This document shows, piece by piece, positions 1 through 64,000 of a stretch of 64,000 bases of DNA. A model generated the notes under the pieces. That model saw only the letters and a program-made list of their open reading frames with translations, had not been told where the DNA came from and searched no databases. Position numbers and translations under genes: made by a program. This DNA comes from an uncultured Rhodospirillaceae bacterium (GTDB lineage Bacteria > Pseudomonadota > Alphaproteobacteria > SP197). Where the stretch lies: positions 23,792 to 87,791 of the forward strand of contig CAZGYG010000003.1 in NCBI GenBank assembly GCA_964530335.1. The letters run 5' to 3'. The first letter of the stretch is position 1, and each line of letters starts with the position of its first letter.

Positions 1-1
1 C

Positions 2-190
2 GGCGACGCGCCCGGTGTCACGGCCGACCAGAACGACGTGTGGCAGCTCGGTGTCGACTACTCGATGGGCCCCGGCATCAGCGTCAGCGGTGCGTTGTCG
101 TACAACGACTTCAACAACAACACCGCCGGCGGTACGGGTCCGGACTACGGCGCCATGTCGGCCATGCTGGGCATGACGATCGACTACTAA
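2..190 (+). CDS. C-terminal fragment of an outer-membrane porin-like beta-barrel protein; the gene starts upstream of the window
   Basis: In-frame translation from nt 2 gives ...GVDYSMGPGISVSGALSYNDFNNNTAGGTGPDYGAMSAMLGMTIDY and a TAA stop. Alternating Gly/aromatic beta-strand pattern with a C-terminal aromatic residue, followed by a strong intrinsic terminator. Confidence 0.5.
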   Translation, partial: GDAPGVTADQNDVWQLGVDYSMGPGISVSGALSYNDFNNNTAGGTGPDYGAMSAMLGMTIDY

Positions 191-213
191 GCGATCCTCG
201 CAAGAGCATCGTG

Positions 214-244
214 GAAGGGCGGCTTCGGCCGCCCTTCTTCTTTG
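214..244 (+). terminator. Rho-independent terminator: GAAGGGCGGC-TTCG-GCCGCCCTTC followed by TTCTTTG
   Basis: Perfect 10-bp GC-rich stem, tetraloop and T-rich tail immediately after the porin-fragment stop. Confidence 0.8.
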
Positions 245-270
245 TGCCGCGGCGGCGGTAGGGGCGGGTT

Positions 271-299
271 GTAGGGGTGGGTCCGAGACCCACCCCTAC
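271..299. repeat. 13-bp perfect inverted repeat GTAGGGGTGGGTC-CGA-GACCCACCCCTAC, preceded by a partial direct copy GGTAGGGGCGGG
   Basis: Seen directly in the sequence; sits about 45-75 bp upstream of the first sulfotransferase start. Confidence 0.6.
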
Positions 300-344
300 C
301 AGCAGGCAATTCCATCGGATCGCAACGCGTTCTACCTTCGCGCC

Positions 345-1184
345 ATGGGCCGCATCGTCTGGATCGCGAGCTTCCCGAAGTCCGGGAACACCTGGGTCCG
401 CGTCTTCCTCAACAACCTGCTGGCGGGCGCCGAGGCGCCGGTCGCGCTCGACTCGATCGGCCGGTTCACGGCCTCGGAGGCGGCGGTCGAGCACTACCGT
501 AGCCTGGACCCGCGCCCGCCCGCGGCGTGGACGCCGGCCGACACGGCCAGGATGCGGCCTCGGGTCCACGCGCACATCGCCGGCCTCAAGGATGGGCTTT
601 CCCTGGTCAAGACCCATTGCCGGCTCGGCCACGACCATGGCCAGCCGACGGTCAACCTGGACGTGACCGCCGGCGCGGTCTACATCGTGCGCGACCCGCT
701 GGACGTGGCGGTCTCGTTCGCCGATCACATGGGCATGACGATCGACCAGGCGATCTCGATCATGGCGTTTCCCGGCGCCTTCACCGATCCGGGCGAAACC
801 ACCGTGTCGGAGCCGCGCGGCTCGTGGTCCGAGAACGTGGCGTCGTGGACAAGCCCCGAGCGCCCCAGCGTCCACGTCGTGCGCTTCGAGGATCTGCTGG
901 CGGATCCCAAGGCAAGGTTCGGCGCGATCGCGCGGCACCTGCGCATCGGCGCCGACGACGCGGCCGTGGACCGGGCGATCAATTTCTCCACCTTCGACGT
1001 CTTGAAGGAGCAGGAACGGAGCCACGGATTCCGCGAGCGCAGCCGTCGCGCGCGCCGGCCGTTTTTCCGCGAAGGCCGCGCCGGCGCGTGGCGCGAGGCG
1101 CTGAGCGAGGTCCAGGTCGGCGCCATCGTCGAGGCGCACCGCGTCGAGATGGGGCGCTTCGGCTACGTGCCGGCCGGGTTCTGA
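345..1184 (+). CDS. PAPS-dependent sulfotransferase (SULT-like, paralog 1)
   Basis: 5'-PSB motif SFPKSGNTW, catalytic-His motif VKTHC, 3'-PB motif RDPLDVAVS; 279 aa. Confidence 0.85.
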   Translation: MGRIVWIASFPKSGNTWVRVFLNNLLAGAEAPVALDSIGRFTASEAAVEHYRSLDPRPPAAWTPADTARMRPRVHAHIAGLKDGLSLVKTHCRLGHDHGQPTVNLDVTAGAVYIVRDPLDVAVSFADHMGMTIDQAISIMAFPGAFTDPGETTVSEPRGSWSENVASWTSPERPSVHVVRFEDLLADPKARFGAIARHLRIGADDAAVDRAINFSTFDVLKEQERSHGFRERSRRARRPFFREGRAGAWREALSEVQVGAIVEAHRVEMGRFGYVPAGF

Positions 1185-1195
1185 GCGCGCCAGAC

Positions 1196-2032
1196 ATGGG
1201 CAAGATCATCTGGCTGGCGAGCTTTCCGAAATCCGGCAACACGTGGCTGCGCGCGTTCCTGCACAACCTGCTGCTCAACCCGGACAAGCCGGTCTACATC
1301 AACGAGCTCGACACCTTCTCTACGAGCGAGTCGGCGCGTAAGCACTATGAACCGTTCCTCGAAGGGCCGTGGCAGGACTGGGCGGATCCGGAGGTCGCCG
1401 CGGCCAGGATCAAGGTGCACGCGGCGCTGACCGGACTTTCGCTCGACAACGTTTTCGTCAAGACGCATTGCGCCCTGGCGATCGACCACGGCCATCCTAC
1501 CGTGAACCTCGACGAGACCGCGGGCGCCATCTACATCGTGCGCAACCCGCTCGACGTGACCATATCGCTGACGCACCACACCGGCATGACCGTCGACCAG
1601 ACGATCCAGGCCATGGCCAACCCGGAAGGTCGCACCAGGACCGAGGAGAAGTACGTGACCGAGCCGCGCGGATCGTGGTCCAACCATGTCGCGAGCTGGA
1701 CGCACAGGCCCCATCCCGGGCTGCTCGTCGTGCGCTACGAGGACATGCTGGAAAAGCCGGATGAGGCCTTCGGCCGGGTCGCGCGCTTCCTCGGCCTCGA
1801 CCCGCCGACGGTGCGGTTCAAGAACGCCATCAACATGTCGAGCTTCAAGGTGCTGCGCACGCAAGAGGAACGCTGGGGCTTCGTCGAACGCAGCCCGAAT
1901 GCGGCGATGTTCTTCCGCGAAGGCCGCGCCGGACAATGGCAAGAGGCGCTGGCCCCGGAGCAGGTTGCCCGGGTGATCGCGGCGCACCGCCAGCAGATGG
2001 CGCGCTTCGGTTACCCGCCGCCAGGGTTCTGA
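1196..2032 (+). CDS. PAPS-dependent sulfotransferase (SULT-like, paralog 2)
   Basis: ATG at 1196 is in frame with track ORF 527..2032. MGKIIWLASFPKSGNTW, VKTHC, RNPLDVTIS. Like paralog 1 it ends ...RFGY.P.GF. Confidence 0.85.
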   Translation: MGKIIWLASFPKSGNTWLRAFLHNLLLNPDKPVYINELDTFSTSESARKHYEPFLEGPWQDWADPEVAAARIKVHAALTGLSLDNVFVKTHCALAIDHGHPTVNLDETAGAIYIVRNPLDVTISLTHHTGMTVDQTIQAMANPEGRTRTEEKYVTEPRGSWSNHVASWTHRPHPGLLVVRYEDMLEKPDEAFGRVARFLGLDPPTVRFKNAINMSSFKVLRTQEERWGFVERSPNAAMFFREGRAGQWQEALAPEQVARVIAAHRQQMARFGYPPPGF

Positions 2033-2043
2033 GCGGGCGAAGA

Positions 2044-2901
2044 ATGGGCAAGATCATCTGGCTCGCCAGCTACCCGAAGTCCGGCAACACGTGGCTGCGC
2101 GCGTTCCTGCACAACCTGCTGCGCAACCCCGACCAGCCGTTCGACATCAACAGGCTGACGGCGTTCAGCCTGGGCGATTCGCTGCCGCAGTTCTACAAAC
2201 AGCTCGACCCGCGCCCGCCGGGCGAGCTCGGTTTCGAGGACATCGCCCGGCTGCGCCCCAGCGTTCACCGGCTGATGACCGAGGCCAGCCCCGACAACGT
2301 GTTCGTCAAGACCCACAACGCGCTCGTCGAGGATTACGACGTGCCGCTGATCACGCTCGAGCTCACCGCCGGCGCGATCTACGTCGTGCGCGACCCGCTC
2401 GACGTCGCCATGTCCTACAGCCACCACCTGGGCGCGTCGATCGACGACACGATCCAGTTCATGGCCGCGTCGGCGGCGCGCACGCCGAGCGGCGACGCCT
2501 TCGTCACCGAGAAGATATGCTCGTGGTCGGTCCACGTCGAAAGCTGGACCGCGAACCCGAACCGGACGCTCCACGTCGTGCGCTACGAGGACATGCACAC
2601 CCAGCCGATCAAGACCTTCGCCGGCATCGCGCGCTTCCTCGGGCTCACCCCGCCGCGCGAGCGGCTCGAGAAGGCGATCCGCTCGTCCTCGTTCCGGGTG
2701 CTGCAAGAACAGGAGAAACGCCACGGCTTCATCGAGCGGAGCCCGGTGGCCGAACGGTTCTTCCGCTCCGGCCGGATGGGCGAAGGCCGCAAGCTGCTGA
2801 CCCCGGCGCAGATCGCGCGGATCGTCGCCGACCACGGCCCCCAGATGGCGCGCTTCGGCTACCTGACCGAGGTCGACGACCGCACGGGCGCCGCGCCATG
2901 A
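2044..2901 (+). CDS. PAPS-dependent sulfotransferase (SULT-like, paralog 3)
   Basis: MGKIIWLASYPKSGNTWLRAFLHNLLRNPDQPFDIN; VKTHN; RDPLDVAMS. First 36 aa nearly identical to paralog 4. Confidence 0.85.
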   Translation: MGKIIWLASYPKSGNTWLRAFLHNLLRNPDQPFDINRLTAFSLGDSLPQFYKQLDPRPPGELGFEDIARLRPSVHRLMTEASPDNVFVKTHNALVEDYDVPLITLELTAGAIYVVRDPLDVAMSYSHHLGASIDDTIQFMAASAARTPSGDAFVTEKICSWSVHVESWTANPNRTLHVVRYEDMHTQPIKTFAGIARFLGLTPPRERLEKAIRSSSFRVLQEQEKRHGFIERSPVAERFFRSGRMGEGRKLLTPAQIARIVADHGPQMARFGYLTEVDDRTGAAP

Positions 2902-3572
2902 TCGTCTGGATCCAGAAGCTGCTCGACGCCCAGGAGGTGCGCCGCATCACCGACGCGCTGGCCGGCGCGCGATATCGACCGGGCAAGACGACCGCGGGCA
3001 TCCTGGCGCGCGGCGCCAAGCGGAACGAGGAGATCGACCCGGAGTCGATCGACAAGGCCGCGCTCGACGCCGTCGTCATGACCGCGCTTCAGCGCAACCA
3101 GACCGTCGAAGCCGCGGCGCGCCCGGCGCGCATCATGCCGCCGATCTACAGCCGCTACGGCGTGGGCGACACCTACGGCAGCCACTTGGACAACGCCACC
3201 ATGGGCCACCTCGAAGCACGCATCCGCGTCGACATGTCGATGACGCTGTTCCTGTCCGACCCGGCGAGCTACGACGGCGGCGAGCTTTCGATCGACACGG
3301 AATACGGCGCCAAGTCGTTCAAGCTGCCGCCCGGCGACGCGGCGATCTACCCGACGCTCTACTACCACGAGGTCAAGCCGGTGACGCGCGGCGTCAGGCT
3401 TGCCTGCGTCACCTGGATGCAGAGCCTGGTGCGCGATCCGCAGCGGCGCCAGATTCTCTACGACATGTCGGTGCTGGCCGAGTGGCTCCACGCCCAACAG
3501 CCGGGCTCGCCCCAGTTCCGCCAATTCAACAAGATCCAGCATAACCTCTATCGCATGTGGGCCGAGGATTGA
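2898..3572 (+). CDS. PKHD-type Fe(II)/2-oxoglutarate-dependent hydroxylase (PiuC/YbiX-like)
   Basis: ATGA overlap with the upstream sulfotransferase stop. 2OG-Fe oxygenase features HLDNA...H and RxS; 224 aa. Confidence 0.85.
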   Translation: MIVWIQKLLDAQEVRRITDALAGARYRPGKTTAGILARGAKRNEEIDPESIDKAALDAVVMTALQRNQTVEAAARPARIMPPIYSRYGVGDTYGSHLDNATMGHLEARIRVDMSMTLFLSDPASYDGGELSIDTEYGAKSFKLPPGDAAIYPTLYYHEVKPVTRGVRLACVTWMQSLVRDPQRRQILYDMSVLAEWLHAQQPGSPQFRQFNKIQHNLYRMWAED

Positions 3573-3582
3573 GCCCGATGCC

Positions 3583-4428
3583 ATGGGCAAGCTGATCTGG
3601 CTGGCGAGCTACCCGAAGTCGGGCAACACGTGGCTGCGCGCGTTCCTGCACAACCTGCTGCGCAACCCGGACCAGCCGTTCGACATCAACAACCTGCGCG
3701 CCTTCTGCGTGGTCGATTCGGTCGCCGAGCTCTACGCCCAGGTCGACCCGCGGCCGGCGACGGCGCTCGGCCCCGAAGGCGTGGCCCGGCTGCGCCCCAG
3801 CGTGCATCGCTTCATCACCACCGCCTCGGCCGACAACGTGTTCGTCAAGACGCACAACGCGATGCTCGACGACTTCGGCGTGCCGACTGTCACCGCCGAG
3901 GTCACCCAGGGCATGATCTACGTCGTGCGCAACCCGCTGGACGTGGCCGTGTCGTTCGCCCACCACCTCGGCGCCTCGCTCGACGACACGATCGCGCTGA
4001 TGAACCGGCCGGGGGCGCGCACGCCGATCACCGCCGAATGGGTCGGCGAGCTGATGGGATCTTGGTCGGAGAACGTGGCGAGCTGGACGGCCGAGCCCGG
4101 CCCGGCCCTGCACGTCGTGCGCTACGAGGACATGCACGCCCGGCCGATCACGACGTTCGGCGATGTCGCGCGCTTCCTCGGCCTCGATCCGCCGCGCGAG
4201 CGGATCGAAAAGGCGATCCGGCTGTCGTCGTTCCGCGTGCTGCGGGAGCAGGAACAGCGCCACGGCTTCATCGAGAAGAGCGTGGCCGCCGACCGGTTTT
4301 TCCGCGAGGGCAAGACCGGCGCCTGGCGCCAGGCGTTGAGCGCGGCCCAGGTCGCGGCGCTCAGCGAGGCGAACCGGACCCAGATGGCGCGCTTCGGCTA
4401 TGTGACCGAGGAGCCCAAGGATGAGTGA
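3583..4428 (+). CDS. PAPS-dependent sulfotransferase (SULT-like, paralog 4)
   Basis: MGKLIWLASYPKSGNTW, VKTHN, RNPLDVAVS; in frame with track ORF 3400..4428. Confidence 0.85.
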   Translation: MGKLIWLASYPKSGNTWLRAFLHNLLRNPDQPFDINNLRAFCVVDSVAELYAQVDPRPATALGPEGVARLRPSVHRFITTASADNVFVKTHNAMLDDFGVPTVTAEVTQGMIYVVRNPLDVAVSFAHHLGASLDDTIALMNRPGARTPITAEWVGELMGSWSENVASWTAEPGPALHVVRYEDMHARPITTFGDVARFLGLDPPRERIEKAIRLSSFRVLREQEQRHGFIEKSVAADRFFREGKTGAWRQALSAAQVAALSEANRTQMARFGYVTEEPKDE

Positions 4429-5104
4429 TGACGTCGCCGACAACCTGGCCGCGGTGAAGGCGCGTATCGCCGCCGCGGCCCGGGCCGCCGGCCGCGACCC
4501 TGACAGTGTCACGCTGGTCGCCGTCGCCAAGACCCACGGCCCGGAACGAATCCAGCCGGCGCTCGTCGCCGGGCACCGGGTGTTCGGCGAGAACCGGGTG
4601 CAGGAGGCGCGCGCCAAATGGCCGGCCTTGCGCGAGCATTACCCGGACCTTGTGCTGCACCTGATCGGGCCACTGCAGACCAACAAGGCGCGCGACGCGC
4701 TGGCCCTGTTCGACGTGATCGAATCGGTGGATCGGCCGCGGCTCGCCGAGGCGCTCGCCCGCGAGATCGAGCGCGGCGGGCGGCGACCGCGCTGCTTCGT
4801 CCAGGTCAACACCGGCGAGGAAGCGCAGAAGGCCGGCGTCGTGCCCGCCGAAGCCGACACGTTCATCGCCGCCTGCCGCGATGACTATGGCCTCGACGTG
4901 GCCGGGCTGATGTGCATCCCGCCCGCCGACGAGCCGCCGGCGCCGCACTTCGCCCTGCTCGCCAAGATCGCGGAGCGCCATGGGCTTTCCGGTCTCAGCA
5001 TGGGCATGAGCGCCGATTTCGAGACCGCGATCCGCTTCGGCGCGAGCCACGTGCGCATCGGCTCCGCCATCTTCGGCGCCCGCCCAACGCTGACGCGAGT
5101 CTAG
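4421..5104 (+). CDS. yggS: YggS-family pyridoxal-phosphate homeostasis protein (alanine-racemase N-terminal fold)
   Basis: 227 aa; the start overlaps the sulfotransferase stop by 8 nt; VAVAKTHG...FGENRVQE motif. Confidence 0.85.
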   Translation: MSDDVADNLAAVKARIAAAARAAGRDPDSVTLVAVAKTHGPERIQPALVAGHRVFGENRVQEARAKWPALREHYPDLVLHLIGPLQTNKARDALALFDVIESVDRPRLAEALAREIERGGRRPRCFVQVNTGEEAQKAGVVPAEADTFIAACRDDYGLDVAGLMCIPPADEPPAPHFALLAKIAERHGLSGLSMGMSADFETAIRFGASHVRIGSAIFGARPTLTRV

Positions 5105-5189
5105 GGCGCGTTCTGATCCTATTGTATGAGCAGCGTTGGCGACGCCGTCCGATCGCACCCTGCTAGCGTTTCGTGTCGCTGGGGTGGCG

Positions 5190-5789
5190 TCAGAACGTTC
5201 GGTCGATGCGACGGCCGTTGGGCGTGGGCGTCGCTTCGTATTGGTCCATCGCCTGGGTCATGGCGTCGAGCGCGTCCTGGTAGCCGGTGATCGCGGGCAC
5301 CCCCGGCGGCACGGTCGGCTCGACCTCGATCGACGCGGGTTCGACCGGGTCCGGCTCGGGCGTCGCTTGCGGCGTCGCGCTGGCCAACTCGACGTCCGGC
5401 GCCGCGCTGGCCAAGGCAGTGGGTTCCGTTTCGTCGTCGCCGAACACGGCGGCGTAGATGTGGCCACCGATGTCCTCGCCAGTCGTGCTCTCGATGATCG
5501 ATTCGATGACGCCGCTGATCAACCCAATCGGTCCGCCGAACAGGGTATCGCCCAGGATGCGCGCGGGCGCCGCCATCTCGTCGCCGGTCAATTCGCGATA
5601 GATCGTGCCGATGATCGGCAGGTGCTGGAGTGGATTGATGATGTCGAGAAAATCGGCGAAGCCGAACGTGCCGGCCTGCGCGACGGCGCCGGAGGGAGCG
5701 GCCACGCCGAAGATGAGCCCCGCCTCGCGGGCCTCGCTCGATCCGGCACGGACGCCGGCGGGCAGTACTCCGACCGAACCCAGGGACAC
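5190..5789 (-). CDS. Hypothetical protein with an acidic Pro/Thr/Glu-rich C-terminal tail
   Basis: 199-aa ORF with a GTG start. N-terminal region FGFADFLDIINPLQHLPIIGTIYRELTGDE is not low-complexity; no recognisable family. Confidence 0.4.
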   Translation of the reverse strand: MSLGSVGVLPAGVRAGSSEAREAGLIFGVAAPSGAVAQAGTFGFADFLDIINPLQHLPIIGTIYRELTGDEMAAPARILGDTLFGGPIGLISGVIESIIESTTGEDIGGHIYAAVFGDDETEPTALASAAPDVELASATPQATPEPDPVEPASIEVEPTVPPGVPAITGYQDALDAMTQAMDQYEATPTPNGRRIDRTF

Positions 5790-5930
5790 GGCTTACCCCT
5801 TGCGTTTGCTTCTTGGTGAGCAATCGCCGTGCCGCGCCGAACTCTGGCTTAAGTAGTTGATTTCGTTGAGATTGCGACTCCCACGACCGGGCGCGCCCGC
5901 CCGCCAGGGCAAGTCTTGCCGGGCGTCGGG

Positions 5931-8312
5931 TCAAGCGCGCAGGGCGGCGCGCTCGCTGAGTGCCTTGTCGAAGGCGGCGAGCCGCGCGAACGCGCGGCCG
6001 TAGACGCCGTCGGGCGGAAATCGGCCTTCGGCGTCCGGCCGCCCGGCCTTAAGGCCGCTCAGGTGCTCGATCGCGTCGTCGACCGACTCGATGCTCCAGA
6101 TGTGGAAGCGCCCGTCGTTCACCGCGGCCATGATGTCCTCGCGCAGCGTCAGGTTGCGCTCGTTCGACACCGGAATGAGGCAGCCCTGGGTACCGGTCAG
6201 GCCGCGTTCGTTGCAGGCGCGGAAGAAACCCTCGATCTTCTGGTTGACGCCGCCGATGGCCTGGACCTGGCCGATCTGGTTGACCGAGCCGGTAATCGCG
6301 AGATCCTGGCGCAGCGGCACCTCGGCCAGCGACGAAATGATCGCGCACAGCTCGGCCATCGAGGCGCTGTCGCCTTCGACGCCGTCGTAGTTCTGCTCGA
6401 ACGTGATCGAGGAGGTGAACGACAGCGGGAAACCGCGCGCGAACGTACCGCGCAGGAAGCCTTCGAGCCCGTAGACGCCCTTCTGCTGGATCGGCCCGCT
6501 GAGTTCGGTGAAGCGCTCGATATTGATGACGCCGTGGATGCCGACGTGCGAGCGGGCGGTGATGCGCACCGGCAGGCCGAAGGCGTGGTCGCCGGTCTCG
6601 AGATAGACAAGCCCGTTGACCTGGCCGATCACGCGGCCGGCGGTGTCGATCAGCGTCTCGCCCTTGAGGATGCTTTCCTGGCTGCGGTCCTCGAGGCGCG
6701 CGTTGCGCCGCCGGCGCTCGTCGAGCGCGCGGCGCACGTCGGCCACGGTGATGGTGTCGCCGGCGGTCTCCTCGACGTAGCGGCTGGCCTCGATCAGCAC
6801 GTCCTCGATCAACTCGAAGCGCGCCGACAGCTTGTCACGCTCGCCGGCCCAGCGCGCGCTTTGGCCCAGCAGCCGGTCGATCGCGCCGGCGTCGCAGCGC
6901 CGGTTGCATTGCTCGCGCGCCGAACGCTGGATCAATCGCGTGTAGGTCGCCACGTCGCCATCGGTGGCTTCCATGTCGGCGTCGATGTCGGCCTTGACCT
7001 TGAAGAACGTGATGAAGCTCGGGTCGGCGGCGAACACCTGGTAGTACCACTGCGGCGCGCCGACGATGACGACCAGCAGCTTCAACGGGATCGGCTTGGG
7101 CGTCGGCGTGCCCGCCATCGGCGCCGTGCCGATGCGGTGCAGCTCCTCGATGCGGATCTCGCGGTCGCGCAGCGCGGCCTTGAGGTACGTCCAGCTCTGC
7201 GGTTCCATCGCCAGGGATTCGGCGCGCAGCACCAGGAACCCGCCGTTCGCCTTGTGCAGGGCGCCGGAGTGGATCTGGGTGAAGTCGGTCTCGAGCGTGC
7301 CGTTCGCGATCCGGTACGTCATGGCGCCGAACAGGTTCTCGTAGGTCGGGTTCGGCTCGAGCACGACGGGCGGGTTGCGGCTGTCGCCGTTGTCGACCAG
7401 CACGTTGACCGCGTAGCGCAGGACCGCGCTCTCGTCGGGCGCCTCGTCCTCGGCGCCGGCGCGCTGGAACAGGTGCAGGTGCTCGATCACGTCGACGCGC
7501 ATCTCGGTCAGCCAGCGGCTCAGGCCCTTGAACCCGGCGAACTCGCTCTGCGCCGCGTCGAGCAGCGGCCCGATTGCCTCGTCGGCGATGCGATGGTTGA
7601 TCCCCGTGATGGACTCGCCGATCCGCGTTTCCGCGTGGCGCGCCTCGGTCCTGAGATCGTCGAGCAGCGGGTCGAGCGTGGCGATCGCGGCCTCGAGTGC
7701 GTGGCGCCGGTCGTCCGGCAGCTCGGCCAGGGCCTCGGCCGGCACGGGCTGGCCGTCCTCGCCGATCACGACGACGTTCAGGCCATGCGGCGTGCGCAGC
7801 ACGTCGAGTCCGCCCTCGCGCGCCCGTGACCGCACGGTGGCGAACCGTTCGTCCAGGCTGGCGCGCGCGGATTCGTTCACGGCGCGCACCTCGTCGACAT
7901 AGGCCTGACTGTTGAGCGAACGGGCGAGCGTGGCGGCGAGCTGGGGCACCAGCTCCGCCATGCGGTCACGGAACTTGCGGCCGAGTCCGGCCGGCAGGCG
8001 GTAGGGCTTGGGCCGCGATGGCCGGGCGAAGTTGTTGAGGTAGACCCAGTCGTCGACCGGGGGCAGCTTGGCGGCGAACGCCCGCAGATAGCCGAGCGTC
8101 GCATTCATTCGCCCCGTCTGGTTCTCGCCCAGGACGAACACGTTGAAGCCTTCGTGGCGGATGCCGAGCGCGAAGCGCAGCGCCTCGCGCGCGCGCTGGT
8201 GCGAGCCCAGGTCGAACACCTGGACGTCGTCGACGGCCCGGCCGTCGACCGTGATTCGATCCGCGAACGACGGCAGGCCGACGGCGTTTGTCTCCAGCGG
8301 CTTGATGGCCAA
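5931..8312 (-). CDS. Lon-like ATP-dependent protease (COG1067: AAA+ module plus Lon S16 proteolytic domain)
   Basis: C-terminal ...GDSASMAELCAIISSLAEVPLRQDLAITGSVNQIGQVQAIGGVNQKIEGF is a Lon protease domain. I place the start at TTG 8312 (reads LAIKPLETNA...) with a GGGGAGGG Shine-Dalgarno about 7 nt upstream. Track ORF 5931..8462 adds an Arg/Gly-rich 50-aa N-terminus that is probably not translated. Confidence 0.75.
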   Translation of the reverse strand: MAIKPLETNAVGLPSFADRITVDGRAVDDVQVFDLGSHQRAREALRFALGIRHEGFNVFVLGENQTGRMNATLGYLRAFAAKLPPVDDWVYLNNFARPSRPKPYRLPAGLGRKFRDRMAELVPQLAATLARSLNSQAYVDEVRAVNESARASLDERFATVRSRAREGGLDVLRTPHGLNVVVIGEDGQPVPAEALAELPDDRRHALEAAIATLDPLLDDLRTEARHAETRIGESITGINHRIADEAIGPLLDAAQSEFAGFKGLSRWLTEMRVDVIEHLHLFQRAGAEDEAPDESAVLRYAVNVLVDNGDSRNPPVVLEPNPTYENLFGAMTYRIANGTLETDFTQIHSGALHKANGGFLVLRAESLAMEPQSWTYLKAALRDREIRIEELHRIGTAPMAGTPTPKPIPLKLLVVIVGAPQWYYQVFAADPSFITFFKVKADIDADMEATDGDVATYTRLIQRSAREQCNRRCDAGAIDRLLGQSARWAGERDKLSARFELIEDVLIEASRYVEETAGDTITVADVRRALDERRRRNARLEDRSQESILKGETLIDTAGRVIGQVNGLVYLETGDHAFGLPVRITARSHVGIHGVINIERFTELSGPIQQKGVYGLEGFLRGTFARGFPLSFTSSITFEQNYDGVEGDSASMAELCAIISSLAEVPLRQDLAITGSVNQIGQVQAIGGVNQKIEGFFRACNERGLTGTQGCLIPVSNERNLTLREDIMAAVNDGRFHIWSIESVDDAIEHLSGLKAGRPDAEGRFPPDGVYGRAFARLAAFDKALSERAALRA

Positions 8313-8509
8313 ATCCAACCCTCCCCGTGGCGCGCGACCGAAGTCGATCCGACCACCGCCGCCCCGTCGCGTCAACGTAGCGCCCGGCCAAACCCGGTCA
8401 ACAGCTTTCGGGGCTCGCGCTTCTTGGGGCCCGCTCTGGCCCCGGCGCGGCCGTTGCGGCACAATGACCCGGTCCGGGGCGCGGTCCGGGCGGCGGAGAA
8501 ACCGGCTTC

Positions 8510-9199
8510 ATGGCGACCACCAAGGACATCCTGCTCGTCGACGACGACCAGACGCTGCGCGCGGCGCTGGCCGAACAGCTCCGCCTGCACGAGGAGTTCG
8601 CCGTGACCGAGGCGGACGGGGCGGCGCGCGCGCTCGACCTGGCGCGGTCCCAGCGCTTCGACCTGGTGCTGCTCGACGTCGGTCTGCCCGACATGGACGG
8701 GCGCGAGCTGTGCAAGGCCCTGCGCCGCGCCGGCCAGAAGATGCCGGTGATCATGCTGACGGCCGCCGTGGGCGAGGCCGACACCATCCTGGGGCTCGAT
8801 TCCGGCGCCAACGACTACGTCGCCAAGCCGTTCAAGCTGGGCGTCCTGCTGGCGCGCATCCGGGCGCAGTTGCGCGCCCACGAACAGAGCGAGGACGCCA
8901 CGTTCGTCATCGGCCCCTACAACTTCCACCCGGCGCAGAAGCTGCTGGTCCACAAGGACACGCAGAAGAAGGTGCGGCTCACCGAGAAGGAAACGGGGAT
9001 CCTCAAGTTCCTGCTGCGCTCGGGCGGGCAGCCGGTGGGGCGCGACGTGCTGCTCGACCAGGTATGGGGCTACAACGCCGCGGTCACCACCCACACGCTC
9101 GAGACACACATTTACCGCTTGCGCCAGAAGATCGAGCCCGACCCGTCGAACGCCACGCTGCTGATCACCGAGCTGGGCGGCTACCGGCTCAACCCGTGA
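8510..9199 (+). CDS. OmpR-family two-component response regulator (receiver plus winged-helix DNA-binding domain), orphan
   Basis: ILLVDDD...LVLLDVGLPDMDG receiver domain; C-terminal OmpR-like RLTEKE...YRLRQK. No histidine kinase in the window. Confidence 0.9.
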   Translation: MATTKDILLVDDDQTLRAALAEQLRLHEEFAVTEADGAARALDLARSQRFDLVLLDVGLPDMDGRELCKALRRAGQKMPVIMLTAAVGEADTILGLDSGANDYVAKPFKLGVLLARIRAQLRAHEQSEDATFVIGPYNFHPAQKLLVHKDTQKKVRLTEKETGILKFLLRSGGQPVGRDVLLDQVWGYNAAVTTHTLETHIYRLRQKIEPDPSNATLLITELGGYRLNP

Positions 9200-10370
9200 C
9201 GGCTCCAAGCCGGACAAGGCGGCGGACGAGCAACCAGGCCCCGGCGCCCGCGCCGAGCGTGAGCGCGCCGTAAAGCGGCCACACCGCGTCCCAACCGCCG
9301 AACCGCTCGACCACCAGGGGCAGCAGCAGCGGCCCGGCCAGCACGCCGAAGTTGCGCCCGCGCATGAGCACGCCGAACGCCGCGGCTCCGGCGCCCTTGT
9401 GCCCCATGACGATCCCCGGCATGGCGAACAGGCAGACCGGCGTCATGCCGCAGCACACGCCGTAGAGCACAAGCCCCACGAGCCCGGCGGCGCCATCGAG
9501 CCAGGGCACGGCGAACCACACCGCCGCCTCGATCGCGATCGAACCGACGAACACGGGCGCCAGCGGCAGCCCGGCGCGCATCGCCCAGCCGGTCGCCAGG
9601 TTGAGCACCAGGACGGCGAACGGGACCAGGCTGGCGGCGCCGATCGCCTGGTCGGCGCCGAGCCCCAACCCGGTCACCAGATAAACGTTGAGCCAGCCCA
9701 CGAAGCTGATGTATTGCCCCGCCCACAGCAGGTAGACGAGCGAAGCGAGCACGAGCGCCCGCCGCTCGGCCGCGCTGGCCGCCGTGCCCGCCGCGCCGGC
9801 GCTCAAGGTGAACCCCCGGGGGCCGGCCGCCCGGGTCCAGGCCAGAACGGCGAGCGCGGCGCCGAGCGCGACCCACCACACCCATTGCCACGACCCCGCG
9901 GCGGCGAACGGGTAGGCGATGGCGTTGGCCAGGAGCTGGCCGATCGGCACCCACGCGGCGGAGATGCCGGCGACGAACACGGCCTGGCCCGGCGCCGCCG
10001 CCCGCATGGCGATGGCCGGGCCGGCGATGGCCAGCACCGTGAAGCCGAGCCCCTCGAAACCGCGCGCGGCCAGCATGACGAGGCCGCTTTCCGGCATGGC
10101 GAGGCCGAGCGCGCAGCCCACGGCGATCGCGGCGCACGCGGCCTCGACCAGGCGGAGCCCGAGGCGTTCGAGCGCGTGCCCGGCGCGCACCGACAAGGCC
10201 AAGCCGAGCAGGGCGTAGATCGCCATCAGGCCGCCGGCCAGCTTCGGGTCGTAACCGTAGCGCTCGAGCAGAATCGGCAGGACCGGCGGCAGCTTGTAAT
10301 GCTCGAACGTCGCGAGCACGGCGAGCGTCAGGCCGAAGGCAACGCCCGCCCAGCGCGTCCCGCCGGTCAT
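9189..10370 (-). CDS. MFS transporter
   Basis: About 12 predicted TM helices. Start taken at the internal ATG (MTGGTRWAGVAFGL...) because the 63 aa upstream are Arg-rich and non-membrane. Confidence 0.7.
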   Translation of the reverse strand: MTGGTRWAGVAFGLTLAVLATFEHYKLPPVLPILLERYGYDPKLAGGLMAIYALLGLALSVRAGHALERLGLRLVEAACAAIAVGCALGLAMPESGLVMLAARGFEGLGFTVLAIAGPAIAMRAAAPGQAVFVAGISAAWVPIGQLLANAIAYPFAAAGSWQWVWWVALGAALAVLAWTRAAGPRGFTLSAGAAGTAASAAERRALVLASLVYLLWAGQYISFVGWLNVYLVTGLGLGADQAIGAASLVPFAVLVLNLATGWAMRAGLPLAPVFVGSIAIEAAVWFAVPWLDGAAGLVGLVLYGVCCGMTPVCLFAMPGIVMGHKGAGAAAFGVLMRGRNFGVLAGPLLLPLVVERFGGWDAVWPLYGALTLGAGAGAWLLVRRLVRLGAVTG

Positions 10371-10470
10371 GGTCCGACCGTCACGGCGCCGGTCGTCATG
10401 GTGTTGGCCGGGCCTTCCGCCGGGCGGCAGGGTCGGGCAGACTGCGCCGGTGATTCGGCCGAGGGCTGGC

Positions 10471-11316
10471 GTGACGTCGAAGGTGACTTCCAGGCAAGGC
10501 GATTTCTTCGTTCGGTTCTGGGGCGTGCGCGGCAGCATCCCGTGCCCGGGGCCCGACACCGTGCGCTACGGCGGCAACACGAGCTGCCTCGAGGTGCGTT
10601 GCGGCGAGCACCTGCTGATCTTCGACGCCGGCACCGGGCTCCGGCTGCTCGATCGCGCCCTCGGCGACGGGGCGCTCGACGCCGACGTGCTGTTCACCCA
10701 CACCCATCTCGATCATGTCAACGGCTGGGCCTTCTTCACGCATCTGCGCGAGCCCGGAAACCGGTTCGCCGTGTGGGCGGGACACCTGAACGACACGCAC
10801 CGGATCGACGCCGTGCTCGCGCGCTTCCTCGAGGACCCGCTGGCGCCGGTGCACGCCGGCAACCTGGCCGCGGCCCTGACCTACCACGAGTTCCGCCAGG
10901 GCGACAGGCTGACCCCGCGCCCGGGCGTGACCATCCGCACGGCGCGGCTCAACCATCCCAACGACGCGACCGGCTACCGCGTCGAGTATGGCGGACACGC
11001 GATCTGCTACGTCACCGACACCGAGCACCGCGCGGATGTCCGCGATCCGGCGATCCTCGGCCTGATCGAAGGCGCGGACATCTTCATCTACGACGCGACC
11101 TACCGCGACGACGAGTACCCGAAGTACGCCGGTTGGGGCCACTCGACCTGGCAGGAGGGCATGCGGCTCGCCGACGCCGCCAGCGTCGGCACCTACGTCG
11201 CGTTCCACCACGATCCGGGCCACGGCGACGACGCCATGGACGCCATCGCCCACGAGCTCGCCCAGGCCCGCCCCGGCTCGGTTGTCGCGCGCGAGGGCAT
11301 GGTGCTCAGGCCCTAG
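10471..11316 (+). CDS. MBL-fold metallo-hydrolase
   Basis: THTHLDHVNG (HxHxDH) motif. GTG start with GAGGG Shine-Dalgarno 5 nt upstream. The track's upstream ATG at 10369 would overlap the divergent MFS start. Confidence 0.7.
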   Translation: MTSKVTSRQGDFFVRFWGVRGSIPCPGPDTVRYGGNTSCLEVRCGEHLLIFDAGTGLRLLDRALGDGALDADVLFTHTHLDHVNGWAFFTHLREPGNRFAVWAGHLNDTHRIDAVLARFLEDPLAPVHAGNLAAALTYHEFRQGDRLTPRPGVTIRTARLNHPNDATGYRVEYGGHAICYVTDTEHRADVRDPAILGLIEGADIFIYDATYRDDEYPKYAGWGHSTWQEGMRLADAASVGTYVAFHHDPGHGDDAMDAIAHELAQARPGSVVAREGMVLRP

Positions 11317-11321
11317 GCGTC

Positions 11322-12143
11322 ATGGGACGCGGCGCTCGATTCGCCTTCCTCACGGCGTTCGGGATCGCCCGGCTCGGCTTCTTCATTCCGTATCGCCACG
11401 CCGGCCGGGTGCCCGGGCCGGGAACACGCGCGCCCTACGGCCCGATCGAGCGCCTGTTCGCGGCCCACGAGGCCGTGTTCCAGGCCACACTCGATCGGGT
11501 CGAGGACCAGTGCCAGGCGCTCGAGTCGATCGGCGGCCGTCCGCCGGCGCCACGCTGGGACCAGGACTGGTTCCCCCGGCTCGACGCCGCGGTCGCGTAC
11601 ACGCTCGTGCGCGCGGCCCGGCCGCGCCTCATCGTCGAGGTCGGCTCGGGCCACTCGACCCGGTTCCTGGCCCGGGCGGTCGCGGACGAAGGCTCGGCCA
11701 CGCGCATCGTCGCCATCGACCCGCAACCGCGCGCGCGAATTCCCGCCGTCGAGCACCTCGCCCGCGACCTTGGCGCCGTCGGTCACGGGATATTCGGCGC
11801 GCTCGGCGCCGGCGACGTCCTGTTCATCGATTCGAGCCACATCCTGATGCCGGGCACCGACGTGGACGTGCTGCTCAACCGGGTGCTGCCGGTGTTGCCG
11901 GCGGGCGCGCTGGTGCACGTCCACGACGTGTTCCTGCCCGACGACTACCCACCGGCGTGGTCGTGGCGCGGCTACAACGAGCAGCTCGGCATCGCCGCGC
12001 TGCTGAACGGCGGTGGCTGGCAGCCTCTGTTCGCCAGCCGCTACGTCATCACCCGCCGCCCGGAATGGCTGAAGGGCGTGCTCGCCCGCCTGCCGCTGGT
12101 GCCTGGCGCGCTCGAGACCAGCCTGTGGCTCAGGAAGCGCTGA
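11322..12143 (+). CDS. Class I SAM-dependent methyltransferase (cephalosporin-hydroxylase-like O-methyltransferase fold)
   Basis: IVEVGSGHST glycine-rich SAM motif; 273 aa from the first sensible ATG inside the 2.7-kb spurious track ORF. Confidence 0.7.
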   Translation: MGRGARFAFLTAFGIARLGFFIPYRHAGRVPGPGTRAPYGPIERLFAAHEAVFQATLDRVEDQCQALESIGGRPPAPRWDQDWFPRLDAAVAYTLVRAARPRLIVEVGSGHSTRFLARAVADEGSATRIVAIDPQPRARIPAVEHLARDLGAVGHGIFGALGAGDVLFIDSSHILMPGTDVDVLLNRVLPVLPAGALVHVHDVFLPDDYPPAWSWRGYNEQLGIAALLNGGGWQPLFASRYVITRRPEWLKGVLARLPLVPGALETSLWLRKR

Positions 12144-12150
12144 CGCGCCG

Positions 12151-12852
12151 TCACGGCATGTCGAACACCAGGATCTCGGACTCGGCGCCGGTGCCGGCGA
12201 TGGTGAGCGCGCCTTCGGCCGTGATCGCCGCGCCGTCGCCCTGGCCGAGTTCCTGGCCATCGAGCGTGACCGCGCCCAGCGCGACCTGCACCCAGGCGCG
12301 GCGACCCTGCGCGAGCTCGTGGCGCACAGACTGGCCTTGCGCGAGCACGGCCGCCAGGATCGTGGCGTCCTGGTGCACGGCGACCGCGGCGCCCGAGCCG
12401 GCCGGCCCGGCGATCGGCGCGAGCCGCCCGGCGAGAGTCTCGCGCGCCACCGCCTGCTGCTCGTAGCCGGGCGCGAGCCCGGCGCGGTCGGGCACGATCC
12501 AGATCTGCAGCAGGTGGACCGGCTGGGTCCGGGAATCGTTCATCTCGCTGTGCTGGATGCCGGTGCCGGCGCTCATGCGCTGCACGTCGCCCGGCCGGAT
12601 GACCGAGCCGTTGCCCAGGCTGTCCTTGTGGCCGAGCGCGCCCTCGAGCACCCAGGTCACGATCTCCATGTCGCGGTGGCCGTGGGGCGGGAAGCCGGCG
12701 CCGGGCGCCACCCAATCCTCGTTGATGACGCGCAGCGCCCCGAACCCCATGTGGTCCGGGTCGAAATACTCGGCGAACGAGAACGTGTGCCGGCTGTCGA
12801 GCCAATCGAACTTCGACCGGCCACGCTCCACCGCCAGGCGAAGCGCGATCAC
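12151..12852 (-). CDS. Pirin-family cupin protein (YhhW-like)
   Basis: VIALRLAVERGRSKFDWLDSRHTFSFAEYFDPDHMGFGALRVINED...MSAGTGIQHSE matches the pirin N-terminal signature. GTG start forming a GTGA overlap with the upstream permease stop. Confidence 0.85.
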   Translation of the reverse strand: MIALRLAVERGRSKFDWLDSRHTFSFAEYFDPDHMGFGALRVINEDWVAPGAGFPPHGHRDMEIVTWVLEGALGHKDSLGNGSVIRPGDVQRMSAGTGIQHSEMNDSRTQPVHLLQIWIVPDRAGLAPGYEQQAVARETLAGRLAPIAGPAGSGAAVAVHQDATILAAVLAQGQSVRHELAQGRRAWVQVALGAVTLDGQELGQGDGAAITAEGALTIAGTGAESEILVFDMP

Positions 12853-14021
12853 CGGTAGGGGTCGGCCGCGTCGCGCAAGCCGTCGCCCAGGAAATTGAAC
12901 GCCAGCACGATGATGATGACCGGCACCACCGGCATCATCAGCCACGGGTAGAGCGCGACGACGTTGATGTTCTGCGCCTCGTTGAGCAGCACGCCCCAGC
13001 TCGTGATCGGCGGCCGGAGCCCCAGCCCGAGGAACGACAGCGCCGTCTCGCCCAGGATCATCGCCGGCACCGACAGGGTGGCCGAGGCGATCAGGTGGCT
13101 GGTGAAGCTCGGCACAAGGTGGCGGAAGATGATGCGCGGCGGGCGCGCGCCGAGCAGCATGGCGGCGGTGGCGAAGTCCTCCTCGCGCAGCGCCAGCAGC
13201 TTCGAGCGCACGGCCCGTCCGAGCCCGGTCCAATCGAGCAGGCCGAGGATGATGGTGATGCCAAAGTAGATGAAGATCGGGTTCCAGTTGACCGGCAACG
13301 CCGCCGACAGCGCCATCCACAACGGCAGCTCGGGGAAGCTGCGCAGGATCTCGATCAGGCGCTGCACCACGCTGTCGACCCAGCCGCCGTAGTAGCCGGC
13401 GAGCCCGCCGAACACCAGCCCGAGGACGAAGCTGATCGTGATGCCGACCAGCCCGATGGTCAGCGAGATGCGCGCGCCCACCACCATGCGCGACATCACG
13501 TCGCGCCCCAGCCGGTCGGTGCCGAACAGGAAGAACGTGCCGTCCTCGGCCGGGCAGACCAGGTGGAGCCGCATCGGCACCATGCCCCAGAACCGGTAGT
13601 CGTCGCCCAGGCACAGGTAGCGCAGGCGATCGACCTTGCCCAGGTTCGGCGTGTAGATGCGCTTGAGCGTGTCCATGTCGAGCCGGTAGTCGTAGCCGTA
13701 GACGAACGGTCCGACGAATTGGCCGTCGTGGAACAGATGCATGCCTTGGGGCGGGGCGTAGATGGAGTCCGTGTGCCGGGTGTGCAGGTTGTAGGGCGCG
13801 ATGAGCTCGGCGATCAGCATGGTCGTGTAGCAGAACGCGAGCACCAGCCCGGAGATCACGGCGAGCTTGTGGCGGCGGAACTTCCACCACATGAGCCGCC
13901 ACTGCGACGCTAGGTAATAGCTCTCCTGCTCGGCCGTCATCGCCTCGACGGCGTAAGCGTCGAACGGCGCGGCGGAAACGTAACGCTGAACGCGCCCCTC
14001 GGCGCCGGTCTGGTCGGTCAT
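12849..14021 (-). CDS. yejE: ABC transporter permease, YejE/OppC-like
   Basis: Binding-protein-dependent permease signature. Its ATG and the TGA of the upstream permease share 14021. Confidence 0.8.
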   Translation of the reverse strand: MTDQTGAEGRVQRYVSAAPFDAYAVEAMTAEQESYYLASQWRLMWWKFRRHKLAVISGLVLAFCYTTMLIAELIAPYNLHTRHTDSIYAPPQGMHLFHDGQFVGPFVYGYDYRLDMDTLKRIYTPNLGKVDRLRYLCLGDDYRFWGMVPMRLHLVCPAEDGTFFLFGTDRLGRDVMSRMVVGARISLTIGLVGITISFVLGLVFGGLAGYYGGWVDSVVQRLIEILRSFPELPLWMALSAALPVNWNPIFIYFGITIILGLLDWTGLGRAVRSKLLALREEDFATAAMLLGARPPRIIFRHLVPSFTSHLIASATLSVPAMILGETALSFLGLGLRPPITSWGVLLNEAQNINVVALYPWLMMPVVPVIIIVLAFNFLGDGLRDAADPYR

Positions 14022-15016
14022 CAGCGCGAGGCTCCGCCGCCGAGCCGGATGCGCGGGTCGAGAAACGCGAGCGCGATGTCGGACAGCAGCACGCCGATCA
14101 CGGTCAGGAACGCGAGGCACATCAGGAACGACCCGGCCAGGTACATGTCCTGGGTGCGCAGCGCGTTCAGCAGCATCGGCCCCGTGGTCGGCAGCGACAG
14201 CACGACCGAGACGATCGCCGCGCCCGAGATGACCTGGGGCAGCAGGTTGCCGATGTCGGCGATGAACGGGTTGAGCGCCATGCGCAGCGGGTACTTAAAG
14301 AGCGCGCGCAAGGGCGGCATCCCCTTGGCCCGCGCCGTGACCACATACTGGCGTTGCAGCTCGTCGAGCAGATTGGCGCGCAAGCGCCGGATCATGCCCG
14401 CGGTGCCCGAGGTGCCGATGACGATGACCGGTACCCACAGGTGCTCGAGGATCGAGACGAACTTGCCCCAGCTCCACGACGCTTCCAGGTACTCCGGGTC
14501 CATCAGCCCGCCGATCGAGGTGCCGAACCACACGTTCGCGACGTAGAGCAGGACCAGCGCGAACAGGAAATTGGGCGTGGCGAGCCCGAGGAATCCGACC
14601 AGGGTGAGCGCGTAGTCGCCGGGCGAATACTGGTGGGTGGCCGAATAGACGCCGATCGGGAACGACACCAGGTAGGTGAACAGGATGGTGGCGAACGAGA
14701 CGATTAAGGTGAGCACGAGCTGCCCGCCGATGACGTCCGCCGCCGGCACGCCGAACTCGAACGACTGGCCGAAGTCGCCCTGCAGGAGCCCGCCGAGCCA
14801 GACGACGTACTGGCGCCACATGGGCTGGTCGAGCCCGTACTCCTCGCGCAGGAACTCGATCTTCTCGTCGGCCGCCTCGCCCTGGGCCTCGAGCTCGGCC
14901 ATATAGGTCGTCAGGTAGTCGCCCGGCGGCAACTGGATGATGATGAAGGTGATCAGGCTGATGCCGATCAGCGTCGGCACCATGAGCAGGATGCGCTGGG
15001 CGAGGTAGGCCAGCAT
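14021..15016 (-). CDS. yejB: ABC transporter permease, YejB/OppB-like
   Basis: MLAYLAQRILLMVPTLIGISLITFIIIQLPPGDY N-terminus, typical of DppB/OppB-family permeases. Confidence 0.8.
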   Translation of the reverse strand: MLAYLAQRILLMVPTLIGISLITFIIIQLPPGDYLTTYMAELEAQGEAADEKIEFLREEYGLDQPMWRQYVVWLGGLLQGDFGQSFEFGVPAADVIGGQLVLTLIVSFATILFTYLVSFPIGVYSATHQYSPGDYALTLVGFLGLATPNFLFALVLLYVANVWFGTSIGGLMDPEYLEASWSWGKFVSILEHLWVPVIVIGTSGTAGMIRRLRANLLDELQRQYVVTARAKGMPPLRALFKYPLRMALNPFIADIGNLLPQVISGAAIVSVVLSLPTTGPMLLNALRTQDMYLAGSFLMCLAFLTVIGVLLSDIALAFLDPRIRLGGGASR

Positions 15017-15019
15017 CGC

Positions 15020-16942
15020 TCAGCCGCCCGCCTCGCCGCTCGGCGTGAACCAGAAGGTGTCGGGCCGGTAGACGCCGAATTGGGCGCCGGGCTCCCAGTT
15101 GAAGATCGCCTCCTCGGGCACGTTGTTGAGCCGGTCGCTGACCACCACCGGCTGCAGCGTGCCGGCGATCAGGCCGATGGTGAACACCTGTGCGGCGTGG
15201 ATCGCCAGCATGCGGCGCCAGATCGCTTCGCGCGCCTCGGTCGTGGCGGCGCGCCGCCAGGCCTCGTTCAGCGTCATCAGCTCCTCGGCCGCGGGCAGGT
15301 CCGGCGCCTCGCCCGACTGGCCCCCGGTCTCGAAGTACTGGCCCCACATCGGCCATTGCAACGCCTGCTGGGTGGTCGGCGCGAACTCGAACGGGCTCAT
15401 GTCGGCGGTCGGCACGCCGTTCTCGTAGCCCGACCACACCGCCACGAGGGTCTGCCCGGAGAACACCCGGTTGCGCAGGACCTCGCGCTGCATCGGCCGC
15501 GAGTAGAGCTTGATCCCGGCCGCCAGCCAGGTGTCGTGGACCAGCTCGAGCACGTCGGTCTGCTCGGTGTCCTCGCCGGCGGTCTCGACCACGATCTCGA
15601 GCGGCCGGCCGTCGGGCATCAGGCGCACGCCCCGGTCGTCGCGCTCGGTCAGGCCGATCGCGTCGAGCAGCCGGTTGGCCTTCTCGAGGTCGAACACGGC
15701 CCAGGCCTTGGCGTAGGTTTCGCGGTAGAGCGGGCTTTGCTTGAGCACGGTGTTGGTCACCTCCTGGGCAAGCCCGTAGTAGATGACCTGGTTGATCTCG
15801 TGCCGGTCGATGGCGAGCGAGAGCGCGCGGCGGAAGCGCACGTCGCGCAGCAGCGCGCGCCAGGTCGGATCGGCGACGTTGAGGTTGGGGAACAACGCGA
15901 GCTGGGCGCCGACCGCGGTGCGCCACAGCCGCACGCGGTAGCCGTTGCGCTCCTCGCCCTCCTTGAGGAACGTGTAGTTGTTGAAGTTGAGGCCGCGCGC
16001 CTGCAACGTGACCTCGCCGGCGCCGGTCTTGGCCGGGATCAGCTTGCTGTCGACGACATCGAGCACGACCCGGTCGATGTAGGGCAACTGGCGGCCATCG
16101 GCGTCGATCCGATGGTAGTAGGGGTTGCGCACCGCGACGAAGCGCGTCGCCGGCGTCGCGTTGGTGATCTGCCACGGCTGCAACGTCGGCAGGTCCGGGT
16201 TGTCGCAGCGGTACAGGCTGTCGAGGCTGTTGTAGAGCGACGCCCAGTTGCTCTTGCCTTCCGCCTGGGCCCGGGCGTCGAGCGCCGCCCGATCGGCGTA
16301 GCCGGCGTGGAACGCCTTCAGGTAGTGGGCCGGGGCGTAGATGTCGAGCGGCGTGGTCGCTGCGATCGCCGGCAGGAAGAACGGGTTGGGCTCGGTCCAG
16401 GCGTAGCGCACGGTGAGCTCGTCGGGGAACTCGACCGTCGGGGGCTCGCCCGCGACGATCAACACCCGGGGCGGCCCGCTCGAGCTGATCTCGGGGTCGT
16501 TCGCCACGTCCTGCCACCAGAAGCGGAAGTCCTCGGCCGTGAACGGCTGGCCGTCGGACCACTTGTGGCCCGGGCGCAGGTGCAGGGTGAAGACGCGGCC
16601 GCCCTCGACGTCGACGCGGGCCACGAGGTCCGGCACCAGGTTGAAATCCACGTCGTAGCCGACCAGCCGGGCGTAGCCGTAGACCGTGAGCAGCCGTACG
16701 TCCCGCTCGCGGTGGATCATGGTGTGCAGATCGCCGCCGTAGGCGCCCGGCGTCCGTCCCGGCCCGGGCATGACGACCAGCGGCTCGGCGGGCACGCGCT
16801 GCTCGACCGGCGGCAGGTCGCCGCGCAGCACCGCGTCGGCGAAATACGGCGGTTCGACCGGCGCCGGCGACTGAGCCGTCGCCGCCGTCGCCGCCAAGGC
16901 GAGTGCGAACGTGGCGGCGAGCGCGGAGATGACCGGGCGCAC
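15020..16942 (-). CDS. yejA: Periplasmic family-5 substrate-binding protein, extended YejA type (640 aa) with signal peptide
   Basis: N-terminal signal MRPVISALAATFALALAATAATAQS; size and architecture match YejA-type SBPs. Confidence 0.8.
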   Translation of the reverse strand: MRPVISALAATFALALAATAATAQSPAPVEPPYFADAVLRGDLPPVEQRVPAEPLVVMPGPGRTPGAYGGDLHTMIHRERDVRLLTVYGYARLVGYDVDFNLVPDLVARVDVEGGRVFTLHLRPGHKWSDGQPFTAEDFRFWWQDVANDPEISSSGPPRVLIVAGEPPTVEFPDELTVRYAWTEPNPFFLPAIAATTPLDIYAPAHYLKAFHAGYADRAALDARAQAEGKSNWASLYNSLDSLYRCDNPDLPTLQPWQITNATPATRFVAVRNPYYHRIDADGRQLPYIDRVVLDVVDSKLIPAKTGAGEVTLQARGLNFNNYTFLKEGEERNGYRVRLWRTAVGAQLALFPNLNVADPTWRALLRDVRFRRALSLAIDRHEINQVIYYGLAQEVTNTVLKQSPLYRETYAKAWAVFDLEKANRLLDAIGLTERDDRGVRLMPDGRPLEIVVETAGEDTEQTDVLELVHDTWLAAGIKLYSRPMQREVLRNRVFSGQTLVAVWSGYENGVPTADMSPFEFAPTTQQALQWPMWGQYFETGGQSGEAPDLPAAEELMTLNEAWRRAATTEAREAIWRRMLAIHAAQVFTIGLIAGTLQPVVVSDRLNNVPEEAIFNWEPGAQFGVYRPDTFWFTPSGEAGG

Positions 16943-16945
16943 GGC

Positions 16946-18819
<1,874 letters not shown>

Positions 18820-18823
<4 letters not shown>

Positions 18824-19329
18824 GCCGGCTCCCGGGCGCCCGCGACCTCGGCGGCGAGGTGGCCGAGCGCTCCCAGGTTGGCGCGGGTCGCCTCGCCGAG
18901 CCGGACGCCGTTGGCGCGCGCCGCCGCGAACGCGGCGCCGACGATGGCTTCGAACCCGGTGACCGCGGAATCGACGGTGACCGCCCGCCCTCGGCGCGCC
19001 CGCACGCGGAGCTGCATCCAGCCTTGGGAGCGGTCGCGGCGGGTCGGGAAGAACGACAGCTTCAAGCGGTCGAGCTCGCGCCAGTCCACGCGCGCGGGCC
19101 ACGGCCCGCGGACCACGAGCGTGTCCTCGTCGCAGCCGATCGCGGTGGCGTGGCGCGCCGCCGTGCGCGCGCCGAACAGGGCGAACAGCAGGGCGATCGC
19201 GCCCAGCGTCCACGCCACCGCCGGCGCCGCCGGCACCAGAACGAGCGGCCCGGCGCTGAGCGACAGCCCCGCCGCCGCGCGGACATAATCCCCGGCGAGC
19301 GCGGCGAAGGGATAGCGGTGCTGGGTCAC
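18820..19329 (-). CDS. Small predicted membrane protein (about 169 aa), translationally coupled on both sides
   Basis: Hydrophobic segment [37 protein letters not shown] overlap with the deacetylase stop and ATGA overlap with the yejF start. Confidence 0.45.
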
Positions 19330-20081
19330 CGCGCCAGCCCGAAGGCTTCGCTCGCCGCGATCCAGCGCGCGCGCGGATGGTCGCCGATCAGCGCGGCGAA
19401 GCGTTCGACGAAGCGCCACGACGCCTCGTCGTGGGCGGCGTGATGGGTCAGCAGGCCGACCGGCTCGGCGGCGTCCCGTTCGCCCGCCCGGCAGGCGCCC
19501 AGGTGGGTCACGGCGGCGGAAAGCACCGCCGCGTCACCGATGAAGCCGCGGCCCTGGTGCCAGGCGATGAGGTCGAGGTGGGCGTTGACCACGGCGAGCC
19601 CGTCGCGCACCGGCCGGGCGCGCGGCCCGAAACCCGACAGCCCCCGGTACCCGGCCTGGGCGAGCCGCCCGATCAGCGCCTCGGCGATGCGGTTCCACGG
19701 CGGCACCAGCACCGGGAGCGCGCGCAACCGCTCGGTCAACAGGGCAAGCCCGCGCTTCAGCGCGGCAAGCGCGCGCTCGGGCGCGAACTCGCCGCCGAGC
19801 TCGATCCGCTTGGCGCCTTCGGGCGCGTGGTTGGCGTGGTCCCAGCCGTGTTGCAGCACCTCGATGCCGGTCTCGGCGAGCAGCGCGGCACCGGCGTCGT
19901 CCAGGCGCGCCGGGACCGCGGCGACCGCCAGGGGAATGGCGAGCGCACGCCGCAGCGCGACCAGGCGTTCAAGCGCCGGCGTCGCCCCCCCGGCGTCGTC
20001 GTCGCGCCACCAGAAGCGCGACTCGAGCCCGGCGTCCGCGCGCCGGTCGAGCTCGTCACTGAGCGCGCGCCACGTCGGCAT
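19326..20081 (-). CDS. Polysaccharide deacetylase family protein (NodB/CE4-like)
   Basis: FWWRDDD motif, then [10 protein letters not shown]; start at [13 protein letters not shown]... Confidence 0.65.
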
Positions 20082-21213
20082 GGCCCGATCCCGCCCAGCG
20101 TTCGATGAGTACGGCGCTGCGCTCCGCGCCCGCCAGATCGACGGCACCCGCGGGCGGGCGGGGCAGGACGGCGACGCGCGCCACCAATTCCCCCAGCGCC
20201 ACCGGCGCGAGATCGGTTGCGGCGATGACATGGACGAGCCCCATTTCCGCCAAACGTCCGGCCCGCGCGGCCTGCTCGGTCTGCCCTGGGGCCGAAAAAG
20301 GCACGACAACCGCCCTCGCCCGCACCGCCAGCACATCGGTCATCGTATTATACCCGGCTTGCGAAACCGAGACAGCGCAATTCGCCAGGAGTTGGCGGAA
20401 ATCCGGCCGATTCGACTCGACCGTGACGTTCGCGCCCGCGCCCTGCGCGAGCCGGTCGCGATCCTGGACGAGCCCCGGCCCGACAAGAAGGCGCCAGCGC
20501 CGCGCCGGGTCGAGCGCCGCGGCACCGAGCGCCGCCGCCATCAGCGCCGCGCCGACCGCGCCACCGCCGGCGGAGACGACGATCTCGCCCCGGCCGGGGC
20601 CGTCAGGGGCAGCGGCTTCCGGCGAATGCGCCACGTAGCCGGTGTACAACGTGCGTTCGGCGAACGAGGCGGCCAAGGGAAAGCTCGCCTCCAAGTCGAT
20701 GACGCGCGGATCGCCGTGCACGAGCAGGGCGTCGAGCTCGGCCCGCGCCGCGGCGGCCATGGCGGCCTCGCGTTCCGGGTCGTTCCGCGTCACCAGGATG
20801 TCGCGCACCGACCCGACTACGACCGCCGGCGCGCCGCGCGCGGCCGCGATCACGGCCTGGAACTCCGCCGCCAGCTTGCGCCGGCCGAACGGGTAGTGCT
20901 CGACCACGACGATCCGTGGCCTCCTCGCGCGGAACGCGTCGAGCACGGCGGCGTGGCGTGCCGCCAGCAGGCTCGCGCCGACCGGATGCCCGTCGCCATC
21001 GACCAGGCGGCGAAAGCTCGCGTCCTCGGCCCGCACCGGCGGCAGTTGAACGACGTCGACGCCGTCAGACGCCATGCCGGATACCGGCAGGCCGCCGCTG
21101 ACCAGGGTGGTCGCGACGCCGCGCCGGGCCAGCGCCCGCGCGATCAGCAGGGCCCGCGCGAGATGGCCGGTCCCCAGGAGATGGCTGACCAGGATCAGGG
21201 CGCGCCGCGTCAC
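20056..21213 (-). CDS. Glycosyltransferase, COG4671/GT28-related (paralog of 24145..25371)
   Basis: N-terminal LILVSHLLGTGHLARALLIARAL motif, paralogous to the LIYSHDTFGLGHLRRCRTIAHAL gene upstream. GTG start in GTGA overlap with the histidine-phosphatase stop. Confidence 0.65.
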   Translation of the reverse strand: MTRRALILVSHLLGTGHLARALLIARALARRGVATTLVSGGLPVSGMASDGVDVVQLPPVRAEDASFRRLVDGDGHPVGASLLAARHAAVLDAFRARRPRIVVVEHYPFGRRKLAAEFQAVIAAARGAPAVVVGSVRDILVTRNDPEREAAMAAAARAELDALLVHGDPRVIDLEASFPLAASFAERTLYTGYVAHSPEAAAPDGPGRGEIVVSAGGGAVGAALMAAALGAAALDPARRWRLLVGPGLVQDRDRLAQGAGANVTVESNRPDFRQLLANCAVSVSQAGYNTMTDVLAVRARAVVVPFSAPGQTEQAARAGRLAEMGLVHVIAATDLAPVALGELVARVAVLPRPPAGAVDLAGAERSAVLIERWAGSGHADVARAQ

Positions 21214-21794
21214 GGCGCGGCGAGGGGTACGTTGAGCCGCACGACCTTGGGCTGGCCGTCGGGGGCGAGCTCGAACACCTGGGCGCGGCCGAAGTCGATC
21301 TTGACCGGTGGCGCGCCGAGGAAATCCCAGCCCGTGGCCAGCCCGACCACGGCGCGGATGACGCCCTTGTGACTGACCGCGGCGATCGCGCCGCCGTGGG
21401 CGATCTCGGCCAGCCAGGGGCGGATTCGCGCCTGCACCTGGCGCGGGCTTTCCCCGCCGGGCGGGCGGAAATCGAGCCCGCGCGCCTCGTTGGCGGCCAG
21501 GCCATCGGGGTCCTCGAGGCCGAGCTCCGCTAGGGTGCGCCCTTCCCACTGGCCCCAGTCCATCTCGATCAGGCGCGGCTCGATGCCGGCCGCGACGCCG
21601 AGGATGGCCGCCGTGTCGCGCGCGCGGCTGAGCGGACTGGTGTACCAGCGCGCGGCCCGGGCCTCCTCGGGCAGGCGCCAGGTCGCGACCTCGGCCCGGC
21701 CGGCTTCGCTCAGCGGCACGTCGAGCCGGCCCTTCAGCCGGCGCACGGCCGTGGCCTGGGTGCGGCCATGACGCAGCAGGACCAGATGGGTCAT
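21210..21794 (-). CDS. Histidine phosphatase (phosphoglycerate-mutase-like) family protein
   Basis: MTHLVLLRHGRT catalytic RHG motif; 194 aa; ATGA overlap with the upstream GT stop. Confidence 0.8.
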   Translation of the reverse strand: MTHLVLLRHGRTQATAVRRLKGRLDVPLSEAGRAEVATWRLPEEARAARWYTSPLSRARDTAAILGVAAGIEPRLIEMDWGQWEGRTLAELGLEDPDGLAANEARGLDFRPPGGESPRQVQARIRPWLAEIAHGGAIAAVSHKGVIRAVVGLATGWDFLGAPPVKIDFGRAQVFELAPDGQPKVVRLNVPLAAP

Positions 21795-22903
21795 CGCACC
21801 GCGATGGCGATGGCGCGCTCGAGTGCGCGGTGTGCCGCGTCGGGTCCGTGGCGGCGCGCGACCCAAGACTTGGCGCGGCGGCCCAAGGCGTGGCGCGTGT
21901 CCGCGTCGACCAGCAAACGGCGCACGGCGGCGGCGAACGCAACGTCGTCGCCGGGCGGCACCAGGATGCCGGATGAGCCGTCGCGCACGACCGTCCGCAC
22001 CCCTGGCTCGGCGCCCGCGATCACGGGCAGGCCGGCCGCCTGCGCTTCCAGGTACGCCATGCCGTAGGCTTCTCCCACGCCGGGCCAGACGAACACATCG
22101 GCCGAGGCGTAATACGCCGGCAGGGACGTTGGGCGCAACGCGCCGGCCCAGCGCACCCGCGCGCCGAGCGGGCCGAGCGCCCGCGAGCACGCCGCGGCCG
22201 CGGCGCCGTCGCCGACGACGATGAGCTGCCATGGGACATCGCGGACCAGGCCCAACGCCCGGCCGAGCCGTTGGTACGACCGGGTCTTGTCGCCCGGACG
22301 CATCATGGCGACGGTCAGCAGCCAGGGCACGCGCGCGTCCAGCCCGTGCCGCCAGGCGAGCCGCGCCCGCCGGCCTCCCGCCCTGGCGAACGGCCGGGGA
22401 TCGAGGAACGGCGGCAGCCGCACGATCCGCCGCGCCGGCACGATGCCACGGATTCCGGGCATGTCGTCGTCGCTCATCACCAGCACCGCGTCGGCGGCCC
22501 GGATCGCGGCCAGCGCGCCCTGGTAGCCGATCGCCCATGGTCCGGCCCGCCGTTTCGGCGCGTGCGAGGCCTCGGCGATCACGTAGGGGATGCCGAGCGC
22601 GCCGGCGACCCTAGGCCCGATCCAGTCGGGCGCCTTGTGATGGACGTGGTAGGTGAACCACAGGTCCGGGCGCCGGCTATGGCGCCACCTGGCGATCAGG
22701 CGATCGGCCACGCGCTCGGCCCGGACGCGGATCGCGGCCTGAACCTCGGCGTCGCCCGCGCCGTCGAAGGCACGCAGCCGCGTCGCCACCGCCACGTCGT
22801 GGCCGGCGGCGAGTGCCCCCAGCAGCGCCCGCGCCATGCGCCTGTCGCCCGAGGGCGTCGGATGATCGGGCGGCTTCATCGGCGCGTAGAAGGCGATGCG
22901 CAC
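21791..22903 (-). CDS. Glycosyltransferase family 1 (GT4-type)
   Basis: GT1 C-terminal EAYGMAYLEAQAAGLPVIA motif. Confidence 0.8.
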   Translation of the reverse strand: MRIAFYAPMKPPDHPTPSGDRRMARALLGALAAGHDVAVATRLRAFDGAGDAEVQAAIRVRAERVADRLIARWRHSRRPDLWFTYHVHHKAPDWIGPRVAGALGIPYVIAEASHAPKRRAGPWAIGYQGALAAIRAADAVLVMSDDDMPGIRGIVPARRIVRLPPFLDPRPFARAGGRRARLAWRHGLDARVPWLLTVAMMRPGDKTRSYQRLGRALGLVRDVPWQLIVVGDGAAAAACSRALGPLGARVRWAGALRPTSLPAYYASADVFVWPGVGEAYGMAYLEAQAAGLPVIAGAEPGVRTVVRDGSSGILVPPGDDVAFAAAVRRLLVDADTRHALGRRAKSWVARRHGPDAAHRALERAIAIAVR

Positions 22904-22907
22904 GGGA

Positions 22908-24134
22908 TCAGCCGGCGATGCCGAACTTCGCCGCCAGGAGGTCGATGCCCGCCGCCATGGCGAAGTCGCGCTCGACCCGTGCCCGGCCGGCCCGGCCCAG
23001 ACGCGCCCGCGCCCCTGGGTCCGCGATCAGGCGGGCGATCGCCTGGGCAATCGCCGCCGGGTCGCCGGGCGGCGCCAGCACGCCGTTGACGCCGTCCTCG
23101 ACCAGCTCGGGCACCGCCGCGATGCGGGTGGCGATGACGGGCAATTCCTGGCTCTGGGCCTCGACCAGCACGTTGGGCAGGCCGTCGCGGTCGCCGTCGG
23201 CGGCCACGACCGGGGTCAGGACGAACAGGTCGGCGGCGCGATAGGCGTCGAGCACGCGCTCCTGCGGCTGGGCGCCCTGCCACGCGATGCGCCCGTCGAG
23301 CCCGAGGCGATGGGCCTGGCGGGCGAGGCGCGGGCCGAGCTCGCCGCCGCCGATGTGAACGAGGCGCCAGGCCAGGTTGGACGGCACGCGCGCGAGCGCG
23401 GCGAGCAGGTCGTCGAGCCCCTTCTTCGGCACCGCGCGCGCGACGCACAGCAGCACCACCGGATCCCCTGCATCGCCGCCGTCGCGCATCGGGCGCGCGG
23501 CTTGGGGCGGCGTGAAGCGCGCGAGATCGAGCCCGTGATAGGCCAAGGCGACCCGGCCGGGCGGCGCCACCGGCTCGAGCGCGGCCAGCCCCGCGCGGCT
23601 GCACGTCACCGCGAACCGGCATTCGGCCAGCTTCTCGCGCTGCTCCCAAGCCGGCGTGGTCCAGATGTCCTTGGCGTGGGCCGACACCGACCATGGCAGC
23701 CCGGTCATCAGCGCGGCGTAGCGCACGACCGAGGCCGGAGTGTGCAGGAAGTGGGCGTGCAGCCAGGCGACCGCGCCGGCCTGTTCCACCGCCAGCACGC
23801 ACGCCTGGCCGAACCGGCGCACCCGGTTGGGGCTCGGGTCGCGCGCGAGGTCGCCGAGCCAGGCGCGCCAGGCACCCCTGTAGCCGGGCAGCCGGCGCGC
23901 CCGCCACCACGCGCGCGCGACCCGGAGCGGCGCGTGCCACAGGTACTCGGGCAGGTACGCGATGGGCGCCCGGATCGCCCGATGCACCGGATGGACGGCG
24001 CGGTCGGTGGGCCGGCGCAGCGAGACGATGCGAATGTCGAGGCCGCGGCGCTCCAGCGCCAGGATTTCCTGGGCGATGAAGGACTCCGACAGCCGGGGAT
24101 AGCCCTTGAGGACGAAGGCGACCGGACCGTTCAC
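22908..24134 (-). CDS. Glycosyltransferase family 1 (WcaL-like)
   Basis: GLPNVLVEAQSQELPVIATR GT1 motif; 408 aa. Confidence 0.8.
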   Translation of the reverse strand: MNGPVAFVLKGYPRLSESFIAQEILALERRGLDIRIVSLRRPTDRAVHPVHRAIRAPIAYLPEYLWHAPLRVARAWWRARRLPGYRGAWRAWLGDLARDPSPNRVRRFGQACVLAVEQAGAVAWLHAHFLHTPASVVRYAALMTGLPWSVSAHAKDIWTTPAWEQREKLAECRFAVTCSRAGLAALEPVAPPGRVALAYHGLDLARFTPPQAARPMRDGGDAGDPVVLLCVARAVPKKGLDDLLAALARVPSNLAWRLVHIGGGELGPRLARQAHRLGLDGRIAWQGAQPQERVLDAYRAADLFVLTPVVAADGDRDGLPNVLVEAQSQELPVIATRIAAVPELVEDGVNGVLAPPGDPAAIAQAIARLIADPGARARLGRAGRARVERDFAMAAGIDLLAAKFGIAG

Positions 24135-24144
24135 CGGGCGGCTG

Positions 24145-25371
24145 TCATCCCGATCGTGCCAGCGCGAGCCCGCGCGATCGGAGGGGATCGAGCCCGAGCT
24201 CGACCAGGCGATTGACGTTCTCGAGGCCGTCGAGCAGCCCGGGGATGACGACCGAGGACGGCAGCGCCTGCTGCGGCAACTGGCGCAGCGCGGTCACCAT
24301 GCGCTGGGGGTCGCGCTTGCCGTCGTCGTCGAGCATGGTCACCAGGCCCAGCTCGGCGGCCCGCCGGGTGCGGATGTACTGCTCCATGCGCGGCACCTTG
24401 CGCGGCACGATCAAGGCCCGCTTATCGAGCGACACGATCTCGCAGAACGTATTGTAGCCGCCCATGGCGACGACGCCGGCGGCATGCGACATCAGCGACT
24501 CCATGTAGGCGTCGAAGGTGATCGCCGTGACCGTGCGCAGTCGGGCGACGCGGCGCTGGAAATCGGCCACGGTCTCGGGCTGCATGAATGGGCCGAACAC
24601 GACCAGCGCCGGCCACGGCGGGCGCGCGGGCGATTCGTAGGCCCCGAGCACCCAGTCGACCAGCGCTTCGCCGTCGCCGCCGCCGCCCGGCGTGACCAGC
24701 AGGTACGGCCGGTCGATGTCGATCGGCGCGCGCACGCTGGGCATCGTGTCGGACACCGTGCGCCGCAGATAGCCGGTGAACACGGTCTTGCGGCGCACCG
24801 ACTTGGGCAGGTTGATGTCGGCGATCGGATCCCAGATCTGGGGCAGGCCGTAGACCCAGATCTCGTCGTAGAGGTCGCGCAGCGCCGGCCCGGCGCCCTT
24901 GCGCTTCCATTCGGGACCGAGGTGCGCCGACTCGTCGAGCACGTCGCGCAGGCCGAGCACGAGGCGCGTGCCGCGCGCCTTGAGCGATTCGAGCGTCTCC
25001 TTGACCTCGCCGCGCAGGCCCAGCGGCTCCTTGTCGACGATGAACAGGTCCGGGTCGAAGATCTCCGCCGTGTGGCGGATGATCGACGCCCGCATGGCCA
25101 GCGTCTCCTCGATGTCGATGTGCAGGTTGAGCGAGGTGTATTCGCCGTTGCGCAGCTTGATGACGCCCGGGACGCGGACGAAATCGACCCGGGCGCGGAA
25201 GTCGAAGCTGCCGATGATCGGCGATCCCGACAGGATCAGGACCGACACGTCGCGAAAGTGCTCGACCAGGGCGTGCGCAATGGTGCGGCAGCGCCTGAGG
25301 TGGCCGAGGCCGAAGGTGTCGTGACTGTAGATGAGGACGCGTGGTCCCATCCCAGCGGCTCGCACAACCAT
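24145..25371 (-). CDS. Glycosyltransferase, COG4671/GT28-related
   Basis: Start at ATG (MVVRAAGMGPRVLIYSHDTFGLGHL...) with a GGGGAGGGGAGG Shine-Dalgarno 7 nt upstream. The track begins 10 codons earlier at a GTG. Confidence 0.7.
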   Translation of the reverse strand: MVVRAAGMGPRVLIYSHDTFGLGHLRRCRTIAHALVEHFRDVSVLILSGSPIIGSFDFRARVDFVRVPGVIKLRNGEYTSLNLHIDIEETLAMRASIIRHTAEIFDPDLFIVDKEPLGLRGEVKETLESLKARGTRLVLGLRDVLDESAHLGPEWKRKGAGPALRDLYDEIWVYGLPQIWDPIADINLPKSVRRKTVFTGYLRRTVSDTMPSVRAPIDIDRPYLLVTPGGGGDGEALVDWVLGAYESPARPPWPALVVFGPFMQPETVADFQRRVARLRTVTAITFDAYMESLMSHAAGVVAMGGYNTFCEIVSLDKRALIVPRKVPRMEQYIRTRRAAELGLVTMLDDDGKRDPQRMVTALRQLPQQALPSSVVIPGLLDGLENVNRLVELGLDPLRSRGLALARSG

Positions 25372-25544
25372 CTTCGCGCCTCCCCTCCCCGAAAAAGGCA
25401 CGCCGGCGGGGGACTATGCCACAGGGCTGGGCGGCGGGGCGAGTCTACCCGGGCGGGTCCCCGACCGGCCCCCAAGGCCCACTGTACCCCAGCGAAGCCC
25501 TGGGTTAAGGTGCCGAACCTTGCCGCGATGGCCGGTCGGGAGCC

Positions 25545-28208
25545 ATGGAACCAAGTATCCTTCGGTATATTTTCCGATTTTCAAAACGACAGCAAATACA
25601 AATTGTTATCATAACGGCAATCTCCCTGCCGTTCTATTATGCGTCCCTCGATGTTCCCAAGCTCATCGTAAATAATGCGTTAGACGGTGGCCCACAGGAT
25701 TTCCCAAAACCCTTCTCGGTGCTTGGGTATAACCTGATTGGTCTCGAGCAGGTGCCGCTGCTTTATGCGTTCTGCGCCCTGTTCCTGGTTCTCGTTTTGA
25801 TCAACGGCGCCTTCAAGTACTACATCAACGTCCAGAAGGGCATCCTGGGCGAGCGGATGCTGCGCCGGCTGCGCTTCCAGCTGCTCGCGCGCGTGCTGCG
25901 CTTCCCGCTGCCGCACTTCCGCCGGGTCAGTTCGGGCGAGATCATCCCGATGATCACCTCCGAGGTCGAGCCGCTCGGTGGCTACATCGGCGATGCCATC
26001 GTCCAGCCGCTCTACCAGGGCGGGCTGCTGCTGACCGCGATCTTCTTCATCTTCGCCCAGGACCTCTACATGGGCATCGCGGCCATCGCGCTCTACCCCG
26101 TGCAGGGCTATCTCATCCCCAAGCTGCAGCGCCGCGTCAACCTGCTCGGCAAGGAACGGGTACGCGAGGTGCGCAAGCTCTCCGAGCGCATCGCCGAGGC
26201 GACGGCGGTCGCCCAAGAGGTCCATGGCCACGACGCGGCGCGCTACGAGCTCGCGGACTTCGCCGTGCGCTTCGGGCGCATCTACCACATCCGCAACCGC
26301 ATCTTCATCCTCAAGTTCCTCGCCAAGTTCCTCAACAACTTCATCTCCCAATTGACGCCGTTCCTGTTCTTCTCGATCGGCGGCTACTTCGTCATCCAGG
26401 GCGGGCTCTCGCTCGGCGCGCTGGTCGCCGTGCTCGCCGCCTACAAGGACCTGCCAGGCCCGTGGAAGGAGCTGCTGGACTACTACCAGATCAAGGAGGA
26501 CTCCCGGATCAAGTACGAGCAGGTGGTCAGCCAGTTCGATCCGCCGGGCATGCGCGACGAGGCGCTCGTCGGCGGCGACCGCGACGATCCGCCGCCGCTC
26601 GCCGGTGCCCTCGAGGTCGCCAACCTCGGCCTCGCCGATGACGGCGACCAGATCCTCGAGAACGTCAGCCTCAAGGCGCCGCTCGGCTCGCGGCTCGCCC
26701 TGGTCGGGGACTCGGCCAGCGGCAAGACCGAGCTCACGCTGCTGCTGGCCCGGCTGCTCGATCCGTCCAAGGGTCGCGTCGTCGTGGGCGGCGTCGACCT
26801 CAAGGACGCGCCCGAGGCCCTGACCGGGCGGCGCATCGCCTACGTCGGCCCGACCACCAGCCTGCTGTCGGCGCCCCTCTTCGACAACCTGACCTACGGG
26901 CTCAAGCACCGCCCGCTCAAGGAGGTCGAGTACCTGGCGCCGACCGCGGTCCAGCAGCGCCGCCGCGACATCGTCGAGGCGGAGAAATCGGGCAACGCGC
27001 CCGACGACATCAACGCCGATTGGATCGATTACGCGGCGGCGGGCGTGACGCCCGAACGGCTGGTCGGCAGCATTGTCGCTGCCCTCGACGTCGCCGACAT
27101 GACCGGCGACGTCTACCAGTACGGGCTGCGCGGTACGCTCGACCCGGTGCTGCGCCCGGACGCGGCCAGGCGGGTGCTCGACGCCCGCGCCGCTCTGCCC
27201 GACCTGCTGGCCGATGCCGGGGTCGCCGACCTGGTCGAACCGTTCCACCCCGAACGCTACAACTCGAACGCCACCCTCGCCGAGAACCTGCTGTTCGGCA
27301 CGCCGCGCGGCGATACGTTCGCCTTCGATCGGCTGGCCGGCAACGCTTACGTGCGCAAGGTGCTCGACGACACCGGCCTGACCGGCGATCTGCTCGTCAT
27401 GGGCTACGAGGTGGCGCAGACGATGATCGAGCTGTTCGCCGATCTGCCGCCCGAGCACGAGTACTTCGCCCAGTTCAGCTTCATCCGGCTCGAGGACCTG
27501 CCGGACTTCCAGGCGATCGTGCGCAAGGCCGAGCCCGAACACCTGGACCGGCTTGCCGAGGGCGATCGGCTCAAGCTGCTGTCGCTGCCGTTCCAGCTCG
27601 TGCCGGCGCGCCACCGGCTGGGCAATATCGATGACGCGATGCGCGAACGGCTGCTGGTCGCGCGCCGCGCCTTCGCCGCCGGGCTGTCGGCCGCCGATCG
27701 CGGCGCCGTCGCCCTGTTCGACCCCGGCGCTTACAACGCGCACGCCTCGCTGCAGGACAACATCCTGTTCGGCAAGCAGGTCTACGGCAAGGCGCACGCC
27801 GCCCAGAAGATCGGCGATCTGATCTCGGATCTGGTCGCGACGTTCGGCCTGCGCGAGATCATCATCGAGGCGGGGCTTGACTATCCGGCCGGCATCGGCG
27901 GCACGCGCCTGACCCAGAGCCAGCGCCAGAAGCTGGCCATCGCGCGCGCTGTGCTCAAGCGCCCGGACGTGCTCATCCTCGGCGAGGCGACGGCGACGCT
28001 CGACGGCCCGGCCCAGGCGAACATCATGGCCAACTTGTTCAAGGCCTTCGAAGGGCGCACCTTGATCTGGGCGCTGCACCGGGCCAGCCTGGCCAAGGCG
28101 TTCGACCAGATCGTCGTGCTCAAGGGCGGCCGGGTCGTCCAGCACGGCACGTACGTGGAGCTTGCCGCCGCGCCCGGCGTCCTCGCCGACCTGGTGGCGG
28201 CCGAATAG
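25545..28208 (+). CDS. Atypical ABC exporter (N-terminal 6-TM domain plus ATPase domain carrying a roughly 350-aa insertion and degenerate motifs)
   Basis: Walker A GDSASGKTEL; signature region LTQSQRQKLAIARAVL (degenerate LSGGQ); Walker B VLILGEATATLD (Asp replaced by Gly); H-loop ALHR. First about 150 nt are markedly AT-richer than the surroundings. Confidence 0.8.
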   Translation: MEPSILRYIFRFSKRQQIQIVIITAISLPFYYASLDVPKLIVNNALDGGPQDFPKPFSVLGYNLIGLEQVPLLYAFCALFLVLVLINGAFKYYINVQKGILGERMLRRLRFQLLARVLRFPLPHFRRVSSGEIIPMITSEVEPLGGYIGDAIVQPLYQGGLLLTAIFFIFAQDLYMGIAAIALYPVQGYLIPKLQRRVNLLGKERVREVRKLSERIAEATAVAQEVHGHDAARYELADFAVRFGRIYHIRNRIFILKFLAKFLNNFISQLTPFLFFSIGGYFVIQGGLSLGALVAVLAAYKDLPGPWKELLDYYQIKEDSRIKYEQVVSQFDPPGMRDEALVGGDRDDPPPLAGALEVANLGLADDGDQILENVSLKAPLGSRLALVGDSASGKTELTLLLARLLDPSKGRVVVGGVDLKDAPEALTGRRIAYVGPTTSLLSAPLFDNLTYGLKHRPLKEVEYLAPTAVQQRRRDIVEAEKSGNAPDDINADWIDYAAAGVTPERLVGSIVAALDVADMTGDVYQYGLRGTLDPVLRPDAARRVLDARAALPDLLADAGVADLVEPFHPERYNSNATLAENLLFGTPRGDTFAFDRLAGNAYVRKVLDDTGLTGDLLVMGYEVAQTMIELFADLPPEHEYFAQFSFIRLEDLPDFQAIVRKAEPEHLDRLAEGDRLKLLSLPFQLVPARHRLGNIDDAMRERLLVARRAFAAGLSAADRGAVALFDPGAYNAHASLQDNILFGKQVYGKAHAAQKIGDLISDLVATFGLREIIIEAGLDYPAGIGGTRLTQSQRQKLAIARAVLKRPDVLILGEATATLDGPAQANIMANLFKAFEGRTLIWALHRASLAKAFDQIVVLKGGRVVQHGTYVELAAAPGVLADLVAAE

Positions 28209-28237
28209 CCGCGACAGAACGTGAAGGAGACCTGACC

Positions 28238-28696
28238 ATGAGCTTGCACGAGGACGTCGACGCGCTGCGGGCGATCCCGCTGTTCGCCAAGGTCGAGTCG
28301 AGCAAGCTCAAGCTGCTCGCCTTCACGAGCGAACGGTTGTCGTTCAACGCGGACCAGGAGCTGTTCCACCAGGGCGATCCCGGCGACGCGCTCTACATCA
28401 TCCTGGACGGCGAGGCCGAGGTGCTGGTCGACACGCCGGGCGGGCCGATCCACGTGGCGACCGTGGGCCGGCACGGCTTCTTCGGCGACATCGCCATCCT
28501 GTGCGACGTGCCGCGCACCGCCACGGTCAAGGCGACCCAGCCCCTGACCACGCTCCGCATCAGCAAGGATCTGTTCTTCCAGCTTGTCACCCAGTTCCCG
28601 CAGATCTCGATCGAGATCATGCGCGAGCTCGCGCACAGGCTGGAACGGACTACCCGCGCCTACCGCGAAGCCGTCGCCAAGGCCCAGGCGCGTTAG
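28238..28696 (+). CDS. Cyclic-nucleotide-binding domain protein (stand-alone cNMP-binding/CAP effector domain)
   Basis: FGDIAILCDVPRTATVKA cNMP-binding beta-roll motif; 152 aa; 29 nt downstream of the ABC gene. Confidence 0.85.
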   Translation: MSLHEDVDALRAIPLFAKVESSKLKLLAFTSERLSFNADQELFHQGDPGDALYIILDGEAEVLVDTPGGPIHVATVGRHGFFGDIAILCDVPRTATVKATQPLTTLRISKDLFFQLVTQFPQISIEIMRELAHRLERTTRAYREAVAKAQAR

Positions 28697-29478
28697 CGCC
28701 CGGTGAACGTGGGCCGGCGCTTGGCGGCGAAGGCGCGGAGCCCTTCCTTCACGTCCTCGGAGGCGAAGCACGCGAGGGTTTCGCTCTTGAGCCATCCGGC
28801 ATCCAGCTCGCCCAGCTCGATCTCGCCGAGCGCCCGCTTCATCGCCCGCACCGCCCTGGGCGCCAACCCGGCGATGGTCTCGGCCAGAGTTTTTGTCGTC
28901 GCGGCCAGCGCCTCGGCGGGCACCACCCGGTCGAGGTAGCCGGCGCGCCACAGTTCGTCGGCCTCCAGCACCTCGTCGCCCAGCAGCAGACGGCGCGCCG
29001 CGTTGGCCGAAAGCCGGGTCGCGAAGCGGCGCAGGCCGCTCTCGTGCAGCACCACGCCGAGACGCGCCGGCGGCATGCCCAGCCGCATCCCCGCCACGCC
29101 GATCCGGAGGTCGCACGCGAGCGCCAGATCGCCGGCGGCGCCGAACACCAGGCCGTTGAGCGCGGCGACGGTCGGCACGGCGAAGGCCGCGACCCGGTCG
29201 ATCAGCGCCTCGACCGGGTTGTCGCGCCAGTCGGTCGCCAGGATGTCGCCGAGGTCGATGCCGGCGCAGAACGCCTTGGTTCCGGCACCGGTCAGCACCA
29301 GGACCCGCGCGTCGTGGGCGACGACCCGGTCGAGCGCGTCGTGGAACGCGGGCAGATCGCCGATGCCGAGCACGTTGTGCCGATCCGGCCGGTCGAGCGT
29401 GATCCGGGCGATCGGGCCTTCGAGCGCGAGCCGGATCGGGCCGGTCACGGCCGTCCTCGCTGCGCGACGCCCGGCCAT
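28693..29478 (-). CDS. Enoyl-CoA hydratase/isomerase (crotonase) family protein
   Basis: VLTGAGTKAFCAGIDL oxyanion-hole motif; 261 aa. Confidence 0.85.
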   Translation of the reverse strand: MAGRRAARTAVTGPIRLALEGPIARITLDRPDRHNVLGIGDLPAFHDALDRVVAHDARVLVLTGAGTKAFCAGIDLGDILATDWRDNPVEALIDRVAAFAVPTVAALNGLVFGAAGDLALACDLRIGVAGMRLGMPPARLGVVLHESGLRRFATRLSANAARRLLLGDEVLEADELWRAGYLDRVVPAEALAATTKTLAETIAGLAPRAVRAMKRALGEIELGELDAGWLKSETLACFASEDVKEGLRAFAAKRRPTFTGR

Positions 29479-30281
29479 CAGGTCGCCCCGCCGGCCCGGG
29501 CCGCCAGCACCCTCTCGGCCAGCGCCAGGTCCTCGGGCTTGTCGACGTCGATCGCGGCCTCGGCCGAGGCGATCGGAACCAGCGCGATGTCGAGCCCGAC
29601 CCGGCGCTCGAGCCGGCGCACCGCGCCCCGGCGCGTCAGCAGGCCAAGCGCGTAGGCGAGCCCGGTCAGCGGCCCGACCGTGGCCAGCAGCCGCATGGGA
29701 TGTTTGCGGTGGCGCTCGAGCCGTTGCCAGAACCGGGCGACGCGCCGCGAGCCGGGCGTCATCAGCGCGAACAGGTTGGTGCCCTTGATGTCGCCGTCGC
29801 GAAAGCGCAGGAACGTGCGCCGGGCGTCGGGGAAGGCCCGGCGCACGAGGTCGGCCTCGACGATGCCGACCGCGGCGTCCACGCCCTTCGGCACGGCGTT
29901 CCAGAACGCCGCGACCAGCGCCGGGGTCAGCAAGGCGTGGTCCGCCGTCGTCACCAGCAGCGGCGGGGACAACGCGTCGAACGCGGCCTCGACGCTGGCG
30001 GCGGCGCTGGCGCGGCTGGCCAGCGCCTCGAGCCGCCCGGCCTCGACCTCGCGCGCCAGCGCTGGGCATTGGGCGAGCACCGCGGCCCGGTCGATGCTGA
30101 CCACGATCCGCCCGACGCAGCCGCTCGCCCTGAGCGCCTCGACCACGCGCTGGAGCATGGGCACGCCGGCCACCGGCACCAGCGCCTTGTGGCCGACGCC
30201 CGCGGCCAGCGCGACCGGATCCTCGGGGCGGCCCGCGGCCAGCACCAGCGCGGTCGGCAGTTCGTCGGACGCCGTCGTCAT
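29478..30281 (-). CDS. MobA-like nucleotidyltransferase (NTP_transferase_3 fold)
   Basis: ALVLAAGRPEDP...ALVPVAGVPMLQRVVEAL; 267 aa; overlaps its neighbours by 1 and 4 nt. Confidence 0.7.
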   Translation of the reverse strand: MTTASDELPTALVLAAGRPEDPVALAAGVGHKALVPVAGVPMLQRVVEALRASGCVGRIVVSIDRAAVLAQCPALAREVEAGRLEALASRASAAASVEAAFDALSPPLLVTTADHALLTPALVAAFWNAVPKGVDAAVGIVEADLVRRAFPDARRTFLRFRDGDIKGTNLFALMTPGSRRVARFWQRLERHRKHPMRLLATVGPLTGLAYALGLLTRRGAVRRLERRVGLDIALVPIASAEAAIDVDKPEDLALAERVLAARAGGAT

Positions 30282-31408
30282 GCCAGCGCTTTCGCGTAGA
30301 TGCGGTACGTCCTGTAGACGCGACCGCCGACCGATTCGACCATGTGGCGCACCGGCATGTTGTCCTCGAGCAGCCACGAAAGTTCCGCGCGCGTGTAGCC
30401 CTTGGCGCTCGCCCGGCGCCGCACCGCGTCGATCGCCAGGAACGCGACCGCCGCGCCGGCCATGGACCCGGCCAGGTCGGGGCGCACGCCCATCAGCGGC
30501 ACGCGCAGGCTCGTGACCCCACGCACCTTGAGCCGCCACACGAGCTTGAGCCAACCGAACGGCAGCAAACGCCCGCCGAGGTCGGCGATCGCCGCGTTCA
30601 GATTGGGCAGGGCCACGGCGAAGCCGGCGAGCCGGCCATCGAGCTCGACCAGCGCGACCAGGGCCGGGTCGATCAAGGGCTTCATGGCCTTGGCCATGTG
30701 CGCCATCTCCTCGGCGGTCAGAGGCAGCGCGCCCCAGTTGCCGGCCCAGGCCTCGTTGTAGAGCGCGAGGGCGGCGCCCACGTCCCGGGCGTAAGTGCGA
30801 GGATCGAGCGCGCGCACGGTGATGCGGCCCGAGTCGCGCTCGACGATGCGCCGGACCGCCTCGGGCAGCGGCTGGGCCAGGTCGTAGACGTAGGCCAGCA
30901 GGTCCTTGGCCTTGGCGTAGCCGCACGCCTCCAGGTAGCGGCCGTAGCTCGGCGGCGCGTGGCCCATCATGACCATGGGCGGGGTGTCGAAGCCCTCGAC
31001 CAGAAGCCCGGATTCCTCGTTGATCGACAGGTTGAACGGGCCGAGCACGCGCTTCATGCCGCGCCCGGCGAGCCAGGCCTCGGCGGCGGCGGTCAGCGCG
31101 CGGAAGACGTCCTCGTCGGCGCCCTCGATCAATCCGAAGTGCCCGGTGGCGTCGCCGTATTTCTCGAGGTGGAGCCGGTCGATCTGGGCGCTGATGCGCC
31201 CGACCGCTCGCCCGCCCCGCCGGGCCAGCCACAACCGTGCCTCGGCGTGGCGGAAATAGGGGTTTTTCCCCGGGTCGAGCGCCTCGCGCCGCTCCACGAT
31301 CAGCGGCGGCACGAAGCAGGCGTCGCCGCCTTGAAGCCCGTGGGCCACGCGGATGAAGGCGGTCAGGTCGGCGCCGCCCGCGATCGGCGCGACGCTCAAC
31401 TCGGCCAA
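30278..31408 (-). CDS. GNAT-fold acyltransferase-like protein (COG3146-like); candidate bacterial ceramide synthase
   Basis: About 376 aa if started at TTG (LAELSVAPIAGG...). The track start at 31489 would overlap the upstream hydroxylase gene by 76 nt and encodes a Gly/Ala/Arg-rich N-terminus. Family assignment is from memory only. Confidence 0.45.
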   Translation of the reverse strand: MAELSVAPIAGGADLTAFIRVAHGLQGGDACFVPPLIVERREALDPGKNPYFRHAEARLWLARRGGRAVGRISAQIDRLHLEKYGDATGHFGLIEGADEDVFRALTAAAEAWLAGRGMKRVLGPFNLSINEESGLLVEGFDTPPMVMMGHAPPSYGRYLEACGYAKAKDLLAYVYDLAQPLPEAVRRIVERDSGRITVRALDPRTYARDVGAALALYNEAWAGNWGALPLTAEEMAHMAKAMKPLIDPALVALVELDGRLAGFAVALPNLNAAIADLGGRLLPFGWLKLVWRLKVRGVTSLRVPLMGVRPDLAGSMAGAAVAFLAIDAVRRRASAKGYTRAELSWLLEDNMPVRHMVESVGGRVYRTYRIYAKALA

Positions 31409-31413
31409 GGGCT

Positions 31414-32184
31414 TCAGGGCTCGACGACCGCGTCGCGGTAGCGCGGCGGGCGCGCCAGCGGCGCCCGCCCCGACAGCCGGGCGACCCACGGGTAACGTTC
31501 GGCCTCGGCCTCGTCATAGCCCAGGTTGAAGGTGGTCGGGCTGCGCTCGCGCAGGGTCGTCGCGGCGTAGTACGTGCCGAACAGGCGGTCGGGCATGAAG
31601 CCGGTGATGCCGAAGTTGCCCTGCTCGTTGTGGAAGTGGTGCGCCAGGTGAAGCTGCTTGACCCGGGCGAGCCACGGGTTGCGCGGCTTGACGTTGAGGT
31701 GCTGGACGCAGTGGCAGAACTCGTAGCCGATCGTCGTCGCCAAGCCGACGGCGAGCGCCATCGCGGCTCCGGCGGCGCCGTCGACCAGCGCGCCGATCGG
31801 CGCCGTCGCCACCAGGATCGTCGGCAGCGTCGTCGACAACGCGCCGAACAGCACCTCGAGCCGGTGCGGGTCCTGGTGGTGGTCGAAGTGGATGCGCTTC
31901 CACAACCGCGCGGTTAGCGCCGAACGATAGAGATAGCGCCCGTGCAGCACGAAGCGGTGCAGCGCGTACCAGACGAACGGGTAAATGAAAAACGCGAGAA
32001 CCCCGGCCAGGAAGGTCGCCGGGCCGTGGCCGGGCTCGAACCACGCGGCCCAGGCGCCGACGGCCGCCACGGTCAGCGCCGCGTACTCCAGCACCGCCGG
32101 GTACGTGGCGAAAACCCGTACCAGGTCGGCCACGGACATGCGGCCCAGGTCGTAGCCGTGGCCACGCCAGGATTTGGCGATCAT
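31414..32184 (-). CDS. Fatty-acid hydroxylase superfamily membrane protein (sterol-desaturase/sphingolipid-hydroxylase-like)
   Basis: His boxes HRFVLH, HFDHH, HLAHHFH; 256 aa from ATG MIAKSW... Confidence 0.8.
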   Translation of the reverse strand: MIAKSWRGHGYDLGRMSVADLVRVFATYPAVLEYAALTVAAVGAWAAWFEPGHGPATFLAGVLAFFIYPFVWYALHRFVLHGRYLYRSALTARLWKRIHFDHHQDPHRLEVLFGALSTTLPTILVATAPIGALVDGAAGAAMALAVGLATTIGYEFCHCVQHLNVKPRNPWLARVKQLHLAHHFHNEQGNFGITGFMPDRLFGTYYAATTLRERSPTTFNLGYDEAEAERYPWVARLSGRAPLARPPRYRDAVVEP

Positions 32185-32216
32185 GGGCGGGTCTCGGTCA
32201 TGACGATGCCCACAGA

Positions 32217-33416
32217 TTAAGGTGCCTGCCGGGGCGCCGACAAGGGATCGGGTGGGCTTGCCATGTGCAGTGCGGTACGCACGCCATGCCACAGGGCGGT
32301 AAGCACCTGCCACGCCGCGATCGCGTGGAACGCCGCCCCGCCCCACCCGAGAAGAAGCCCGATCGTCAGAATCACCAGATTGACGTTGCGCCGCGCGATG
32401 ACGGTGCGCACCCGGGCGTCGAGCGGCGTCAGGCTGTGCAGGCCGCGCTTGAAGCGGGCCTTGGCGACCATCAGCACCAGCCGATCGACGACGTAGGCCG
32501 CGCACAGCACGACGGCGGAGGCGACGATCGCGTCGTTCGCGCCCGCCCCTGAAAGCGCCCACGCCCACGCCGCGTACCACAACGGCGGGTGGACGATGTC
32601 GAGGCCGTGGTCGAGCACGTTGCCGAGCGGCGAATCCGTCAGCGTCAGCCGCGCGAGCTTGCCGTCGACCGAATCGAGCACGCTCATGGCGTAGGCCGCG
32701 GCCAGCCCCGGCAGCCAGTATCCGGCGGCGCACAGCGGCACCGTCGCGGCGGCCAGCACGATGCCGGCGACCGTCACCCAGTTGGGGTGCAGGCGCCGGG
32801 CGCTCGCCGCCAGCACCAGGCGCCAGACCAGCGGCGGGTAGACCCACTTGGTCAGGAAGTCGGTCGAGCCCTTGGTGTTCGCCAGGAACAGCGTGCGCTC
32901 GCAGCGCCGCCGCGCCGCCGCGTTGTCGAGCCGGTAGCCCCAAACCGGCACGTCGCGGCGCAGGTGGGCGACGAAGCTCGGCAGCGCGCTCGTGTCGAGC
33001 ACGCGCACGCGCCCGGCCGCCTCGAGCCGGCCGAGCGCGTCCGCGAGATCGTTGGCCTCGGCGATCAAGCCGCTGTCCTCGGGCTCGATCAGTCCCACCA
33101 AGGCGCCATCGGGGAAGCGGATGGCCCCGCCGGCGCCGAGCGCGGCCAGGGCCCGGTCATCGATGACGTCGCGCCCGTCCAGCGCCAGCACCGGTTCCCG
33201 GGCCGCGGCGAGATACCGTGCCAACCGTGGCCCCAACGGACCCGTCTCCGCGCCGTGGCGCACGGTCAGGCCCCGTGCCGCCGTCGCCGCGCCGCCGGAA
33301 ACGAACACCTCGGTCGGCCGTGGGGCGAGGCGCGCGAGCGCACGCAAGGCGCGCTCGACCAGGTCCAGGCCGAACAGCCGTTCCGCCGGCGAGGTGGCAT
33401 CGATCCACGCCTTCAT
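32217..33416 (-). CDS. CDP-alcohol phosphatidyltransferase family protein with N-terminal extra domain (paralog A)
   Basis: DSVDGKLARLT...LDHGLDIVHPPLWYAAWA, the CDP-OH-P-transferase D-G-x2-A-R...D motif; about 399 aa. Confidence 0.7.
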   Translation of the reverse strand: MKAWIDATSPAERLFGLDLVERALRALARLAPRPTEVFVSGGAATAARGLTVRHGAETGPLGPRLARYLAAAREPVLALDGRDVIDDRALAALGAGGAIRFPDGALVGLIEPEDSGLIAEANDLADALGRLEAAGRVRVLDTSALPSFVAHLRRDVPVWGYRLDNAAARRRCERTLFLANTKGSTDFLTKWVYPPLVWRLVLAASARRLHPNWVTVAGIVLAAATVPLCAAGYWLPGLAAAYAMSVLDSVDGKLARLTLTDSPLGNVLDHGLDIVHPPLWYAAWAWALSGAGANDAIVASAVVLCAAYVVDRLVLMVAKARFKRGLHSLTPLDARVRTVIARRNVNLVILTIGLLLGWGGAAFHAIAAWQVLTALWHGVRTALHMASPPDPLSAPRQAP

Positions 33417-33420
33417 GCCC

Positions 33421-34476
33421 TCAGCCTTCGGCGTGGACCAGGATCGCGCCGCCGACGCTGGCGAACACCAGGGCGGGCACCCAGGCCGCGAGCAGCGCGG
33501 GCAGCGCGCCGGCCTCGGCCAGGACCTGCACCAGGCCGTCGGCCACCAGATAACCGAACGCGATCGCGCCGCCGAACAGGAGGCCGCGCAGCGCGCCGGC
33601 GCGCCCGCGCACGCCGCGCGCGACCGGCGCCGCGATCAGGATCATCAGCGGCACCGCGAAGGGCGCGGCGAACTTCTCGTGCCATTGCACCCGGTAGAAC
33701 GTGCGCGTGCGCGGGCCGAGCCGGGTCGCGGCGATGAGCTCGGCGAGCTCGGCCAGGCCGTAGGCCTCGGCCGGTTGCGCCAGGCCGGCGAAGTCGTCGG
33801 GCACGGCGCTGGTTGGCCAGGCGAGGCGCGCCGCGCGCGTCACGTCGCCGTCGGCCGTGACCCGCACCGCGTCGTGCAGCACCCAGCCGGCGGCGTGCTC
33901 GGCCGCGCGGGCGTCGGTGCGCGCGATGACCGCGCCGCTGGCGTCGCGCTCGATCACCAGTGGGGCGTTGAGCCAGGCGCCGTCGGGCGCGACGCCCGCG
34001 AAACTCACGATACCGTCCTTGAGCCGCACCCAGACGCGGTCCTGGTCGTCGTCGGGCTCCGCCGTGCGCTCGAGCCAGACGCGCAGCGCCCGGTCGGCCG
34101 GCGGCGCTACCAGCTCGCCCAGGGCGAAATGACCGAGCGCGATGACCAGCGCCACCGGCATCAGCCCGGCGAGCAGGCGGTAGTACGAACGGCCCGCGGC
34201 CTTCGCCGCGACGACCTCGAAGCTGGACCCCAGCCGGGCGAGCGCCAGCAGCGCGCCGACCAGCGCCGCGATCGGCACGAGTTGGAGCACGATCAGCGGC
34301 AGGCGGAACCCGGCGTAGGTCGCGACCGCGCCGAGGCCGCCGTCGCCGCGCGCCGCCATGTCGGTCGCGTTCTCGAGCAGATCGAGCAGCTCGACGACGC
34401 CCGCGAAGCCGACCAGCGCGACGACGAACCGGCCGGCGAACAGGCGCGCCACGTAGCGGTCCAGCCGGCCGGTCAC
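33421..34476 (-). CDS. lptG: LPS export ABC permease LptG (YjgP/YjgQ family)
   Basis: GTG start (VTGRLDRYVARLF...) in GTGA overlap with the lptF stop; typical LptG N-terminus. Confidence 0.8.
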   Translation of the reverse strand: MTGRLDRYVARLFAGRFVVALVGFAGVVELLDLLENATDMAARGDGGLGAVATYAGFRLPLIVLQLVPIAALVGALLALARLGSSFEVVAAKAAGRSYYRLLAGLMPVALVIALGHFALGELVAPPADRALRVWLERTAEPDDDQDRVWVRLKDGIVSFAGVAPDGAWLNAPLVIERDASGAVIARTDARAAEHAAGWVLHDAVRVTADGDVTRAARLAWPTSAVPDDFAGLAQPAEAYGLAELAELIAATRLGPRTRTFYRVQWHEKFAAPFAVPLMILIAAPVARGVRGRAGALRGLLFGGAIAFGYLVADGLVQVLAEAGALPALLAAWVPALVFASVGGAILVHAEG

Positions 34477-35660
34477 GCGCCCTCCAGCCCCGGTCGGGCG
34501 CGGCCGAACCGCGCGGCGACGCGGCGCCCGGCGCCGTCGAGCCCGTCGAGCACGGCGTCCAGCGGGGTCGCGCCCGGCCGCCGCGCGACACGCGCGCTGA
34601 GCCACAGCCCGAAGGCGCCGAACGCGGCGAACGGCAGCCACAGGGCCGGTCCGGCGGCGACGTAGCCGAGGTCGGCCAGGCTTTCGCCGAACTGGAGCAC
34701 ATGGTGATAGATCAGCAGCACCAGGACGGCCGCCACCAGCCCGGCGCCCTGGCGCGCGCGCTTCGTCGCCAGGCCGAACGGCGCCGCGACGAACGGCAGC
34801 AGGATCAGCGAGACCGCGCGCACCAGGCGGGCATGGAGTTCGGCGCGCACGCGCTGGCCCTCGTCGCCGCCGTCGCCGCGCCGCGCCCACAGCTCGCCCA
34901 GCGTCAACTCACGCTCGCCCTCGCCGCGCAGCCGGAACGGGGCCAGCGCACCGGCGACGTCGAGCGCCACGTCGAGGCTGTCGAAGCGCAGCACCGCCGG
35001 GTCCTCGACCCCGGGGCCGGAACGGATCTCGACGCCGTCGCTCAGGTGCAGCACCAGGCCTTCGCCGTTCTCGGCGCGCGCCAGCCGGCCGGACCGCGCG
35101 CCGGTGGTCAGCCCGCCCGCTTCGTCGCGCCGGTCGATGACGATGCCGCCAAGCTCGTTCGCCGCGGCATCGACGCGCTCGGCCATCAGCGTCAACGTGC
35201 CGTCCGAGATGAACGCGCCCGGTTCGAGCGAGGCGTCCCACGCGGCGTTGGTCACCACGTAGACGACCGAGCGATAGGCGTAGCGGCTGTGCGGCTGCAA
35301 CCAGCCGAGCAGCGCCAGGCTGGCGACGGCGAGCACGGCGGCGAACGCGACCAGCGGCGCGATCAGCCGGGGGAACCCGACGCCCGCGGCGAACGCCGCG
35401 TCGAGCTCGCTCTGGGCCGCGAGCCGGCTGGTCATCGCGAAGACCGCCAGGAAGAACGCCGCCGGCAGCGCCATGCCCATGTAGTGCGGCACCAGATTGG
35501 CGATCATGCGCAGCACCAGCGTCAACGGCCCGCCCTTGTTGGCGAGCAAGTCCAAGAGCCTCAGCAGCCGTTCCAGGAGCAGCGCGGCGAGCACCACCCC
35601 AATGCCGAGCACCAGGGGCCTCAAGGTCTCGATCAGGACGTATCGGTCGAGCACGCGCAT
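34473..35660 (-). CDS. lptF: LPS export ABC permease LptF (YjgP/YjgQ family)
   Basis: MRVLDRYVLIETLRPLVLGIGVVLAALLL... canonical LptF N-terminus; 395 aa. Confidence 0.8.
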   Translation of the reverse strand: MRVLDRYVLIETLRPLVLGIGVVLAALLLERLLRLLDLLANKGGPLTLVLRMIANLVPHYMGMALPAAFFLAVFAMTSRLAAQSELDAAFAAGVGFPRLIAPLVAFAAVLAVASLALLGWLQPHSRYAYRSVVYVVTNAAWDASLEPGAFISDGTLTLMAERVDAAANELGGIVIDRRDEAGGLTTGARSGRLARAENGEGLVLHLSDGVEIRSGPGVEDPAVLRFDSLDVALDVAGALAPFRLRGEGERELTLGELWARRGDGGDEGQRVRAELHARLVRAVSLILLPFVAAPFGLATKRARQGAGLVAAVLVLLIYHHVLQFGESLADLGYVAAGPALWLPFAAFGAFGLWLSARVARRPGATPLDAVLDGLDGAGRRVAARFGRARPGLEGA

Positions 35661-35681
35661 CGCAAAGACGGGAATCGCGGC

Positions 35682-36125
35682 TCAGGTCCGGCCGGGCCAG
35701 ACCCGGCCGATCGCCTCGACCAGGGCGGGCACCAGGGTATCCGGCACGGTCATCGGCCTGGTCGGATCGGGCGGGCGTGGCCACGCCGCGTCCTCGAACG
35801 ACTGCCCGGCGAATTCGCGCGCCGCCGCGTAGCGCGGGAAGACGTGGAAGTGGACGTCCGGGTCCACCATCATCAGCATCAGGTAGTTGATCCGGTCGTA
35901 AGCGAACAGGCCGTGGAGCGCCGCCTCGGCATCGCGCACCATGCCGCGCAATTCGAGGAACGCCTCGGAGCCGAGCGCGCCGAAGGCGCGCGCGGGCTCG
36001 GTCGAGACCAGGACCAGCGAGCCGAGCGTGACCTGCTGCGGCCGCACCAACGCGACCCAGCGCCGGGTCTCGGCCACCCGGTTCGCCGGATCGCCGAACT
36101 TGGTCATGGTCGCATTGGCCGCCAT
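35682..36125 (-). CDS. HIT-family (histidine triad) protein
   Basis: DVHFHVFPRY histidine-triad-like motif; 147 aa; start uncertain (alternative Met at residue 7). Confidence 0.55.
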   Translation of the reverse strand: MAANATMTKFGDPANRVAETRRWVALVRPQQVTLGSLVLVSTEPARAFGALGSEAFLELRGMVRDAEAALHGLFAYDRINYLMLMMVDPDVHFHVFPRYAAAREFAGQSFEDAAWPRPPDPTRPMTVPDTLVPALVEAIGRVWPGRT

Positions 36126-36162
36126 TCTGGTTCCCCGCCGGTCGAGGCCACGATAGTGGCGG

Positions 36163-37074
36163 CTAGGCGCCGACGCCAGCCGCGCCGACGCGGAGCTCGT
36201 AGTCGGCGATCTCGGCCAGGCGCGGGGTTTCGCCGTCGACCAGGGCGCGGGTGGTCACCCGGATGCGCCAGCCGGCACGTTCCGGCTCGATCCGATAGAG
36301 GTTCCACGCCGCGGCTTCGGCGTGGCGCACCGGCCGCGCCGAGCCCGAGGGTACGCCGATCACCGGGGCATGGCCCGCCCCCGTCGGGAAGCGGCCGAAC
36401 CCGGAGGTGTGCGTGTGGCCGTGCAGGATCAGTTCGACCCCGGCGCGCGCCACCGCCTGGGCGAACGGCGCCATGTCGATCAGGCTCTTGCGCCGGGGTC
36501 CGGCCGGCAGTGGCGGGTGGTGGATCAGCATCACCCGGCAAAGCCCTTCGCGCCCCAGCTGGCCGAGCAGGCGCTCGGTCGCCGCAATCTGCTCGGGGCC
36601 GACGCGGCCGCCGGCGCTGCGCCACGGCATCGGCGCCGCCGTGCTGACGCCGATGAGCGCGACGCGCCCGCGCACCCGGAGCGTCGGGAAACGTGCGTCG
36701 CCGTCGTCGCCGGCCATGAACGCGCGCCAGTGCTCCAGAGTTTCGGCCGGATCGATGGCGACGTAGTGATCGTGGTTGCCTGGCACGACCGTGACCTCGG
36801 CCGGCGCCCCGAGGCTCTCGAGCCAGCGCGCGGCCAGACGGAATTCCTCCGGCAGCGAGATGTTGCACAGGTCGCCGGTGAGGGCGATGTGGTCCGGCGC
36901 CCGCGCCTTGAGGTCGGCGACCAGCGCGGCCAGCACCTCGGGCCGATGGATGTACCGCCGGCGGCGCAGCCAGTTGAGCGCGCCGAGCGCGCGCTTGGAA
37001 GCGAGCAGCCTGGGCGGCGGCCACGGCAGCGGCAGATGCGGGTCCGTCAGGTGGGCCAGCGCGAACGGGGTCAT
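36163..37074 (-). CDS. Metallophosphoesterase (calcineurin-like phosphoesterase)
   Basis: HLTDPH, TGDL, GNHD, HHPP, GHTH motif series. Confidence 0.8.
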   Translation of the reverse strand: MTPFALAHLTDPHLPLPWPPPRLLASKRALGALNWLRRRRYIHRPEVLAALVADLKARAPDHIALTGDLCNISLPEEFRLAARWLESLGAPAEVTVVPGNHDHYVAIDPAETLEHWRAFMAGDDGDARFPTLRVRGRVALIGVSTAAPMPWRSAGGRVGPEQIAATERLLGQLGREGLCRVMLIHHPPLPAGPRRKSLIDMAPFAQAVARAGVELILHGHTHTSGFGRFPTGAGHAPVIGVPSGSARPVRHAEAAAWNLYRIEPERAGWRIRVTTRALVDGETPRLAEIADYELRVGAAGVGA

Positions 37075-37168
37075 GGCGGCGGGAAGTCCGGGCTTCGCGG
37101 AAAACGCCCGCGGAGTGTATCAAAGGAGCGTCGCGGGCGTCGCGGCGAAGGGCGGCCGGCAAGGAGCG

Positions 37169-38326
37169 ATGGCGGAACTCGACACGGAACGCGCGATGCC
37201 GGTTACGGCGGCCGTGGTGGTCGGCGACCACGGCGTCGCGCCGTTCGGGGTGACGCCGGCCGAGCGCCTGGTCCGCGCGCTCCGGCGGGCGGGGGTCGCG
37301 GCGATCGCGCGCCATCCCGAATCTCCGCCGCCGGCGGACCGGATCGTCGTGGTGCGCGCCGATCATCTCTACGACGAGGCGATCGTGCGCGCGCTCGTGG
37401 CGCGCGACGGCGTGCTGCTGGTCGATGGCAAGGGGGCCGCGCTCGCCGCCACCGTGGCGGCGGCGGATGCCCCGGCGCTGGCCGCGGCGCTGGCCGCCGG
37501 CCAGAGGGTGCCGGACGGGCTTCGGCACCTGACCGCGACCGACGCGGGCGATCTGGCCCCGGCGTACCGCGATGCCCTGCGCAAGCGGGCCCAACCGCTG
37601 CTCGTCGCGCTCGACGGCACGACGCGGCGCGCGGCCGAGCGGCGGCTGTTCGACGACGCCTACAAGGGCGTCACCGACATCGTCACCAAGTACCTGTGGC
37701 CGTGGCCCGCGTTCCATGCGACGCGGCTCGCCGCCGCGCTCGGCGTCAGCGCCAACCAGGTGACCTGGGCGAGCCTTGCGTTCGTGCTCGCCGCGCTGGT
37801 GCTGTTCCGCGACGGGCTGTACCTGGCCGGGCTCGGCTGCGCCTGGGCCATGTGCCTCCTCGACACCGTCGACGGCAAGCTCGCGCGCGTCACCCTCGCC
37901 TCCAGCCGGTTCGGCAACGCGCTCGACCACGGCATCGATCTGGTGCATCCGCCGTTCTGGTACCTGGCGTGGGCCGCGGCGCTCGAGGACGCCGGCTTCG
38001 CGGTGCGCGAGCTCACCCTCGCCGTGGTCGCGGGCTATGTCGCCGGGCGCTTGCAGGAAGGCCTGTTCCTGTGGCGGTTCGGCATCGAGATGCACGTCTG
38101 GCGCCGGTTCGATTCGCGCTTCAGGCTTATCACCGCGCGGCGCAACCCGAACCTCGTGCTGCTGAGCATCGGCGCGCTCGCCGGTCGGCCCGAGCTCGGT
38201 TTCGCCGCCGTGGCCCTGTGGACAGTGGCCACGTTCGGCTTGCACTTGGTGCGCATCGGCCAGGCGCTGATCGCGGGCCGGCGGCCCGGGGGCGTGCGTT
38301 CGTGGCTCGCCGAACCGGGCACATGA
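37169..38326 (+). CDS. CDP-alcohol phosphatidyltransferase family protein with N-terminal extra domain (paralog B)
   Basis: LDTVDGKLARVT...LDHGIDLVHPPFWYLAWA; ATG preceded by AAGGAG; paralogous to 32217..33416. Confidence 0.7.
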   Translation: MAELDTERAMPVTAAVVVGDHGVAPFGVTPAERLVRALRRAGVAAIARHPESPPPADRIVVVRADHLYDEAIVRALVARDGVLLVDGKGAALAATVAAADAPALAAALAAGQRVPDGLRHLTATDAGDLAPAYRDALRKRAQPLLVALDGTTRRAAERRLFDDAYKGVTDIVTKYLWPWPAFHATRLAAALGVSANQVTWASLAFVLAALVLFRDGLYLAGLGCAWAMCLLDTVDGKLARVTLASSRFGNALDHGIDLVHPPFWYLAWAAALEDAGFAVRELTLAVVAGYVAGRLQEGLFLWRFGIEMHVWRRFDSRFRLITARRNPNLVLLSIGALAGRPELGFAAVALWTVATFGLHLVRIGQALIAGRRPGGVRSWLAEPGT

Positions 38327-39258
38327 CCCGCGTCGCCGTCGTCACCAATCCGCGCAGCCGCCGCAACCGGCGTCACGGTCCCGGCGTCGGGCGCCCGGCC
38401 ATCGAGCGCGCGGGCGCGCTCCAGGTAACGATGGGGCGGGATCATGACCTGGGCGCGGCGTTCGCCGAATTCGCCGCCGCCGGGGTCGGACTGGTCGTGA
38501 TCGACGGCGGCGACGGCACGGTCCGCGCGGCGCTCGCCGCGGCGTTTGCTCAGCCGGGCTTCGTTCCGCGCTTCGCCGCGCTTGGCTCGGGCACCACCAA
38601 CATGATCGCCGCCGACGTCGGGCCGCGTGGCGACCGCGCCGCCGCGTTCGACCGGCTGGTCGCGCTTGGCGGCAGTCTCGATCGCCATACCCTGTGGCGG
38701 AACCCGATTCGGCTCACGGGCGCCAGGGATGGCGTGCCGCACTACGGCTTCTTCTTCGGCGCCGGGGCGCTGGCCTGGGGCACGCGCCTGACCCGGCGCC
38801 GCATTCAACGCGGCCCGCTGGCCAGCGTGGCCGGCACCGCGATCGGCATCGCGGCGACCGCGGGGCTGCTCGCGCTCGGCCTCGGGCGCCCAGGCGTCGA
38901 ACTCGCCGTCGGCTACGACGACGGTCCCGTCGTCGCTGGCCGGCGCACCCTGTTGCTCGTGTCGACGCTCGAACGTCTCGTCGGCGGGATGCATCCGTTC
39001 TGGGGCGACGGCGACGGCGCGCTTAAGGTGCTCGACATCGCCGCGCCGTGCCGCCGGTTTGCCTGCGCCGCGCCGGCGCTGGTGCGCGGTCGGCCCAGCC
39101 CGTGGCTCGCCGCGGCGGGCTATCGCAGCCGTCGCGCCCACCGGCTCGAGCTCGAGCTCGCCGAGGACGCAGTGTTCGACGGCGAGTGGATCGTCCCCAA
39201 GCCCGGCGAGCGGCTGGTGCTCGACGCGGCCCCGGCGGTCGGGTTCGTGCGGCCATGA
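38323..39258 (+). CDS. Diacylglycerol-kinase catalytic-domain lipid kinase (YegS/ceramide-kinase-like)
   Basis: VTNPRSRRN...VIDGGDGTV DAGK_cat motifs; ATGA overlap with the upstream stop. Confidence 0.8.
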   Translation: MTRVAVVTNPRSRRNRRHGPGVGRPAIERAGALQVTMGRDHDLGAAFAEFAAAGVGLVVIDGGDGTVRAALAAAFAQPGFVPRFAALGSGTTNMIAADVGPRGDRAAAFDRLVALGGSLDRHTLWRNPIRLTGARDGVPHYGFFFGAGALAWGTRLTRRRIQRGPLASVAGTAIGIAATAGLLALGLGRPGVELAVGYDDGPVVAGRRTLLLVSTLERLVGGMHPFWGDGDGALKVLDIAAPCRRFACAAPALVRGRPSPWLAAAGYRSRRAHRLELELAEDAVFDGEWIVPKPGERLVLDAAPAVGFVRP

Positions 39259-40214
39259 CCGGCGACCCGCTCGACCGGCTGGTCGCGCTGGTCGCGCCGG
39301 AATCCCGGGCGACCGTGCCGGCGGAGCTCGGCGTCGTCGTCGCGGCGCTGCGTGCCCGCTTCGGTCCGGCCGTGGCGGCGGTGCTTTATTACGGTTCGTG
39401 CCTGCGGCTGGGCACGCTCGATGGCGTGATCGACGTCTACGTGCTGATCGATGACGTCGCGCCCGCGCCCCTGCGGCGGCGGGCGATGGGCGGTGCGATC
39501 CTGGCCTTGGCGTGCCGGCTCCTGCCGCCCAACGTCTACCACCTGTCGGTCGATGGGCCGCGCACGCTTGCCGTCAAGGCGGCGGTGATGTCGCTCGCGG
39601 GCTTCGCGCGGGGCCTCGAGGTAACGGCTTTCGTGCCGGCGCTCTGGGCGCGCTTCGCCCAGCCGGCCGTGGCGGTCTACGCCCGCGACGAGGCGATCGC
39701 GGCATCGCTCGATCGTTTGCGCGCCCGGGCCGTCGCCACCGCGGCGTGGCACGGCGCCCATCTGGCGCCTGCCCGCGCGGAGCCCTTGGAGCCGTGGCGC
39801 CGCGTGTTCCGCGCGACCTACGGCTGCGAGTTGCGCGCCGAGGCTGTCGACCGGGCCGACGCGGTGGTCGAGGCGGCGGCCCTGCGCTACGCCGAGCTGA
39901 CGCGCCCCGCGCTCGCCGCCGCCGGGATCGCCTGGACCGAGGGGACGGGTGCGCTCGAACTCGCGGTAGGCGCCGGTGCGCGTCGCCGCGCGCGGCTGGC
40001 CTGGGCGCTGCGCCGCCCCGCCGGCAAGCTGCTGAGTCTGCTCAGGTTGGCCAAGGCCGCATTCACGTTCGAGGGTGGCGCCGACTACCTGGCGTGGAAG
40101 ATCGAGCGTCATGCCGGCGTGCGGCCCGCGCTCTCGCCCTGGCAGCGGCGTCACCCGCTGCTTGCGCTGCCTTTGCTGGCCTGGCGGCTTTGGCGCCAGG
40201 GCGTTGTGCGCTAG
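39255..40214 (+). CDS. Hypothetical protein, possibly nucleotidyltransferase-fold (YYGS...IDVYVLIDD)
   Basis: ATGA overlap with the kinase stop; 319 aa; no firm family; 3' end is convergent on spt. Confidence 0.4.
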   Translation: MTGDPLDRLVALVAPESRATVPAELGVVVAALRARFGPAVAAVLYYGSCLRLGTLDGVIDVYVLIDDVAPAPLRRRAMGGAILALACRLLPPNVYHLSVDGPRTLAVKAAVMSLAGFARGLEVTAFVPALWARFAQPAVAVYARDEAIAASLDRLRARAVATAAWHGAHLAPARAEPLEPWRRVFRATYGCELRAEAVDRADAVVEAAALRYAELTRPALAAAGIAWTEGTGALELAVGAGARRRARLAWALRRPAGKLLSLLRLAKAAFTFEGGADYLAWKIERHAGVRPALSPWQRRHPLLALPLLAWRLWRQGVVR

Positions 40215-41428
40215 CCCGCGGCGACGGCGAGGCTCGGCTTGAGCACGCCGAGCGCGACGCCGGTGTCGTTGAACACGTCGACCATGCGCGCGATCTGCTT
40301 GCGCGTGTGGGCGGCCGAGATGCTGCAGCGCAGCAGGGGATTGCCCCCCGGGGTCGCCGGCGGCAAGGCCAGGTTCACGTACACGCCGTTCTCGAGCAGC
40401 ATGTTCCAGAACCTGATGGCGATCTCGACGTCGGGCAGCTTGACCGCGACCACCGGGCTGACCTGCGGGCCGAGCTCGTAGCCGAGCCCGCCGAGCCCGT
40501 CGTACAGCGCGCGGGCGTTGCCGGCGAGCCGGGTGCGCAGTTCGGGCCGGCGTTCGACGATCTCGAGCGCCTTGAGCACCGAGGCCATGATGCTCGGCGG
40601 CAGCGAGGCCGTGAACATGTACGGCCGGCACGCGACGCGCAGCACGTCGAAGTCCTCGTGATCCGAAACGCAGAAGCCGCCCACCGCGCCCAGGCTCTTG
40701 CTGAACGTGCCGACGACGTAATCGACGTCCGCCTCGCAGCCCGCCTCCTCGGCCAGGCCGCGGCCCAGGCGCCCGAGCACGCCCATCGAATGGGCCTCGT
40801 CGACCATCAGGTAGGCGCCGTGGCGGCGCTTGATCGCGACGAACTCGGCCAGCGGCGCGCGGTCGCCGACCATGCTGTAGATGCCCTCGACGATGATCAG
40901 GCGCGCCTGGCCGTCCGCGGGAAGCCGGCTCAGGCGCCGGTCCAGGTCGACCGGGTCGTTGTGGCGGAACCGCGTCACCTTGGCCCCGCCCAGCCGGCAG
41001 CCGTCGTAGATGCTGGCGTGGCAATCGGCGTCGATGACTAGGTGGTCGTTCGGCCCGGCGAGCGTCGAGATCATGCCCAGGTTGGCCTGATAGCCGGTCG
41101 AGAACACCATGCAATGCCGCCGTCCGTAGTAGCGCGCGAGTTCCAGTTCGAGCTGGCAATGGGCGGTGTACGAGCCGTTGGCGATGCGCGAACCGGTGGT
41201 GCCGGTGCCTTCATGGCTGAGCGACGCGATGGCGGCCTCGATGCACTCCGGATCGAAGGTCAGGCCCAGGTAGTTGTTGGTGCCGACCAGCAGGGTACGC
41301 CGACCCTCGATGATCGCCTCGGTCGGCGAGATCACCTTGTCGATCGATACCTTGAACGGGTTGCGGCCACGCTCGGCGAGCGCCCGGTAGGTCGCCGCCA
41401 GTGGCGCGAACTTCGCGTACAGGTCCAT
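40211..41428 (-). CDS. spt: Serine palmitoyltransferase (alpha-oxoamine synthase family, PLP-dependent)
   Basis: GTFSKSLG PLP-lysine motif; 405 aa. The context (dedicated ACP, SDR, acyl-ACP synthetase) argues for Spt rather than BioF/Kbl. Confidence 0.75.
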   Translation of the reverse strand: MDLYAKFAPLAATYRALAERGRNPFKVSIDKVISPTEAIIEGRRTLLVGTNNYLGLTFDPECIEAAIASLSHEGTGTTGSRIANGSYTAHCQLELELARYYGRRHCMVFSTGYQANLGMISTLAGPNDHLVIDADCHASIYDGCRLGGAKVTRFRHNDPVDLDRRLSRLPADGQARLIIVEGIYSMVGDRAPLAEFVAIKRRHGAYLMVDEAHSMGVLGRLGRGLAEEAGCEADVDYVVGTFSKSLGAVGGFCVSDHEDFDVLRVACRPYMFTASLPPSIMASVLKALEIVERRPELRTRLAGNARALYDGLGGLGYELGPQVSPVVAVKLPDVEIAIRFWNMLLENGVYVNLALPPATPGGNPLLRCSISAAHTRKQIARMVDVFNDTGVALGVLKPSLAVAAG

Positions 41429-41431
41429 GGC

Positions 41432-41686
41432 TCAGGCGGCTCCCTTCTTGATCTTCGCGATGGCCAGCGCGAGGTCGCGCACGGTCTCGATCTCTGGCAA
41501 GTGGTTGAGCGAAATCGACACGTCGAACTGGTCCTCGAGCGTCATCAGCAGGTCCATTTCGGCCAGCGAATCCAGGTTGAGGTCGCGCTTCAGCAGCGTG
41601 CCCTCGTTGACCGCGAACCGACCCTTGGTCGCCGCGGCCAGGATGTCGCTGATCGTCCCGACGATCTCGCCGTAATTCTCGGTCAT
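41432..41686 (-). CDS. Acyl carrier protein (sphingolipid-pathway-dedicated type)
   Basis: 84 aa; LDSLAEMDLLM phosphopantetheine-attachment Ser motif; 3 nt upstream of spt. Confidence 0.8.
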   Translation of the reverse strand: MTENYGEIVGTISDILAAATKGRFAVNEGTLLKRDLNLDSLAEMDLLMTLEDQFDVSISLNHLPEIETVRDLALAIAKIKKGAA

Positions 41687-41964
41687 CGAGCCGCGAGAAT
41701 CCCTCGTCGCCAGGGCTATTGAAGCGTCCTGCAAACTGCACCCGCCCGTTACGAAATCACCATCGCAATCAAGCAGATGATCGGCCTTGCGACAAGCCGA
41801 CACGAAGGCGGCCGCAAGGCGGGCTCCGGCCGGCGCGAAGGCGGTGATTAGCCCGAAAAACGTCGAAATGTCAATACTTTGACGCCACCGGGCCGGGCCA
41901 GGTGCCGGATGAGCCACGATCAATTTGTGTTAACGCATGTTTCAGCCGGCCGGGCCGGGCCCCC

Positions 41965-42885
41965 TCAGGCGCCGATCCAGCCCCGTTCACGGTACCAGGC
42001 GACGGTCTCGGCGAGGCCTTGCTCGAGCCCGATGCTCGGCCGCCAGCCGTCGGGCCAGGGCGCCTGGCGCCGCCAGTCCGGGTGGACGAGCTCGCGTGCC
42101 TTGCCGGGGGAGAAGAACGCCGCCCGGCCGGAGGCCCGGGCGAGCGCCCCGGCCGCGTGACCGGCCACCAGGAACGCGGGCGCCGGCAGCGCCATGGTGC
42201 GCGCCGAACGCCCCAGGGCGGCGCCGGCCAGGGCCACGACCTCGGCCCAGAGGTAGCCGCCTTCGCGGCCGTCGTCGAGCTCGCGGACCCCGGTTTCGCG
42301 CGTGGCCAGCGCCGCCGCGATCGCGCGGGCGACGTCGGCGACGTGGACGAAGCTGACCCGGGCCTCGCGCCGCACCGGCACGATGCCGAGCCCGACGGCC
42401 CTGAACAGGACGAGCATGGCGGTGTCCCATGGGCCGTAGACGGCGGTCGGGCGCAGCACCAGCCAGTCGCCGCCCGCGGCCGCGACGGCCTGTTCGCCGG
42501 CCAACTTGCTCGCGGCGTAGTCGGAAAGCCCGGGCTCGCGCGCGGCGATCGAGGACACCAGCACGGCGCGGGGCACGTTCGCCGCGCGCGCCGCCACGGC
42601 CACGCCCCGCGCGCCCGCCTCGTTGGCGGCCCGGAAGCCCTGGCGGTCGCGGGCCCGCACCAGGCCGGCCAGGTGGACCACGGCGTCGGCACCCGCCACC
42701 AGATCGGCCAGCGCCGCGGCATCACCCAGATCGCCGGGCACCGCCTGATACCGCCGCCCGGCCCACAGCGGATGGGTTGGCGATCGTCGGGCGAGCAGGC
42801 GCACGGTCCACCCGGAGTCCATCAACAGGCGCGCGACGTGGCCGCCGATGAATCCGGTGCCCCCGGTCAGGGCCACCGTCGCCAT
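41965..42885 (-). CDS. NAD-dependent epimerase/dehydratase family SDR (ceramide-reductase CerR-like)
   Basis: MATVALTGGTGFIGGHV Rossmann motif; YxxxK (YAASK); 306 aa. Confidence 0.8.
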   Translation of the reverse strand: MATVALTGGTGFIGGHVARLLMDSGWTVRLLARRSPTHPLWAGRRYQAVPGDLGDAAALADLVAGADAVVHLAGLVRARDRQGFRAANEAGARGVAVAARAANVPRAVLVSSIAAREPGLSDYAASKLAGEQAVAAAGGDWLVLRPTAVYGPWDTAMLVLFRAVGLGIVPVRREARVSFVHVADVARAIAAALATRETGVRELDDGREGGYLWAEVVALAGAALGRSARTMALPAPAFLVAGHAAGALARASGRAAFFSPGKARELVHPDWRRQAPWPDGWRPSIGLEQGLAETVAWYRERGWIGA

Positions 42886-42886
42886 G

Positions 42887-44623
42887 TCAGGATGCGAGCG
42901 AGCTCGCGGGGTCGAAGTCGCCGGCCAGATACCGCGCCTTGGCCCTGCTGCGGCTGAGCTTGCCCGACGAGGTCTGGGGCAGGCTTTTCGGCGGCACCAG
43001 AACGACGGTGCAGTCGATGCCGACGATCTCGTTGACCGCGCCCGCCACGTCGCGCGCGAGCTCGGCGCGCAACTGCGGATCGGCGCCGCGGCACTGCACC
43101 AGCACGACGACGCGCTCGCCGTCCTCGCCCTCGACCGAGAAAGCGGCCGCGTCGCCGCTGCGCACGGCGGGCACGTGCTCCGCCGCCCATTCCAGGTCCT
43201 GCGGCCAAAGGTTGCGGCCGTTGACCAGGATCAGGTCCTTGACCCGCCCGGTGACCACGATCTGGCCGTCGAGCCAATAGCCGAGATCGCCGGTGTCGAG
43301 CCAGCCGTCCGGGCCGAGCACCCTTCGGGTGTCCTCCGGCGCGTTGAAGTAGCACGACATCACGCTGGCGCCCCGGGTGTAGATGCGGCCTACCCGGCGC
43401 TCGCCCTGCGCACGGCCGTCGTCGTCGCGGACCTCGATGGCGTGGCCGGGCATCGGCACGCCGCACAGCACGAACTCGCGCGCCCGGCCGGAGGCCGCAT
43501 CGGCGGTCGGGCGCGCCAGCGCCTCGTTCGCCATGGCGTCGAGGTCGACCCGGTCCGTGCGCATGCCTTGGCCGAGCGGGTTGAAGCTGACGGCGAGCCC
43601 GGTTTCGGCCATGCCGTAGCTCGGCACGAAGGCGCCGGGCTGGAAGCCGCGCGGGCCGAATGCCTCGATGAAGCGGCTGAGCACCCTGGGCCGGATCATG
43701 TCGCCGCCGATGCCGGCCCCGCGCCACGTACGCAGGTCGAGGCCCTCGGTCGAGGCGGTTTCGGCGCGCCGGGCGCACAGCTCGTAGCCGAAGGTCGGGC
43801 TGAACGACAACGTGCTGCCGTTGCGCGTCAGGAGCGACAGCCACAGCAGCGGGCGGCGCGCGAAGTCGCGGGTGGCGAGGTAATCGACCGACATCTGGCA
43901 GCCGACCGGCGTCAGCAGGAAGCCGACCAGCCCCATGTCGTGGTAGAGCGGCAGCCATGAGGTGCAGCGATCGCCCGGCACGATCACCAGCCCGTGGTCG
44001 GCGATCGCCCGGATGTTGTGCAGCACCGCGCGGTGGGTCATAGCGACCCCGAGCGGGAACCGGGTCGAGCCCGACGAGTATTGCAGGTAGCACAGCCCGT
44101 TGGGGTCGGGCGCCGGCAGATCCGCCTCGGCATCGGGCAGGGCATCGAGCGCCTTGGCATCGCCGACGAAGCTCATGGCCCGCCCGGCGCACGCCTCCTC
44201 CAGGTACGGCAGCAGCTCCGTCGGGGCGAACGCCGCGGCAGCGTCGCAGCCCGCGATCTGGCGCCGGACCTGGTCGATGTAGGCGTCGCGCCCGCCGAAC
44301 GACTGCGGCAGGGGCAGGGGCGTCGGCACCAGGCCCGCGTACTGGGCGCCGAAGAAGACGCGCATGAAATCGCCGTTCGAATCGGCCAGGATCGCGATCC
44401 GCGCGCCGGGCGGCACACCGGCGCGCACGAACCGGCGCGCGTTGGCAAGCGCCTGCTCGCGCAGTTCGCGGTACGCGAGCCGCTCGACCAGATCGCCGCG
44501 CGCCGAGTAGAAATTGAGCCCGGTCTCGCCCTGTGCGGCGTAATCGAGCGCCTCGGGAATCGTGGCGAACGCGCAGCGACGATAGGGCAGCCGCGGATTC
44601 GAAGTGGGCGTAGCTTCGGGCAT
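42887..44623 (-). CDS. Fatty acyl-AMP ligase / acyl-ACP synthetase (adenylate-forming enzyme)
   Basis: YSSGSTRFPLGV AMP-binding core; FAAL-type architecture. Start taken at the ATG of MPEATPTSNP... so that it does not overlap the divergent gene. Confidence 0.75.
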   Translation of the reverse strand: MPEATPTSNPRLPYRRCAFATIPEALDYAAQGETGLNFYSARGDLVERLAYRELREQALANARRFVRAGVPPGARIAILADSNGDFMRVFFGAQYAGLVPTPLPLPQSFGGRDAYIDQVRRQIAGCDAAAAFAPTELLPYLEEACAGRAMSFVGDAKALDALPDAEADLPAPDPNGLCYLQYSSGSTRFPLGVAMTHRAVLHNIRAIADHGLVIVPGDRCTSWLPLYHDMGLVGFLLTPVGCQMSVDYLATRDFARRPLLWLSLLTRNGSTLSFSPTFGYELCARRAETASTEGLDLRTWRGAGIGGDMIRPRVLSRFIEAFGPRGFQPGAFVPSYGMAETGLAVSFNPLGQGMRTDRVDLDAMANEALARPTADAASGRAREFVLCGVPMPGHAIEVRDDDGRAQGERRVGRIYTRGASVMSCYFNAPEDTRRVLGPDGWLDTGDLGYWLDGQIVVTGRVKDLILVNGRNLWPQDLEWAAEHVPAVRSGDAAAFSVEGEDGERVVVLVQCRGADPQLRAELARDVAGAVNEIVGIDCTVVLVPPKSLPQTSSGKLSRSRAKARYLAGDFDPASSLAS

Positions 44624-44655
44624 GGTCTCGCCGGCGGAACGCATCCGGCACCGGT

Positions 44656-45741
44656 ATGGAAGGACAAAGGCTGTCGGTAGCAAAAAACCCGCAGGGCGGC
44701 AAGGACGAGGGTGGCAGGGACAGCGCCCAATCGGAGGCGGACGTATGGGCGCTCGTCGGCGGCAAGCCGGGGGACGATGCCCAGGTGCTCGCGCTCGCGG
44801 CCGCGCTCGGCCGGGCGTTCGCGGTCAAGCGGCTGGGCTTTCGCGGTCTCTACCGGGTGCCGAATCTGCTGGCTTTCGCGCCCTTCGGCCTCGATCGCGC
44901 ACGCTCGGATGCGCTGGCGCCGCCGTGGCCCCGGCTGGTCATCGCCGTTGGCCGCCGCGCCGTGCCGGTCGCGCGCTGGATCCGCCGGCAGTCGGGCGGG
45001 CGCACGCGCCTGGTCCACCTGGGCCGGCCGCGCGCCCCCTACCGCTGGTTCGACCTGATCGTGACGACGCCGCAGTACGGCGTGCCCGCGCGCGCCAACG
45101 TGCTGACCATTCCCTTGCCGCTCGGCGCCGGCGCGAGCGGCAAACCGTCGTTCGACGACCTGCCCCGGCCGCGCATCGGCGTGCTGATCGGTGGCGCGAG
45201 CGGCGCCTGGCGGCTGGCCGAGCCCGCGCGCCTGGGCGAAGGGCTCGGCCGGCTCGCCCGTCGGCACTCGGGCTCGCTCCTGGTCACCACCAGCCGGCGT
45301 ACCGGCCATGAGGCCGAGGCGCTGATCGCCGCGCTCGACGCGCCGGCGCGCGTCCATCGCTTCGGCCAGGGCGCCAACCCCTACGGCGCGATCCTGGCGG
45401 CGGCGGACGCCTTCGTGGTCACCGCCGACAGCGCCTCGATGATGGCCGACGCCGCCGCGACCGGGCACGCGCTGCTGCTGGCGCCGGCGGCGTATCGCCC
45501 GACGCTCGGCCAGCGGCTTACGGCGGCGGCGGCAAGCGTGCCCGGGTATGATTGGGCCGTGGACCTCGGTCTGATCACGCGGCCGCGCGCGCTCGGCGCC
45601 ATCGCCGAAATCCTGGTGGCGGCCGGTCACGCCCGCTGGTTCAGCGCGTCCGACGACCTCGCCCCGCCGGCGGTGGCCTACGACGAACCGTCGGTCAAGG
45701 ACCGGGCGGTCGCCCGGGTCGAAGCCTTGCTGACGCCATGA
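44656..45741 (+). CDS. ELM1/DUF1022-family protein (predicted glycosyltransferase-like/nucleotide-sugar-binding)
   Basis: VWALVGGKPGDDAQVLALAAALG N-terminal motif typical of ELM1-family proteins; family assigned from memory. Confidence 0.55.
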   Translation: MEGQRLSVAKNPQGGKDEGGRDSAQSEADVWALVGGKPGDDAQVLALAAALGRAFAVKRLGFRGLYRVPNLLAFAPFGLDRARSDALAPPWPRLVIAVGRRAVPVARWIRRQSGGRTRLVHLGRPRAPYRWFDLIVTTPQYGVPARANVLTIPLPLGAGASGKPSFDDLPRPRIGVLIGGASGAWRLAEPARLGEGLGRLARRHSGSLLVTTSRRTGHEAEALIAALDAPARVHRFGQGANPYGAILAAADAFVVTADSASMMADAAATGHALLLAPAAYRPTLGQRLTAAAASVPGYDWAVDLGLITRPRALGAIAEILVAAGHARWFSASDDLAPPAVAYDEPSVKDRAVARVEALLTP

Positions 45742-46457
45742 CCTGGCAGGGCGAGAACGTCCTGGTCGTCGTGCCGGCGCGCGGCGGCAGCAAGGGGATT
45801 CCGGGCAAGAACCTGGCGAAGCTCGGCGGGCTCAGCCTGGTCGGGCACGCGGCGCGCTCAGCGCTCGCGCTCGCCTGGGCCGACCGCGTCGTGCTCAGCA
45901 CCGACGATCCGGCGATCGCCGCGGAAGGGCGGGCGCACGGGCTGGACGTGCCGTTCCCGCGCCCCGCCGAACTCGCCACCGACACGGCGGCGGCGATCGA
46001 CGTCTGGCGCCACGCCTGGCTCGCCGCCGAGGCGCACTACGCCATGGGCTTCGCTTACGCCGTCTACTTGCAGCCGACGACGCCGCTGCGCGGACCCGAC
46101 GAGGTGACGGCGACGCTCCGGGCCATGGTCGATGGCGGCCACAAGGCGGCGGCGACGGTCAGCCGCGTGCCCGGCCACTTCGCGCCGCACAAGGTCATGA
46201 CCATGGACAGGTCCGGACGGCTCGGCTTCTTCTTGCCCGAAGGGGCCACGATTGTCGCGCGCCAGCAGGCGCCGGCGACCTGGTACCGCAACGGGCTCGC
46301 GTACGCCGCCCGGCGCGCGACGATCGTGGATGAACGCACGATCGTCGAGAACGATTGCGTCGGCGTCGTCATCGAACGCGCGCTCGCCAACATCGACGAA
46401 CCGGCCGACCTGATCCTCGCCGAGGCGCTGTGGCGCGCCGGGCACGACCGCCGGTGA
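45738..46457 (+). CDS. CMP-sugar cytidylyltransferase (acylneuraminate/Kdo cytidylyltransferase family)
   Basis: VVPARGGSKGIPGKN signature; ATGA overlap with the upstream gene. Confidence 0.8.
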   Translation: MTWQGENVLVVVPARGGSKGIPGKNLAKLGGLSLVGHAARSALALAWADRVVLSTDDPAIAAEGRAHGLDVPFPRPAELATDTAAAIDVWRHAWLAAEAHYAMGFAYAVYLQPTTPLRGPDEVTATLRAMVDGGHKAAATVSRVPGHFAPHKVMTMDRSGRLGFFLPEGATIVARQQAPATWYRNGLAYAARRATIVDERTIVENDCVGVVIERALANIDEPADLILAEALWRAGHDRR

Positions 46458-46527
46458 CGGAGCTGTCGCGGCGCATGCGGGGTCGTGCGCGGCCTGCTAG
46501 AACGGGCACACCCCGTCCACGCCCGCG

Positions 46528-47472
46528 ATGACCATTCCCGCGATCCCGTCGTCCGACCTGGCAACCTTGGCGCTGTCGCCCGCCGAGGCGCTGGAGGCGA
46601 TTCGGCCGTTCGTCATTGAGCGTTACGTGCCCGGGGATGCGCGCTTCGCCGCCCGCCGCGCGCGGCTGCTGCGCAAGTGGCGGCTGAGGCTCGCCAAGCG
46701 TCGGTTGCTCGGCTGGCTGCCCAAGGGCAAGCGCACCCAGGGCTATGTCGAGCAGAGCTACAACCGGACCTTCGCCGCCCGGCCGTGGCCCGAAACCTTG
46801 CCCCCGGTCGCGCCGGAAACGAAGCCGACGGCGGCCGAGTTCCAGGGCGAAGGGCTGCTGGTCCGGCGCTACGGCGTCGGTCGCGTCCACCTGCTGCTGA
46901 TGGCGCGCCTAATCCGGGCGCTCGGCGCCCGCACGGTGCTCGAGGTCGGCGCGGGCACGGGCATCAATCTGTTCGTGCTGGCCGCCCTGGTGCCCGAGGC
47001 GTCGTTCACCGGCATCGAGCTGACCGAGACCGGCGTGGCCCAGGCCCGGACGGTGGTCAAGGCCGACCGTTTCCCCGAACGTCTCGCCCAATACTGCCCT
47101 GCGCCGGTCGCCGACGCCGAGGCGTATCGCCGCGTCGAAATGCGGCGCGGCAACGCGCTCGACCTGCCGTTCGACAAGGCGTCGTTCGACCTGGTGTTCA
47201 CCCGCCAGGCGCTCGAGCAGATGGAGGTGATCCGGGCCCCAGCGCTCAAGGAGATCGCGCGCGTCGCCGCTCGCCATACGCTGCTGGTCGAGCCGTTCGC
47301 CGACGCCAACCGCGACCCCTTGCGCCGCTGCTACGTCGCGGCCAAGGACTACTTCTCGCTTCCCGTCGACGGGCTCCCGGACTTCGGCATCGCGCCGATC
47401 CACCGCGATCGCGCGTTTCCGCAGAACGTCTGCCTGGGCATCGAGCTCGTCGTCGGGCGGACGGGGGTCTGA
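46528..47472 (+). CDS. Class I SAM-dependent methyltransferase
   Basis: VLEVGAGTGIN SAM-binding motif. Confidence 0.75.
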   Translation: MTIPAIPSSDLATLALSPAEALEAIRPFVIERYVPGDARFAARRARLLRKWRLRLAKRRLLGWLPKGKRTQGYVEQSYNRTFAARPWPETLPPVAPETKPTAAEFQGEGLLVRRYGVGRVHLLLMARLIRALGARTVLEVGAGTGINLFVLAALVPEASFTGIELTETGVAQARTVVKADRFPERLAQYCPAPVADAEAYRRVEMRRGNALDLPFDKASFDLVFTRQALEQMEVIRAPALKEIARVAARHTLLVEPFADANRDPLRRCYVAAKDYFSLPVDGLPDFGIAPIHRDRAFPQNVCLGIELVVGRTGV

Positions 47473-47485
47473 CGTCTCCCGCGCC

Positions 47486-48853
47486 ATGGCGCCGCCCCTG
47501 CTGATCCCGGCCGAGACCCAGAACCGCGAGTTCGACGCCAAGCTGCTGCTCGCTTGCGTCGCGGCCGAGCGCGGCTTCCCGGCGATCGTCGGCTCGCGCA
47601 TCCACATGCACCGGTCGATCCTGGCGCTGCCGCGCGGCATCTATCTGGCCAAGGATGTGCGCCGGCCGAGCCTGCGCATGTTCCGCATCCTGCGCCGCCT
47701 GGGCCACGCCATCGTGGCGTGCGACGAAGAGGGGCTGATCTTCATTTCGCCGGCCCTGTTCCACCGCCGCCGGGTCCACGCCGAGGCGCTCGGGGCGATC
47801 GAGCTCTATCTGGCGTGGGGCGCGATGGGCGCCGAGCTGGTGCGGACCGCTCCCGGTTACGCGGGCGTGCCGATTCTCGAGACCGGCAACCCGCGCACCG
47901 ATCTGTTGCGCCCGGAGCTGCGCGCCTTCTTCGCCGCCGAGGTCGCGGCGCTCGAGGCCCGCTACGGCGAGTTCATCCTGGTCGATTCGAACTTCGGGCG
48001 GATCAACCACTTCAATCCGGCCCTCAGCCTCACGCCGAGCGCGCCGGGCGCCCTGGCGCTGCGCAACCTCGAACCCGACGACCCGCCGATCGAGGCGTGG
48101 CGGTTCCGCGAGACGGTGATGACGGCCATGACGGCCATGATCCCGGTGCTCGCCCGCGCCTTCGCCGGGCTGCGCATCGTCGTGCGCCCCCACCCGTCGG
48201 AGAACCACGAGCGTTGGCGGCAGGCCGCCGCGGGCCTCGCCAACGTCGAGGTCATCCACGAGGGCACCGTCGCGCCGTGGCTGATGGCGGCGTCGTGCGC
48301 GGTCCACAACGGCTGCACCACCGCGATCGAAGGCCGGCTGGTCGGAACGCCGGTGGTCGCCTACCGGCCCGTCACCTCGCCCGATTACGAGGTCGAGCTG
48401 CCGAACCAGGTCGGCGCCACCGCGGTCGATCCGGACGGCTTGGTCGCGACGGTCCGCGCGCTCATCGGCGGCGGGCGTCCGCTGCCCTTGAAGGCGGCCG
48501 AGCGCGCGACGCTGACCCCTTACATCGCCGCGCTCGACGGGCCATTGGCCGCCGAGCGCATGGTCGACGCCCTGGTTGAGTTCGCGCGCCGCCGGCCGTT
48601 GCCGCCGCCGCCGCTCGGCGACCTGCTCGTCGGCGGCCTCGACGCGACCGTGCGCGCGCTCGGCAAGCGGTTGAACGCGCGGCTGCCCGGCCACAAGGAC
48701 AGCGCCGCGTTCACCCGCCAGCGCTTTCCCGGCGTCGACCTGGCCGGCGTGGCGGCGCGCATCACGAGCTTCCGCGCCCTGCTCGGCCGCTTCGAGGGGA
48801 TCGCCGCCACGGAGATCACGACCAACGTGTTCCGCCTCGAGCGGCGCGCTTGA
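47486..48853 (+). CDS. Surface-carbohydrate/capsule biosynthesis protein (TIGR04396-like, glycosyltransferase-related)
   Basis: 455 aa; co-located with the CMP-sugar synthetase; weak family recognition only. Confidence 0.45.
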   Translation: MAPPLLIPAETQNREFDAKLLLACVAAERGFPAIVGSRIHMHRSILALPRGIYLAKDVRRPSLRMFRILRRLGHAIVACDEEGLIFISPALFHRRRVHAEALGAIELYLAWGAMGAELVRTAPGYAGVPILETGNPRTDLLRPELRAFFAAEVAALEARYGEFILVDSNFGRINHFNPALSLTPSAPGALALRNLEPDDPPIEAWRFRETVMTAMTAMIPVLARAFAGLRIVVRPHPSENHERWRQAAAGLANVEVIHEGTVAPWLMAASCAVHNGCTTAIEGRLVGTPVVAYRPVTSPDYEVELPNQVGATAVDPDGLVATVRALIGGGRPLPLKAAERATLTPYIAALDGPLAAERMVDALVEFARRRPLPPPPLGDLLVGGLDATVRALGKRLNARLPGHKDSAAFTRQRFPGVDLAGVAARITSFRALLGRFEGIAATEITTNVFRLERRA

Positions 48854-48862
48854 GACCTGGGT

Positions 48863-50578
48863 TCAGCCGGTGCCGGTTTCGCCCAATCGTTCGGCGCGCA
48901 ACAGGGTGACGCGGCCGTCGGCCAGGCGATAGACCCGGTCGGCGGGGGCGGTCCAGGCCGGCTGGTGGGTGATGACCAGCACGGTCAGCCGTCCCGCCAG
49001 CTCGCGGATGTTGGCGACGATCGCGTCCTCGGTCGCCGGGTCGAGCGCGCTGGTCACCTCGTCGAGGATCAGCAGCCTGGGGCGGCGCACCAGCGCGCGG
49101 GCCAGCGCGATGCGCTGGCGCTGACCGCCCGAAAGCCGGGCCCCGCGCTCGCCGACGATCGTCGCCGTTCCTTCGGCGAGCTCGGCCACGAAGTCCGTGG
49201 CGCCGGCGGCGGCGAGCGCGGCGTCGACCTCCGCGTCGAGGGTCTCCTCGCCCAGGGTGACGTTGGCGGCGACGGTATCGTGGAACAGGAACAGCTCCTG
49301 GGGCACGTAGCCGGTCATCGCCCGCCACGCCGCGAGGTCGATGGCCTCGAGCGGCTGGCCGTCGACGGTCACGCGCCCGGTCGCGGGCCGGTACAAGCCC
49401 AGCAGCAGGTCGGCGATCGTGGTCTTGCCGGCGCCCGAGGGCCCCATGATGACGGTGAGCGAGCCCGCCGGGACCTCGAGCGAGACGTCGTCGAGCACCG
49501 GCCTGCCGCCGTAGTCGAAGCTGACGCGGTCGAGCGCCACGCCCGCGACGAGCGTCGGGGGCTTGCCCTTCGGCATTTCCTCGCGTTCCGCTTCCGCCTC
49601 GGCGATCGCATGCTTAAGCGCCCAAAACGCGGCCTCGCCGATCATCGCGGTCTGCACCTGCACCTGGATCTTGCCGATGGTGGCCACCGACCTGGCCATC
49701 AGGATCGCCATGACCACGAGCTGGGCGATCGGCACCGACCAGTACGTGAAGGCCGCGTAGAAGCCCGCGCACAGGAACAACGCGCCGAGCAGCTCCTGCA
49801 GGCTCTTGAGCGCCTGGCGGCTCACGACCTGGCGGCGCAGCGCCCGCTCGAGCCCGGCGGTGCTGACCTCGAGCACGCGGGCGAACCGGCCTTGGCGGCC
49901 CATGGCCTTCAAGAGCTTGATGCCGCCCAGCGCGGCGGTGAGCTGGGTCACCAGGGCGTGGGTGCGCTGGCTCTGCCGGCGCCCGGCGCGCTTGGCCATG
50001 CCGACCAGGGGCGACAGCGCGAGCGTGATCGCCGCGCCCGCGACGAGCGCGGCGACGGCGACCTGCCAGGACACCCAGAACGCGACCGTGACGTAGACGA
50101 TGACCTGCAATCCGGTGGTGATCGCCAGCGCCGCGGCCAGGTAGGCATCGGCCGCGCGGCTTCCCTCCAGGCTGACCAGGTTGGCGAAGCGCCCGACCGG
50201 CTGGCGCGTGAAGTACGCCCAGCGCACCTCGAGCAGGCGGGCGATCAGGTCGCGGCGCAACCCGGTGGCGACCATGGCGACCGTGAAGCCGACGTAGTTC
50301 ATGGCCAGCAGCGTAAGCAACGCCTTGACCACCAGCCCGGCCACGACGACGCCGAGCAGGATGCCGAGCTCGGGCGCGAGCCCGACGCTGGCGAGGGCGC
50401 CGGCGATGGCCCGCTCGACCGGGGAATCGCCGGCCTCGCCGGTGGCGATGGCGACGACCGGCACCAGGCTGGCCAGCCCGATGCCCTCCGCCAGCCCGGC
50501 CGCGAGAAGGCAGGCGAGCACCGCGAACCGGCGCGGCCCGGCGCCGGCGGCGAAGAACATGCGCAGGACTGCGGTCAT
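48863..50578 (-). CDS. ABC exporter, fused permease/ATPase (MsbA/type-I-exporter-like), canonical motifs
   Basis: [36 protein letters not shown]; 571 aa. Confidence 0.85.
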   Translation of the reverse strand: MTAVLRMFFAAGAGPRRFAVLACLLAAGLAEGIGLASLVPVVAIATGEAGDSPVERAIAGALASVGLAPELGILLGVVVAGLVVKALLTLLAMNYVGFTVAMVATGLRRDLIARLLEVRWAYFTRQPVGRFANLVSLEGSRAADAYLAAALAITTGLQVIVYVTVAFWVSWQVAVAALVAGAAITLALSPLVGMAKRAGRRQSQRTHALVTQLTAALGGIKLLKAMGRQGRFARVLEVSTAGLERALRRQVVSRQALKSLQELLGALFLCAGFYAAFTYWSVPIAQLVVMAILMARSVATIGKIQVQVQTAMIGEAAFWALKHAIAEAEAEREEMPKGKPPTLVAGVALDRVSFDYGGRPVLDDVSLEVPAGSLTVIMGPSGAGKTTIADLLLGLYRPATGRVTVDGQPLEAIDLAAWRAMTGYVPQELFLFHDTVAANVTLGEETLDAEVDAALAAAGATDFVAELAEGTATIVGERGARLSGGQRQRIALARALVRRPRLLILDEVTSALDPATEDAIVANIRELAGRLTVLVITHQPAWTAPADRVYRLADGRVTLLRAERLGETGTG

Positions 50579-50825
50579 GGCCGGGCCATCCTAAGGGCCG
50601 AGCGCCCGGCGGGCCAGCGCGTGGCGCGGTCGAAACCTTGGTCCGTGCCGGCATCGCGCGAAAAGCACGCACGGGGCGGCCAAGGATTGGCGTCGCTGAC
50701 CAGGTGTTCGACGTGCTAAACCGGCCGTACGAGCCGGCCGCCCGGGAATAACGGCCACCGAGCGGCGCTCTCTCGACACGGGAACGCCGCCCCATCGCGG
50801 GGCGGCCCACAAGGAGGACTCGACC

Positions 50826-51071
50826 ATGTTCTTGCGCTTGTTCTCGGCGTTGCTCGTCGTTCTCGCGCTCGCCTCGCCCGCGGTGGCGAGCCAATGTCCC
50901 TCGCTCGTGCAGAAGATCGACGACGCGGTGGCGGCGGGCACCAGCCTGTCGGCGGAGGATCTGGCCAAGGTCCAGGCCCTGCGCGACGAAGGCGAGGCGT
51001 TGCACGGCGCCGGCAGCCACGCCGATTCGGTCGCCAAGCTTCAGGAAGCCCTGGGGCTGCTTGGGATGTAG
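50826..51071 (+). CDS. Small secreted protein (81 aa) with signal peptide
   Basis: AAGGAGGA Shine-Dalgarno 7 nt upstream of the ATG; MFLRLFSALLVVLALASPAVAS signal peptide. Confidence 0.5.
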   Translation: MFLRLFSALLVVLALASPAVASQCPSLVQKIDDAVAAGTSLSAEDLAKVQALRDEGEALHGAGSHADSVAKLQEALGLLGM

Positions 51072-51084
51072 CTGACGGGCGGCT

Positions 51085-54000
51085 CTACTCGGCCGCCTTG
51101 GGCAGGGCGACGGGTTCGCGGCGCGCGCGGCGGCGATCCCCGCGGCGCCGCAACCACGTCGCGAGATCGGCGCGCAGGACCAGCGCCGCCGGCGTGACCA
51201 CGAGGGTGAGCACGGTGGCGAACGTGAGCCCGATGCCGATGGCGCTGGCAAGCTGGGTCCACCACTGGGTCGCCGGTGCGCCGACGCTCACGTCGCGGCC
51301 GATGAAGTCGACGTTCACCCGGAACATCATGGGCAGCAGGCTGATGACGTTCGACCCGGCGGTCAGCATCACCGGGCGCAGGCGCTGCGCCCCGGTCTTA
51401 AGGATGGCCTCGCGCACCGTGGGCTCGGTCATCTTGAGCCGGTCGAAGGTGTCGATCAGCACGATGTTGTTGTTGACCACGATGCCGGCCAGCGCGATCA
51501 CCCCGATGCCGGTCATGACGATGCCGAACGGCTGGCCGGTGATGATCAACCCGACGAACACCCCGATCGTCGACATCACGACCGCCGAAAGGATCAGGAA
51601 CGTCGAGTAGAAGCTGTTGAACTGCGCCACCATGATGATGGTGATCAGGAACAGCGCGGCGGCGAACGCCTTGCCGAGGAAGGCCTCGGCGGCGAGCTGC
51701 TCCTCGTTCTCGCCCTTGAAGGCGACGGAAACGGCGGGGTCGAGCTCGGCCTCGTCGAGCCAGGCCTGGATCTCGCGCACCTTGTCGTCGACCAGGATGC
51801 CCGGCGCCACGTCGGCGCGCACGTGCAGCACGCGGCGGCCGTCGACCCGGTCGATCTGGCTAACGCGCGGCGCCGCGCGGCGCTCGACGAAGCCCTCGAG
51901 CGGCACGGCGATGCCCGCCGCGTTGACCATGCGCACCCGGTCGAGCCGGCTGATCGAGCGGTCCGCCTGGGGATAGCGGGCGCGGATGTCGATCTCGTCG
52001 TCGGCGTCGTCGGGCCGGTAGGTGCCGAACAGGATGCCGTTGGTGACGAGCTGGATGGCCTGGCCGACGTTGGCCACGTCGGCGCCGAACTTGGCGGCCT
52101 GGGCGCGATCGACCGCGAGCTCCCAGGTGATGCCGGGCGTCGCCCGGCTGTCCTCGATGTCGACCAGCCCGGGTATCGCCTCCATGGCGGCGCGCACGCG
52201 CGCCACCGCCGGTTCGAGCCGCGCCGGATCGCGCGCGGCGAGCTCCAGGTCGATCGGCTTGCCCACCGGCGGGCCGGCCTCCTGCTGGCGCGGCTCGACG
52301 ACGATGCCGGCCAGATCGCGGGTGCGTTCGCGCACCTCGGCCAGCACCTGGCTCGCGGGGCGGCGCTGGTCCCAGGGGCGGAACTCGAGCTGGATCAGCC
52401 CGATGATGTCCTCGGCGAGGTCCGAACCCTGGCCCTGCTGGCCGCTGCGCGCGTAGACCGAGGCAAGCTCGGGCATGTCGAGAATGCGCGCCTCGACCTC
52501 GCGCACCAGGGCGTCCTGCTCGTGCACGGAAAGATTGCCGCGGGCGTGGATCTGCAGCACCGCCAGGTCGGGCTCGACCTCGGGGAAGAACTCGACCCCA
52601 TTGCCGTGCAGCGCGTAGTAGCCCTGGATGCCGACCAGGGCGACGACGGCACCGAACACGACCAGGGCCGGGCGGCGCAACGCACGGTCGAGCACGCGCA
52701 CGTAAAACCCGGTCGCGCCACCGAGCGCGCGCAGGTCCATCTTCTCGTCGGCGGCGAGCGCCTGCAGGGTCAGCCCGCCGTGGACCGCCGGCCGGCCGAA
52801 GATCGAGCCGAGCGTCGGCGTGAACAGGAGCGCGATCAGGACCGAGGCGGCGAGGGTCGCGATGAGCGTCAGCGGCATGTAGTACATGTACTCGCCGACC
52901 ACGCCGGGCCAGAACATGAGCGGCACGAACGCGGCGAGCGTCGTCGCGGTGCCGGCGACGATCGGCCCGGACATGCGCTTGGCCGCCAGCCCGTAGGCCG
53001 CGCGCCGGCCCACGCCTTCGGCCATCTTCCGCTCGGCGTACTCGGTGACGATGATCGCGCCGTCGACCAGCATGCCGAGCGCCAGGATCAGGCTGAACAG
53101 GACGACGACGTTGATGGTCAGCCCCATGGCGGCCAGCACCAGGATGCCGGCCAGGAACGACGACGGCACCGCGAAGCCGACCAGCGCCGCCGAACGCCAG
53201 CCCAGCGCCGCGACGACGACCACCCCCAGCAGCACGATGCCGCTGATCAGGTTGTTCTGCAGGTCGAGCAGCATGTCGCGGATGTTCACCGATTCGTCCT
53301 GCAGGTAGTTGACCGCGACGCCCGGCGGCCAGGTCGCGCGCTCGGCCTCGACCACGGCGCGCACCCGCTCGATCGTCTCGATGATGTTCTCGCCGCTGCG
53401 CTTGACGACCTCGATCGCCAGCGCCGGGCGGCCGTCGACCCGGGCGAAGCCGGTCGGATCCTTGAAGGTGCGGCGCACGGTCGCGATGTCGCCGACCGTG
53501 ACCACCGCGTCGCCGCGCACGACCACGGGCATGGTCAGGATGTCCCGGACCGTCTCGAACAGGCCGGGAATCTTGATCGCGAAGCGGCCGGCGCCGGTAT
53601 CGAGCGCGCCGGCGGCGACCAGCCGGTTCGAGCGCGCCACGGCGTTGACGATGTCGTTGCCCGAAATCCGGTAGCTCTCGACGCGCAGCGGGTCGATCTC
53701 GACCTCGACCAGCTCCTCGCGCTCGCCCGCGATCTCGGCCTTGAGCACACTCGGGATGCCTTCGATGGCGTCCTCGAGGTCGTGCGCGAGGCGCAGCAGC
53801 GTGCGCTCGGGCACGTCGCCCGCGAGCGTCACCACCAGGACGGGGAACAGGCTCAGGTTGATCTCGTTGACCGTCGGCTCGTCGGCGTCCTCGGGCAGCT
53901 CGGCCTTGGCGATATCGACCTTCTCGCGCACGTCGGCGAGCGCCTGGTCGACGTCCTGGCCGGCCCAGAATTCGAGGATCACGTTGGCGCCGCCCTCGAA

Positions 54001-54255
54001 CGCGGTCGAGCGCATCTCCTTGATGCCCTCGATCGACGCCAGCTCCTGCTCCATGGGCTTGACCAGCAGGCGCTCGGCGTCGCCGGGCGAGATGCCTTCG
54101 TGGGCCAGCGACACGTAGATGGTCGGGATGACGATGTCCGGATCCGATTCCTTCGGGATGCGGTCGTAGGCGTAGGCCCCCGCCGCCAGGATCAGCAGAA
54201 AGGCGAACACGACCAGCCGGCGCCGGTCGAGCGCGGCGTCGATCAGCCAGCTCAT
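51085..54255 (-). CDS. RND efflux transporter permease (AcrB/HAE1 family)
   Basis: 1056 aa, 12-TM RND architecture; ATGA overlap with the adaptor stop. Confidence 0.9.
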   Translation of the reverse strand: MSWLIDAALDRRRLVVFAFLLILAAGAYAYDRIPKESDPDIVIPTIYVSLAHEGISPGDAERLLVKPMEQELASIEGIKEMRSTAFEGGANVILEFWAGQDVDQALADVREKVDIAKAELPEDADEPTVNEINLSLFPVLVVTLAGDVPERTLLRLAHDLEDAIEGIPSVLKAEIAGEREELVEVEIDPLRVESYRISGNDIVNAVARSNRLVAAGALDTGAGRFAIKIPGLFETVRDILTMPVVVRGDAVVTVGDIATVRRTFKDPTGFARVDGRPALAIEVVKRSGENIIETIERVRAVVEAERATWPPGVAVNYLQDESVNIRDMLLDLQNNLISGIVLLGVVVVAALGWRSAALVGFAVPSSFLAGILVLAAMGLTINVVVLFSLILALGMLVDGAIIVTEYAERKMAEGVGRRAAYGLAAKRMSGPIVAGTATTLAAFVPLMFWPGVVGEYMYYMPLTLIATLAASVLIALLFTPTLGSIFGRPAVHGGLTLQALAADEKMDLRALGGATGFYVRVLDRALRRPALVVFGAVVALVGIQGYYALHGNGVEFFPEVEPDLAVLQIHARGNLSVHEQDALVREVEARILDMPELASVYARSGQQGQGSDLAEDIIGLIQLEFRPWDQRRPASQVLAEVRERTRDLAGIVVEPRQQEAGPPVGKPIDLELAARDPARLEPAVARVRAAMEAIPGLVDIEDSRATPGITWELAVDRAQAAKFGADVANVGQAIQLVTNGILFGTYRPDDADDEIDIRARYPQADRSISRLDRVRMVNAAGIAVPLEGFVERRAAPRVSQIDRVDGRRVLHVRADVAPGILVDDKVREIQAWLDEAELDPAVSVAFKGENEEQLAAEAFLGKAFAAALFLITIIMVAQFNSFYSTFLILSAVVMSTIGVFVGLIITGQPFGIVMTGIGVIALAGIVVNNNIVLIDTFDRLKMTEPTVREAILKTGAQRLRPVMLTAGSNVISLLPMMFRVNVDFIGRDVSVGAPATQWWTQLASAIGIGLTFATVLTLVVTPAALVLRADLATWLRRRGDRRRARREPVALPKAAE

Positions 54256-55307
54256 GGCGCCGCGACGGCCGTGACGCGCTGGCCCGCGCTCACGTACTCC
54301 TGTCCGACCACGATCACCGTGGCGCTGGGCGCGAGCCCGGTGATCCAGACGCCCTCGGGCCCGTCGCCGACCAACGCGACCGGGTGAAAGGCGACCAGGC
54401 CGTCCGCTTCGACGGTCTTGACGCCGACCGTGCCGTCGTCGGCCAGCGTGAGCACGGCGGGCGAGAGGAGGTGCGCGGGCACGGCGTCGGTGGCCAGCTC
54501 GAGCTCGGCGGTGACGCCGGCGGCGATCGCGCCCCTTGGGTTGGCGACCTCGAGCTCGACGCGGAAGGTGTGGGTCGCCGGGTCCGCGACGCGGCCGATG
54601 TAGCGAATCCGGCCCTCGACGGTCTGCCCGGTGATCAGGCGCGCGACCGCGCTCTCGCCGACGACGAACCGGCCGGCGTCGCGTTCGGTGATCTCGGCCG
54701 CGACCAGGATCGGGTCGAGATCGACGACGTAGGCGACGGCGTCGCCGACGCGAACGAAATCGCCGACCTCGACGTCGCGGCGCTCGACGACGCCGTCGAA
54801 CGGCGCCCGCAAGCTGGTCCGCGCCAGGTCGAGCTCGATGGCGGCGAGCTCGGCCTCGGCCTCCTTGGCGTCCGCCGCCATCTCCGCCGTGCGCACCTCG
54901 GTCTGGTAGCCCTGGCTCATCAGGGTCAGCGCGGCGTCGAGCTCGATGGTCCGCTGCTCCAGCCGCGCCCGGGCCTCGGCCAGGCGTGCCGGGCGGTCGT
55001 CCTCGGCCAGGCGCGCGATCGGCTCGCCGGCGGCGATGCCCGCGCCCTCCGCCGCCAGGATCTCGGCGACGTGGCCCTCGGTCTCGGCGCGCACCACGAC
55101 GGCGCGCGACGGCTCGGTGCGACCCAGCACCGCGATCGCTTCGGCGCGCGGCAAGGCTTGCGACACCCGGACGCGGACTTCCGGCAGTGGGGCTTCGGCG
55201 GGCGCAGCGACGCTCGCGGTCCGCGACGACGAGGTGAACTCACCCGAGGCGACCCACAGCGCGGCCGCCACGGCCAGGAAGAACGCGAGCACGATGGACT
55301 TGTTCAT
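54252..55307 (-). CDS. RND efflux periplasmic adaptor (membrane fusion protein)
   Basis: Start at ATG MNKSIVLAFFLAVAAALWVASG (signal anchor); coiled-coil plus beta-barrel adaptor pattern. Confidence 0.85.
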   Translation of the reverse strand: MNKSIVLAFFLAVAAALWVASGEFTSSSRTASVAAPAEAPLPEVRVRVSQALPRAEAIAVLGRTEPSRAVVVRAETEGHVAEILAAEGAGIAAGEPIARLAEDDRPARLAEARARLEQRTIELDAALTLMSQGYQTEVRTAEMAADAKEAEAELAAIELDLARTSLRAPFDGVVERRDVEVGDFVRVGDAVAYVVDLDPILVAAEITERDAGRFVVGESAVARLITGQTVEGRIRYIGRVADPATHTFRVELEVANPRGAIAAGVTAELELATDAVPAHLLSPAVLTLADDGTVGVKTVEADGLVAFHPVALVGDGPEGVWITGLAPSATVIVVGQEYVSAGQRVTAVAAP

Positions 55308-55447
55308 GGGCCCCGTCGCTGGGTCGCGGGCTAGGCCGGCCGGCCCCCGCCTATCTCCCGGCGTGGCTGACCGGCCGAGGAAACGCCGAGGAAACATAGT
55401 GTCGCGGCCGGGGTCGCGCCACCCCGGCCGCTACGCCCGCGCCGGGG

Positions 55448-55621
55448 TCAGAGCGGGCGCGAGCGGAGGTCGAACAGGATGCCCCTGGCGGCCAGTCCGA
55501 TCTGCTCGCGACCAAGCCCGATGTCGGCGAGCAGCCGATCGGACAGGCCTTCGAGTTCCGCGCGCGCCCGACGCGAGCGGTGCCAGTCGCGAACCCGGCG
55601 TAGCATGGCAAGTGCCAGCAT
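55448..55621 (-). CDS. DUF1127-domain small protein (57 aa)
   Basis: MLALAMLRRVRDWHRSRRARAELEGLSDRLLADIGLGREQI matches the Trp/Arg-rich DUF1127 signature; GGGAG Shine-Dalgarno 8 nt upstream of the ATG. Confidence 0.55.
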   Translation of the reverse strand: MLALAMLRRVRDWHRSRRARAELEGLSDRLLADIGLGREQIGLAARGILFDLRSRPL

Positions 55622-55675
55622 GATGATATCTCCCACGTTTTGGCGGGGATCCGAACCCTGCGTCCGATCCCGTTG

Positions 55676-55700
55676 TGTGGGATAATGTGGTTAATTGTGG
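55676..55700. promoter_or_regulatory. Three direct repeats (A/T)(A/T)TGTGG at exactly 10-bp spacing (TTGTGTGG GATAATGTGG TTAATTGTGG) upstream of the DUF1127 gene
   Basis: Seen in sequence; helical-phase periodicity; AT-richer context; 55-80 bp upstream of the small-protein start. Confidence 0.5.
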
Positions 55701-55740
55701 TTTTTGCAGTAGCGATATTGCAGCGCAACAGATATGCGTT

Positions 55741-56643
55741 TTACGCATACTTCGCTTCGTCGAAATCGTGCCCGGTGAGCCGTGCGAAGGCCTCGAGGTA
55801 GCGGCTTCGAGTGCCCACGACCACGGACTCGGGCAGCGCCGGGCCAGGGGCCGCCTTGTTCCAGCCGCGCGGCCCTTCGAGCCAGTCGCGCAGGAACTGC
55901 TTGTCGAACGACGGCGGGGTGTCGCCCGGCGTGACCGCGTCGGCCGGCCAGAAGCGCGAGCTGTCGGGCGTCAGCGCCTCGTCGACCAAGGTGATGGCGC
56001 CGTCGATCAGGCCGAACTCGAACTTGGTGTCGGCGATCGCGATGCCGCGCTCCTCCGCGTATCGCGCGGCCCGGCCGTAAAGCGCGAGCGTGAGCTCGGC
56101 GAGTTGGGACGCGGTGGCCCGGCCGAGCGCCTCGACCATGGTCGCGAACGGCACGTTCTGGTCGTGACCGGATGTTGCCTTGGTGGCCGGCGTGAACACC
56201 GGGTTCGGCAGCCGGTCGGCGTGCCGCAACCCGCCCGGCAGGGGCACGCCGCAGATCGCGCCGCTTGCTTGGTAGTCCTTCCAACCGCTGCCGGCGAGCC
56301 AGCCGCGCGCGACGCACTCGAAGGGGAACACCCGGGCCTTGCGCACCACCAGGGCGCGGCCGGCCAGCAGCGCGCGTTCGTCCGCGTCGAGGTCCATGCC
56401 GGCAAGGTCCTCGCCGACGACGTGGTTCGGCGCCACGTCCGCCAGCAGGCGGAACCAGAACAGGCTGAGTTGGGTGAGTATTCGCCCCTTGTCGGGGATC
56501 GGCGTCGGCATGACCACGTCGAATGCGCTGATGCGGTCGGTCGCCACGATCAGCAGCCGGTCGCCCAGATCGTACAGATCTCGTACCTTGCCGCGCCCGA
56601 TCAGCGGCACGCGGCGCAACGCCGTCTCGAACACCGCGCTCAC
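55741..56643 (-). CDS. purC: Phosphoribosylaminoimidazole-succinocarboxamide synthase (SAICAR synthetase)
   Basis: LIGRGKVRDLYDLGDRLLIVATDRISAFD signature; GTG start with GGAGAGGA Shine-Dalgarno. Confidence 0.9.
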   Translation of the reverse strand: MSAVFETALRRVPLIGRGKVRDLYDLGDRLLIVATDRISAFDVVMPTPIPDKGRILTQLSLFWFRLLADVAPNHVVGEDLAGMDLDADERALLAGRALVVRKARVFPFECVARGWLAGSGWKDYQASGAICGVPLPGGLRHADRLPNPVFTPATKATSGHDQNVPFATMVEALGRATASQLAELTLALYGRAARYAEERGIAIADTKFEFGLIDGAITLVDEALTPDSSRFWPADAVTPGDTPPSFDKQFLRDWLEGPRGWNKAAPGPALPESVVVGTRSRYLEAFARLTGHDFDEAKYA

Positions 56644-56943
56644 GATCCGTCCTCTCCAGGCACGACGAAGTGTCGATCCAAACAGGCGCCGCGCGCACAA
56701 GGGCGCGGATGCGTCCGCCCTGTCAAGCTCGATGGGCGCGCACCGCCGCGGCCAGTTCTTGTGAAATCAGGCCCCAAGAAATCTGGCGATTTGTGCGGCG
56801 CACACAATCAGAATTTAGATATGCGCGTCATGCATAGAATGAACTCGCGCCTTGCGGTCCTGGCGCCTCGGCCACGCCTGACCAGTACTTGCCAGAGCCC
56901 CTGGCGCGGGCCACCTTGGGCGTGATCCACCAGGGAATCGGTC

Positions 56944-57672
56944 ATGCGCATTCTCGTGATTCAGAACAACGCCAAGAGCGAGCTCGGCGCGATCGGCGAG
57001 GTGACCCTGCGGCGGCGGGTCGAGACCGTGCTCAACGACGCCGATCGCGGCGATCCGACGCCCGGCGATGATCGCGGCTTCGACGGGCTCCTGGTGCTCG
57101 GGGGCGCGATGAACGCCGACGAGCACGAGGCATTCCCGCACTTGCCCGAGACCGTCCGCCTGATCCACCAGTTCCACGGGGCCGCCAAGCCGATCATCGG
57201 CATCTGCCTCGGCGGCCAGCTGCTCGCGCGGGCGTTCGGCAAGCCGGTGCACCGGCATGGCGGTCACGAGCGGGGCTTCAGGCAACTGCGCAAGACCGCG
57301 GCGGCCGCGACCGATCCCCTGCTCCGCGACATGCCCGACGAGCTCCAGCTTTTCCAGTTCCACGAGGACACCTTCGAAGTGCCCGACCGTGCCGCCCACC
57401 TCCTGACCGGCGAGTTGCCCAACCAGGGCTTTCGGGTCGGCGACTCGACCTGGGGGTTCCAGTGCCACTTCGAGATCACCGAGGCGCTTTGGCGCTCGTG
57501 GCACGACGTGAGCCGCGACTACATCGCGCGCGTCGACCCCGACTTCACCCGGCGCATGGCGGCGGACATGCCGCGCTACATGGCCGGCAGCCGTGAGTTT
57601 TGCCACCGGGTGACCGAACGGTGGCTCGACCTGGTGGCGGAACGGCGCGTCCCGTTGGCCGCCGGCGCGTAG
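56944..57672 (+). CDS. Class I glutamine amidotransferase-like protein
   Basis: GICLGGQLL catalytic-Cys motif. Confidence 0.8.
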   Translation: MRILVIQNNAKSELGAIGEVTLRRRVETVLNDADRGDPTPGDDRGFDGLLVLGGAMNADEHEAFPHLPETVRLIHQFHGAAKPIIGICLGGQLLARAFGKPVHRHGGHERGFRQLRKTAAAATDPLLRDMPDELQLFQFHEDTFEVPDRAAHLLTGELPNQGFRVGDSTWGFQCHFEITEALWRSWHDVSRDYIARVDPDFTRRMAADMPRYMAGSREFCHRVTERWLDLVAERRVPLAAGA

Positions 57673-57687
57673 CTTGCCGGGCCGGAT

Positions 57688-58341
57688 TCACGCGGCGCCG
57701 GCGTAACCGGCGTAGTGCGTAATGTAATAGGCCGCGTCGTTGGCGATGGCGCGCACCGAGGCGCGGTCCGCCATGGCGGCCATCCAGGCCCGCAGGCGCC
57801 GGCACTCGGCGGGCACCTCGATGCCACGGTAATGCCGCCACGCCGGCAGCCGCTCGAAGAATGGATAGTAGGCGAAGTCGACGAGCGTCGGCGTGGCGCC
57901 GAGCCAGTAAGGCCCGTCGCCGTTGCGCGCCATGCCGTCGCGCTCGATGGTCAAGAGTCGACGCTCGATGCCCCCGCGCAGCTCCGCCGCCTTGGCCGCG
58001 TCCTGCTCCTTGAGCAGGGCGTAATGCTCGTCGAGCGTCTGGTTGTCGAGGTAGTCGATCCAGACGCGCACGAGCGCGCGCAGGCCGGGCTGCGTCGGCA
58101 TCAAGGCCGGCGCGGGGAACGTCTCGTCCAGGTACTCGTTGATGATCGCGCTCTCGTAGACGACGGTCGTGCCGTGCACCAGGGCCGGCACCCGGCCGTA
58201 GGGCGAGACCGCCAGGAAGCGCGCCGGCTTGTTCTTGAAGTCGATCTCGGTCAGCCGGGCCTCGACGCCCTTCTCCAGCAGCACCAGCCGGGTGCGATGA
58301 GCGAACGGGCAGATGCGCGCGGTGAACAACTCGATGGACAT
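57688..58341 (-). CDS. Glutathione S-transferase
   Basis: MSIELFTARICPFAHRTRLVL GST N-terminal thioredoxin-like motif; GGAGG Shine-Dalgarno. Confidence 0.85.
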   Translation of the reverse strand: MSIELFTARICPFAHRTRLVLLEKGVEARLTEIDFKNKPARFLAVSPYGRVPALVHGTTVVYESAIINEYLDETFPAPALMPTQPGLRALVRVWIDYLDNQTLDEHYALLKEQDAAKAAELRGGIERRLLTIERDGMARNGDGPYWLGATPTLVDFAYYPFFERLPAWRHYRGIEVPAECRRLRAWMAAMADRASVRAIANDAAYYITHYAGYAGAA

Positions 58342-58480
58342 GGGGGCCTCCGGTCCGTCGGTTCGACGCGAACGCGAGCCTAACATCTCACCGCCGCCGC
58401 CACTATCCCGACTTTGCAACCGTGCCGCCAAGCCGCACGTCGCACGACCGTGGTCGTGTTATTCTCGCGCTCCGCTGTAG

Positions 58481-59575
58481 GTGGAACGAATCGTGGTCGA
58501 CTTCGCGCAACGCCCACGCCGCAGGCTCGAGACGGGCGATGCGCTCGAGCGCGGCGACCGGGTGCCGAACTTCTGGCTGCCCGACCAAACGGGCGAAGGC
58601 ATCATGTTCTACGAGGCAGTGCAGGGTCGGCCGATCCTCGTGGTCCTGCATCGCGCCACTCGCGAGCCCGCGCACGTCGCCGCGCTCAAGGGGCTGATCG
58701 AGTTCGCCCGCCGCCACGAAGTCCATCCGTTCGCCATCGGTCGGGATTCGGTCGCCGCGCACGCGGCGCTCGGGCTCGACGCTCCGCTCCTCGCCGATGT
58801 CGAAGGCCGCATTACCGCCCAGCTCACGCGCCGACTCGGCCAGGGTACGACCGAGACGGCGCCCGTGGTGCTGGTGTGCGACCCCAACCAGCGCTTGCTC
58901 GACACCTTGGTGGTCACGGACCTGGCGGCCGCGACCGAGCGCATAGCGGCGCTCATGGCGCCGTTCGCGCCGCGCGGCGGGGCCGCGAAGCTGCTGCGGG
59001 TGGCGCCGGTGCTCGTCGTTCCCGATGTGCTCGACGAAGCGTGGCGGCACCGCTTGATCGAGCTTTGGCACGCCGACCATGACGAGGGCAAGGTCGCCAC
59101 CCAGGTGGGCGACACGATGGAGGCGCGGCTCAACTACGGCACCAAGCGCCGGCTCGACCACACGATCACCGAGCCCGAGCTCAATCGCACCCTGGCCCGC
59201 GCGATCGCGCGGCGGATCGCCCCCGAGATGGTCAAGGCATTCCACTTCCAGGGCTTCTGGTTCGAACCCTTCATCGTCATGGGCTACGACGCGGGGCGCG
59301 CCGATTTCTTCCGCCCCCACCGGGACAATCTGATCCCGGCGCTCGCCAACCGACGCTTCGCCCTGACGCTCAACCTTAACACCGACGACTACGAAGGCGG
59401 CGACCTTCGCTTCCCCGAGTACGGCGACGAGGTCTACGGCGCGCCCGCCGGCGGGGCGGTGGTGTTCTCGTGTTCGCTCCTGCACGAGGCGCTGCCGGTC
59501 ACGCGCGGGCGCCGCTTCGCGCTTCTGAGCTTCATGCGCTCCGACGCGCCGGCATCGCGACCGGCGGCGTCCTAG
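58481..59575 (+). CDS. Fusion protein: Cys-less redoxin/AhpC-TSA-like N-terminal domain plus 2OG-Fe(II) oxygenase C-terminal domain
   Basis: N-terminal PNFWLPDQTGEGIMFYEAVQGRPILVVLHR (peroxiredoxin-like fold, no Cys). C-terminal HRD...LLHEALPVTRGRRFALLSF (His-x-Asp...His plus RxS). Confidence 0.65.
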   Translation: MERIVVDFAQRPRRRLETGDALERGDRVPNFWLPDQTGEGIMFYEAVQGRPILVVLHRATREPAHVAALKGLIEFARRHEVHPFAIGRDSVAAHAALGLDAPLLADVEGRITAQLTRRLGQGTTETAPVVLVCDPNQRLLDTLVVTDLAAATERIAALMAPFAPRGGAAKLLRVAPVLVVPDVLDEAWRHRLIELWHADHDEGKVATQVGDTMEARLNYGTKRRLDHTITEPELNRTLARAIARRIAPEMVKAFHFQGFWFEPFIVMGYDAGRADFFRPHRDNLIPALANRRFALTLNLNTDDYEGGDLRFPEYGDEVYGAPAGGAVVFSCSLLHEALPVTRGRRFALLSFMRSDAPASRPAAS

Positions 59576-60324
59576 GACGCCACGGTCGGCGCTGCGATGA
59601 ACGGCAGGCGCTCGACGCGCGCCAAGTCCCCAGGGGTGTCGATCTCGCCCCAGCCGAGCCCTTCGATCGAGCACACGGTGACGACGCCCTGACGCGCCAG
59701 CCGCGCGACGACCGACAGGTACCACGCCCTGAGCCCGGTCGGCGACATCATGTTGCGCGTCACCGCGTCGGCGAAGTGGCGCGGACCGTCGCCGCGAAAC
59801 GCCAGCATGCCGATCGATTCGCCGTCGACGACCTCGGGTTCGAGCGACTTGCCGATGTCGCGCAGCAGATTGCCCTCGGTCGACACCTTCATGTCGTCGG
59901 CGTCGTAGTGGGACTTGCGATCTATGGTCACGGTGACCTGCGCCGTTGGCGAGGCGAGCAGGCGGACAAGCACGTCGGGCTCGAACAGCGTGTCGCCGTT
60001 AAGCAGCACGAACGGCCGGTCCATCTCGCCGCGGGCGAGGAAGCAGCTCCCCAGGTTGTCCGACACCGGATAGAACGGATTGGGCAGCGTGCGCAGCGTC
60101 AACCCCGGACGGCGCATCGCCGGCAACGCTTCCTCGACCTTGTCGGCCGCGAAACCGACGACGATGACGATGTCGTCGATGCCGCACGCGGCGAGCGTCG
60201 CGACCTGGCGTTGCAGCATGCTGACACCGCCCACCGGGAGCATGCATTTCGGCCGGTCCGCGGTCAGCGGCAACAGCCGCTTGCCCTGTCCGGCGGCGAG
60301 CACGATCGCCTTGTTGATCGACAA
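59572..60324 (-). CDS. Sugar-phosphate nucleotidyltransferase (NTP_transferase family)
   Basis: AIVLAAGQGKRL glycine-rich signature; 250 aa. Confidence 0.8.
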   Translation of the reverse strand: MSINKAIVLAAGQGKRLLPLTADRPKCMLPVGGVSMLQRQVATLAACGIDDIVIVVGFAADKVEEALPAMRRPGLTLRTLPNPFYPVSDNLGSCFLARGEMDRPFVLLNGDTLFEPDVLVRLLASPTAQVTVTIDRKSHYDADDMKVSTEGNLLRDIGKSLEPEVVDGESIGMLAFRGDGPRHFADAVTRNMMSPTGLRAWYLSVVARLARQGVVTVCSIEGLGWGEIDTPGDLARVERLPFIAAPTVAS

Positions 60325-60506
60325 GCTGGTCCTTTCGCTTCAGGCGAGGCATCGCCAGGGATGGGCTCGCGACTACCCAATACAACAACTTATGACACGA
60401 ATTCAAATGTTTGGCCGCCACCGGCCCGGTCCGGTCCCCCCCGTCGCCGGGCGCGCGGACCGGCCCCGGTCGAAGCCCGATCGGTGCGTATCATGGTGCC
60501 GTGGCT

Positions 60507-60540
60507 TGACATCATTTCGATACTTGTCTAAGTATCGCCC
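60507..60540 (+). promoter_or_regulatory. Sigma70-like promoter (TTGACA-17bp-TAAGTA) with a 6-bp inverted repeat ATACTT-GTCT-AAGTAT overlapping the -10 element; immediately precedes the ArsR GTG start
   Basis: Seen in sequence. The -10 ends about 6 nt before the start codon, which implies a leaderless or near-leaderless mRNA. Confidence 0.5.
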
Positions 60541-60927
60541 GTGGAAAAGTCCCGCATCATCGACGCGCTCAACGCTCTCGCGCAGGAAACGCGGCTCGAT
60601 CTGTTGCGGCTGCTCGTCGCCGCCGGGCCCAACGGGCTGACGCCTTCGTTGATGTCGCGCCAGCTCAAGATCGCGCCGCCGACCCTGTCGTTCCATCTCG
60701 GTCGACTCGCGCACGCCGGGCTGGTGCGCTCGCGTCGTCGTGGCCGCTCGATCGGTTACTCGGCGGACAGCGAACTGGTGACCGGGTTGCTGGCGGCGCT
60801 CGAGGCCCACTTACGACCGCAGCCGGCCGAGACCCCGGCGGAACCGCTCAAGGCGAAGGACGCCAAGGACGTCAAGGACGTCAAAGATAAGGACACCGCG
60901 CCCGCCGGCACCAAGGCGGCCTCGTAG
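60541..60927 (+). CDS. ArsR/SmtB-family transcriptional regulator with a Lys/Asp-rich C-terminal tail
   Basis: RLDLLRLLVAAGPNGLTPSLMSRQLKIAPPTLSFHLGRLAHAGLV wHTH; tail KAKDAKDVKDVKDKD. Confidence 0.8.
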   Translation: MEKSRIIDALNALAQETRLDLLRLLVAAGPNGLTPSLMSRQLKIAPPTLSFHLGRLAHAGLVRSRRRGRSIGYSADSELVTGLLAALEAHLRPQPAETPAEPLKAKDAKDVKDVKDKDTAPAGTKAAS

Positions 60928-60975
60928 CGTCGTAGTCGTCGCCCAGTCGTTGGCGTGTCGTTGCGCTGTCGTCGT

Positions 60976-61878
60976 TCAGGAGCGGCGGACGCGAACCGTG
61001 AGCTCGCCCATTCGCGCGGCGATGGCCTCGGCCGTCGGCAGGCTGGGCTGGGCACCGACCACCAGGCACGCGAGCGCGCCGGCGACCGCGCCGCGCCGCA
61101 GCGCCTCGGGCCACGGCTCATCGGCGTCGAGCGCGGCGGCAAGCGCGCCGACGAAGGCATCGCCCGCGCCCGTGGTATCGACCGGCGTGATCGCGAGCGC
61201 CGGCACGGTGGCGACGCGGTCGCGCTCGAACGCGCGCACGCCCTTGGCGCCCCGCGTGACCACGACCAGCCGGTCCCACGCCCGCGCCATCGCGGCGCCC
61301 GTCGAGCCGGCAAGTCCCGCCGCCTTTGCCACGGCGCGCGCCTCGCCTTCGTTGACCACGAGCACGTCGAACGCCGTCGCATCGACCGGCCCGGCGGGCG
61401 CCGCGTTGAGCACGACCCGCGCGCCCCGCGCCCGCGCGCGTCGGCCCAGCGCGATCGTTTCCGCCGCGGGAACCTCGTGCTGCATCACGACCGTCGTGCC
61501 CTTGCCCAGCCAGGCGTCGGGCACCTGGTTCGCCCGCGCCTCCAGGTTGGCGCCGCTCGCCACCACGATCTGGTTCTCGCCGGCGGCATCGACCATGACC
61601 ACGGCGAGCCCGGTCGGCGCCGCGACCCCCGTGACGGCGCTCGAGTCGACGCCGTCCGCGGCGAGCGCCTCGAGCAGCACGTCACCCGCCTCGTCGCGCC
61701 CGACGCACCCGGCCATGCGCACGGCCGCGCCCGCGCGCGCCGCGGCGACCGCCTGGTTGGCGCCCTTGCCGCCGCAGGCCCGGGTGTGGGTCGGCGTCAG
61801 CACGGTCTGGCCCGGCGCCGGCAGCGCCGGCACCCGGAGCACCAGGTCCATGTTGAGGGAGCCGAAGACGACGATCAT
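60976..61878 (-). CDS. rbsK: Ribokinase (PfkB family)
   Basis: GGKGANQA and DTTGAGDAF motifs; start at ATG MIVVFGSLNMD. Confidence 0.8.
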   Translation of the reverse strand: MIVVFGSLNMDLVLRVPALPAPGQTVLTPTHTRACGGKGANQAVAAARAGAAVRMAGCVGRDEAGDVLLEALAADGVDSSAVTGVAAPTGLAVVMVDAAGENQIVVASGANLEARANQVPDAWLGKGTTVVMQHEVPAAETIALGRRARARGARVVLNAAPAGPVDATAFDVLVVNEGEARAVAKAAGLAGSTGAAMARAWDRLVVVTRGAKGVRAFERDRVATVPALAITPVDTTGAGDAFVGALAAALDADEPWPEALRRGAVAGALACLVVGAQPSLPTAEAIAARMGELTVRVRRS

Positions 61879-61892
61879 CGGCCGGCGCAAGG

Positions 61893-63212
61893 CTAGCAGT
61901 CGAGGGTGCGGTTCCGCTCCCAGTCGGTCAGGTGGCCGCAGAACTCGTTCCACTCGCGCGCCTTGAGCTTGATGTAGCCGTCGATCACCGGGTCGGAGAA
62001 GGCGGCGCGCAGCATCGCGCTCTTGTCGGTGAAGCGCAGTGCGTCGAGCAGGTTGAGCGGCAGGCGGCGCACCTTGAGGCGCTTATGCTCAGAGCTGCGC
62101 CGTTGCTCGTACATGTTGATGTCGAGCCGCTGGCCCGGATCGGCCTTGGTCGCCATGCCGTCGAGCCCGGCCGCGAGCAGCGCCGCCGGCATCAGGTAGG
62201 GGTTGGCGGCGCCGTCCATCAGGCGGAACTCGAAGCGTCCGGCGTCGGGAATGCGCACCATGTGGGTGCGGTTGTTGCCGCCGTAGGAGATCGTGTTCGG
62301 CGACCAGGTGGCGCCGGACAGCGTGGCCGGCGCGTTGATGCGCTTGTAGCTGTTGACCGTCGGGTTGAAGAACGAGCACAGCGCCTCGGCGTGGCCGAGC
62401 ACGCCGCCGAGGAAGTTGTAGCCGAGCTTGGAGAGCCCGAGCTCGCCCTTGGGATCGTGGAACAGGTTCCGCGCGCCGTCGCGGCCCCACACCGAGGCAT
62501 GGATGTGGCAGCCGTTGCCGGTCAGGTTGCGGAACGGCTTGGGCATGAAGGTCGCGCGAACCCCGTGCTTCTCGGCGATCGACCTGACCATGAACTTGAA
62601 GAACGCGTGGCGGTCCGCCGTGATCAGGACGTCGGCGTAGTCCCAGTTCATCTCGAACTGGCCGTTGGCGTCCTCGTGGTCGTTCTGATAGGGCGCCCAG
62701 CCGAGTTCCTGCATGGCGTCGCAGATCTCGGTGATGACCGCGTAGCGACGCATCAGCGCCTGCTGGTCGTAGCAGGGCTTGTCCTGGGTATCGCGGCCGT
62801 CGGCGATGGCGGTGCCGTCGGCGTTGATCAGGAAGTATTCGCACTCGACCCCGGTCTTCAGCCGGTAGCCCTTCTTGTCGGCCCGCTCGACCTGGCGCTT
62901 GAGCACGATGCGCGGGCTCGCCTCGACCGGCTTGCCGGACATCCACAGGTCGGCCGCGAGCCAGCCGACCTCGCGGTTCCACGGCAGGACCATCAGGCTA
63001 TCGGGATCGGGGCGCGCGAACATGTCCGGGTGCGCCGGGGTCATGTCCAGGTAGGTGGCGAAGCCGGCGAAGCCCGCGCCGTCCCGCTGCATCTGGCCGA
63101 TCGCCGACGCAGGGACCAGCTTCGAGCGCGCCACCCCGAACAGATCGGCGTAGCTGATCAGGAAATAGCGGATGTTCTTCTGCTTGGCGATCTTGGCGAG
63201 ATCGACGGCCAT
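61893..63212 (-). CDS. Glutamine synthetase family protein (GlnT/type III-like or gamma-glutamyl-polyamine synthetase-like)
   Basis: GS catalytic-domain motifs (ECEFF-like CEYFL, NGCHIHAS). Start at ATG MAVDLAKIAKQ. Confidence 0.8.
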   Translation of the reverse strand: MAVDLAKIAKQKNIRYFLISYADLFGVARSKLVPASAIGQMQRDGAGFAGFATYLDMTPAHPDMFARPDPDSLMVLPWNREVGWLAADLWMSGKPVEASPRIVLKRQVERADKKGYRLKTGVECEYFLINADGTAIADGRDTQDKPCYDQQALMRRYAVITEICDAMQELGWAPYQNDHEDANGQFEMNWDYADVLITADRHAFFKFMVRSIAEKHGVRATFMPKPFRNLTGNGCHIHASVWGRDGARNLFHDPKGELGLSKLGYNFLGGVLGHAEALCSFFNPTVNSYKRINAPATLSGATWSPNTISYGGNNRTHMVRIPDAGRFEFRLMDGAANPYLMPAALLAAGLDGMATKADPGQRLDINMYEQRRSSEHKRLKVRRLPLNLLDALRFTDKSAMLRAAFSDPVIDGYIKLKAREWNEFCGHLTDWERNRTLDC

Positions 63213-63367
63213 GAGCTTCCCCCCCCGTGTTTGCCCAGCCCGCGTTGGCGGCTTCTTGTAGGCCAGGCGAGGGTGGGAATCCAGCGGGCACGATCTGGCC
63301 GCTACCGCCCGCCCGGTCCATAGTCCAGGGGAACGGGCAGGCATGCGCCGTCGAGGAGGACCGAGCC

Positions 63368-63796
63368 ATGGAACGAACCGCCGTCTGCTCGTGCGGGCAA
63401 CTCGCGGTCACGGTCGCGGGCGATCCCGCGTACCACGGGGTCTGCAGTTGCTTCGCGTGCCAGAAGGAATCGGGCAGCGCGTTCACGTACTCGGGCTACT
63501 GGCCGAAGACCGCGCTCAGCGGGATCGTCGGCCAGAGCCGCGCCTGGCGCCGAATGTCCGACAAGGGCCGCTGGCTGGACAAGCACTTCTGTCCGACCTG
63601 CGGCTGCGCGGTGTTCTTGTATGCCGAGTTCGCGCCGGACATGATCGCCGTATCCATAGGCTTCTTCGGCGACCCCGGGTTTCCGCCGCCCGAGTACGCG
63701 GTGTGGAACGAGTGCAGGCACCCCTGGGTGACGCTGCCCGCGTCATGCCGGATGTTCGACCGGCAATCCGAACGCGCCGACGAGTCGGCGACGTGA
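63368..63796 (+). CDS. GFA-family protein (CENP-V/glutathione-dependent formaldehyde-activating-enzyme-like, Cys-rich Zn site)
   Basis: CSCGQ...CSCFACQK...CPTCGC cysteine pattern; GAGGAGGA Shine-Dalgarno. Confidence 0.8.
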   Translation: MERTAVCSCGQLAVTVAGDPAYHGVCSCFACQKESGSAFTYSGYWPKTALSGIVGQSRAWRRMSDKGRWLDKHFCPTCGCAVFLYAEFAPDMIAVSIGFFGDPGFPPPEYAVWNECRHPWVTLPASCRMFDRQSERADESAT

Positions 63797-63892
63797 ACGC
63801 CGGCCGAAGCGGCAGGCCGGCGGGACGGCCAGGGCCGGACAGGGGTCGTTTTCCATGCTCGATCATTACCTTCATGAGGTAATCTGCTCCCA

Positions 63893-64000
63893 TGTTGCGC
63901 CGGCTCAGCTTTACCAACTTCAAGTCCTGGCCAAAGGCCGATCTCACGTTCGCGCCGATCACCGGGCTGTTTGGCACGAACTCCTCTGGCAAGACCAGCC
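63893..64000 (+). CDS. N-terminus of an AAA/ABC-type ATPase (OLD/SMC-like P-loop protein); truncated by the window end
   Basis: MLRRLSFTNFKSWPKADLTFAPITGLFGTNSSGKTS, the classic N-terminal strand-Walker A arrangement of OLD/RecF-like ATPases. Preceded by an AT-richer stretch. Confidence 0.5.

Follow-up and report, generated by a model that had tools for sequence, protein, structure and literature searches.

Teg12, Teg13 and Teg14 are paralogous sulfotransferases encoded in one cluster, each of which sulfates a different site of one scaffold. Neighbourhoods of a 2-oxoglutarate (2OG)-dependent dioxygenase, a sulfotransferase and a PAPS synthetase, acting by hydroxylation and then sulfation, were predicted by Iyer, Abhiman, de Souza and Aravind in 2010 (PMC2938197). 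Dioxygenases of the PiuC family have a functional link with an outer-membrane transporter (PMC12004947), and sulfation of LPS exists in Sinorhizobium (PMC12445080). The DNA analysed here (i.e. the window, a stretch of 64,000 nucleotides from an uncultured alphaproteobacterium) carries, from position 345, an array of four sulfotransferase genes (ST1 to ST4), a dioxygenase gene (HYD) and yggS, as follows.

2..190, forward strand: 3' end of a Porin_4 gene (final 62 codons and stop; the remainder lies upstream of the window).
213..238, forward strand: intrinsic terminator of the porin gene, an 11-bp GC-rich stem and then a T-run, from a terminator scan.
258..299, no strand assigned: three copies of GTAGGGG(T/C)GGGT, two direct and one inverted, located immediately ahead of ST1 and folding into a perfect 13-bp hairpin.
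345-1184, forward strand: ST1, 279 aa, PAPS-dependent sulfotransferase paralog and the most divergent copy (PF00685, 77.8 bits).
1196-2032, forward strand: ST2, 278 aa, sulfotransferase paralog (PF00685, 103.4 bits).
2044-2901, forward strand: ST3, 285 aa, sulfotransferase paralog whose stop overlaps the HYD start (ATGA) (PF00685, 97 bits).
2898-3572, forward strand: HYD, 224 aa, Fe(II)/2OG dioxygenase of the PiuC/YbiX/CciO family (PKHD-type) (NF003974, 230 bits).
3583-4428, forward strand: ST4, 281 aa, sulfotransferase paralog, its 3' end running 8 nt into yggS (PF00685, 101.6 bits).
4421-5104, forward strand: yggS, 227 aa, PLP-binding/PLP-homeostasis protein, encoded by the 3'-most gene of the unit (TIGR00044, 168 bits).

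Spacings along ST1-ST2-ST3-HYD-ST4-yggS (345-5104, forward strand) were 11, 11, -4, 10 and -8 nt, in agreement with the gene order, the 4- and 8-nt overlaps and the gaps of about 10 nt reported in the first-pass annotation. The genes of the array are tightly packed and probably co-translated. Chance reading frames were excluded because of the HMM E-values (1e-21 to 1e-29), a GC3 of 0.84-0.89 in the frames retained by the filter (three from the ST array, and yggS), and the conserved order of these genes in other genomes. Profile scores bore out the family identities assigned earlier: ST1 to ST4 reached 78, 103, 97 and 102 bits on Sulfotransfer_1 (PF00685; cut-off of 22 bits), HYD matched PF13640 and PF18331 and exceeded the cut-off of NF003974 (143 bits), and yggS exceeded that of TIGR00044 (106 bits).

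All four STs retain the PAPS-binding and catalytic residues. PKSGNTW was found in every copy, the catalytic motif was KTHC in ST1 and ST2 and KTHN in ST3 and ST4, and a further (fourth) SULT motif, FFR(E/S)G(R/K)xG, was also seen. The 3'-phosphate motif read RDPLDVAVS (ST1), RNPLDVTIS (ST2), RDPLDVAMS (ST3) and RNPLDVAVS (ST4); the ST2 form deviates slightly from the pattern R(N/D)PLDVA(V/M)S that had been ascribed to all copies, though R, D and S are kept. Foldseek with an AF2 model of ST2 (pLDDT 90.9) placed Teg12 first (TM 0.70), then SULT2A1 and SULT1A1, and no carbohydrate sulfotransferase or TPST occurred in the top 50 matches. The best PDB sequence matches of the STs were Teg12, Teg14 and StaL. 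The modelled fold is of the small-molecule/peptide sulfotransferase type (i.e. Teg12, SULT1/2). The initial description of the STs as eukaryotic-SULT-like calls for adjustment, as the nearest solved relatives are bacterial (Teg12/Teg14/StaL) and animal SULTs come shortly after them. The window STs begin directly at the PAPS loop with no membrane anchor, and contain no TPR or other protein-recognition domain.

Sulfation of a structural envelope component made elsewhere (e.g. a glycolipid, a sphingolipid, lipid A/LPS core or capsule), with the hydroxylase adding an extra acceptor hydroxyl, was considered and appears unlikely. Spt-like, GT1, LptF/G, KdsB-like and MsbA-like genes are present in the window, whose glycosyltransferase and sphingolipid loci had led to the suggestion of a sulfated (glyco)lipid product. 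However, the lipid and glycan genes, the sole grounds for that suggestion, lie >15 kb away with Lon protease, response regulator, MFS, MBL and Opp ABC genes intervening, and no homolog of GT1, Elm1 or the CDP-alcohol-transferase turned up near the STs (+/-10 kb) across ~85 loci; the suggestion was not sustained. Nowhere did a member of the ST family directly adjoin the glycosyltransferase or sphingolipid genes of the window. The only ST-neighbourhood matches to the lipid/glycan genes of the window were an aminotransferase (L060) and an AMP-binding protein (L042), both from broad families. Sulfation of the envelope would be in keeping with the LPS modification of Sinorhizobium, with the envelope-related neighbours of the ST locus (porin, DUF3576, lptE and, in L096, YkuD) and with the dedicated cysD-cysNC genes adjoining some family members, which imply substantial PAPS flux. 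These genes follow an ST in L023 and L038 (Pfam-confirmed) and in L047 and L050 (phmmer), and support the PAPS dependence of the ST family. The lack of a membrane anchor and the fold neighbours, which are Teg12 and small-molecule SULTs rather than carbohydrate sulfotransferases, argue against an envelope acceptor, as does family membership: LpsS is of the Stf0 family, for which a profile search gave no match by the window STs, and their sole NoeE match reached 16 bits where the cut-off is 500. The STs have the PAPS residues and are not NodH/NoeE or LpsS(Stf0)-type enzymes, contrary to the two cases that the first-pass annotation had set against its own proposal.

Pairwise identities among the STs were 44-54%, except for ST3 and ST4 at 65%. 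An NJ tree grouped {ST1, ST2} and {ST3, ST4}, which fits the earlier proposal of two nested duplication pairs, and the C-terminal ends of ST1 and ST2 read RFGYVPAGF and RFGYPPPGF, respectively. ST1, however, evolves fast, and by identity ST2 is at least as close to ST3 and ST4 as it is to ST1. The first 36 residues of ST3 and ST4, identical at 35 of 36 positions, approximate the consensus of the whole ST family. Twelve differences in the first 120 nt produce only one amino-acid change in these 36 residues, which suggests purifying selection rather than recent gene conversion. Few invariant columns were found among the paralogs in residues 41-80, 121-160 and 241-280, which, judging from SULT structures, we take to correspond approximately to acceptor-binding loops; the PAPS motifs were invariant. 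The ST1|ST2 and ST2|ST3 junctions are homologous, and the copies arose via duplication of an ST-plus-spacer unit. The ST clade of the window was monophyletic in the NJ tree, and the ST expansions of other lineages are independent events.

Synteny searches recovered the order ST-ST-ST-HYD-ST-yggS in L087, L088/89/90, L093 and L007 (the last at ORF level). ST2 orthologs in L087, L088 and L093 showed 62-81% identity, and the ortholog groups of ST2, ST3 and ST4 and their order were held across genomes diverged to 62-88% identity. In L093 the ST1 ortholog has a frameshift, a stop and a partial deletion, and the L007 copy has decayed in a similar manner; ST1 is a pseudogene in these two relatives. 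Many Alphaproteobacteria carry 1-4 ST copies without any hydroxylase in a conserved origin-proximal block (i.e. gidAB-parAB / holA-lptE-leuS / DUF3576 / porin / ST / yggS). The yggS gene lies 3' of STs in ~24 loci, frequently abutting directly, and looks like a near-universal housekeeping gene upstream of which the STs were inserted. Multi-sulfotransferase arrays also recur across Proteobacteria (three copies in L016, four in L059, 2+2 in L068 and TPR-ST arrays in Lysobacterales), and the statement that such arrays are not a standard bacterial operon type is only partly right.

HYD is a true Fe(II)/2OG dioxygenase of the PiuC/YbiX family, and aligns with PDB 3DKQ (1e-44) and PiuC (9GHL, 2e-42), including HxD...H...R. 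Where the gene context of a homolog was looked up, identity of at least 67% went with a position inside an ST array; canonical PiuC members share at most 48% identity with HYD. HYD is missing from most ST loci, including L091, the nearest three-copy relative, which indicates that hydroxylation is not intrinsic to ST family function, and HYD is a clade-specific insertion into the ST array. The 4-nt ST3/HYD overlap persists in four relatives with called genes (L087, L088, L092 and L093), suggesting translational coupling of ST3 and HYD. L092 has a variant order with a duplicated HYD (i.e. ST-HYD-HYD-ST-ST).

The original proposal of a self-contained cassette is not upheld, given ST loci of 1-4 copies without a hydroxylase, decay of ST1 and duplication of HYD. 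Conceivably, though improbably, there is no concerted pathway at all, with the STs acting as independent broad-specificity conjugators (phase II-like) or persisting as near-neutral duplicates on the yggS transcript and with the PiuC-like gene being incidental and iron-related. Birth-and-death dynamics (1-4 copies, independent expansions, the ST1 pseudogene and HYD duplication), the rarity of HYD among ST loci and the status of yggS as the only universally conserved downstream partner are consistent with this possibility. It is opposed by the maintenance of the ST2, ST3 and ST4 groups and their order, by the ATGA overlap that the window shares with four other genomes, by the distinctness of the ST-array HYD clade from canonical PiuC and by the absence of a TonB receptor from the 64-kb window. 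No Fur-type box was evident when the ST1 leader was read by eye.

Upstream of ST1, Logan contigs with an identical ST1 (L001/L002) contain a 381-aa PF13609 porin gene ending ~155 bp before ST1. The porin-terminator hairpin was kept in L093, L092 and L007, being tandemly reiterated in L007, and for this reason most transcription of the ST array is separate from that of the porin. Given this strong, conserved terminator, the two do not form a single operon. The GTAGGGG(T/C)GGGT element had five matches against 1.09 expected, with three within 258..299; no conservation was found when relatives were checked, and the element is possibly an operator or a second hairpin. In 35 of 84 loci an ST has an outer-membrane channel gene at a distance of 600 bp or less (Porin_4 in 27, Legionella_OMP in 6 and TonB-dependent receptors in 2). 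The Legionella_OMP cases were all from a single ST clade. Adjacency to TonB receptors in Lysobacterales or Shewanella may be due to chance, and the porin-ST-yggS adjacency could be inherited synteny and not functional linkage.

The recurrent adjoining of STs and outer-membrane beta-barrel genes, with porin-ST units duplicated as pairs in L042/L045, L048, L068 and L072, raises the question of whether a dioxygenase with the prolyl-hydroxylase-like PKHD fold and the STs hydroxylate and sulfate a secreted or outer-membrane protein (e.g. the adjacent porin) in the cytoplasm before export. We regard this as distinctly unlikely. TPR-sulfotransferases recurrently adjoin ST family members, and TPR-Sulfotransfer_3, TPR-methyltransferase, TPR-GT41 and other 2OG-oxygenases occur at the same loci in other lineages, all of them architectures typical of protein modification; operons of a 2OG-dioxygenase, a sulfotransferase and a PAPS synthase that modify peptides have also been predicted (PMC2938197). 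The window STs, however, lack protein-recognition domains, TPST-type enzymes are missing from the top 50 fold matches, and no small precursor ORF was found in the 10-11 nt gaps or the 155-nt leader. In addition, the adjoining porins resemble ordinary members of Porin_4, having standard signal peptides but nothing distinctive as an acceptor motif, and the copy numbers of STs and porins do not track each other.

The best explanation, held tentatively and with slightly less than even confidence, is a set of soluble, cytoplasmic, PAPS-dependent small-molecule O-sulfotransferases, expanded in tandem, with HYD and ST3 as a hydroxylate-then-sulfate pair. The four copies are a lineage-specific tandem expansion, in which one ancestral ST would have become three and then four, and a diverged PiuC/YbiX-type dioxygenase was inserted into the array in the clade of the window. 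HYD would place a hydroxyl on a low-molecular-weight acceptor for sulfation by ST3 with PAPS, ST1, ST2 and ST4 may act on other positions or close analogues in the manner of Teg12/13/14, and yggS would be a co-transcribed housekeeping passenger. Of the hydroxylate-then-multiply-sulfate cassette first envisaged, the HYD/ST3 step is plausible because this arrangement and its overlap are conserved. A loose battery of enzymes acting independently would account for the variable copy number, the pseudogenisation and the duplication of HYD as well as a fixed pathway would.

No scaffold-biosynthesis genes were found near the ST array. Together with the outer-membrane channels of three families, cysD-cysNC and the transporter link of PiuC, this suggests that the acceptor crosses the outer membrane. 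The weakest step of the proposal is the acceptor itself, for which a small compound of hydroxylated or phenolic type, able to cross that membrane, is the likeliest candidate. A nutrient or xenobiotic that is imported and then conjugated would fit, as would a sulfated metabolite destined for export; a local biosynthetic cluster is a less likely source.

In comparison with known systems, NodH, NoeE and LpsS are likewise PAPS-dependent alphaproteobacterial enzymes with a NodPQ/CysDNC-type PAPS supply, but belong to other families (LpsS is annotated as Stf0, and the window STs fall far short of the NoeE cut-off), and the ST array has no nod or LPS gene context. The operons of Iyer and colleagues share the passage of a dioxygenase-made hydroxyl to a co-encoded sulfotransferase, and PAPS-synthesis genes occur in some loci of the window ST family. 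They differ in having beta-hydroxylase/PhyH-type dioxygenases and another sulfotransferase type, and in encoding collagen-like or tail-collar substrate proteins, which were not seen at the window array. HYD resembles the PiuC/YbiX/CciO enzymes that accompany the Fiu/PiuA/CciT TonB-dependent transporters in family membership, in the conserved HxD...H...R and in having an outer-membrane channel gene as the anchor of its locus; it differs in its low identity, its position inside a sulfotransferase array, its overlap with ST3 and the lack of a TonB-dependent transporter in the window. Teg12/Teg13/Teg14 and StaL (PDB 3MG9, 3MGB, 3NIB and 2OV8) are the best sequence matches of the STs (E ~6e-23) and the best structural match, with PKxGNTW, KTH and RNPxD..S motifs and a GSW(S/P)xNVxSWT segment in common. 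Identity is only ~22%, however, NRPS or glycopeptide genes are absent from the window and ~85 related loci, and Teg/StaL belong to an actinobacterial secondary-metabolite cluster whereas the window STs occupy a proteobacterial core-genome locus. Animal and plant SULT1/SULT2 enzymes (PF00685) differ from the window STs, which are bacterial, marginally closer to Teg12/StaL and linked to porin, yggS and cysDNC, but have all four PAPS and catalytic motifs and the same fold (TM ~0.65). Both groups are soluble proteins of ~280-300 aa, and both expand in tandem by lineage with divergence of the acceptor loops.

The first-pass annotation, made from the sequence alone, had described a tightly spaced array of four sulfotransferase paralogs (ST1-ST4), a dioxygenase (HYD) and yggS at 345-5104. 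Gene calls, HMM matches and intergenic spacings (11, 11, -4, 10 and -8 nt from ST1 through to yggS) bore out this six-gene arrangement. The features of the array and its surroundings are as follows.

Features of the sulfotransferase array and its surroundings (window coordinates)
2-190: 3' end (last 62 codons) of a porin gene, the rest lying upstream of the window
213-238: intrinsic terminator of the porin gene, strong and conserved in relatives
258-299: three copies of GTAGGGG(T/C)GGGT between the porin terminator and ST1, two direct and one inverted, with a perfect 13-bp hairpin
345-1184, plus strand: ST1, PF00685 sulfotransferase
1196-2032, plus strand: ST2, PF00685 sulfotransferase
2044-2901, plus strand: ST3, PF00685 sulfotransferase
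2898-3572, plus strand: HYD, dioxygenase with 2OG-FeII_Oxy_3 and PKHD_C domains
3583-4428, plus strand: ST4, PF00685 sulfotransferase
4421-5104, plus strand: yggS, full-length YggS (TIGR00044)
5190-5789, minus strand: conserved 199-aa protein convergent to yggS, without a Pfam, NCBIfam or PADLOC match
5931-8462, minus strand: LonC-like protease (LonC_helical, AAA_32, LonB LID and Lon_C)
21791-50590: envelope-lipid region with two GT1 glycosyltransferases, ABC exporters, two CDP-alcohol phosphatidyltransferase-like proteins, LptF/G, an AMP-binding enzyme, an Elm1-like glycosyltransferase, a KdsB-like cytidylyltransferase, a methyltransferase and an MsbA-like ABC protein
40214-41431: Spt-like class-I/II aminotransferase within the envelope-lipid region

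GC3 values were 0.84-0.89 for yggS and three frames of the ST array (those passing the GC3 filter), which fits the expectation for real genes in a genome of ~70% GC. The upstream neighbour of ST1 encodes a 381-aa Porin_4 porin, as seen on two Logan contigs with an identical ST1. As the porin terminator is strong and conserved, the sulfotransferase genes were taken to form a largely separate transcription unit. The hairpin of this terminator, GGAGGGCGG(C/T)TTCGGCCGCCCTCC plus its tail, occurs once in the window and in ~6 tandem copies at about 8960-9160 of L007, a related locus from a Lake Tanganyika MAG, where the repeats align to window positions 213-238. The GTAGGGG(T/C)GGGT element at 258-299 was not conserved in relatives and could be an operator or REP-like element. 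An Rfam scan of window positions 1-6000 yielded no credible riboswitch or sRNA leader. At the distal end, the yggS product scored 168.3 bits over its full length against the TIGR00044 cut-off of 106.25, identifying it as a YggS/PLPBP equivalog that would be a housekeeping passenger on the sulfotransferase transcript. Sulfation of vitamin B6, an idea prompted by the adjacency of yggS, was dropped because synteny was its sole basis. Beyond yggS and the LonC-like protease lie genes for an OmpR-type regulator, an MFS transporter, an MBL-fold protein and an Opp-type ABC system.

All four sulfotransferases exceeded the PF00685 gathering threshold of 22 bits across the full domain (profile positions 4-255), with scores of 77.8, 103.4, 97 and 101.6 for ST1, ST2, ST3 and ST4, respectively. 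The catalytic motifs quoted previously were present in every copy. The PKSGNTW 5'-phosphosulfate loop, which holds the catalytic Lys, was invariant in ST1-4 and 16 homologs. The catalytic-His motif reads KTHC in ST1 and ST2 and KTHN in ST3 and ST4, with K89 and H91 invariant in the 16 homologs, while the 3'-phosphate motif reads RDPLDVAVS (ST1), RNPLDVTIS (ST2), RDPLDVAMS (ST3) and RNPLDVAVS (ST4), with R116, P118, L119, D120 and S124 all invariant. A further C-terminal SULT motif, FFR(E/S)G(R/K)xG, was found in four of four paralogs. An AF2 model of ST2 (pLDDT 90.9) adopted the SULT alpha/beta fold and gave 110 matches to the PDB at E<=1e-3, the best 50 of which were all Teg12 or cytosolic-SULT-type. 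The top Foldseek match was the Teg12-PAP-teicoplanin aglycone complex (TM 0.70), followed by SULT2A1, SULT1A1 and SULT1E1 (TM ~0.65), and heparan-type, NodH-type and tyrosyl-protein sulfotransferases were absent from the top 50. By sequence, the closest PDB entries were Teg12, Teg14 and StaL (E ~1e-23 to 1e-16) and then human SULT1 enzymes. With every defining sequence and fold feature present, the STs are members of the PF00685/SULT superfamily.

Two findings that the first-pass annotation had named as fatal to its reading, missing PAPS-binding residues and NodH-type homologs, did not materialise: the PAPS motifs are intact and a NodH/NoeE/LpsS-type identity was rejected on family HMMs. The NoeE model gave 16.3 bits, with ST2 only, against a cut-off of 500, and the STs had no match at E<=0.01 to Stf0 (PF09037), the family to which LpsS is annotated. 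Anti-phage defence was also discarded, as the STs lacked PADLOC matches and HYD had only a generic 2OG-domain match. The STs start right at the PAPS loop and lack both signal peptide and anchor, and are therefore cytoplasmic. Across aligned orthologous groups the PAPS motifs were invariant and few invariant columns fell within residues 41-80, 121-160 and 241-280, which we take to correspond roughly to the acceptor-binding loops of SULT structures.

Pairwise identities among ST1-4 were 44-54%, except for ST3 and ST4 at 65%. The near-identical 36-residue N-terminus reported for these two paralogs was confirmed (35/36 residues), and this peptide approximates the consensus of the whole ST family. 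Recent gene conversion was rejected as its origin, since 12 of 120 positions of the corresponding DNA are different and the first 36 residues carry just one substitution, indicating purifying selection on the PAPS-loop helix. The ST1-ST2 and ST2-ST3 junctions are homologous (...GGGTTCTGA, an 11-nt spacer and ATGGGCAAGATCATCTGG), which is the footprint of an ST-plus-spacer unit duplicated in tandem. In an NJ tree the four STs of the window and their orthologs formed a single clade, and separate expansions were detected in other related loci (three copies in L016, four in L059, two plus two in L068, two in L064 and two in L009/L012), so the four copies are an expansion specific to the window's lineage. 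Losses were also found. The ST1 ortholog of L093 (5614-6323) is a pseudogene with a frameshift after ~110 codons, an in-frame stop and a ~50-aa deletion, and the L007 copy (about 8920-10080) is similarly split over three frames. The array thus evolves through gene birth and death.

The dioxygenase gene had been assigned to the PKHD/PiuC 2OG-Fe(II) hydroxylases, and both the family HMM and the ligand positions agree with this. HYD scored 230 bits with NF003974 ('Fe2+-dependent dioxygenase' equivalog; cut-off 143), matched 2OG-FeII_Oxy_3 and PKHD_C, and gave full-length alignments with both 3DKQ, the PKHD hydroxylase from Shewanella, and PiuC structures from P. aeruginosa, in which HxD...H...R is kept. 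Comparison with 3DKQ indicated conservation of the HLD, H and R positions for Fe(II)/2OG binding, placing HYD in the PiuC/YbiX/CciO group. HYD shares no more than 48% identity with canonical PiuC/YbiX proteins; homologs of at least 67% identity sit within ST arrays, among those whose context was looked up, and a 56% homolog (in related contig L095) lies outside any ST array. HYD is a recruit specific to the window's clade. PiuC, YbiX and CciO are cytoplasmic dioxygenases co-conserved with the TonB-dependent transporters Fiu, PiuA and CciT, whose function needs them (PMC12004947). No TonB-receptor homolog was found in the 64-kb window, so this canonical pairing is missing, and the neighbours of HYD are ST3 and ST4.

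Homologs of the STs were abundant, with 7,288 matches at E<=1e-5 among 8,000 candidates, mostly from Alphaproteobacteria, and one genome per species was retained to give 80 loci that were tabulated with HMMs. The synteny search suggested at first pass recovered the order ST-ST-ST-HYD-ST-yggS in L087 (ST2 81% identical), L088/89/90 (68%) and L093 and L007 (62%), which also share with the window the downstream genes for the 199-aa protein, LonC, response regulator, MFS transporter and MBL-fold protein. The PiuC-type dioxygenase gene overlaps ST3 in the window and in relatives, the 4-nt overlap being kept in L087, L088 and L093, with L007 known at the ORF level alone. Two relatives have altered arrays: L092 has the order ST-HYD-HYD-ST-ST-yggS, with the 4-nt overlap retained, and L091 has ST-ST-ST-yggS and neither hydroxylase nor porin. 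The 199-aa protein, whose C-terminal half is Ala/Pro/Glu-rich, has homologs in 14 ST loci besides the window and, where genes were called, lies downstream of and convergent to yggS in L087, L088, L091 and L092. The LonC-like protease is kept 3' of yggS across the clade (L007, L087, L088, L091, L092 and L093). In many lineages a single ST resides in an ancient origin-proximal block (gidAB-parAB / holA-lptE-leuS / DUF3576 / porin / ST / yggS / ... / RR / MFS / MBL). Given this conserved single-ST block, local expansion and clade-limited HYD, the four-copy array with HYD is the form into which one clade has elaborated a single-gene locus that is otherwise widespread.

Of the 84 non-redundant loci, 35 had an outer-membrane beta-barrel gene no more than 600 bp from an ST: Porin_4 in 27, Legionella_OMP in 6 (all divergently oriented and all from a single ST clade) and TonB-dependent receptors in 2, for example on either side of the ST in Shewanella marinintestina. 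Porin_4-ST pairs have been duplicated as two-gene units, inverted copies included, in L042/L045, L048, L068 and L072; the first (OZ220705.1, about 2,910,450-2,924,331) holds three such pairs within 14 kb of one genome. The porin-ST-yggS adjacency may be inherited synteny, and the outer-membrane association rests on perhaps three independent events. Four related loci carry cysD and a fused cysN-cysC (APS kinase) gene immediately 3' of the ST, between it and yggS (L023, 1204-4013, and L038, 1691-4450, both Pfam-confirmed; L047, 6121-8903, and L050, 10165-13657, by phmmer), which gives the family a dedicated PAPS supply. No cysDNC homolog was present in the 64-kb window. ST1-4, all intact, are predicted to be paralogs of a PAPS-dependent small-molecule-type O-sulfotransferase, and the cysD-cysNC genes beside family members support the PAPS dependence indirectly.

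TPR-containing enzymes were also recurrent neighbours. A single PF00685-type ST lies inside head-to-tail arrays of 3-5 TPR-Sulfotransfer_3 proteins in Lysobacterales (Gammaproteobacteria; L070, 3653-12480; L075, 80-8179; L084, 1802-9883; also L058, L065, L069 and L076), an uncharacterised type of multi-sulfotransferase locus. Parvibaculum has one TPR-Sulfotransfer_3 gene a few kb from the ST, and the Hypericibacter and L047 loci add TPR-GT41, TPR-methyltransferase and other 2OG oxygenases. In Hypericibacter adhaerens (L004, CP042582.1, 11844-15780) an ST is succeeded by a second, divergent ST, an O-GlcNAc-transferase-like TPR-GT41, a Sulfotransfer_3-like protein, an unknown 324-aa protein and three tandem Porin_4 genes. 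A pair of 370-aa oxygenases (L004, 6730-8992) flanks this ST/porin locus, and a ~365-aa 2OG-FeII_Oxy_3-type protein at window positions 58481-59572 (plus strand) matches them with E 2e-76. Hydroxylation and sulfation of a protein, such as a porin, in the spirit of the neighbourhoods of Iyer et al. 2010 (PMC2938197), would accommodate both the TPR enzymes and the adjoining porin genes. This is improbable, as the STs have no recognition domain, a precursor gene is absent and the ST-adjacent porins look ordinary, with no acceptor motifs or special features seen on examination.

The first-pass annotation had guessed at a sulfated (glyco)lipid from the glycosyltransferase and sphingolipid loci in the window. 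The glycosyltransferase, Spt-like, CDP-alcohol-transferase, LptF/G, KdsB-like and MsbA-like genes alluded to there lie at ~21-50 kb. Homologs of the Spt-like, GT1, Elm1, CDP-alcohol-transferase and AMP-binding proteins were sought in ~85 ST loci, where these lipid genes were not recurring partners, and the sphingolipid/glycolipid link was abandoned as unsupported. The sole matches were one aminotransferase (L060) and one AMP-binding enzyme (L042), both from broad families; none were found for the glycosyltransferase and CDP-alcohol-transferase genes, and no comparative link emerged between the 21791-50590 region and the ST array. Sulfation of envelope lipid or LPS is accordingly unlikely: HMM and fold affinities point away from it, lipid and LPS genes are not co-localised with the STs, and LpsS is Stf0-type.

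No scaffold-biosynthesis genes were found near the ST array, and the family recurs beside genes for outer-membrane channels and for PAPS synthesis, which favours a small acceptor that crosses the outer membrane. Such an acceptor would be of low molecular weight, either an imported phenolic or hydroxylated compound undergoing conjugation or an exported sulfated metabolite. HYD would make a hydroxyl that ST3 would sulfate, and the other paralogs would sulfate additional positions or analogues. The latter role is suggested by the precedent of the three Teg paralogs, which act on a single scaffold at one specific site apiece. A set of small-molecule O-sulfotransferases, in which HYD and ST3 hydroxylate and then sulfate an acceptor crossing the outer membrane, is our tentative overall explanation, held at somewhat less than an even chance. 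There is a minor chance that the genes form no concerted pathway. A bolder and rather doubtful proposal is that the ST family is the core of an unrecognised sulfation system, widespread in Alphaproteobacteria, that is functionally coupled to outer-membrane channels and including the PiuC-type dioxygenase, TPR-sulfotransferases, TPR-methyltransferases and TPR-GT41. Possible versions are a cytoplasmic 'phase I/phase II'-style hydroxylation and then sulfation of compounds let in by a dedicated porin or receptor, or hydroxylation and sulfation of outer-membrane proteins prior to export. Were such a system to exist, no form of it known so far would be more elaborate than the four-copy array.

To our knowledge, PAPS-dependent sulfation in bacteria is known in few cases (Nod factors, mycobacterial sulfolipids, glycopeptide antibiotics, RaxX and gut Bacteroides SULTs). 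The ST clade, none of whose members has been characterised, counts >7,000 detected homologs and lies in the conserved core near the origin in many environmental Alphaproteobacteria; literature searches returned no description of the clade, its porin/yggS locus or ST arrays with a PiuC-type enzyme. Identifying the acceptor would bring to light a sulfated metabolite, or a route of conjugation, that is widespread among bacteria of soil, freshwater and the sea. PiuC-type dioxygenases bear clinically on cefiderocol susceptibility, and a defined HYD-to-ST3 product could show what enzymes of this family hydroxylate. This uncharacterised sulfation locus is solidly established and conserved and has outer-membrane and PiuC connections, and its class of chemistry is familiar.

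Among known systems, StaL and the Teg enzymes are structurally nearest to the STs but are encoded inside a glycopeptide (NRPS) cluster and act on the aglycone; annotation of parts of the window and of related loci showed no NRPS or glycopeptide genes, so the STs are not glycopeptide tailoring enzymes. HYD belongs to the same family as PiuC but occupies a non-canonical genomic setting, an ST array with no TonB receptor, which constitutes a second, non-siderophore setting for these dioxygenases. Neighbourhoods combining a dioxygenase, a sulfotransferase and a PAPS synthase were predicted computationally by Iyer et al. 2010 (PMC2938197). Those neighbourhoods feature a beta-hydroxylase/PhyH-type dioxygenase and a collagen-like or tail-collar substrate, whereas the window has a PKHD/PiuC-type dioxygenase and no such substrate gene between porin and yggS. 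The idea of a hydroxylate-then-sulfate operon has therefore already been published as a prediction, with different enzyme families (PMC2938197).

Follow-up and report, generated by a model that had tools for sequence, protein, structure and literature searches.

A predicted glycosyltransferase, deacetylase and importer operon as one arm of a conserved two-arm locus in Alphaproteobacteria

Why should an ABC importer be encoded in one operon with glycosyltransferases and a polysaccharide deacetylase? The question is raised by a 64,000-nt stretch of DNA (the window) from an uncultured Rhodospirillaceae bacterium (GenBank assembly GCA_964530335.1, contig CAZGYG010000003.1, positions 23,792 to 87,791). 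GC3 frame analysis and start-codon mapping delimit 12 consecutive minus-strand genes (G1 to G12) from position 25371 down to 12151; together with the junctions, they confirm the 12-gene operon that a first-pass annotation had proposed with the same ends. For G2 to G7, a second, independent gene-calling program gave the same boundaries on a Logan contig of identical sequence. ATGA overlaps are found at G3/G4 and G7/G8, GTGA overlaps at G4/G5, G6/G7 and G11/G12, and a 1-nt overlap (TGATG) at G10/G11; gaps of 10, 4, 3 and 3 nt separate G1/G2, G2/G3, G8/G9 and G9/G10, respectively. The earlier statement that every junction is an ATGA or GTGA overlap or a gap of at most 10 nt thus holds generally, with the exception of G5/G6, where the two genes overlap by 26 nt.

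Searches of the operon strand for sigma-70-like promoters and of the operon for Rfam elements found none, and the two terminator-like sites in the operon (4.1 expected by chance) both lie away from the junctions. The tight packing evidently exceeds chance, because in most of some 70 homologous loci G7 likewise overlaps both its neighbours by 4 nt. The best reading is that the 12 genes form a single transcription unit, predicted to be translationally coupled, and that this unit is one of the two arms of a locus conserved in Alphaproteobacteria.

Profile and structure evidence agrees with most of the gene assignments made earlier, except for the assignment to Yej discussed below. The operon encodes four cytoplasmic GT-B glycosyltransferases, two of them GT28/GT1-like and two GT4. 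The first gene, G1 (24145–25371; 408 aa), is preceded by a GGAGG Shine-Dalgarno site and encodes a GT28/GT1-like enzyme (previously labelled COG4671) that scores 24.7 bits against PF04101 (cut-off 22). Its family profile matches MurG at 1e-8, in addition to GT1 natural-product glycosyltransferases, and its homologs fall into more than 8000 clusters, the best 120 of which are all at least 69% identical. G5 (20056–21213; 385 aa; PF04101 at 28.4 bits) is a distant paralog of G1 (29% identity, E = 4e-12). The GT4 enzymes are G2 (22908–24134; 408 aa; PF00534 at 2e-32), which matches the EpsE and WcaL models over the full length at sub-threshold scores, and G3 (21791–22903; 370 aa; PF13692 and PF00534). 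The MshA/BshA equivalog models gave only generic GT4 matches, and none of the equivalog models for the Nod-factor, Gpg and Msh pathways was reached. G4 (21210–21794; 194 aa) is a branch 1 histidine phosphatase (PF00300 at 3.5e-40; N-terminal sequence MTHLVLLRHGRT) with the RHG motif at residues 8–10; its gene is missing from the Stellaceae-type and Rhizobiaceae versions of the locus.

G6 (19326–20081; 251 aa) is a cytoplasmic deacetylase of the CE4/NodB fold. The Pfam search gave no support for this assignment; the fold was established by structure, the catalytic residues are conserved, and no signal peptide was found. G7 (18820–19329; 169 aa) is a small membrane protein, for which AlphaFold (pLDDT 94) predicts two transmembrane helices (residues 8–31 and 36–61) followed by a PH-like domain of a beta-sandwich and a helix. 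Its homologs number 98 clusters and, counted at 50% identity, about 900 representatives; one homolog carries PF10756. The proposal that this small open reading frame hard-wires the importer to the glycosyltransferase genes is not tenable in general, because Rhizobiaceae and Roseobacter keep the importer, the glycosyltransferases and the exporter described below without G7.

Judged from their families, from which the direction of flux is also assumed, G8 to G11 would form an importer of the Opp/PepT type. It consists of a fused double ABC ATPase (G8, 16946–18823; 625 aa; two ABC_tran and two oligo_HPY domains), a periplasmic family-5 solute-binding protein with a signal peptide (G9, 15020–16942; 640 aa; PF00496 at 2e-54), an OppB-like permease (G10, 14021–15016; 331 aa; BPD_transp_1 with its N-terminal domain) and an OppC-like permease (G11, 12849–14021; 390 aa; OppC_N and BPD_transp_1). 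The first-pass annotation had called it YejABEF-type. YejABEF, which imports microcin C in E. coli and peptides in S. meliloti, is indeed also a PepT-family system with fused ATPase domains, two permeases and a family-5 binding protein of more than 600 aa. However, the proteins of the window are not its orthologs. G8, G10 and G11 stay well under the curated cut-offs for YejF (520 bits, cut-off 834), YejB (120 bits, cut-off 445) and YejE (109 bits, cut-off 439), and better scores are reached with GsiA (606 bits for G8, itself below the cut-off of 1077), Opp4B (233 bits for G10) and Opp4C (262 bits for G11). In addition, the transporter sits in a locus with glycosyltransferases and an exporter, which has not been described for Yej. 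The view of Yej systems as stand-alone importers of peptides is also outdated, since YejBEF-YepA is the muropeptide recycling transporter of Agrobacterium tumefaciens and thus a precedent for sugar-containing cargo in a fused-ATPase PepT system (PMC9790009).

The closest solved relatives of G9 are a putative OppA of T. maritima (5IPW, 1.5e-82) and, with full-length homology, SPH1118 (7e-68), a Sphingomonas sp. A1 protein encoded together with Opp-like ABC genes. SPH1118 had been annotated as peptide-binding, but it actually binds oligo- and polysaccharide (PMC9314435, PMC7055323), including pectin oligosaccharides, and shows no peptide binding (PMC9314435). As it is the only one of the two relatives with a defined ligand, a carbohydrate-type cargo appears more likely than plain peptides, in line with the earlier suggestion that the system does not perform canonical peptide uptake. 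G9 keeps an aromatic residue at the position of the sugar-stacking Trp594. Nevertheless, the analogy is only partial, because the uronate-binding Arg57 and Arg438 are replaced by Thr and Asp in G9. SPH1118 also differs in serving catabolism and chemotaxis, with no link to biosynthesis (PMC9314435, PMC7055323).

It should be noted that two conserved partners needed to understand the system, a divergent exporter and a cyclic-nucleotide-binding protein, were absent from the first-pass annotation. The exporter (25545–28208, plus strand; 887 aa; ABC_membrane and a split ABC_tran) is an MsbA-like (type IV) ABC protein with a nucleotide-binding domain that is interrupted by an insertion of about 270 aa; the post-Q-loop motif is present in three copies. 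MsbA is its best model, with the MsbA, HepA and glucan-exporter models all matching below threshold. It is adjacent in 50 of 58 loci, and also in Azospirillum, Rhizobium, Sinorhizobium and Sulfitobacter. The 173 bp between G1 and the exporter (25372–25544) presumably contain both promoters; neither a consensus sigma-70 site nor an inverted repeat was found in them. Directly after the exporter follows a stand-alone cyclic-nucleotide-binding protein (28238–28696, plus strand; 152 aa; PF00027 at 1e-19) in which no DNA-binding domain was found and whose position is conserved in L084 and L086–L091. Other cyclic-nucleotide parts also recur, namely an MBL-fold hydrolase with a weak phosphodiesterase match and, in Rhizobiaceae, an adenylate cyclase.

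As far as sequence comparison can tell, the core of glycosyltransferases, deacetylase, importer and divergent exporter recurs in many Alphaproteobacteria; a published description of this system was not found in the literature. G1, G2, G3, G5, G6, G7, G8, G10 and G11 are all kept in 39 of the 46 loci for which both flanks are present. The same gene content in another order is found in Azospirillum argentinense, Rhizobium etli (pRetIE4803a), S. meliloti (pSymB of strain 1021, and strain Ak57) and Sulfitobacter indolifex. The claimed joining of the importer to a glycosyltransferase/deacetylase operon is therefore well founded, as hundreds of genomes share the link, which survives changes of gene order. 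That the genes stay linked in three orders despite being rearranged points to a single function. The absence of G4, G6 and G7, each from some lineages, indicates that the pathway is not fixed. Relatives lacking the glycosyltransferases, which had been named as evidence against the link, do exist in part: one lineage (L007–L013 and L082) has G6, G7, G8 and G11 between unrelated genes, with no glycosyltransferases nearby. Such a module of importer, deacetylase and G7 would be expected for the uptake of a shared extracellular product.

We tentatively propose, with a confidence somewhat short of even, that the system, controlled by cyclic nucleotides, serves to make a soluble amino-sugar oligosaccharide or glycoconjugate, to export it and to take it up again, the chemistry being what we infer. 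The glycosyltransferases would use an acceptor, either phosphorylated or a small molecule, to assemble a short, soluble glycoside or oligosaccharide; G4 would remove the phosphate, and G6 would turn an N-acetyl (or O-acetyl) sugar into its free form. The exporter, possibly gated by cyclic nucleotides through the 152-aa protein, would deliver the product to the periplasm or the outside, and the importer, assisted in this lineage by G7, would return it, whole or as a fragment, to the cell, closing the loop. Such loops of production, export and recapture are known for metallophores and compatible solutes. The resemblance of the exporter to MsbA, HepA and glucan exporters supports this proposal. 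Profile searches of the locus found no polyprenyl-phosphate priming enzyme and no Wzx, Wzy or OPX genes, which argues against a conventional exopolysaccharide as the product. However, the nearest solved relatives of G1 and G5 (MurG and GT1 enzymes) use lipid or hydrophobic acceptors, so that for these two proteins a glycolipid fits better than a soluble sugar.

Several known systems share parts of this arrangement. In the staphylopine locus Cnt, the genes for biosynthesis and for an exporter lie together with those of the Opp-type importer CntABCDF. Like the proposed system, this locus serves to make, export and re-import a product with a PepT-family importer encoded alongside the biosynthetic genes; G8 and G11 match the NCBIfam Cnt models below threshold. 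In contrast, what Cnt produces is an opine metallophore, the enzymes of its synthesis are not glycosyltransferases, the Cnt exporter belongs to a different family, and no metal-related genes were found here. In the Msh (MshA/MshB) and Gpg (GpgS/GpgP) pathways, glycosyltransferase, phosphatase and deacetylase steps follow one another on a phosphorylated acceptor, and the mycobacterial GpgP is a histidine phosphatase. NodB of the NodC/NodB/NodIJ pathway is, like G6, a cytoplasmic CE4 deacetylase associated with an ABC exporter, acting on the oligosaccharide before export, but the GT2 chitin-oligomer synthase, acyltransferase and ABC-2 exporter of Nod-factor synthesis have no counterparts here. 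In the msbA2 operon of S. meliloti (SMb21188–SMb21191), cytoplasmic glycosyltransferases are co-transcribed with an MsbA-like saccharide exporter, the loss of which does harm only in cells with intact glycosyltransferases (PMC3687685, PMC12239276). That operon also combines glycosyltransferases and an MsbA-like exporter without Wzx/Wzy machinery, but it starts with an acyltransferase and has no importer. It is not the S. meliloti homolog of the present locus, which lies at about 823–846 kb on pSymB, whereas msbA2 lies near 938 kb.

Production for recapture has to be weighed against an unlikely alternative, namely that an acetylated oligosaccharide, muropeptide or glycopeptide from the periplasm or the outside is imported, deacetylated in the cytoplasm by G6, extended by the glycosyltransferases and exported by the MsbA-like pump. 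The lone G6-G7-G8-G11 sets are typical of an uptake-and-processing module, the importer genes of Rhizobiaceae precede the glycosyltransferases and the exporter in one direction, and in S. meliloti a PF14099 polysaccharide lyase gene lies directly upstream of the importer. Peptidoglycan deacetylases are among the top structural matches of G6, and the related YejBEF-YepA imports muropeptides (PMC9790009). Against this stand several lineages that retain importer and glycosyltransferases without G6, a locus without conserved AmpD, NagZ, LdcA or AnmK of peptidoglycan recycling or peptide-modifying enzymes, and the histidine phosphatase, which suggests a phosphorylated cytoplasmic acceptor and not an imported one.

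Less probable still is the synthesis of an envelope glycolipid, in which the GT28-like and GT4 enzymes would glycosylate a membrane lipid to be flipped by the MsbA-like pump, while the Opp-type complex and G7 would traffic or export a head-group component without a binding protein. The MurG and GT1 similarity of G1 and G5, the MsbA model of the exporter and the membrane anchor of G7 are consistent with this idea, as are the absence of the binding-protein gene from about 15 Reyranella-type loci, the NCBIfam annotation of SapBCDF, a related system, as an exporter and, in this one window, a neighbouring lipid-head-group operon (CDP-OH_P_transf, NTP_transf_3, FA_hydroxylase). However, most loci encode a secreted binding protein of more than 600 aa with a large cleft, a hallmark of soluble-ligand uptake, and no acyltransferase or lipid-synthesis gene is a conserved member. 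That an ordinary peptide importer was joined to a glycan-synthesis operon by chance and drift is very improbable: the Pfam and NCBIfam matches of G8 to G11 are all to peptide, nickel or opine families and tight packing is common in high-GC genomes, but the association is retained in 39 of 46 loci and, across three alphaproteobacterial orders, through at least three arrangements of the genes, with conserved ATGA/GTGA coupling.

The last gene of the operon, G12 (12151–12852, minus strand), encodes a YhhW-like bicupin pirin of 233 aa (PF02678 at 1e-38, PF17954), which had been regarded as capping the system. It belongs to the operon here, yet it occurs in only 1 of the 57 related loci with enough downstream flank, and is thus not part of the conserved system but an incidental, lineage-specific passenger. 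The convergent gene for an SAM-dependent methyltransferase (Methyltransf_24; 11322–12143, plus strand; 273 aa; PF13578 at 1e-10) ends 7 nt from the pirin stop codon; DNA homologous to this region lies downstream of G11 in L005, L014, L025 and L026 (a matter of DNA conservation only), and the methyltransferase is a possible accessory gene and recurrent neighbour. The adjoining MBL-fold hydrolase (Lactamase_B_2; 10369–11316, plus strand; 315 aa; PF12706 at 1e-20) is possibly a phosphodiesterase, as it weakly matches a cyclic-nucleotide phosphodiesterase model (9e-8), and it recurs in the vicinity of the system in more than 20 loci, those of Azospirillum and S. meliloti among them.

Because the window has a G+C content of about 71% and raw ORF lists were noisy, genes were resolved by codon-position GC analysis and start-codon mapping, which placed 12 consecutive genes on the minus strand between 25371 and 12151. 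Numbered from first to last, they comprise two GT28-like paralogs, G1 (24145-25371) and G5 (20056-21213), two GT4 glycosyltransferases, G2 (22908-24134) and G3 (21791-22903), the histidine phosphatase G4 (21210-21794), the deacetylase G6 (19326-20081), the small membrane protein G7 (18820-19329), an ABC importer consisting of the ATPase G8 (16946-18823), the binding protein G9 (15020-16942) and the permeases G10 (14021-15016) and G11 (12849-14021), and the pirin G12 (12151-12852). The gene calls for G2 to G7 are identical on an identical metagenomic contig. ATGA/GTGA overlaps of 4 nt are found at five of the 11 junctions (G3/G4, G4/G5, G6/G7, G7/G8 and G11/G12), G10 and G11 overlap by 1 nt, and four junctions are gaps of 3-10 nt. 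The tight packing of 12 genes reported in the first-pass annotation is thus borne out, and its rule that every junction is an ATGA/GTGA overlap or a gap of at most 10 nt breaks down only at G5/G6, where the overlap is 26 nt.

The promoter scan of the operon returned no promoter-like site on the operon strand, and the operon contains two terminator-like sites (4.1 expected by chance), neither of them at a junction. A TATAAT near 20340 was considered as an internal promoter and dismissed, since it represents codons of the invariant GYNT motif of a glycosyltransferase. When the operon and the divergent region were scanned, Rfam families gave no match, and the inverted-repeat, promoter and terminator scans yielded nothing usable. 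Two plus-strand genes converge on the operon end, encoding an MBL-fold hydrolase (10369-11316) and a Methyltransf_24 methyltransferase (11322-12143). The stops of the methyltransferase gene and the minus-strand pirin gene are 7 nt apart (12143-12151), which leaves no room for a terminator, so that each transcript probably extends into the other at its 3' end.

Across a 173-bp divergent region from G1 lies an arm that the first-pass annotation had missed. It encodes, on the plus strand, an MsbA-like ABC exporter of 887 aa with a type IV exporter fold (25545-28208) and, directly after it, a stand-alone cyclic-nucleotide-binding protein of 152 aa (28238-28696). With 209.3 bits, the exporter does not reach the cut-off of 602 of the MsbA equivalog TIGR02203. 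Its nucleotide-binding domain is split by an insertion of about 270 aa (residues about 465-735), and the post-Q-loop motif [SA]xLx[DE]N[LI]x[FY]G occurs three times, at aa 443, 576 and 734, which gives the impression of a partial triplication of the segment behind the Q-loop. Relatives keep the long form (879-1034 aa). The G+C content dips to about 45-55% at 25525-25750 (background 71%), covering the initial 200 nt of the exporter gene; the N-terminus encoded here is conserved and has many Ile, Phe, Tyr, Lys and Asn residues.

Both G1 and G5 match the nucleotide-sugar-binding C-terminal domain PF04101 (24.7 and 28.4 bits, gathering cut-off 22) and are 29% identical to each other; the nearest solved relatives of their family in a profile search are MurG (1e-8) and GT1 natural-product glycosyltransferases. 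Across many lineages, G1 retains an identity of about 70%, and with the Rhizobium protein it shares 54%. Glycos_transf_1 scores of 112.5 and 88.8 bits (gathering cut-off 26.4) assign G2 and G3 to GT4, and neither reaches an equivalog model. G4 belongs to branch 1 of the histidine phosphatases (PF00300, 138.2 bits), with the N-terminal RHG catalytic motif in LLRHGRT at residues 6-12; an alpha-ribazole phosphatase was rejected, as the CobC model gave 114.6 against a cut-off of 162.9.

The assignment of G6 required structural comparison, as no Pfam or NCBIfam model matched it; Polysacc_deac_1 (PF01522) was absent, and only DUF2334 appeared at E = 0.065. The AlphaFold model (pLDDT 96, from a 57-sequence alignment) has the deformed (beta/alpha) barrel of CE4 enzymes, and the G6 family is a sequence-divergent branch of the CE4/NodB-fold deacetylases. 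The residues that are invariant over the 57 homologs, D27-D28-D29, H78-x3-H82 and H213-H214, would fit an Asp-His-His metal triad together with the catalytic Asp and His motifs. Because G6 has no signal peptide, it is taken to be a cytoplasmic deacetylase, like NodB. On the same ground, a role like that of the peptidoglycan deacetylase MdaA, which works on sacculi in the periplasm, was rejected. G7, of 169 aa, represents a well-defined family that has no Pfam model; clustering at 90% identity gives 98 groups, and at 50% about 900. Its GTG start, which overlaps the G6 stop, is supported by homologs, and in its AlphaFold model (pLDDT 94) two long transmembrane helices are followed by a sandwich that looks PH-like. 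G12 is a YhhW-like pirin with an N-terminal (PF02678, 131.9 bits) and a C-terminal cupin (PF17954, 81.3 bits).

G8 to G11 form an importer of the Opp/PepT type. Its double ATPase is fused and carries an oligo_HPY C-terminal region, and its permeases are two BPD_transp_1 proteins with OppC_N. The label YejABEF-type, used in the first-pass annotation, is adequate as a description of the architecture and fails as a statement of orthology. G8 scores 519.6 bits against the YejF equivalog (NF011713, cut-off 834) and more, 605.7 bits, against the GsiA model, still under the cut-off of 1077; the permeases reach 120.2 bits with YejB (NF011712, cut-off 445) and 108.6 bits with the YejE-type model (NF011596, cut-off 439), compared with 233.5 for Opp4B and 262.1 for Opp4C. 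All three proteins stay far short of the curated Yej thresholds, with GsiA and Opp4 as the better-fitting models. G9 is an SBP_bac_5 binding protein (PF00496, 185.7 bits) with an export signal (N-terminus MRPVISALAATFALALAATAATAQ), and its closest solved relatives are the putative OppA 5IPW of T. maritima and SPH1118. The latter binds pectin oligosaccharides and does not bind peptide mixtures (PMC9314435). The position of its sugar-stacking Trp594 is aromatic throughout the G9 family. Uronate binding by analogy with SPH1118 was rejected, because the two key arginines with which that protein binds uronate are not conserved.

A motif search with G7 found relatives in 492 species genomes, and the window proteins were mapped onto the best 80 loci. 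Among the 58 loci that reach 7 kb or more upstream of G7, the four glycosyltransferase genes G1, G2, G3 and G5 are present in 53, G6 in 55 and the exporter gene in 50. Downstream, where 57 loci extend for at least 6.8 kb, G8 is found in 55, G10 in 56, G11 in 55 and the binding protein in 42, and the complete set is present in 39 of the 46 loci with both flanks. Most loci share the 4-nt overlaps of G7 with G6 and with G8. The pirin accompanies only one of the 57 and has to be struck from the system, to which it had been assigned.

The order of the genes varies considerably. In Azospirillum argentinense, G1-G4 are divergent from the exporter, the cyclic-nucleotide-binding protein, G5, G6, G7 and G8-G11. 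Rhizobium etli and Sinorhizobium meliloti share the order adenylate cyclase, G8-G11, G1, G2, G5, exporter and cyclic-nucleotide-binding protein, with G3-G6, an MBL hydrolase and a UDP-sugar dehydrogenase close by, and S. meliloti, which lacks G7, has in addition a polysaccharide lyase (PF14099) whose gene immediately precedes the importer. The Sulfitobacter indolifex version comprises the importer, an MscS-family channel, a dehydrogenase and G1-G6, after which comes the exporter. The adenylate/guanylate cyclase, UDP-sugar dehydrogenase and MscS-family channel are additions in the Rhizobiaceae and Roseobacter versions (added cyclase, dehydrogenase, channel and lyase genes at 7323-9649 of the S. 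meliloti Ak57 locus, 4391-5752 of the R. etli locus and 9109-12929 of the Sulfitobacter locus), and together with the lyase they may point to an acidic glycan and to regulation by osmotic conditions or cyclic nucleotides.

Gene content varies as well. Stellaceae-type loci have no G4, and G6 is missing in some lineages. The Reyranella-type loci (L022, L024, L029, L039, L045, L046, L053, L058, L060, L063-L065, L068, L070 and L081) lack a binding-protein gene: none was detected over the whole 20 kb of each locus, and the two permease genes directly follow the fused ATPase gene. Only G6-G11, with unrelated genes on the flanks, are present in L007-L013, which are from one lineage, and in L082. One locus (L033) with the glycosyltransferase module and G7 and no transporter was discarded as a true exception, because an IS110 transposase right after G7 marks it as disrupted. 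The genes stay linked in several different arrangements across three alphaproteobacterial orders, which is strong evidence for one shared function. As the content survives rearrangement, neither the pirin nor the small ORF holds the system together, and the earlier proposal that G7 hard-wires the importer into the operon has to be abandoned.

The locus contains no polyprenyl-phosphate priming enzyme and no Wzx, Wzy or OPX genes, and its product is therefore probably soluble and short, a glycan or glycoside rather than a classical exopolysaccharide. The reading we favour, which falls just short of being probable, is that the locus makes, exports and recaptures a glycan product. The established features are the gene content, the location of the enzymes in the cytoplasm, the secretion of the binding protein and the fold of the exporter. 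The phosphatase G4 points to a phosphorylated acceptor that would lose its phosphate once glycosylated, in analogy to the GpgS/GpgP and MshA routes. In the next step, G6 would expose an amino or hydroxyl group, the product would be pumped out by the MsbA-like exporter under cyclic-nucleotide control, and the product or its fragments would be retrieved by the Opp-type importer. Stand-alone importer modules (G6-G11 only) would suit cells that take up a compound produced by others.

A pipeline that imports and remodels its substrate is unlikely; its muropeptide variant is suggested by YejBEF-YepA (PMC9790009). The assembly of a glycolipid, suggested by the resemblance to MurG and MsbA as well as by loci that have no binding protein, is distinctly improbable. 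Coincidental co-location of the importer and glycan genes is very hard to believe in view of the conserved linkage.

For other metabolites, it is established that a compound can be made, exported and taken back in. The parts of the system are of known kinds. Their conserved combination joins four soluble glycosyltransferases and two further enzymes, the phosphatase and the cytoplasmic deacetylase, to an Opp-type importer and to an unusual MsbA-like exporter that comes with a cyclic-nucleotide sensor, and it was not found described; literature searches, including COG4671, DUF3095 and Azospirillum, found no published description of the whole system. The combination occurs in hundreds of species, including Sinorhizobium meliloti 1021 (pSymB), Rhizobium etli, R. 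leguminosarum and Azospirillum, and since the hosts include genetically tractable, agriculturally important bacteria, the make, export and recapture hypothesis is directly testable. It is conceivable, if somewhat doubtful, that these loci represent a new pathway, widespread in Alphaproteobacteria, for a partly de-N-acetylated oligosaccharide, built in the cytoplasm, with cyclic-nucleotide-gated MsbA-like export and dedicated Opp-type recapture. If true, the product would belong to a new class of regulated glycan, periplasmic or extracellular (an osmoprotectant, a signal or a public good), and some genomes, with only the uptake module, would be "cheaters". The system would also strengthen the case that alphaproteobacterial "oligopeptide" ABC importers often carry sugars, so that many annotations would be corrected.

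In Rhizobiaceae, the UDP-sugar dehydrogenase and the polysaccharide lyase that accompany the system make glucuronan a lead, and this version could be responsible for that or another acidic glycan; the rhizobial glucuronan synthesis genes were stated to be unknown in a 2023 paper (PMC10180729). The system is not the S. meliloti msbA2 operon: SMb21188 is located at 938,297 on pSymB (PMC3687685), and SMb21188-21191, at about 938 kb, are thus about 100 kb from the homolog of the system at 823-846 kb. The Clr/cAMP-regulated polysaccharide cluster nodP2-smb21248 was likewise set aside as a different, Wzx-type cluster.

Beyond the exporter arm, a minus-strand run at 28693-33416 encodes an enoyl-CoA hydratase, an NTP_transf_3 nucleotidyltransferase, a 403-aa protein without a Pfam match, a fatty-acid-hydroxylase family protein and a CDP-alcohol phosphatidyltransferase, and may represent an unusual polar-lipid head-group pathway; it is followed by LptF and LptG (33421-35660, minus strand). 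An enoyl-CoA hydratase gene is also near the system in L086-L089. A second protein with a CDP-alcohol phosphatidyltransferase domain, of 516 aa and with the domain in its C-terminal part only (36776-38326, plus strand), is adjoined by a calcineurin-like phosphoesterase gene (36163-37074, minus strand). At the other end of the window, three Sulfotransfer_1 genes stand in a row on the plus strand (345-1184, 1936-2901 and 3400-4428), and a Lon-like protease of the LonB/LonC type with AAA_32, LonC_helical and Lon_C domains (843 aa) is encoded at 5931-8462 on the minus strand.

What the first reader, a model, noticed from the sequence alone, without database searches (positions are those of the whole stretch)
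25545..28696. Unusual 887-aa ABC exporter with an expanded, degenerate ATPase domain, paired with a stand-alone cNMP-binding protein
After a normal Walker A (GDSASGKTEL) the NBD carries a roughly 350-aa insertion before the signature region. Within it the helical-subdomain motif recurs three times (LFDNLTYG, LAENLLFGTP, LQDNILFGKQ). The signature is LTQSQ instead of LSGGQ, and the Walker B aspartate is replaced by Gly (VLILGEATATLD). As a homodimer both ATP sites would be non-canonical, which implies regulated or ATP-binding-only behaviour. The first about 150 nt of the gene are conspicuously AT-rich relative to the ~70% GC surroundings. A 152-aa cNMP-binding-domain protein follows 29 nt downstream, suggesting cAMP/cGMP control of the transporter. 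It is divergent from the glycosyltransferase operon and so may export its product.
Basis: seen in the sequence. Interest (0 to 1): 0.7.

Follow-up and report, generated by a model that had tools for sequence, protein, structure and literature searches.

The report
Cyclic-nucleotide-partnered ABC exporter with degenerate ATPase
This gene pair belongs to a large, uncharacterised alphaproteobacterial family: a membrane exporter whose ATP-burning domain is expanded by about 270 residues and has partly lost its catalytic residues, always encoded next to or fused with a cAMP/cGMP-binding domain, which suggests a transporter controlled by cyclic nucleotides rather than by ATP hydrolysis alone.

Summary
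ORF 25545-28208(+) encodes an 887-aa ABCB-type half-transporter. Its nucleotide-binding domain is split by a roughly 270-300-aa helical insertion, not 350 aa. It has LTQSQ for LSGGQ and Gly for the Walker B Asp. A 152-aa cNMP-binding protein follows 29 nt downstream.

It is not an artefact. More than 580 GTDB species and 854 50%-identity clusters carry the same insertion, and the insertion is at least as conserved as the ATPase core.

Degeneracy is family-wide. Walker B Asp is absent from all 118 close homologs. Rhizobial orthologs on S. meliloti pSymB and R. etli p42e also lack the Walker A Lys, catalytic Glu and H-loop His, yet evolve at dN/dS about 0.04.

The cNMP-binding gene is adjacent in 80 of 82 loci and fused to the C-terminus in 17 of 60 distant relatives. 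Cyclases and MBL-fold hydrolases (Apyc1-like in two loci) often flank it.

The glycosyltransferase operon and an Opp-like importer are co-conserved from this window to rhizobia.

My best reading is a cNMP-gated ABC-fold exporter for a glycoconjugate. No biochemistry exists for the family.

The parts
25545..28208 (+). 887-aa ABC exporter-like half-transporter: six-helix type IV transmembrane domain plus an expanded, degenerate NBD
   Evidence: ORF. Pfam ABC_membrane and a split ABC_tran match. Full-length homologs at 50-84% identity. AF2 model pLDDT 84.8, pTM 0.77. Foldseek top hits are P-gp, TmrAB, MsbA and Atm1.
25545..25694 (+). AT-rich synonymous-codon ramp over the first ~50 codons, which encode TM helix 1
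   Evidence: GC3 is 0.44 against 0.93-0.96 for the rest of the gene. It is the lowest of 44 genes in the window. Only the closest homolog loci share it; 5 of 82 show a drop above 0.2.
25545..26534 (+). Transmembrane domain (aa 1-330), six long helices
   Evidence: Pfam PF00664 at aa 72-297. AF2 secondary structure. This is the most conserved region of the protein, mean column conservation 0.75.
26706..26729 (+). Walker A, GDSASGKT (aa 388-395)
   Evidence: Sequence. The family consensus is G-x-x-G-S-G-K-[E/D]-[E/D]; Thr at this position is rare, 3 of 118.
26835..26900 (+). Copy 1 of the repeated element (aa 431-452): the Q-loop strand plus LFDNLTYG, with the Q-loop Gln replaced by Pro436
   Evidence: Aligned to the P-gp Q-loop region. 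hhalign against copies 2 and 3 gives E about 1e-4.
26907..27707 (+). Helical insertion of about 270 aa (aa 455-721) within the NBD helical subdomain
27234..27299 (+). Copy 2 of the repeated element (aa 564-585), VEPFHPERYNSNATLAENLLFG; nearly invariant in the family
   Evidence: hhalign against copy 3: E 1e-9. Column statistics. Conserved even in the most degenerate relatives.
27708..27773 (+). Copy 3 of the repeated element (aa 722-743), VALFDPGAYNAHASLQDNILFG; it starts the canonical helical subdomain
   Evidence: NCBIfam profiles resume alignment at aa 721-735.
27909..27923 (+). Degenerate signature motif, LTQSQ (aa 789-793)
   Evidence: Aligned to LSGGQ of P-gp. The family consensus is L-S-[APTS]-A-Q.
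27969..27986 (+). Walker B, VLILGE (aa 809-814): Asp replaced by Gly813, catalytic Glu814 retained
   Evidence: Alignment. Family statistics at the Asp position: S88, N15, A12, C2, G1, and never Asp. The Glu is kept in 110 of 118.
28077..28079 (+). H-loop His845, retained
   Evidence: His in 107 of 118 close homologs. Absent in rhizobial orthologs and in most distant relatives.
28238..28696 (+). 152-aa stand-alone cyclic-nucleotide-binding (CNB) protein with no DNA-binding domain
   Evidence: PF00027 at 70.5 bits. Best PDB relatives are PKG and PKA-R CNB domains, E 1e-23 to 1e-25. Adjacent to the ABC gene in 80 of 82 loci. Fused to the ABC protein in relatives.
28478..28528 (+). Phosphate-binding cassette, FFGDIAILCDVPRTATV (aa 81-97)
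   Evidence: Arg93 is invariant in 80 of 80 stand-alone and 16 of 16 fused copies. The Gly-[Glu/Asp] and [Thr/Ser]-Ala positions are conserved.
18862..25371 (-). Divergent seven-gene operon: GT28-like (24145-25371), GT4 (22908-24134), GT4 (21791-22903), histidine phosphatase (21213-21794), GT28_C (20095-21213), polysaccharide-deacetylase-family protein (19338-20075), small unknown protein (18862-19329)
   Evidence: Pfam and NCBIfam matches. Orthologs in L001. Synteny in about 72-76 of 82 loci. Orthologs in rhizobial clusters at 40-55% identity.
12849..18829 (-). Opp/Dpp-like ABC importer continuing the minus-strand operon: fused double ATPase, family-5 binding protein and two permeases
   Evidence: Pfam. 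51-70% identical to the importers that flank the ABC/CNB module in R. etli, S. meliloti and L092.
10504..12143 (+). MBL-fold hydrolase (10504-11316) and Methyltransf_24 methyltransferase (11322-12143), possibly peripheral members of the cluster
   Evidence: Pfam. The MBL protein is 46% identical to the MBL gene that follows the CNB gene in Mesorhizobium.

Best explanation
The pair is a cyclic-nucleotide-controlled, ABC-exporter-fold membrane module.

The ABC protein. The 887-aa protein most likely forms a homodimer with an ABCB/MsbA-type transmembrane domain. Its NBD helical subdomain was enlarged by internal duplication. The Q-loop strand plus the 'xxENLLFG' helix now occurs three times, which adds about 270 conserved, mostly helical residues.

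The ATP sites. In this window's clade the NBD keeps the Walker A Lys, catalytic Glu and H-loop His. It lacks the Walker B Asp, the Q-loop Gln and the LSGGQ glycines. I infer that it still binds ATP but hydrolyses it slowly or not at all.

The CNB protein. It binds cAMP or cGMP through a canonical phosphate-binding cassette. I infer that it docks on the NBD. It would act as the C-terminal regulatory domain that it literally is in fused relatives, and would switch the exporter between closed and open states.

The cargo. I infer that the cargo is the glycoconjugate, probably an oligosaccharide or glycolipid carrying N-acetyl sugars, made by the divergent glycosyltransferase/deacetylase operon. 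The co-conserved Opp-like importer may take it or a derivative back up.

What is shown: the sequence anatomy, the internal duplication, family-wide degeneracy, purifying selection, and the adjacency, fusion and cyclase context.

What is inferred: nucleotide binding, docking, gating, the homodimer, and the substrate.
For: - Conserved family, not an artefact: full-length homologs; at least 581 GTDB species; 854 representative clusters carry the insertion; the insertion is as conserved as the core.
- Degenerate sites. The wider family loses the Walker A Lys, catalytic Glu and H-loop His, while the ENLLFG and DNxLFG motifs persist.
- Rhizobial orthologs lack all four catalytic residues yet have dN/dS 0.03-0.044 in every region. 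The conserved function therefore cannot require ATP hydrolysis.
- CNB link: adjacent in 80 of 82 loci; fused C-terminally in 9 of 9 long relatives tested and in 17 of 60 full-length representatives; two fusions add a GGDEF domain; the PBC Arg is invariant; the closest solved relatives are PKA and PKG CNB domains.
- cNMP circuitry nearby: class III cyclases flank the module in L084, L022, L069, L061, L062, L085, L092, Mesorhizobium, R. etli and S. meliloti. Apyc1-like MBL hydrolases flank it in L091 and L092.
- Cargo link: the GT operon is syntenic in about 72-76 of 82 loci and orthologous in rhizobia.
- No second transmembrane-domain paralog nearby.
Against: - No experiment exists on any member. 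No paper was found in five full-text searches.
- In this window's clade the Walker A Lys (112/118), catalytic Glu (110/118) and H-loop His (107/118) are under selection. That argues for retained catalysis here.
- Most clade members carry Glu or Asp right after the Walker A Lys together with Ser at Walker B. This could be a compensatory way of holding Mg2+.
- No cyclase was found in this 64-kb window.
- The GT operon is absent from several distant loci (L084, L091, L055, L072). The cargo link may therefore be clade-specific.
- CNB-like domains can bind other ligands; the HetC domain binds ppGpp in vitro (PMC10986499).
- The glycosyltransferases all look soluble and no polyprenyl-phosphate priming enzyme is present. 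The nature of the product is therefore open.
Confidence: 0.5

Rival explanations
1. It is a conventional ATP-driven exporter. The ATP sites are unusual but catalytically competent. Mg2+ is held by the Walker A Thr (or by Glu/Asp in most relatives) and by other ligands in place of the Walker B Asp. The CNB protein only tunes the rate. The insertion is a substrate- or partner-binding accessory.
For: Walker A Lys, catalytic Glu and H-loop His are conserved in the window's clade. The co-variation pattern pairs an acidic residue after the Walker A Lys with Ser, Asn or Ala at Walker B in 95 of 118 homologs. One distant relative (P0246) keeps GKST and ILILDEA, so the ancestor was a normal ATPase.
Against: Walker B Asp is never present. 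The Q-loop Gln and the signature glycines are also missing. From general knowledge of P-gp and MalK mutants, not tested here, Walker B Asp substitutions abolish Mg-ATP hydrolysis. Rhizobial orthologs of the same cluster have no catalytic residues yet are strongly constrained, so the shared function works without hydrolysis.
Confidence: 0.25
2. It is a non-transporting signalling or regulatory subunit, like SUR. The ABC fold serves as a cNMP-responsive membrane scaffold that regulates the neighbouring glycosyltransferases or the Opp-like importer, and moves no cargo itself.
For: Catalytic residues are completely lost in rhizobia under purifying selection. Some relatives carry a fused GGDEF domain. 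An Opp-like importer is consistently co-located, including in loci without glycosyltransferases such as L092.
Against: The transmembrane domain is the most conserved part of the protein. It retains the full six-helix exporter architecture with high model confidence, which is more than a membrane anchor would need. There is no evidence of contact with other components.
Confidence: 0.12
3. It is a cyclic-nucleotide exporter. The CNB domain senses cytoplasmic cAMP or cGMP and opens the ABC-fold pore to expel it, which limits or broadcasts the signal made by the adjacent cyclases.
For: Cyclases lie immediately next to the module in many loci. In L084 the fusion gene overlaps the cyclase gene. MBL-fold hydrolases, Apyc1-like in L091 and L092, also co-occur. 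From memory, not tested: Rhodospirillum centenum excretes cGMP during encystment, and human ABCC4 and ABCC5 export cNMPs.
Against: The strong synteny with a glycosyltransferase/deacetylase operon is not explained. No cyclase was found in this window. Nothing in the transmembrane domain was tested for nucleotide binding.
Confidence: 0.08
4. It is an artefact or a decaying gene: a frameshift fusion of two genes, or a pseudogene with a junk insertion.
For: Only the superficial oddity of a split ABC_tran match.
Against: There are hundreds of collinear full-length homologs with the same architecture. The insertion contains invariant residues. Its AF2 confidence is high. dN/dS is 0.039 across the insertion in Sinorhizobium. 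GC3 of 0.93 or higher is maintained through the whole ORF after the ramp.
Confidence: 0.01

Closest known systems
Type IV (ABCB-like) homodimeric and heterodimeric ABC exporters: MsbA, TmrAB, TM287/288, P-glycoprotein
   Same: Six-helix transmembrane domain (PF00664) followed by an NBD. Best sequence and fold matches. Walker A, catalytic Glu, D-loop and H-loop are alignable.
   Different: A 270-300-aa duplicated insertion sits in the helical subdomain. There is no Walker B Asp, Q-loop Gln or LSGGQ. All NCBIfam scores fall far below cutoffs (MsbA 209 against 602). As a homodimer, both ATP sites would be degenerate. Known degenerate-site exporters keep one consensus site.
CFTR and SUR (ABCC7, ABCC8/9)
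   Different: CFTR is regulated by PKA phosphorylation of an R domain, not by a directly bound CNB domain. It retains one competent ATP site. It is not homologous beyond the generic ABC fold.
HetC of Nostoc PCC 7120 and the cyc_nuc_ocin (TIGR03896) bacteriocin-export-associated proteins
   Same: An ABC exporter combined with a cNMP-binding-type domain that is required for function (PMC10986499). TIGR03896 is a weak hit of the CNB protein.
   Different: In HetC the domain is N-terminal, accompanies a C39 peptidase, and binds ppGpp rather than cAMP in vitro. The HetC ATPase is canonical and essential. Here the CNB is C-terminal or separate, has a canonical PKA-type PBC, and the ATPase is degenerate.
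Accessory regulators bound to ABC NBDs: MlaB (STAS) on MlaF, and C-terminal regulatory domains of MalK, MetN, ModC and OpuA
   Same: A small separate or C-terminally fused ligand-binding domain attached to the NBD modulates transport. The MlaFB abstract is listed. The remainder is from general knowledge.
   Different: Those are importers or lipid-trafficking systems with canonical ATPases. None uses a CNB domain or has an expanded helical subdomain.
ABC ATPases with large insertions between Walker A and the signature motif: UvrA, Rad50/SMC, and the 'arm' of ABCF proteins such as EttA (recalled from memory, not tested here)
   Same: The insertion is placed within or next to the helical (signature) subdomain and is used for partner binding.
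   Different: Those are soluble DNA- or ribosome-binding ATPases. Their insertions are unrelated folds (coiled coils, zinc modules), not duplicated helical-subdomain modules. They retain catalysis.
Prokaryotic cyclic-nucleotide-gated channels SthK and MloK1
   Same: A CNB domain with the same phosphate-binding cassette directly gates a membrane protein. Both are among the PDB relatives of the CNB protein.
   Different: The membrane part is a tetrameric voltage-gated-like K+ channel, not an ABC fold. The CNB is always fused.

Membership tests
ABC exporter, type IV fold (PF00664 + PF00005) | Six-helix ABC_membrane transmembrane domain | tested here: met
   PF00664 scores 60.4 bits against a cutoff of 28, at aa 72-297. 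The AF2 model has six long helices. Foldseek probability is 1.0 to P-gp, TmrAB and MsbA.
ABC exporter, type IV fold (PF00664 + PF00005) | Contiguous ABC_tran NBD | tested here: inconclusive
   PF00005 scores 59.6 bits against a cutoff of 25, but in two stretches separated by about 270 aa.
Catalytically competent ABC ATPase | Walker A, GxxGxGK[ST] | tested here: met
   GDSASGKT. The fourth residue is Ala rather than Gly, but the P-loop pattern GxxxxGK[ST] is kept. Most relatives have GK[ED].
Catalytically competent ABC ATPase | Q-loop glutamine | tested here: not met
   Pro436 aligns to the P-gp Q-loop Gln. Family distribution is P43, A40, Q29.
Catalytically competent ABC ATPase | Signature motif LSGGQ | tested here: not met
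   LTQSQ. Family consensus is L-S-[APTS]-A-Q.
Catalytically competent ABC ATPase | Walker B hhhhD followed by the catalytic Glu | tested here: not met
   VLILGE: the Asp is replaced by Gly813 and Glu814 is present. Asp occurs in 0 of 118 homologs.
Catalytically competent ABC ATPase | H-loop histidine | tested here: met
   His845, present in 107 of 118 homologs. Lost in rhizobial orthologs.
Catalytically competent ABC ATPase | Measured Mg-ATP binding and hydrolysis | not testable with these tools
   Requires purified protein.
MsbA (TIGR02203) and other named exporter equivalogs | Score above the NCBIfam curated cutoff | tested here: not met
   Best scores are MsbA 209.3 against 602 and HepA 174.9 against 725. 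All 25 listed hits (of 176) fall below their cutoffs.
Cyclic-nucleotide-binding domain (PF00027) | Domain score above the gathering threshold | tested here: met
   70.5 bits against 27.5, at aa 34-119.
Cyclic-nucleotide-binding domain (PF00027) | Phosphate-binding cassette, G-[ED]-x-A-x(5-6)-R-[ST]-A, with the ligand-contacting Arg | tested here: met
   FFGDIAILCDVPRTATV. The Arg is present in 80 of 80 stand-alone and 16 of 16 fused copies. The closest solved relatives are PKA-R and PKG CNB domains.
Cyclic-nucleotide-binding domain (PF00027) | Demonstrated cAMP or cGMP binding | not testable with these tools
   Needs ITC or a thermal-shift assay. HetC shows that CNB-like domains can prefer other ligands.
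CRP/FNR transcription factors (the PGAP name given to the S. meliloti ortholog) | C-terminal helix-turn-helix DNA-binding domain | tested here: not met
   The protein is only 152 aa, and Pfam finds nothing beyond PF00027. CRP profiles match only their N-terminal 135-145 positions.

The most novel reading that the evidence does not exclude
This is a widespread family of ABC-exporter-fold proteins that has replaced ATP hydrolysis with cyclic-nucleotide binding as the switch for its conformational cycle. A CNB domain, separate or fused, would dock on a triplicated helical subdomain and gate the transmembrane pathway. That would make these proteins the first cNMP-gated ABC-fold transporters or channels, and a direct, non-transcriptional output for the many orphan adenylate/guanylate cyclases of Alphaproteobacteria, including S. 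meliloti and R. etli.
Probability: 0.3. Interest if true: 0.85.

Novelty: new variant of a known kind. Interest (0 to 1): 0.7.

Why it matters
ABC exporters are defined by ATP-driven alternating access. Known degenerate-site members always keep one working site or have become channels or regulators in eukaryotes, as in CFTR and SUR.

This is a bacterial family present in hundreds of species, including the genetically tractable S. meliloti (pSymB) and R. etli (p42e). In it both sites of a presumed homodimer are non-canonical. Whole lineages have shed every catalytic residue while staying under strong purifying selection. The most conserved features are a duplicated helical-subdomain module and an obligatory cNMP-binding partner.

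If the proposed mechanism holds, three things follow:
- It shows a new way to drive or gate an ABC fold.
- It gives a membrane effector for bacterial cAMP/cGMP signalling beyond CRP-type regulators.
- It points to an unknown exported glycoconjugate, made by a conserved GT/deacetylase operon, that may matter in rhizosphere and marine Alphaproteobacteria.

The family currently has no Pfam, NCBIfam or PDB entry of its own. It is annotated only as 'ABC transporter ATP-binding protein' or 'multidrug transporter'.

Tried and rejected
- Frameshift or pseudogene artefact: rejected.
- Known domain in the insertion: Pfam on the modules alone found nothing even at E = 10. The PDB sequence search covers only aa up to about 468 and from about 774.
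- Full triplication of the helical subdomain: only partly supported. Module B against module C is significant over about 60 aa. Module A against module C (E 0.005, probability 3%) and module A against module B are not. The apparent signature-like 'GLRGxLDP...LEAR' in module A is therefore only suggestive.
- CNB protein as a CRP-type transcription factor: rejected, because it has no HTH domain.
- Heterodimer partner: none found in 82 loci or in the window.
- Cyclase in the window: none found with a locus-derived class III query or by Pfam on neighbouring ORFs. Other parts of the window were not exhaustively scanned.
- Riboswitch, leader RNA, sigma-70 promoter or intrinsic terminator around the genes: none.
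- AT-rich 5' end as a family trait: rejected. Only 5 of 82 loci show it.
- Literature: five full-text searches found no paper on this family. The Clr regulon paper (PMC5498481) does not list these genes.
- S. meliloti 1021 locus tags could not be recovered, because the PLSDB record lacks annotation.
- The afdb50 fold library was unavailable.
- DNA of the closest homolog, P0001, was not retrievable.

Full report
**Observation**

The window contains ORF 25545..28208(+) of 887 aa and ORF 28238..28696(+) of 152 aa.

Pfam finds ABC_membrane at aa 72-297. It also finds an ABC_tran match that stops at profile position 74 (aa 444) and resumes only after about aa 735.

HMMER alignments to P-glycoprotein fix the motif equivalences:
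- GDSASGKT is Walker A.
- Pro436 occupies the Q-loop Gln position.
- LTQSQ replaces LSGGQ.
- VLILGE replaces hhhhDE, so the Asp is Gly813 and Glu814 is kept.
- His845 is the H-loop His.

Profile coordinates put the extra segment at about aa 463-733, which is about 271 aa. The Walker A to signature distance is 401 aa against about 104 in P-gp. The insertion is therefore 270-300 aa, not 350.

The small ORF is a PF00027 cNMP-binding domain at 70.5 bits. It lies 29 nt downstream with an AAGGAG ribosome-binding site.

Upstream, on the other strand, are a GT28-like and two GT4 glycosyltransferases.

**Not an artefact: a large unnamed family**

A protein search returned more than 7,000 hits. The top 120 were almost all full-length proteins of 880-960 aa at 50-84% identity. 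These include Azospirillum, Thalassobaculum, Nisaea, Sneathiella, Oceanibacterium, Stellaceae and Geminicoccaceae.

Searching 1.84 billion representatives with the insertion alone (aa 455-730) gave 854 clusters at E <= 1e-3. In the top 150 the match always lies at about residue 450-750 of ABC exporter-like proteins or fragments of them. No other context appeared.

The insertion contains dozens of invariant residues and is as conserved as the ATPase core. AlphaFold2 with a 65-sequence alignment gives pLDDT 84.8 and pTM 0.77, with 85-95 across the insertion, which is mostly helical.

No NCBIfam model reaches its cutoff; the best is MsbA at 209 against 602. No PDB sequence covers aa ~468-774. No paper on the family was found.

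**The insertion is an internal duplication**

The about 22-residue element 'strand, loop, Y-N-x-x-A-x-x-x-[ED]-N-[LI]-L-F-G' occurs three times: aa 431-452, 564-585 and 722-743.
- Profile-profile comparison gives E 1e-9 (probability 96%) for copy 2 against copy 3, and about 1e-4 for copy 1 against either.
- A global comparison extends the module B to module C similarity over about 60 residues (probability 91%, E 1e-7). Module A against module C is not significant.
- Copy 1 and copy 3 each align to the single Q-loop region of canonical exporters.
- The AF2 model repeats the same strand, short helix, strand unit three times.

Copies 2 and 3 are nearly invariant in the family. They stay conserved even in relatives whose ATPase motifs have decayed. 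They, rather than the ATP-site motifs, are the family's hallmark.

**Degeneracy of the ATP site**

Among 118 close full-length homologs:
- The Walker B Asp is never present (S88, N15, A12, C2, G1).
- The signature is L-S-[APTS]-A-Q.
- The Q-loop position is P, A or Q.
- The Walker A Lys (112), catalytic Glu (110) and H-loop His (107) are kept.

The residue after the Walker A Lys is Glu or Asp in 99 of 118. It is paired with a non-acidic Walker B residue in 95 of 118. This could be a relocated Mg2+ ligand. The query's Thr and Gly combination is unique in the set.

In the wider family the Lys, Glu and His are frequently lost. tblastn against plasmids found 333 records at 38-47% identity in Rhizobium, Sinorhizobium (pSymB), Mesorhizobium, Phyllobacterium, Azospirillum and Ruegeria.

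The R. etli p42e, S. meliloti pSymB and Mesorhizobium orthologs lack the Walker A Lys, Walker B Asp, catalytic Glu and H-loop His. Yet the S. meliloti and S. medicae orthologs have dN/dS 0.030 in the transmembrane domain, 0.041 in the N-terminal NBD part, 0.039 in the insertion and 0.044 in the C-terminal NBD part. The function shared by the family therefore does not depend on ATP hydrolysis.

No second transmembrane-domain paralog lies within 8 kb in 82 loci or anywhere in this window. A homodimer with two non-canonical sites is the parsimonious assumption.

**Link to cyclic nucleotides**

- A homolog of the 152-aa protein lies immediately downstream on the same strand in 80 of 82 loci. One exception has no sequence left after the ABC gene. 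The other has an MBOAT gene instead.
- Among relatives found with the insertion alone, all nine long proteins tested (1026-1206 aa) carry a C-terminal PF00027 domain. Two of them add a GGDEF domain.
- 17 of 60 full-length representatives have such a fusion, homologous to the window's protein at E 1e-15 to 1e-40. The fused form occurs in cultured Thalassospira.
- The phosphate-binding cassette (FFGDIAILCDVPRTATV) is canonical. Its Arg is invariant in 80 of 80 separate and 16 of 16 fused copies.
- The best solved relatives are PKG and PKA regulatory CNB domains (E 1e-23 to 1e-25). CRP-type regulators score lower.
- The protein has no DNA-binding domain.
- Class III cyclase genes flank the module in L084 (overlapping the fusion gene), L022, L069, L061, L062, L085, L092, Mesorhizobium, R. 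etli and S. meliloti.
- Apyc1-like MBL hydrolases flank it in L091 and L092.
- No cyclase was found in this window.

**Wider cluster**

On the minus strand the operon runs in this order:

| Coordinates | Product |
|---|---|
| 24145-25371 | GT28-like |
| 22908-24134 | GT4 |
| 21791-22903 | GT4 |
| 21213-21794 | histidine phosphatase |
| 20095-21213 | GT28_C |
| 19338-20075 | polysaccharide-deacetylase-family protein |
| 18862-19329 | small unknown protein |
| 12849-18829 | Opp/Dpp-like importer |

These assignments rest. A pirin gene (12151-12849, minus strand) follows. An MBL hydrolase and a Methyltransf_24 gene lie beyond it on the plus strand.

The glycosyltransferases are syntenic in about 72-76 of 82 loci. 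Almost every component has an ortholog at 40-58% identity in the rhizobial clusters. There the order is cyclase, importer, GTs, methyltransferase, ABC, CNB. Distant fused relatives keep the importer, cyclases and MBL hydrolase but not always the glycosyltransferases.

**Interpretation**

Shown:
- an ABCB-type exporter fold;
- a helical subdomain enlarged by internal duplication;
- family-wide loss of canonical ATP-site residues, complete in some lineages under purifying selection;
- an obligatory CNB partner that is a C-terminal domain in many relatives;
- cNMP-making enzymes and MBL-fold hydrolases nearby;
- a co-conserved glycosyltransferase, deacetylase and importer cluster.

Inferred:
- the CNB protein binds cAMP or cGMP and docks on the NBD to gate the transmembrane pathway;
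- in this clade ATP is bound with little or no hydrolysis;
- the cargo is the glycoconjugate made by the divergent operon.

Rivals, with my estimated probability for each:
- a still-competent ATP pump with relocated Mg2+ ligands (0.25);
- a SUR-like regulator without cargo (0.12);
- a cNMP exporter (0.08);
- an artefact (0.01).

**Comparison with known systems**

By fold and sequence the closest are MsbA, TmrAB and P-gp. The protein fails the defining catalytic motifs and every curated family cutoff.

By logic it most resembles four systems:
- CFTR and SUR, where a degenerate ABC fold is used for gating or regulation.
- HetC, an ABC exporter that needs a CNB-like domain, which in HetC is N-terminal and binds ppGpp (PMC10986499).
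- MlaFB-type accessory regulators on NBDs.
- CNB-gated channels such as SthK and MloK1.

Large insertions between Walker A and the signature motif are known, from memory, in UvrA, Rad50/SMC and ABCF proteins. I know of none in ABC exporters, and none built from duplicated helical-subdomain modules.

**The AT-rich 5' end**

GC3 is 0.44 for codons 1-50 against 0.93-0.96 afterwards. This is the lowest of 44 genes, and the region is one of two AT-rich spots in 64 kb.

The encoded peptide (TM helix 1) is conserved. The codon ramp is seen only in the closest relatives, 5 of 82 loci. No Rfam family, promoter or terminator match explains it.

The likely explanations are reduced mRNA structure at the start, or slowed early elongation for membrane targeting. 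Neither was tested.

**Verdict**

I rate it a new variant of a known kind: an ABC exporter-fold family with a triplicated Q-loop/helical module, degenerate or dead ATP sites, and an obligate cNMP-binding partner. It is uncharacterised, yet present in model rhizobia, which makes it directly testable.

Noticed in passing
window 25545-25694 (extending to about 25850): There is a synonymous AT-rich codon ramp. GC3 is 0.44 in the first 50 codons of the ABC gene against 0.93-0.96 afterwards. This is the lowest of 44 predicted genes, and rare codons such as ATA, TTA, AAA and CAA are used. The ramp is shared only by the closest homolog loci (L004, L018, L053, L058).
   Followed up: partly
window 55601-55825: This is the only other stretch in the 64-kb window with GC below 55% in 150-nt windows. 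It lies at or beside the 3' end of the minus-strand gene 55741-56700.
   Followed up: no
window 12849-25371 (minus strand) and 10504-12143 (plus strand): An extended conserved supercluster surrounds the ABC/CNB pair. It holds four glycosyltransferases, a histidine phosphatase, a polysaccharide-deacetylase-family protein, a small unknown protein, an Opp/Dpp-like importer, an MBL hydrolase and a Methyltransf_24 gene. Most have 40-58% identical orthologs in the R. etli p42e, S. meliloti pSymB and Mesorhizobium clusters. Its product is unknown.
   Followed up: partly
L088 12001-14715 (R. etli p42e RHE_RS24195); L089 12001-14712 (S. meliloti pSymB); NC_003078.1 841723-844435: Rhizobial orthologs lack the Walker A Lys, Walker B Asp, catalytic Glu and H-loop His. 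They nonetheless show dN/dS of about 0.04 between S. meliloti and S. medicae, which marks a constrained pseudo-ATPase in model organisms.
   Followed up: yes
P0243, P0264 (L086, L092); L084 12171-13451; L091 5192-5971: Some relatives fuse ABC, CNB and GGDEF in one protein. Others are flanked by one or two class III cyclases and by Apyc1-like MBL hydrolases, which gives a complete cNMP make, sense and break module.
   Followed up: partly
family alignment columns for aa 395-396 and 813 of the query: Most close homologs have Glu or Asp directly after the Walker A Lys (GKEE) and Ser at the Walker B Asp position. This is a possible swap of the Mg2+-coordinating acid. The window protein (GKTE with Gly813) is the only Thr/Gly combination in 118 sequences.
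   Followed up: partly
L036 8196-9671: In one Stellaceae MAG the ABC homolog is followed by an MBOAT/AlgI-like O-acyltransferase instead of the CNB gene, and the glycosyltransferase operon is absent.
   Followed up: no
L083 3792-5696: A fused ABC-CNB relative (P0140) is followed by a 634-aa sulfatase-family (LtaS/OpgB-like) protein. This hints at envelope glycan or lipid modification in that lineage.
   Followed up: no
window 5931-8462 (-), 32217-33416 (-), 36776-38326 (+): Three unrelated neighbours were seen: a LonB/LonC-like AAA protease (843 aa), and two CDP-alcohol phosphatidyltransferase-domain proteins with long N-terminal extensions that flank an LptF/LptG gene.
   Followed up: no
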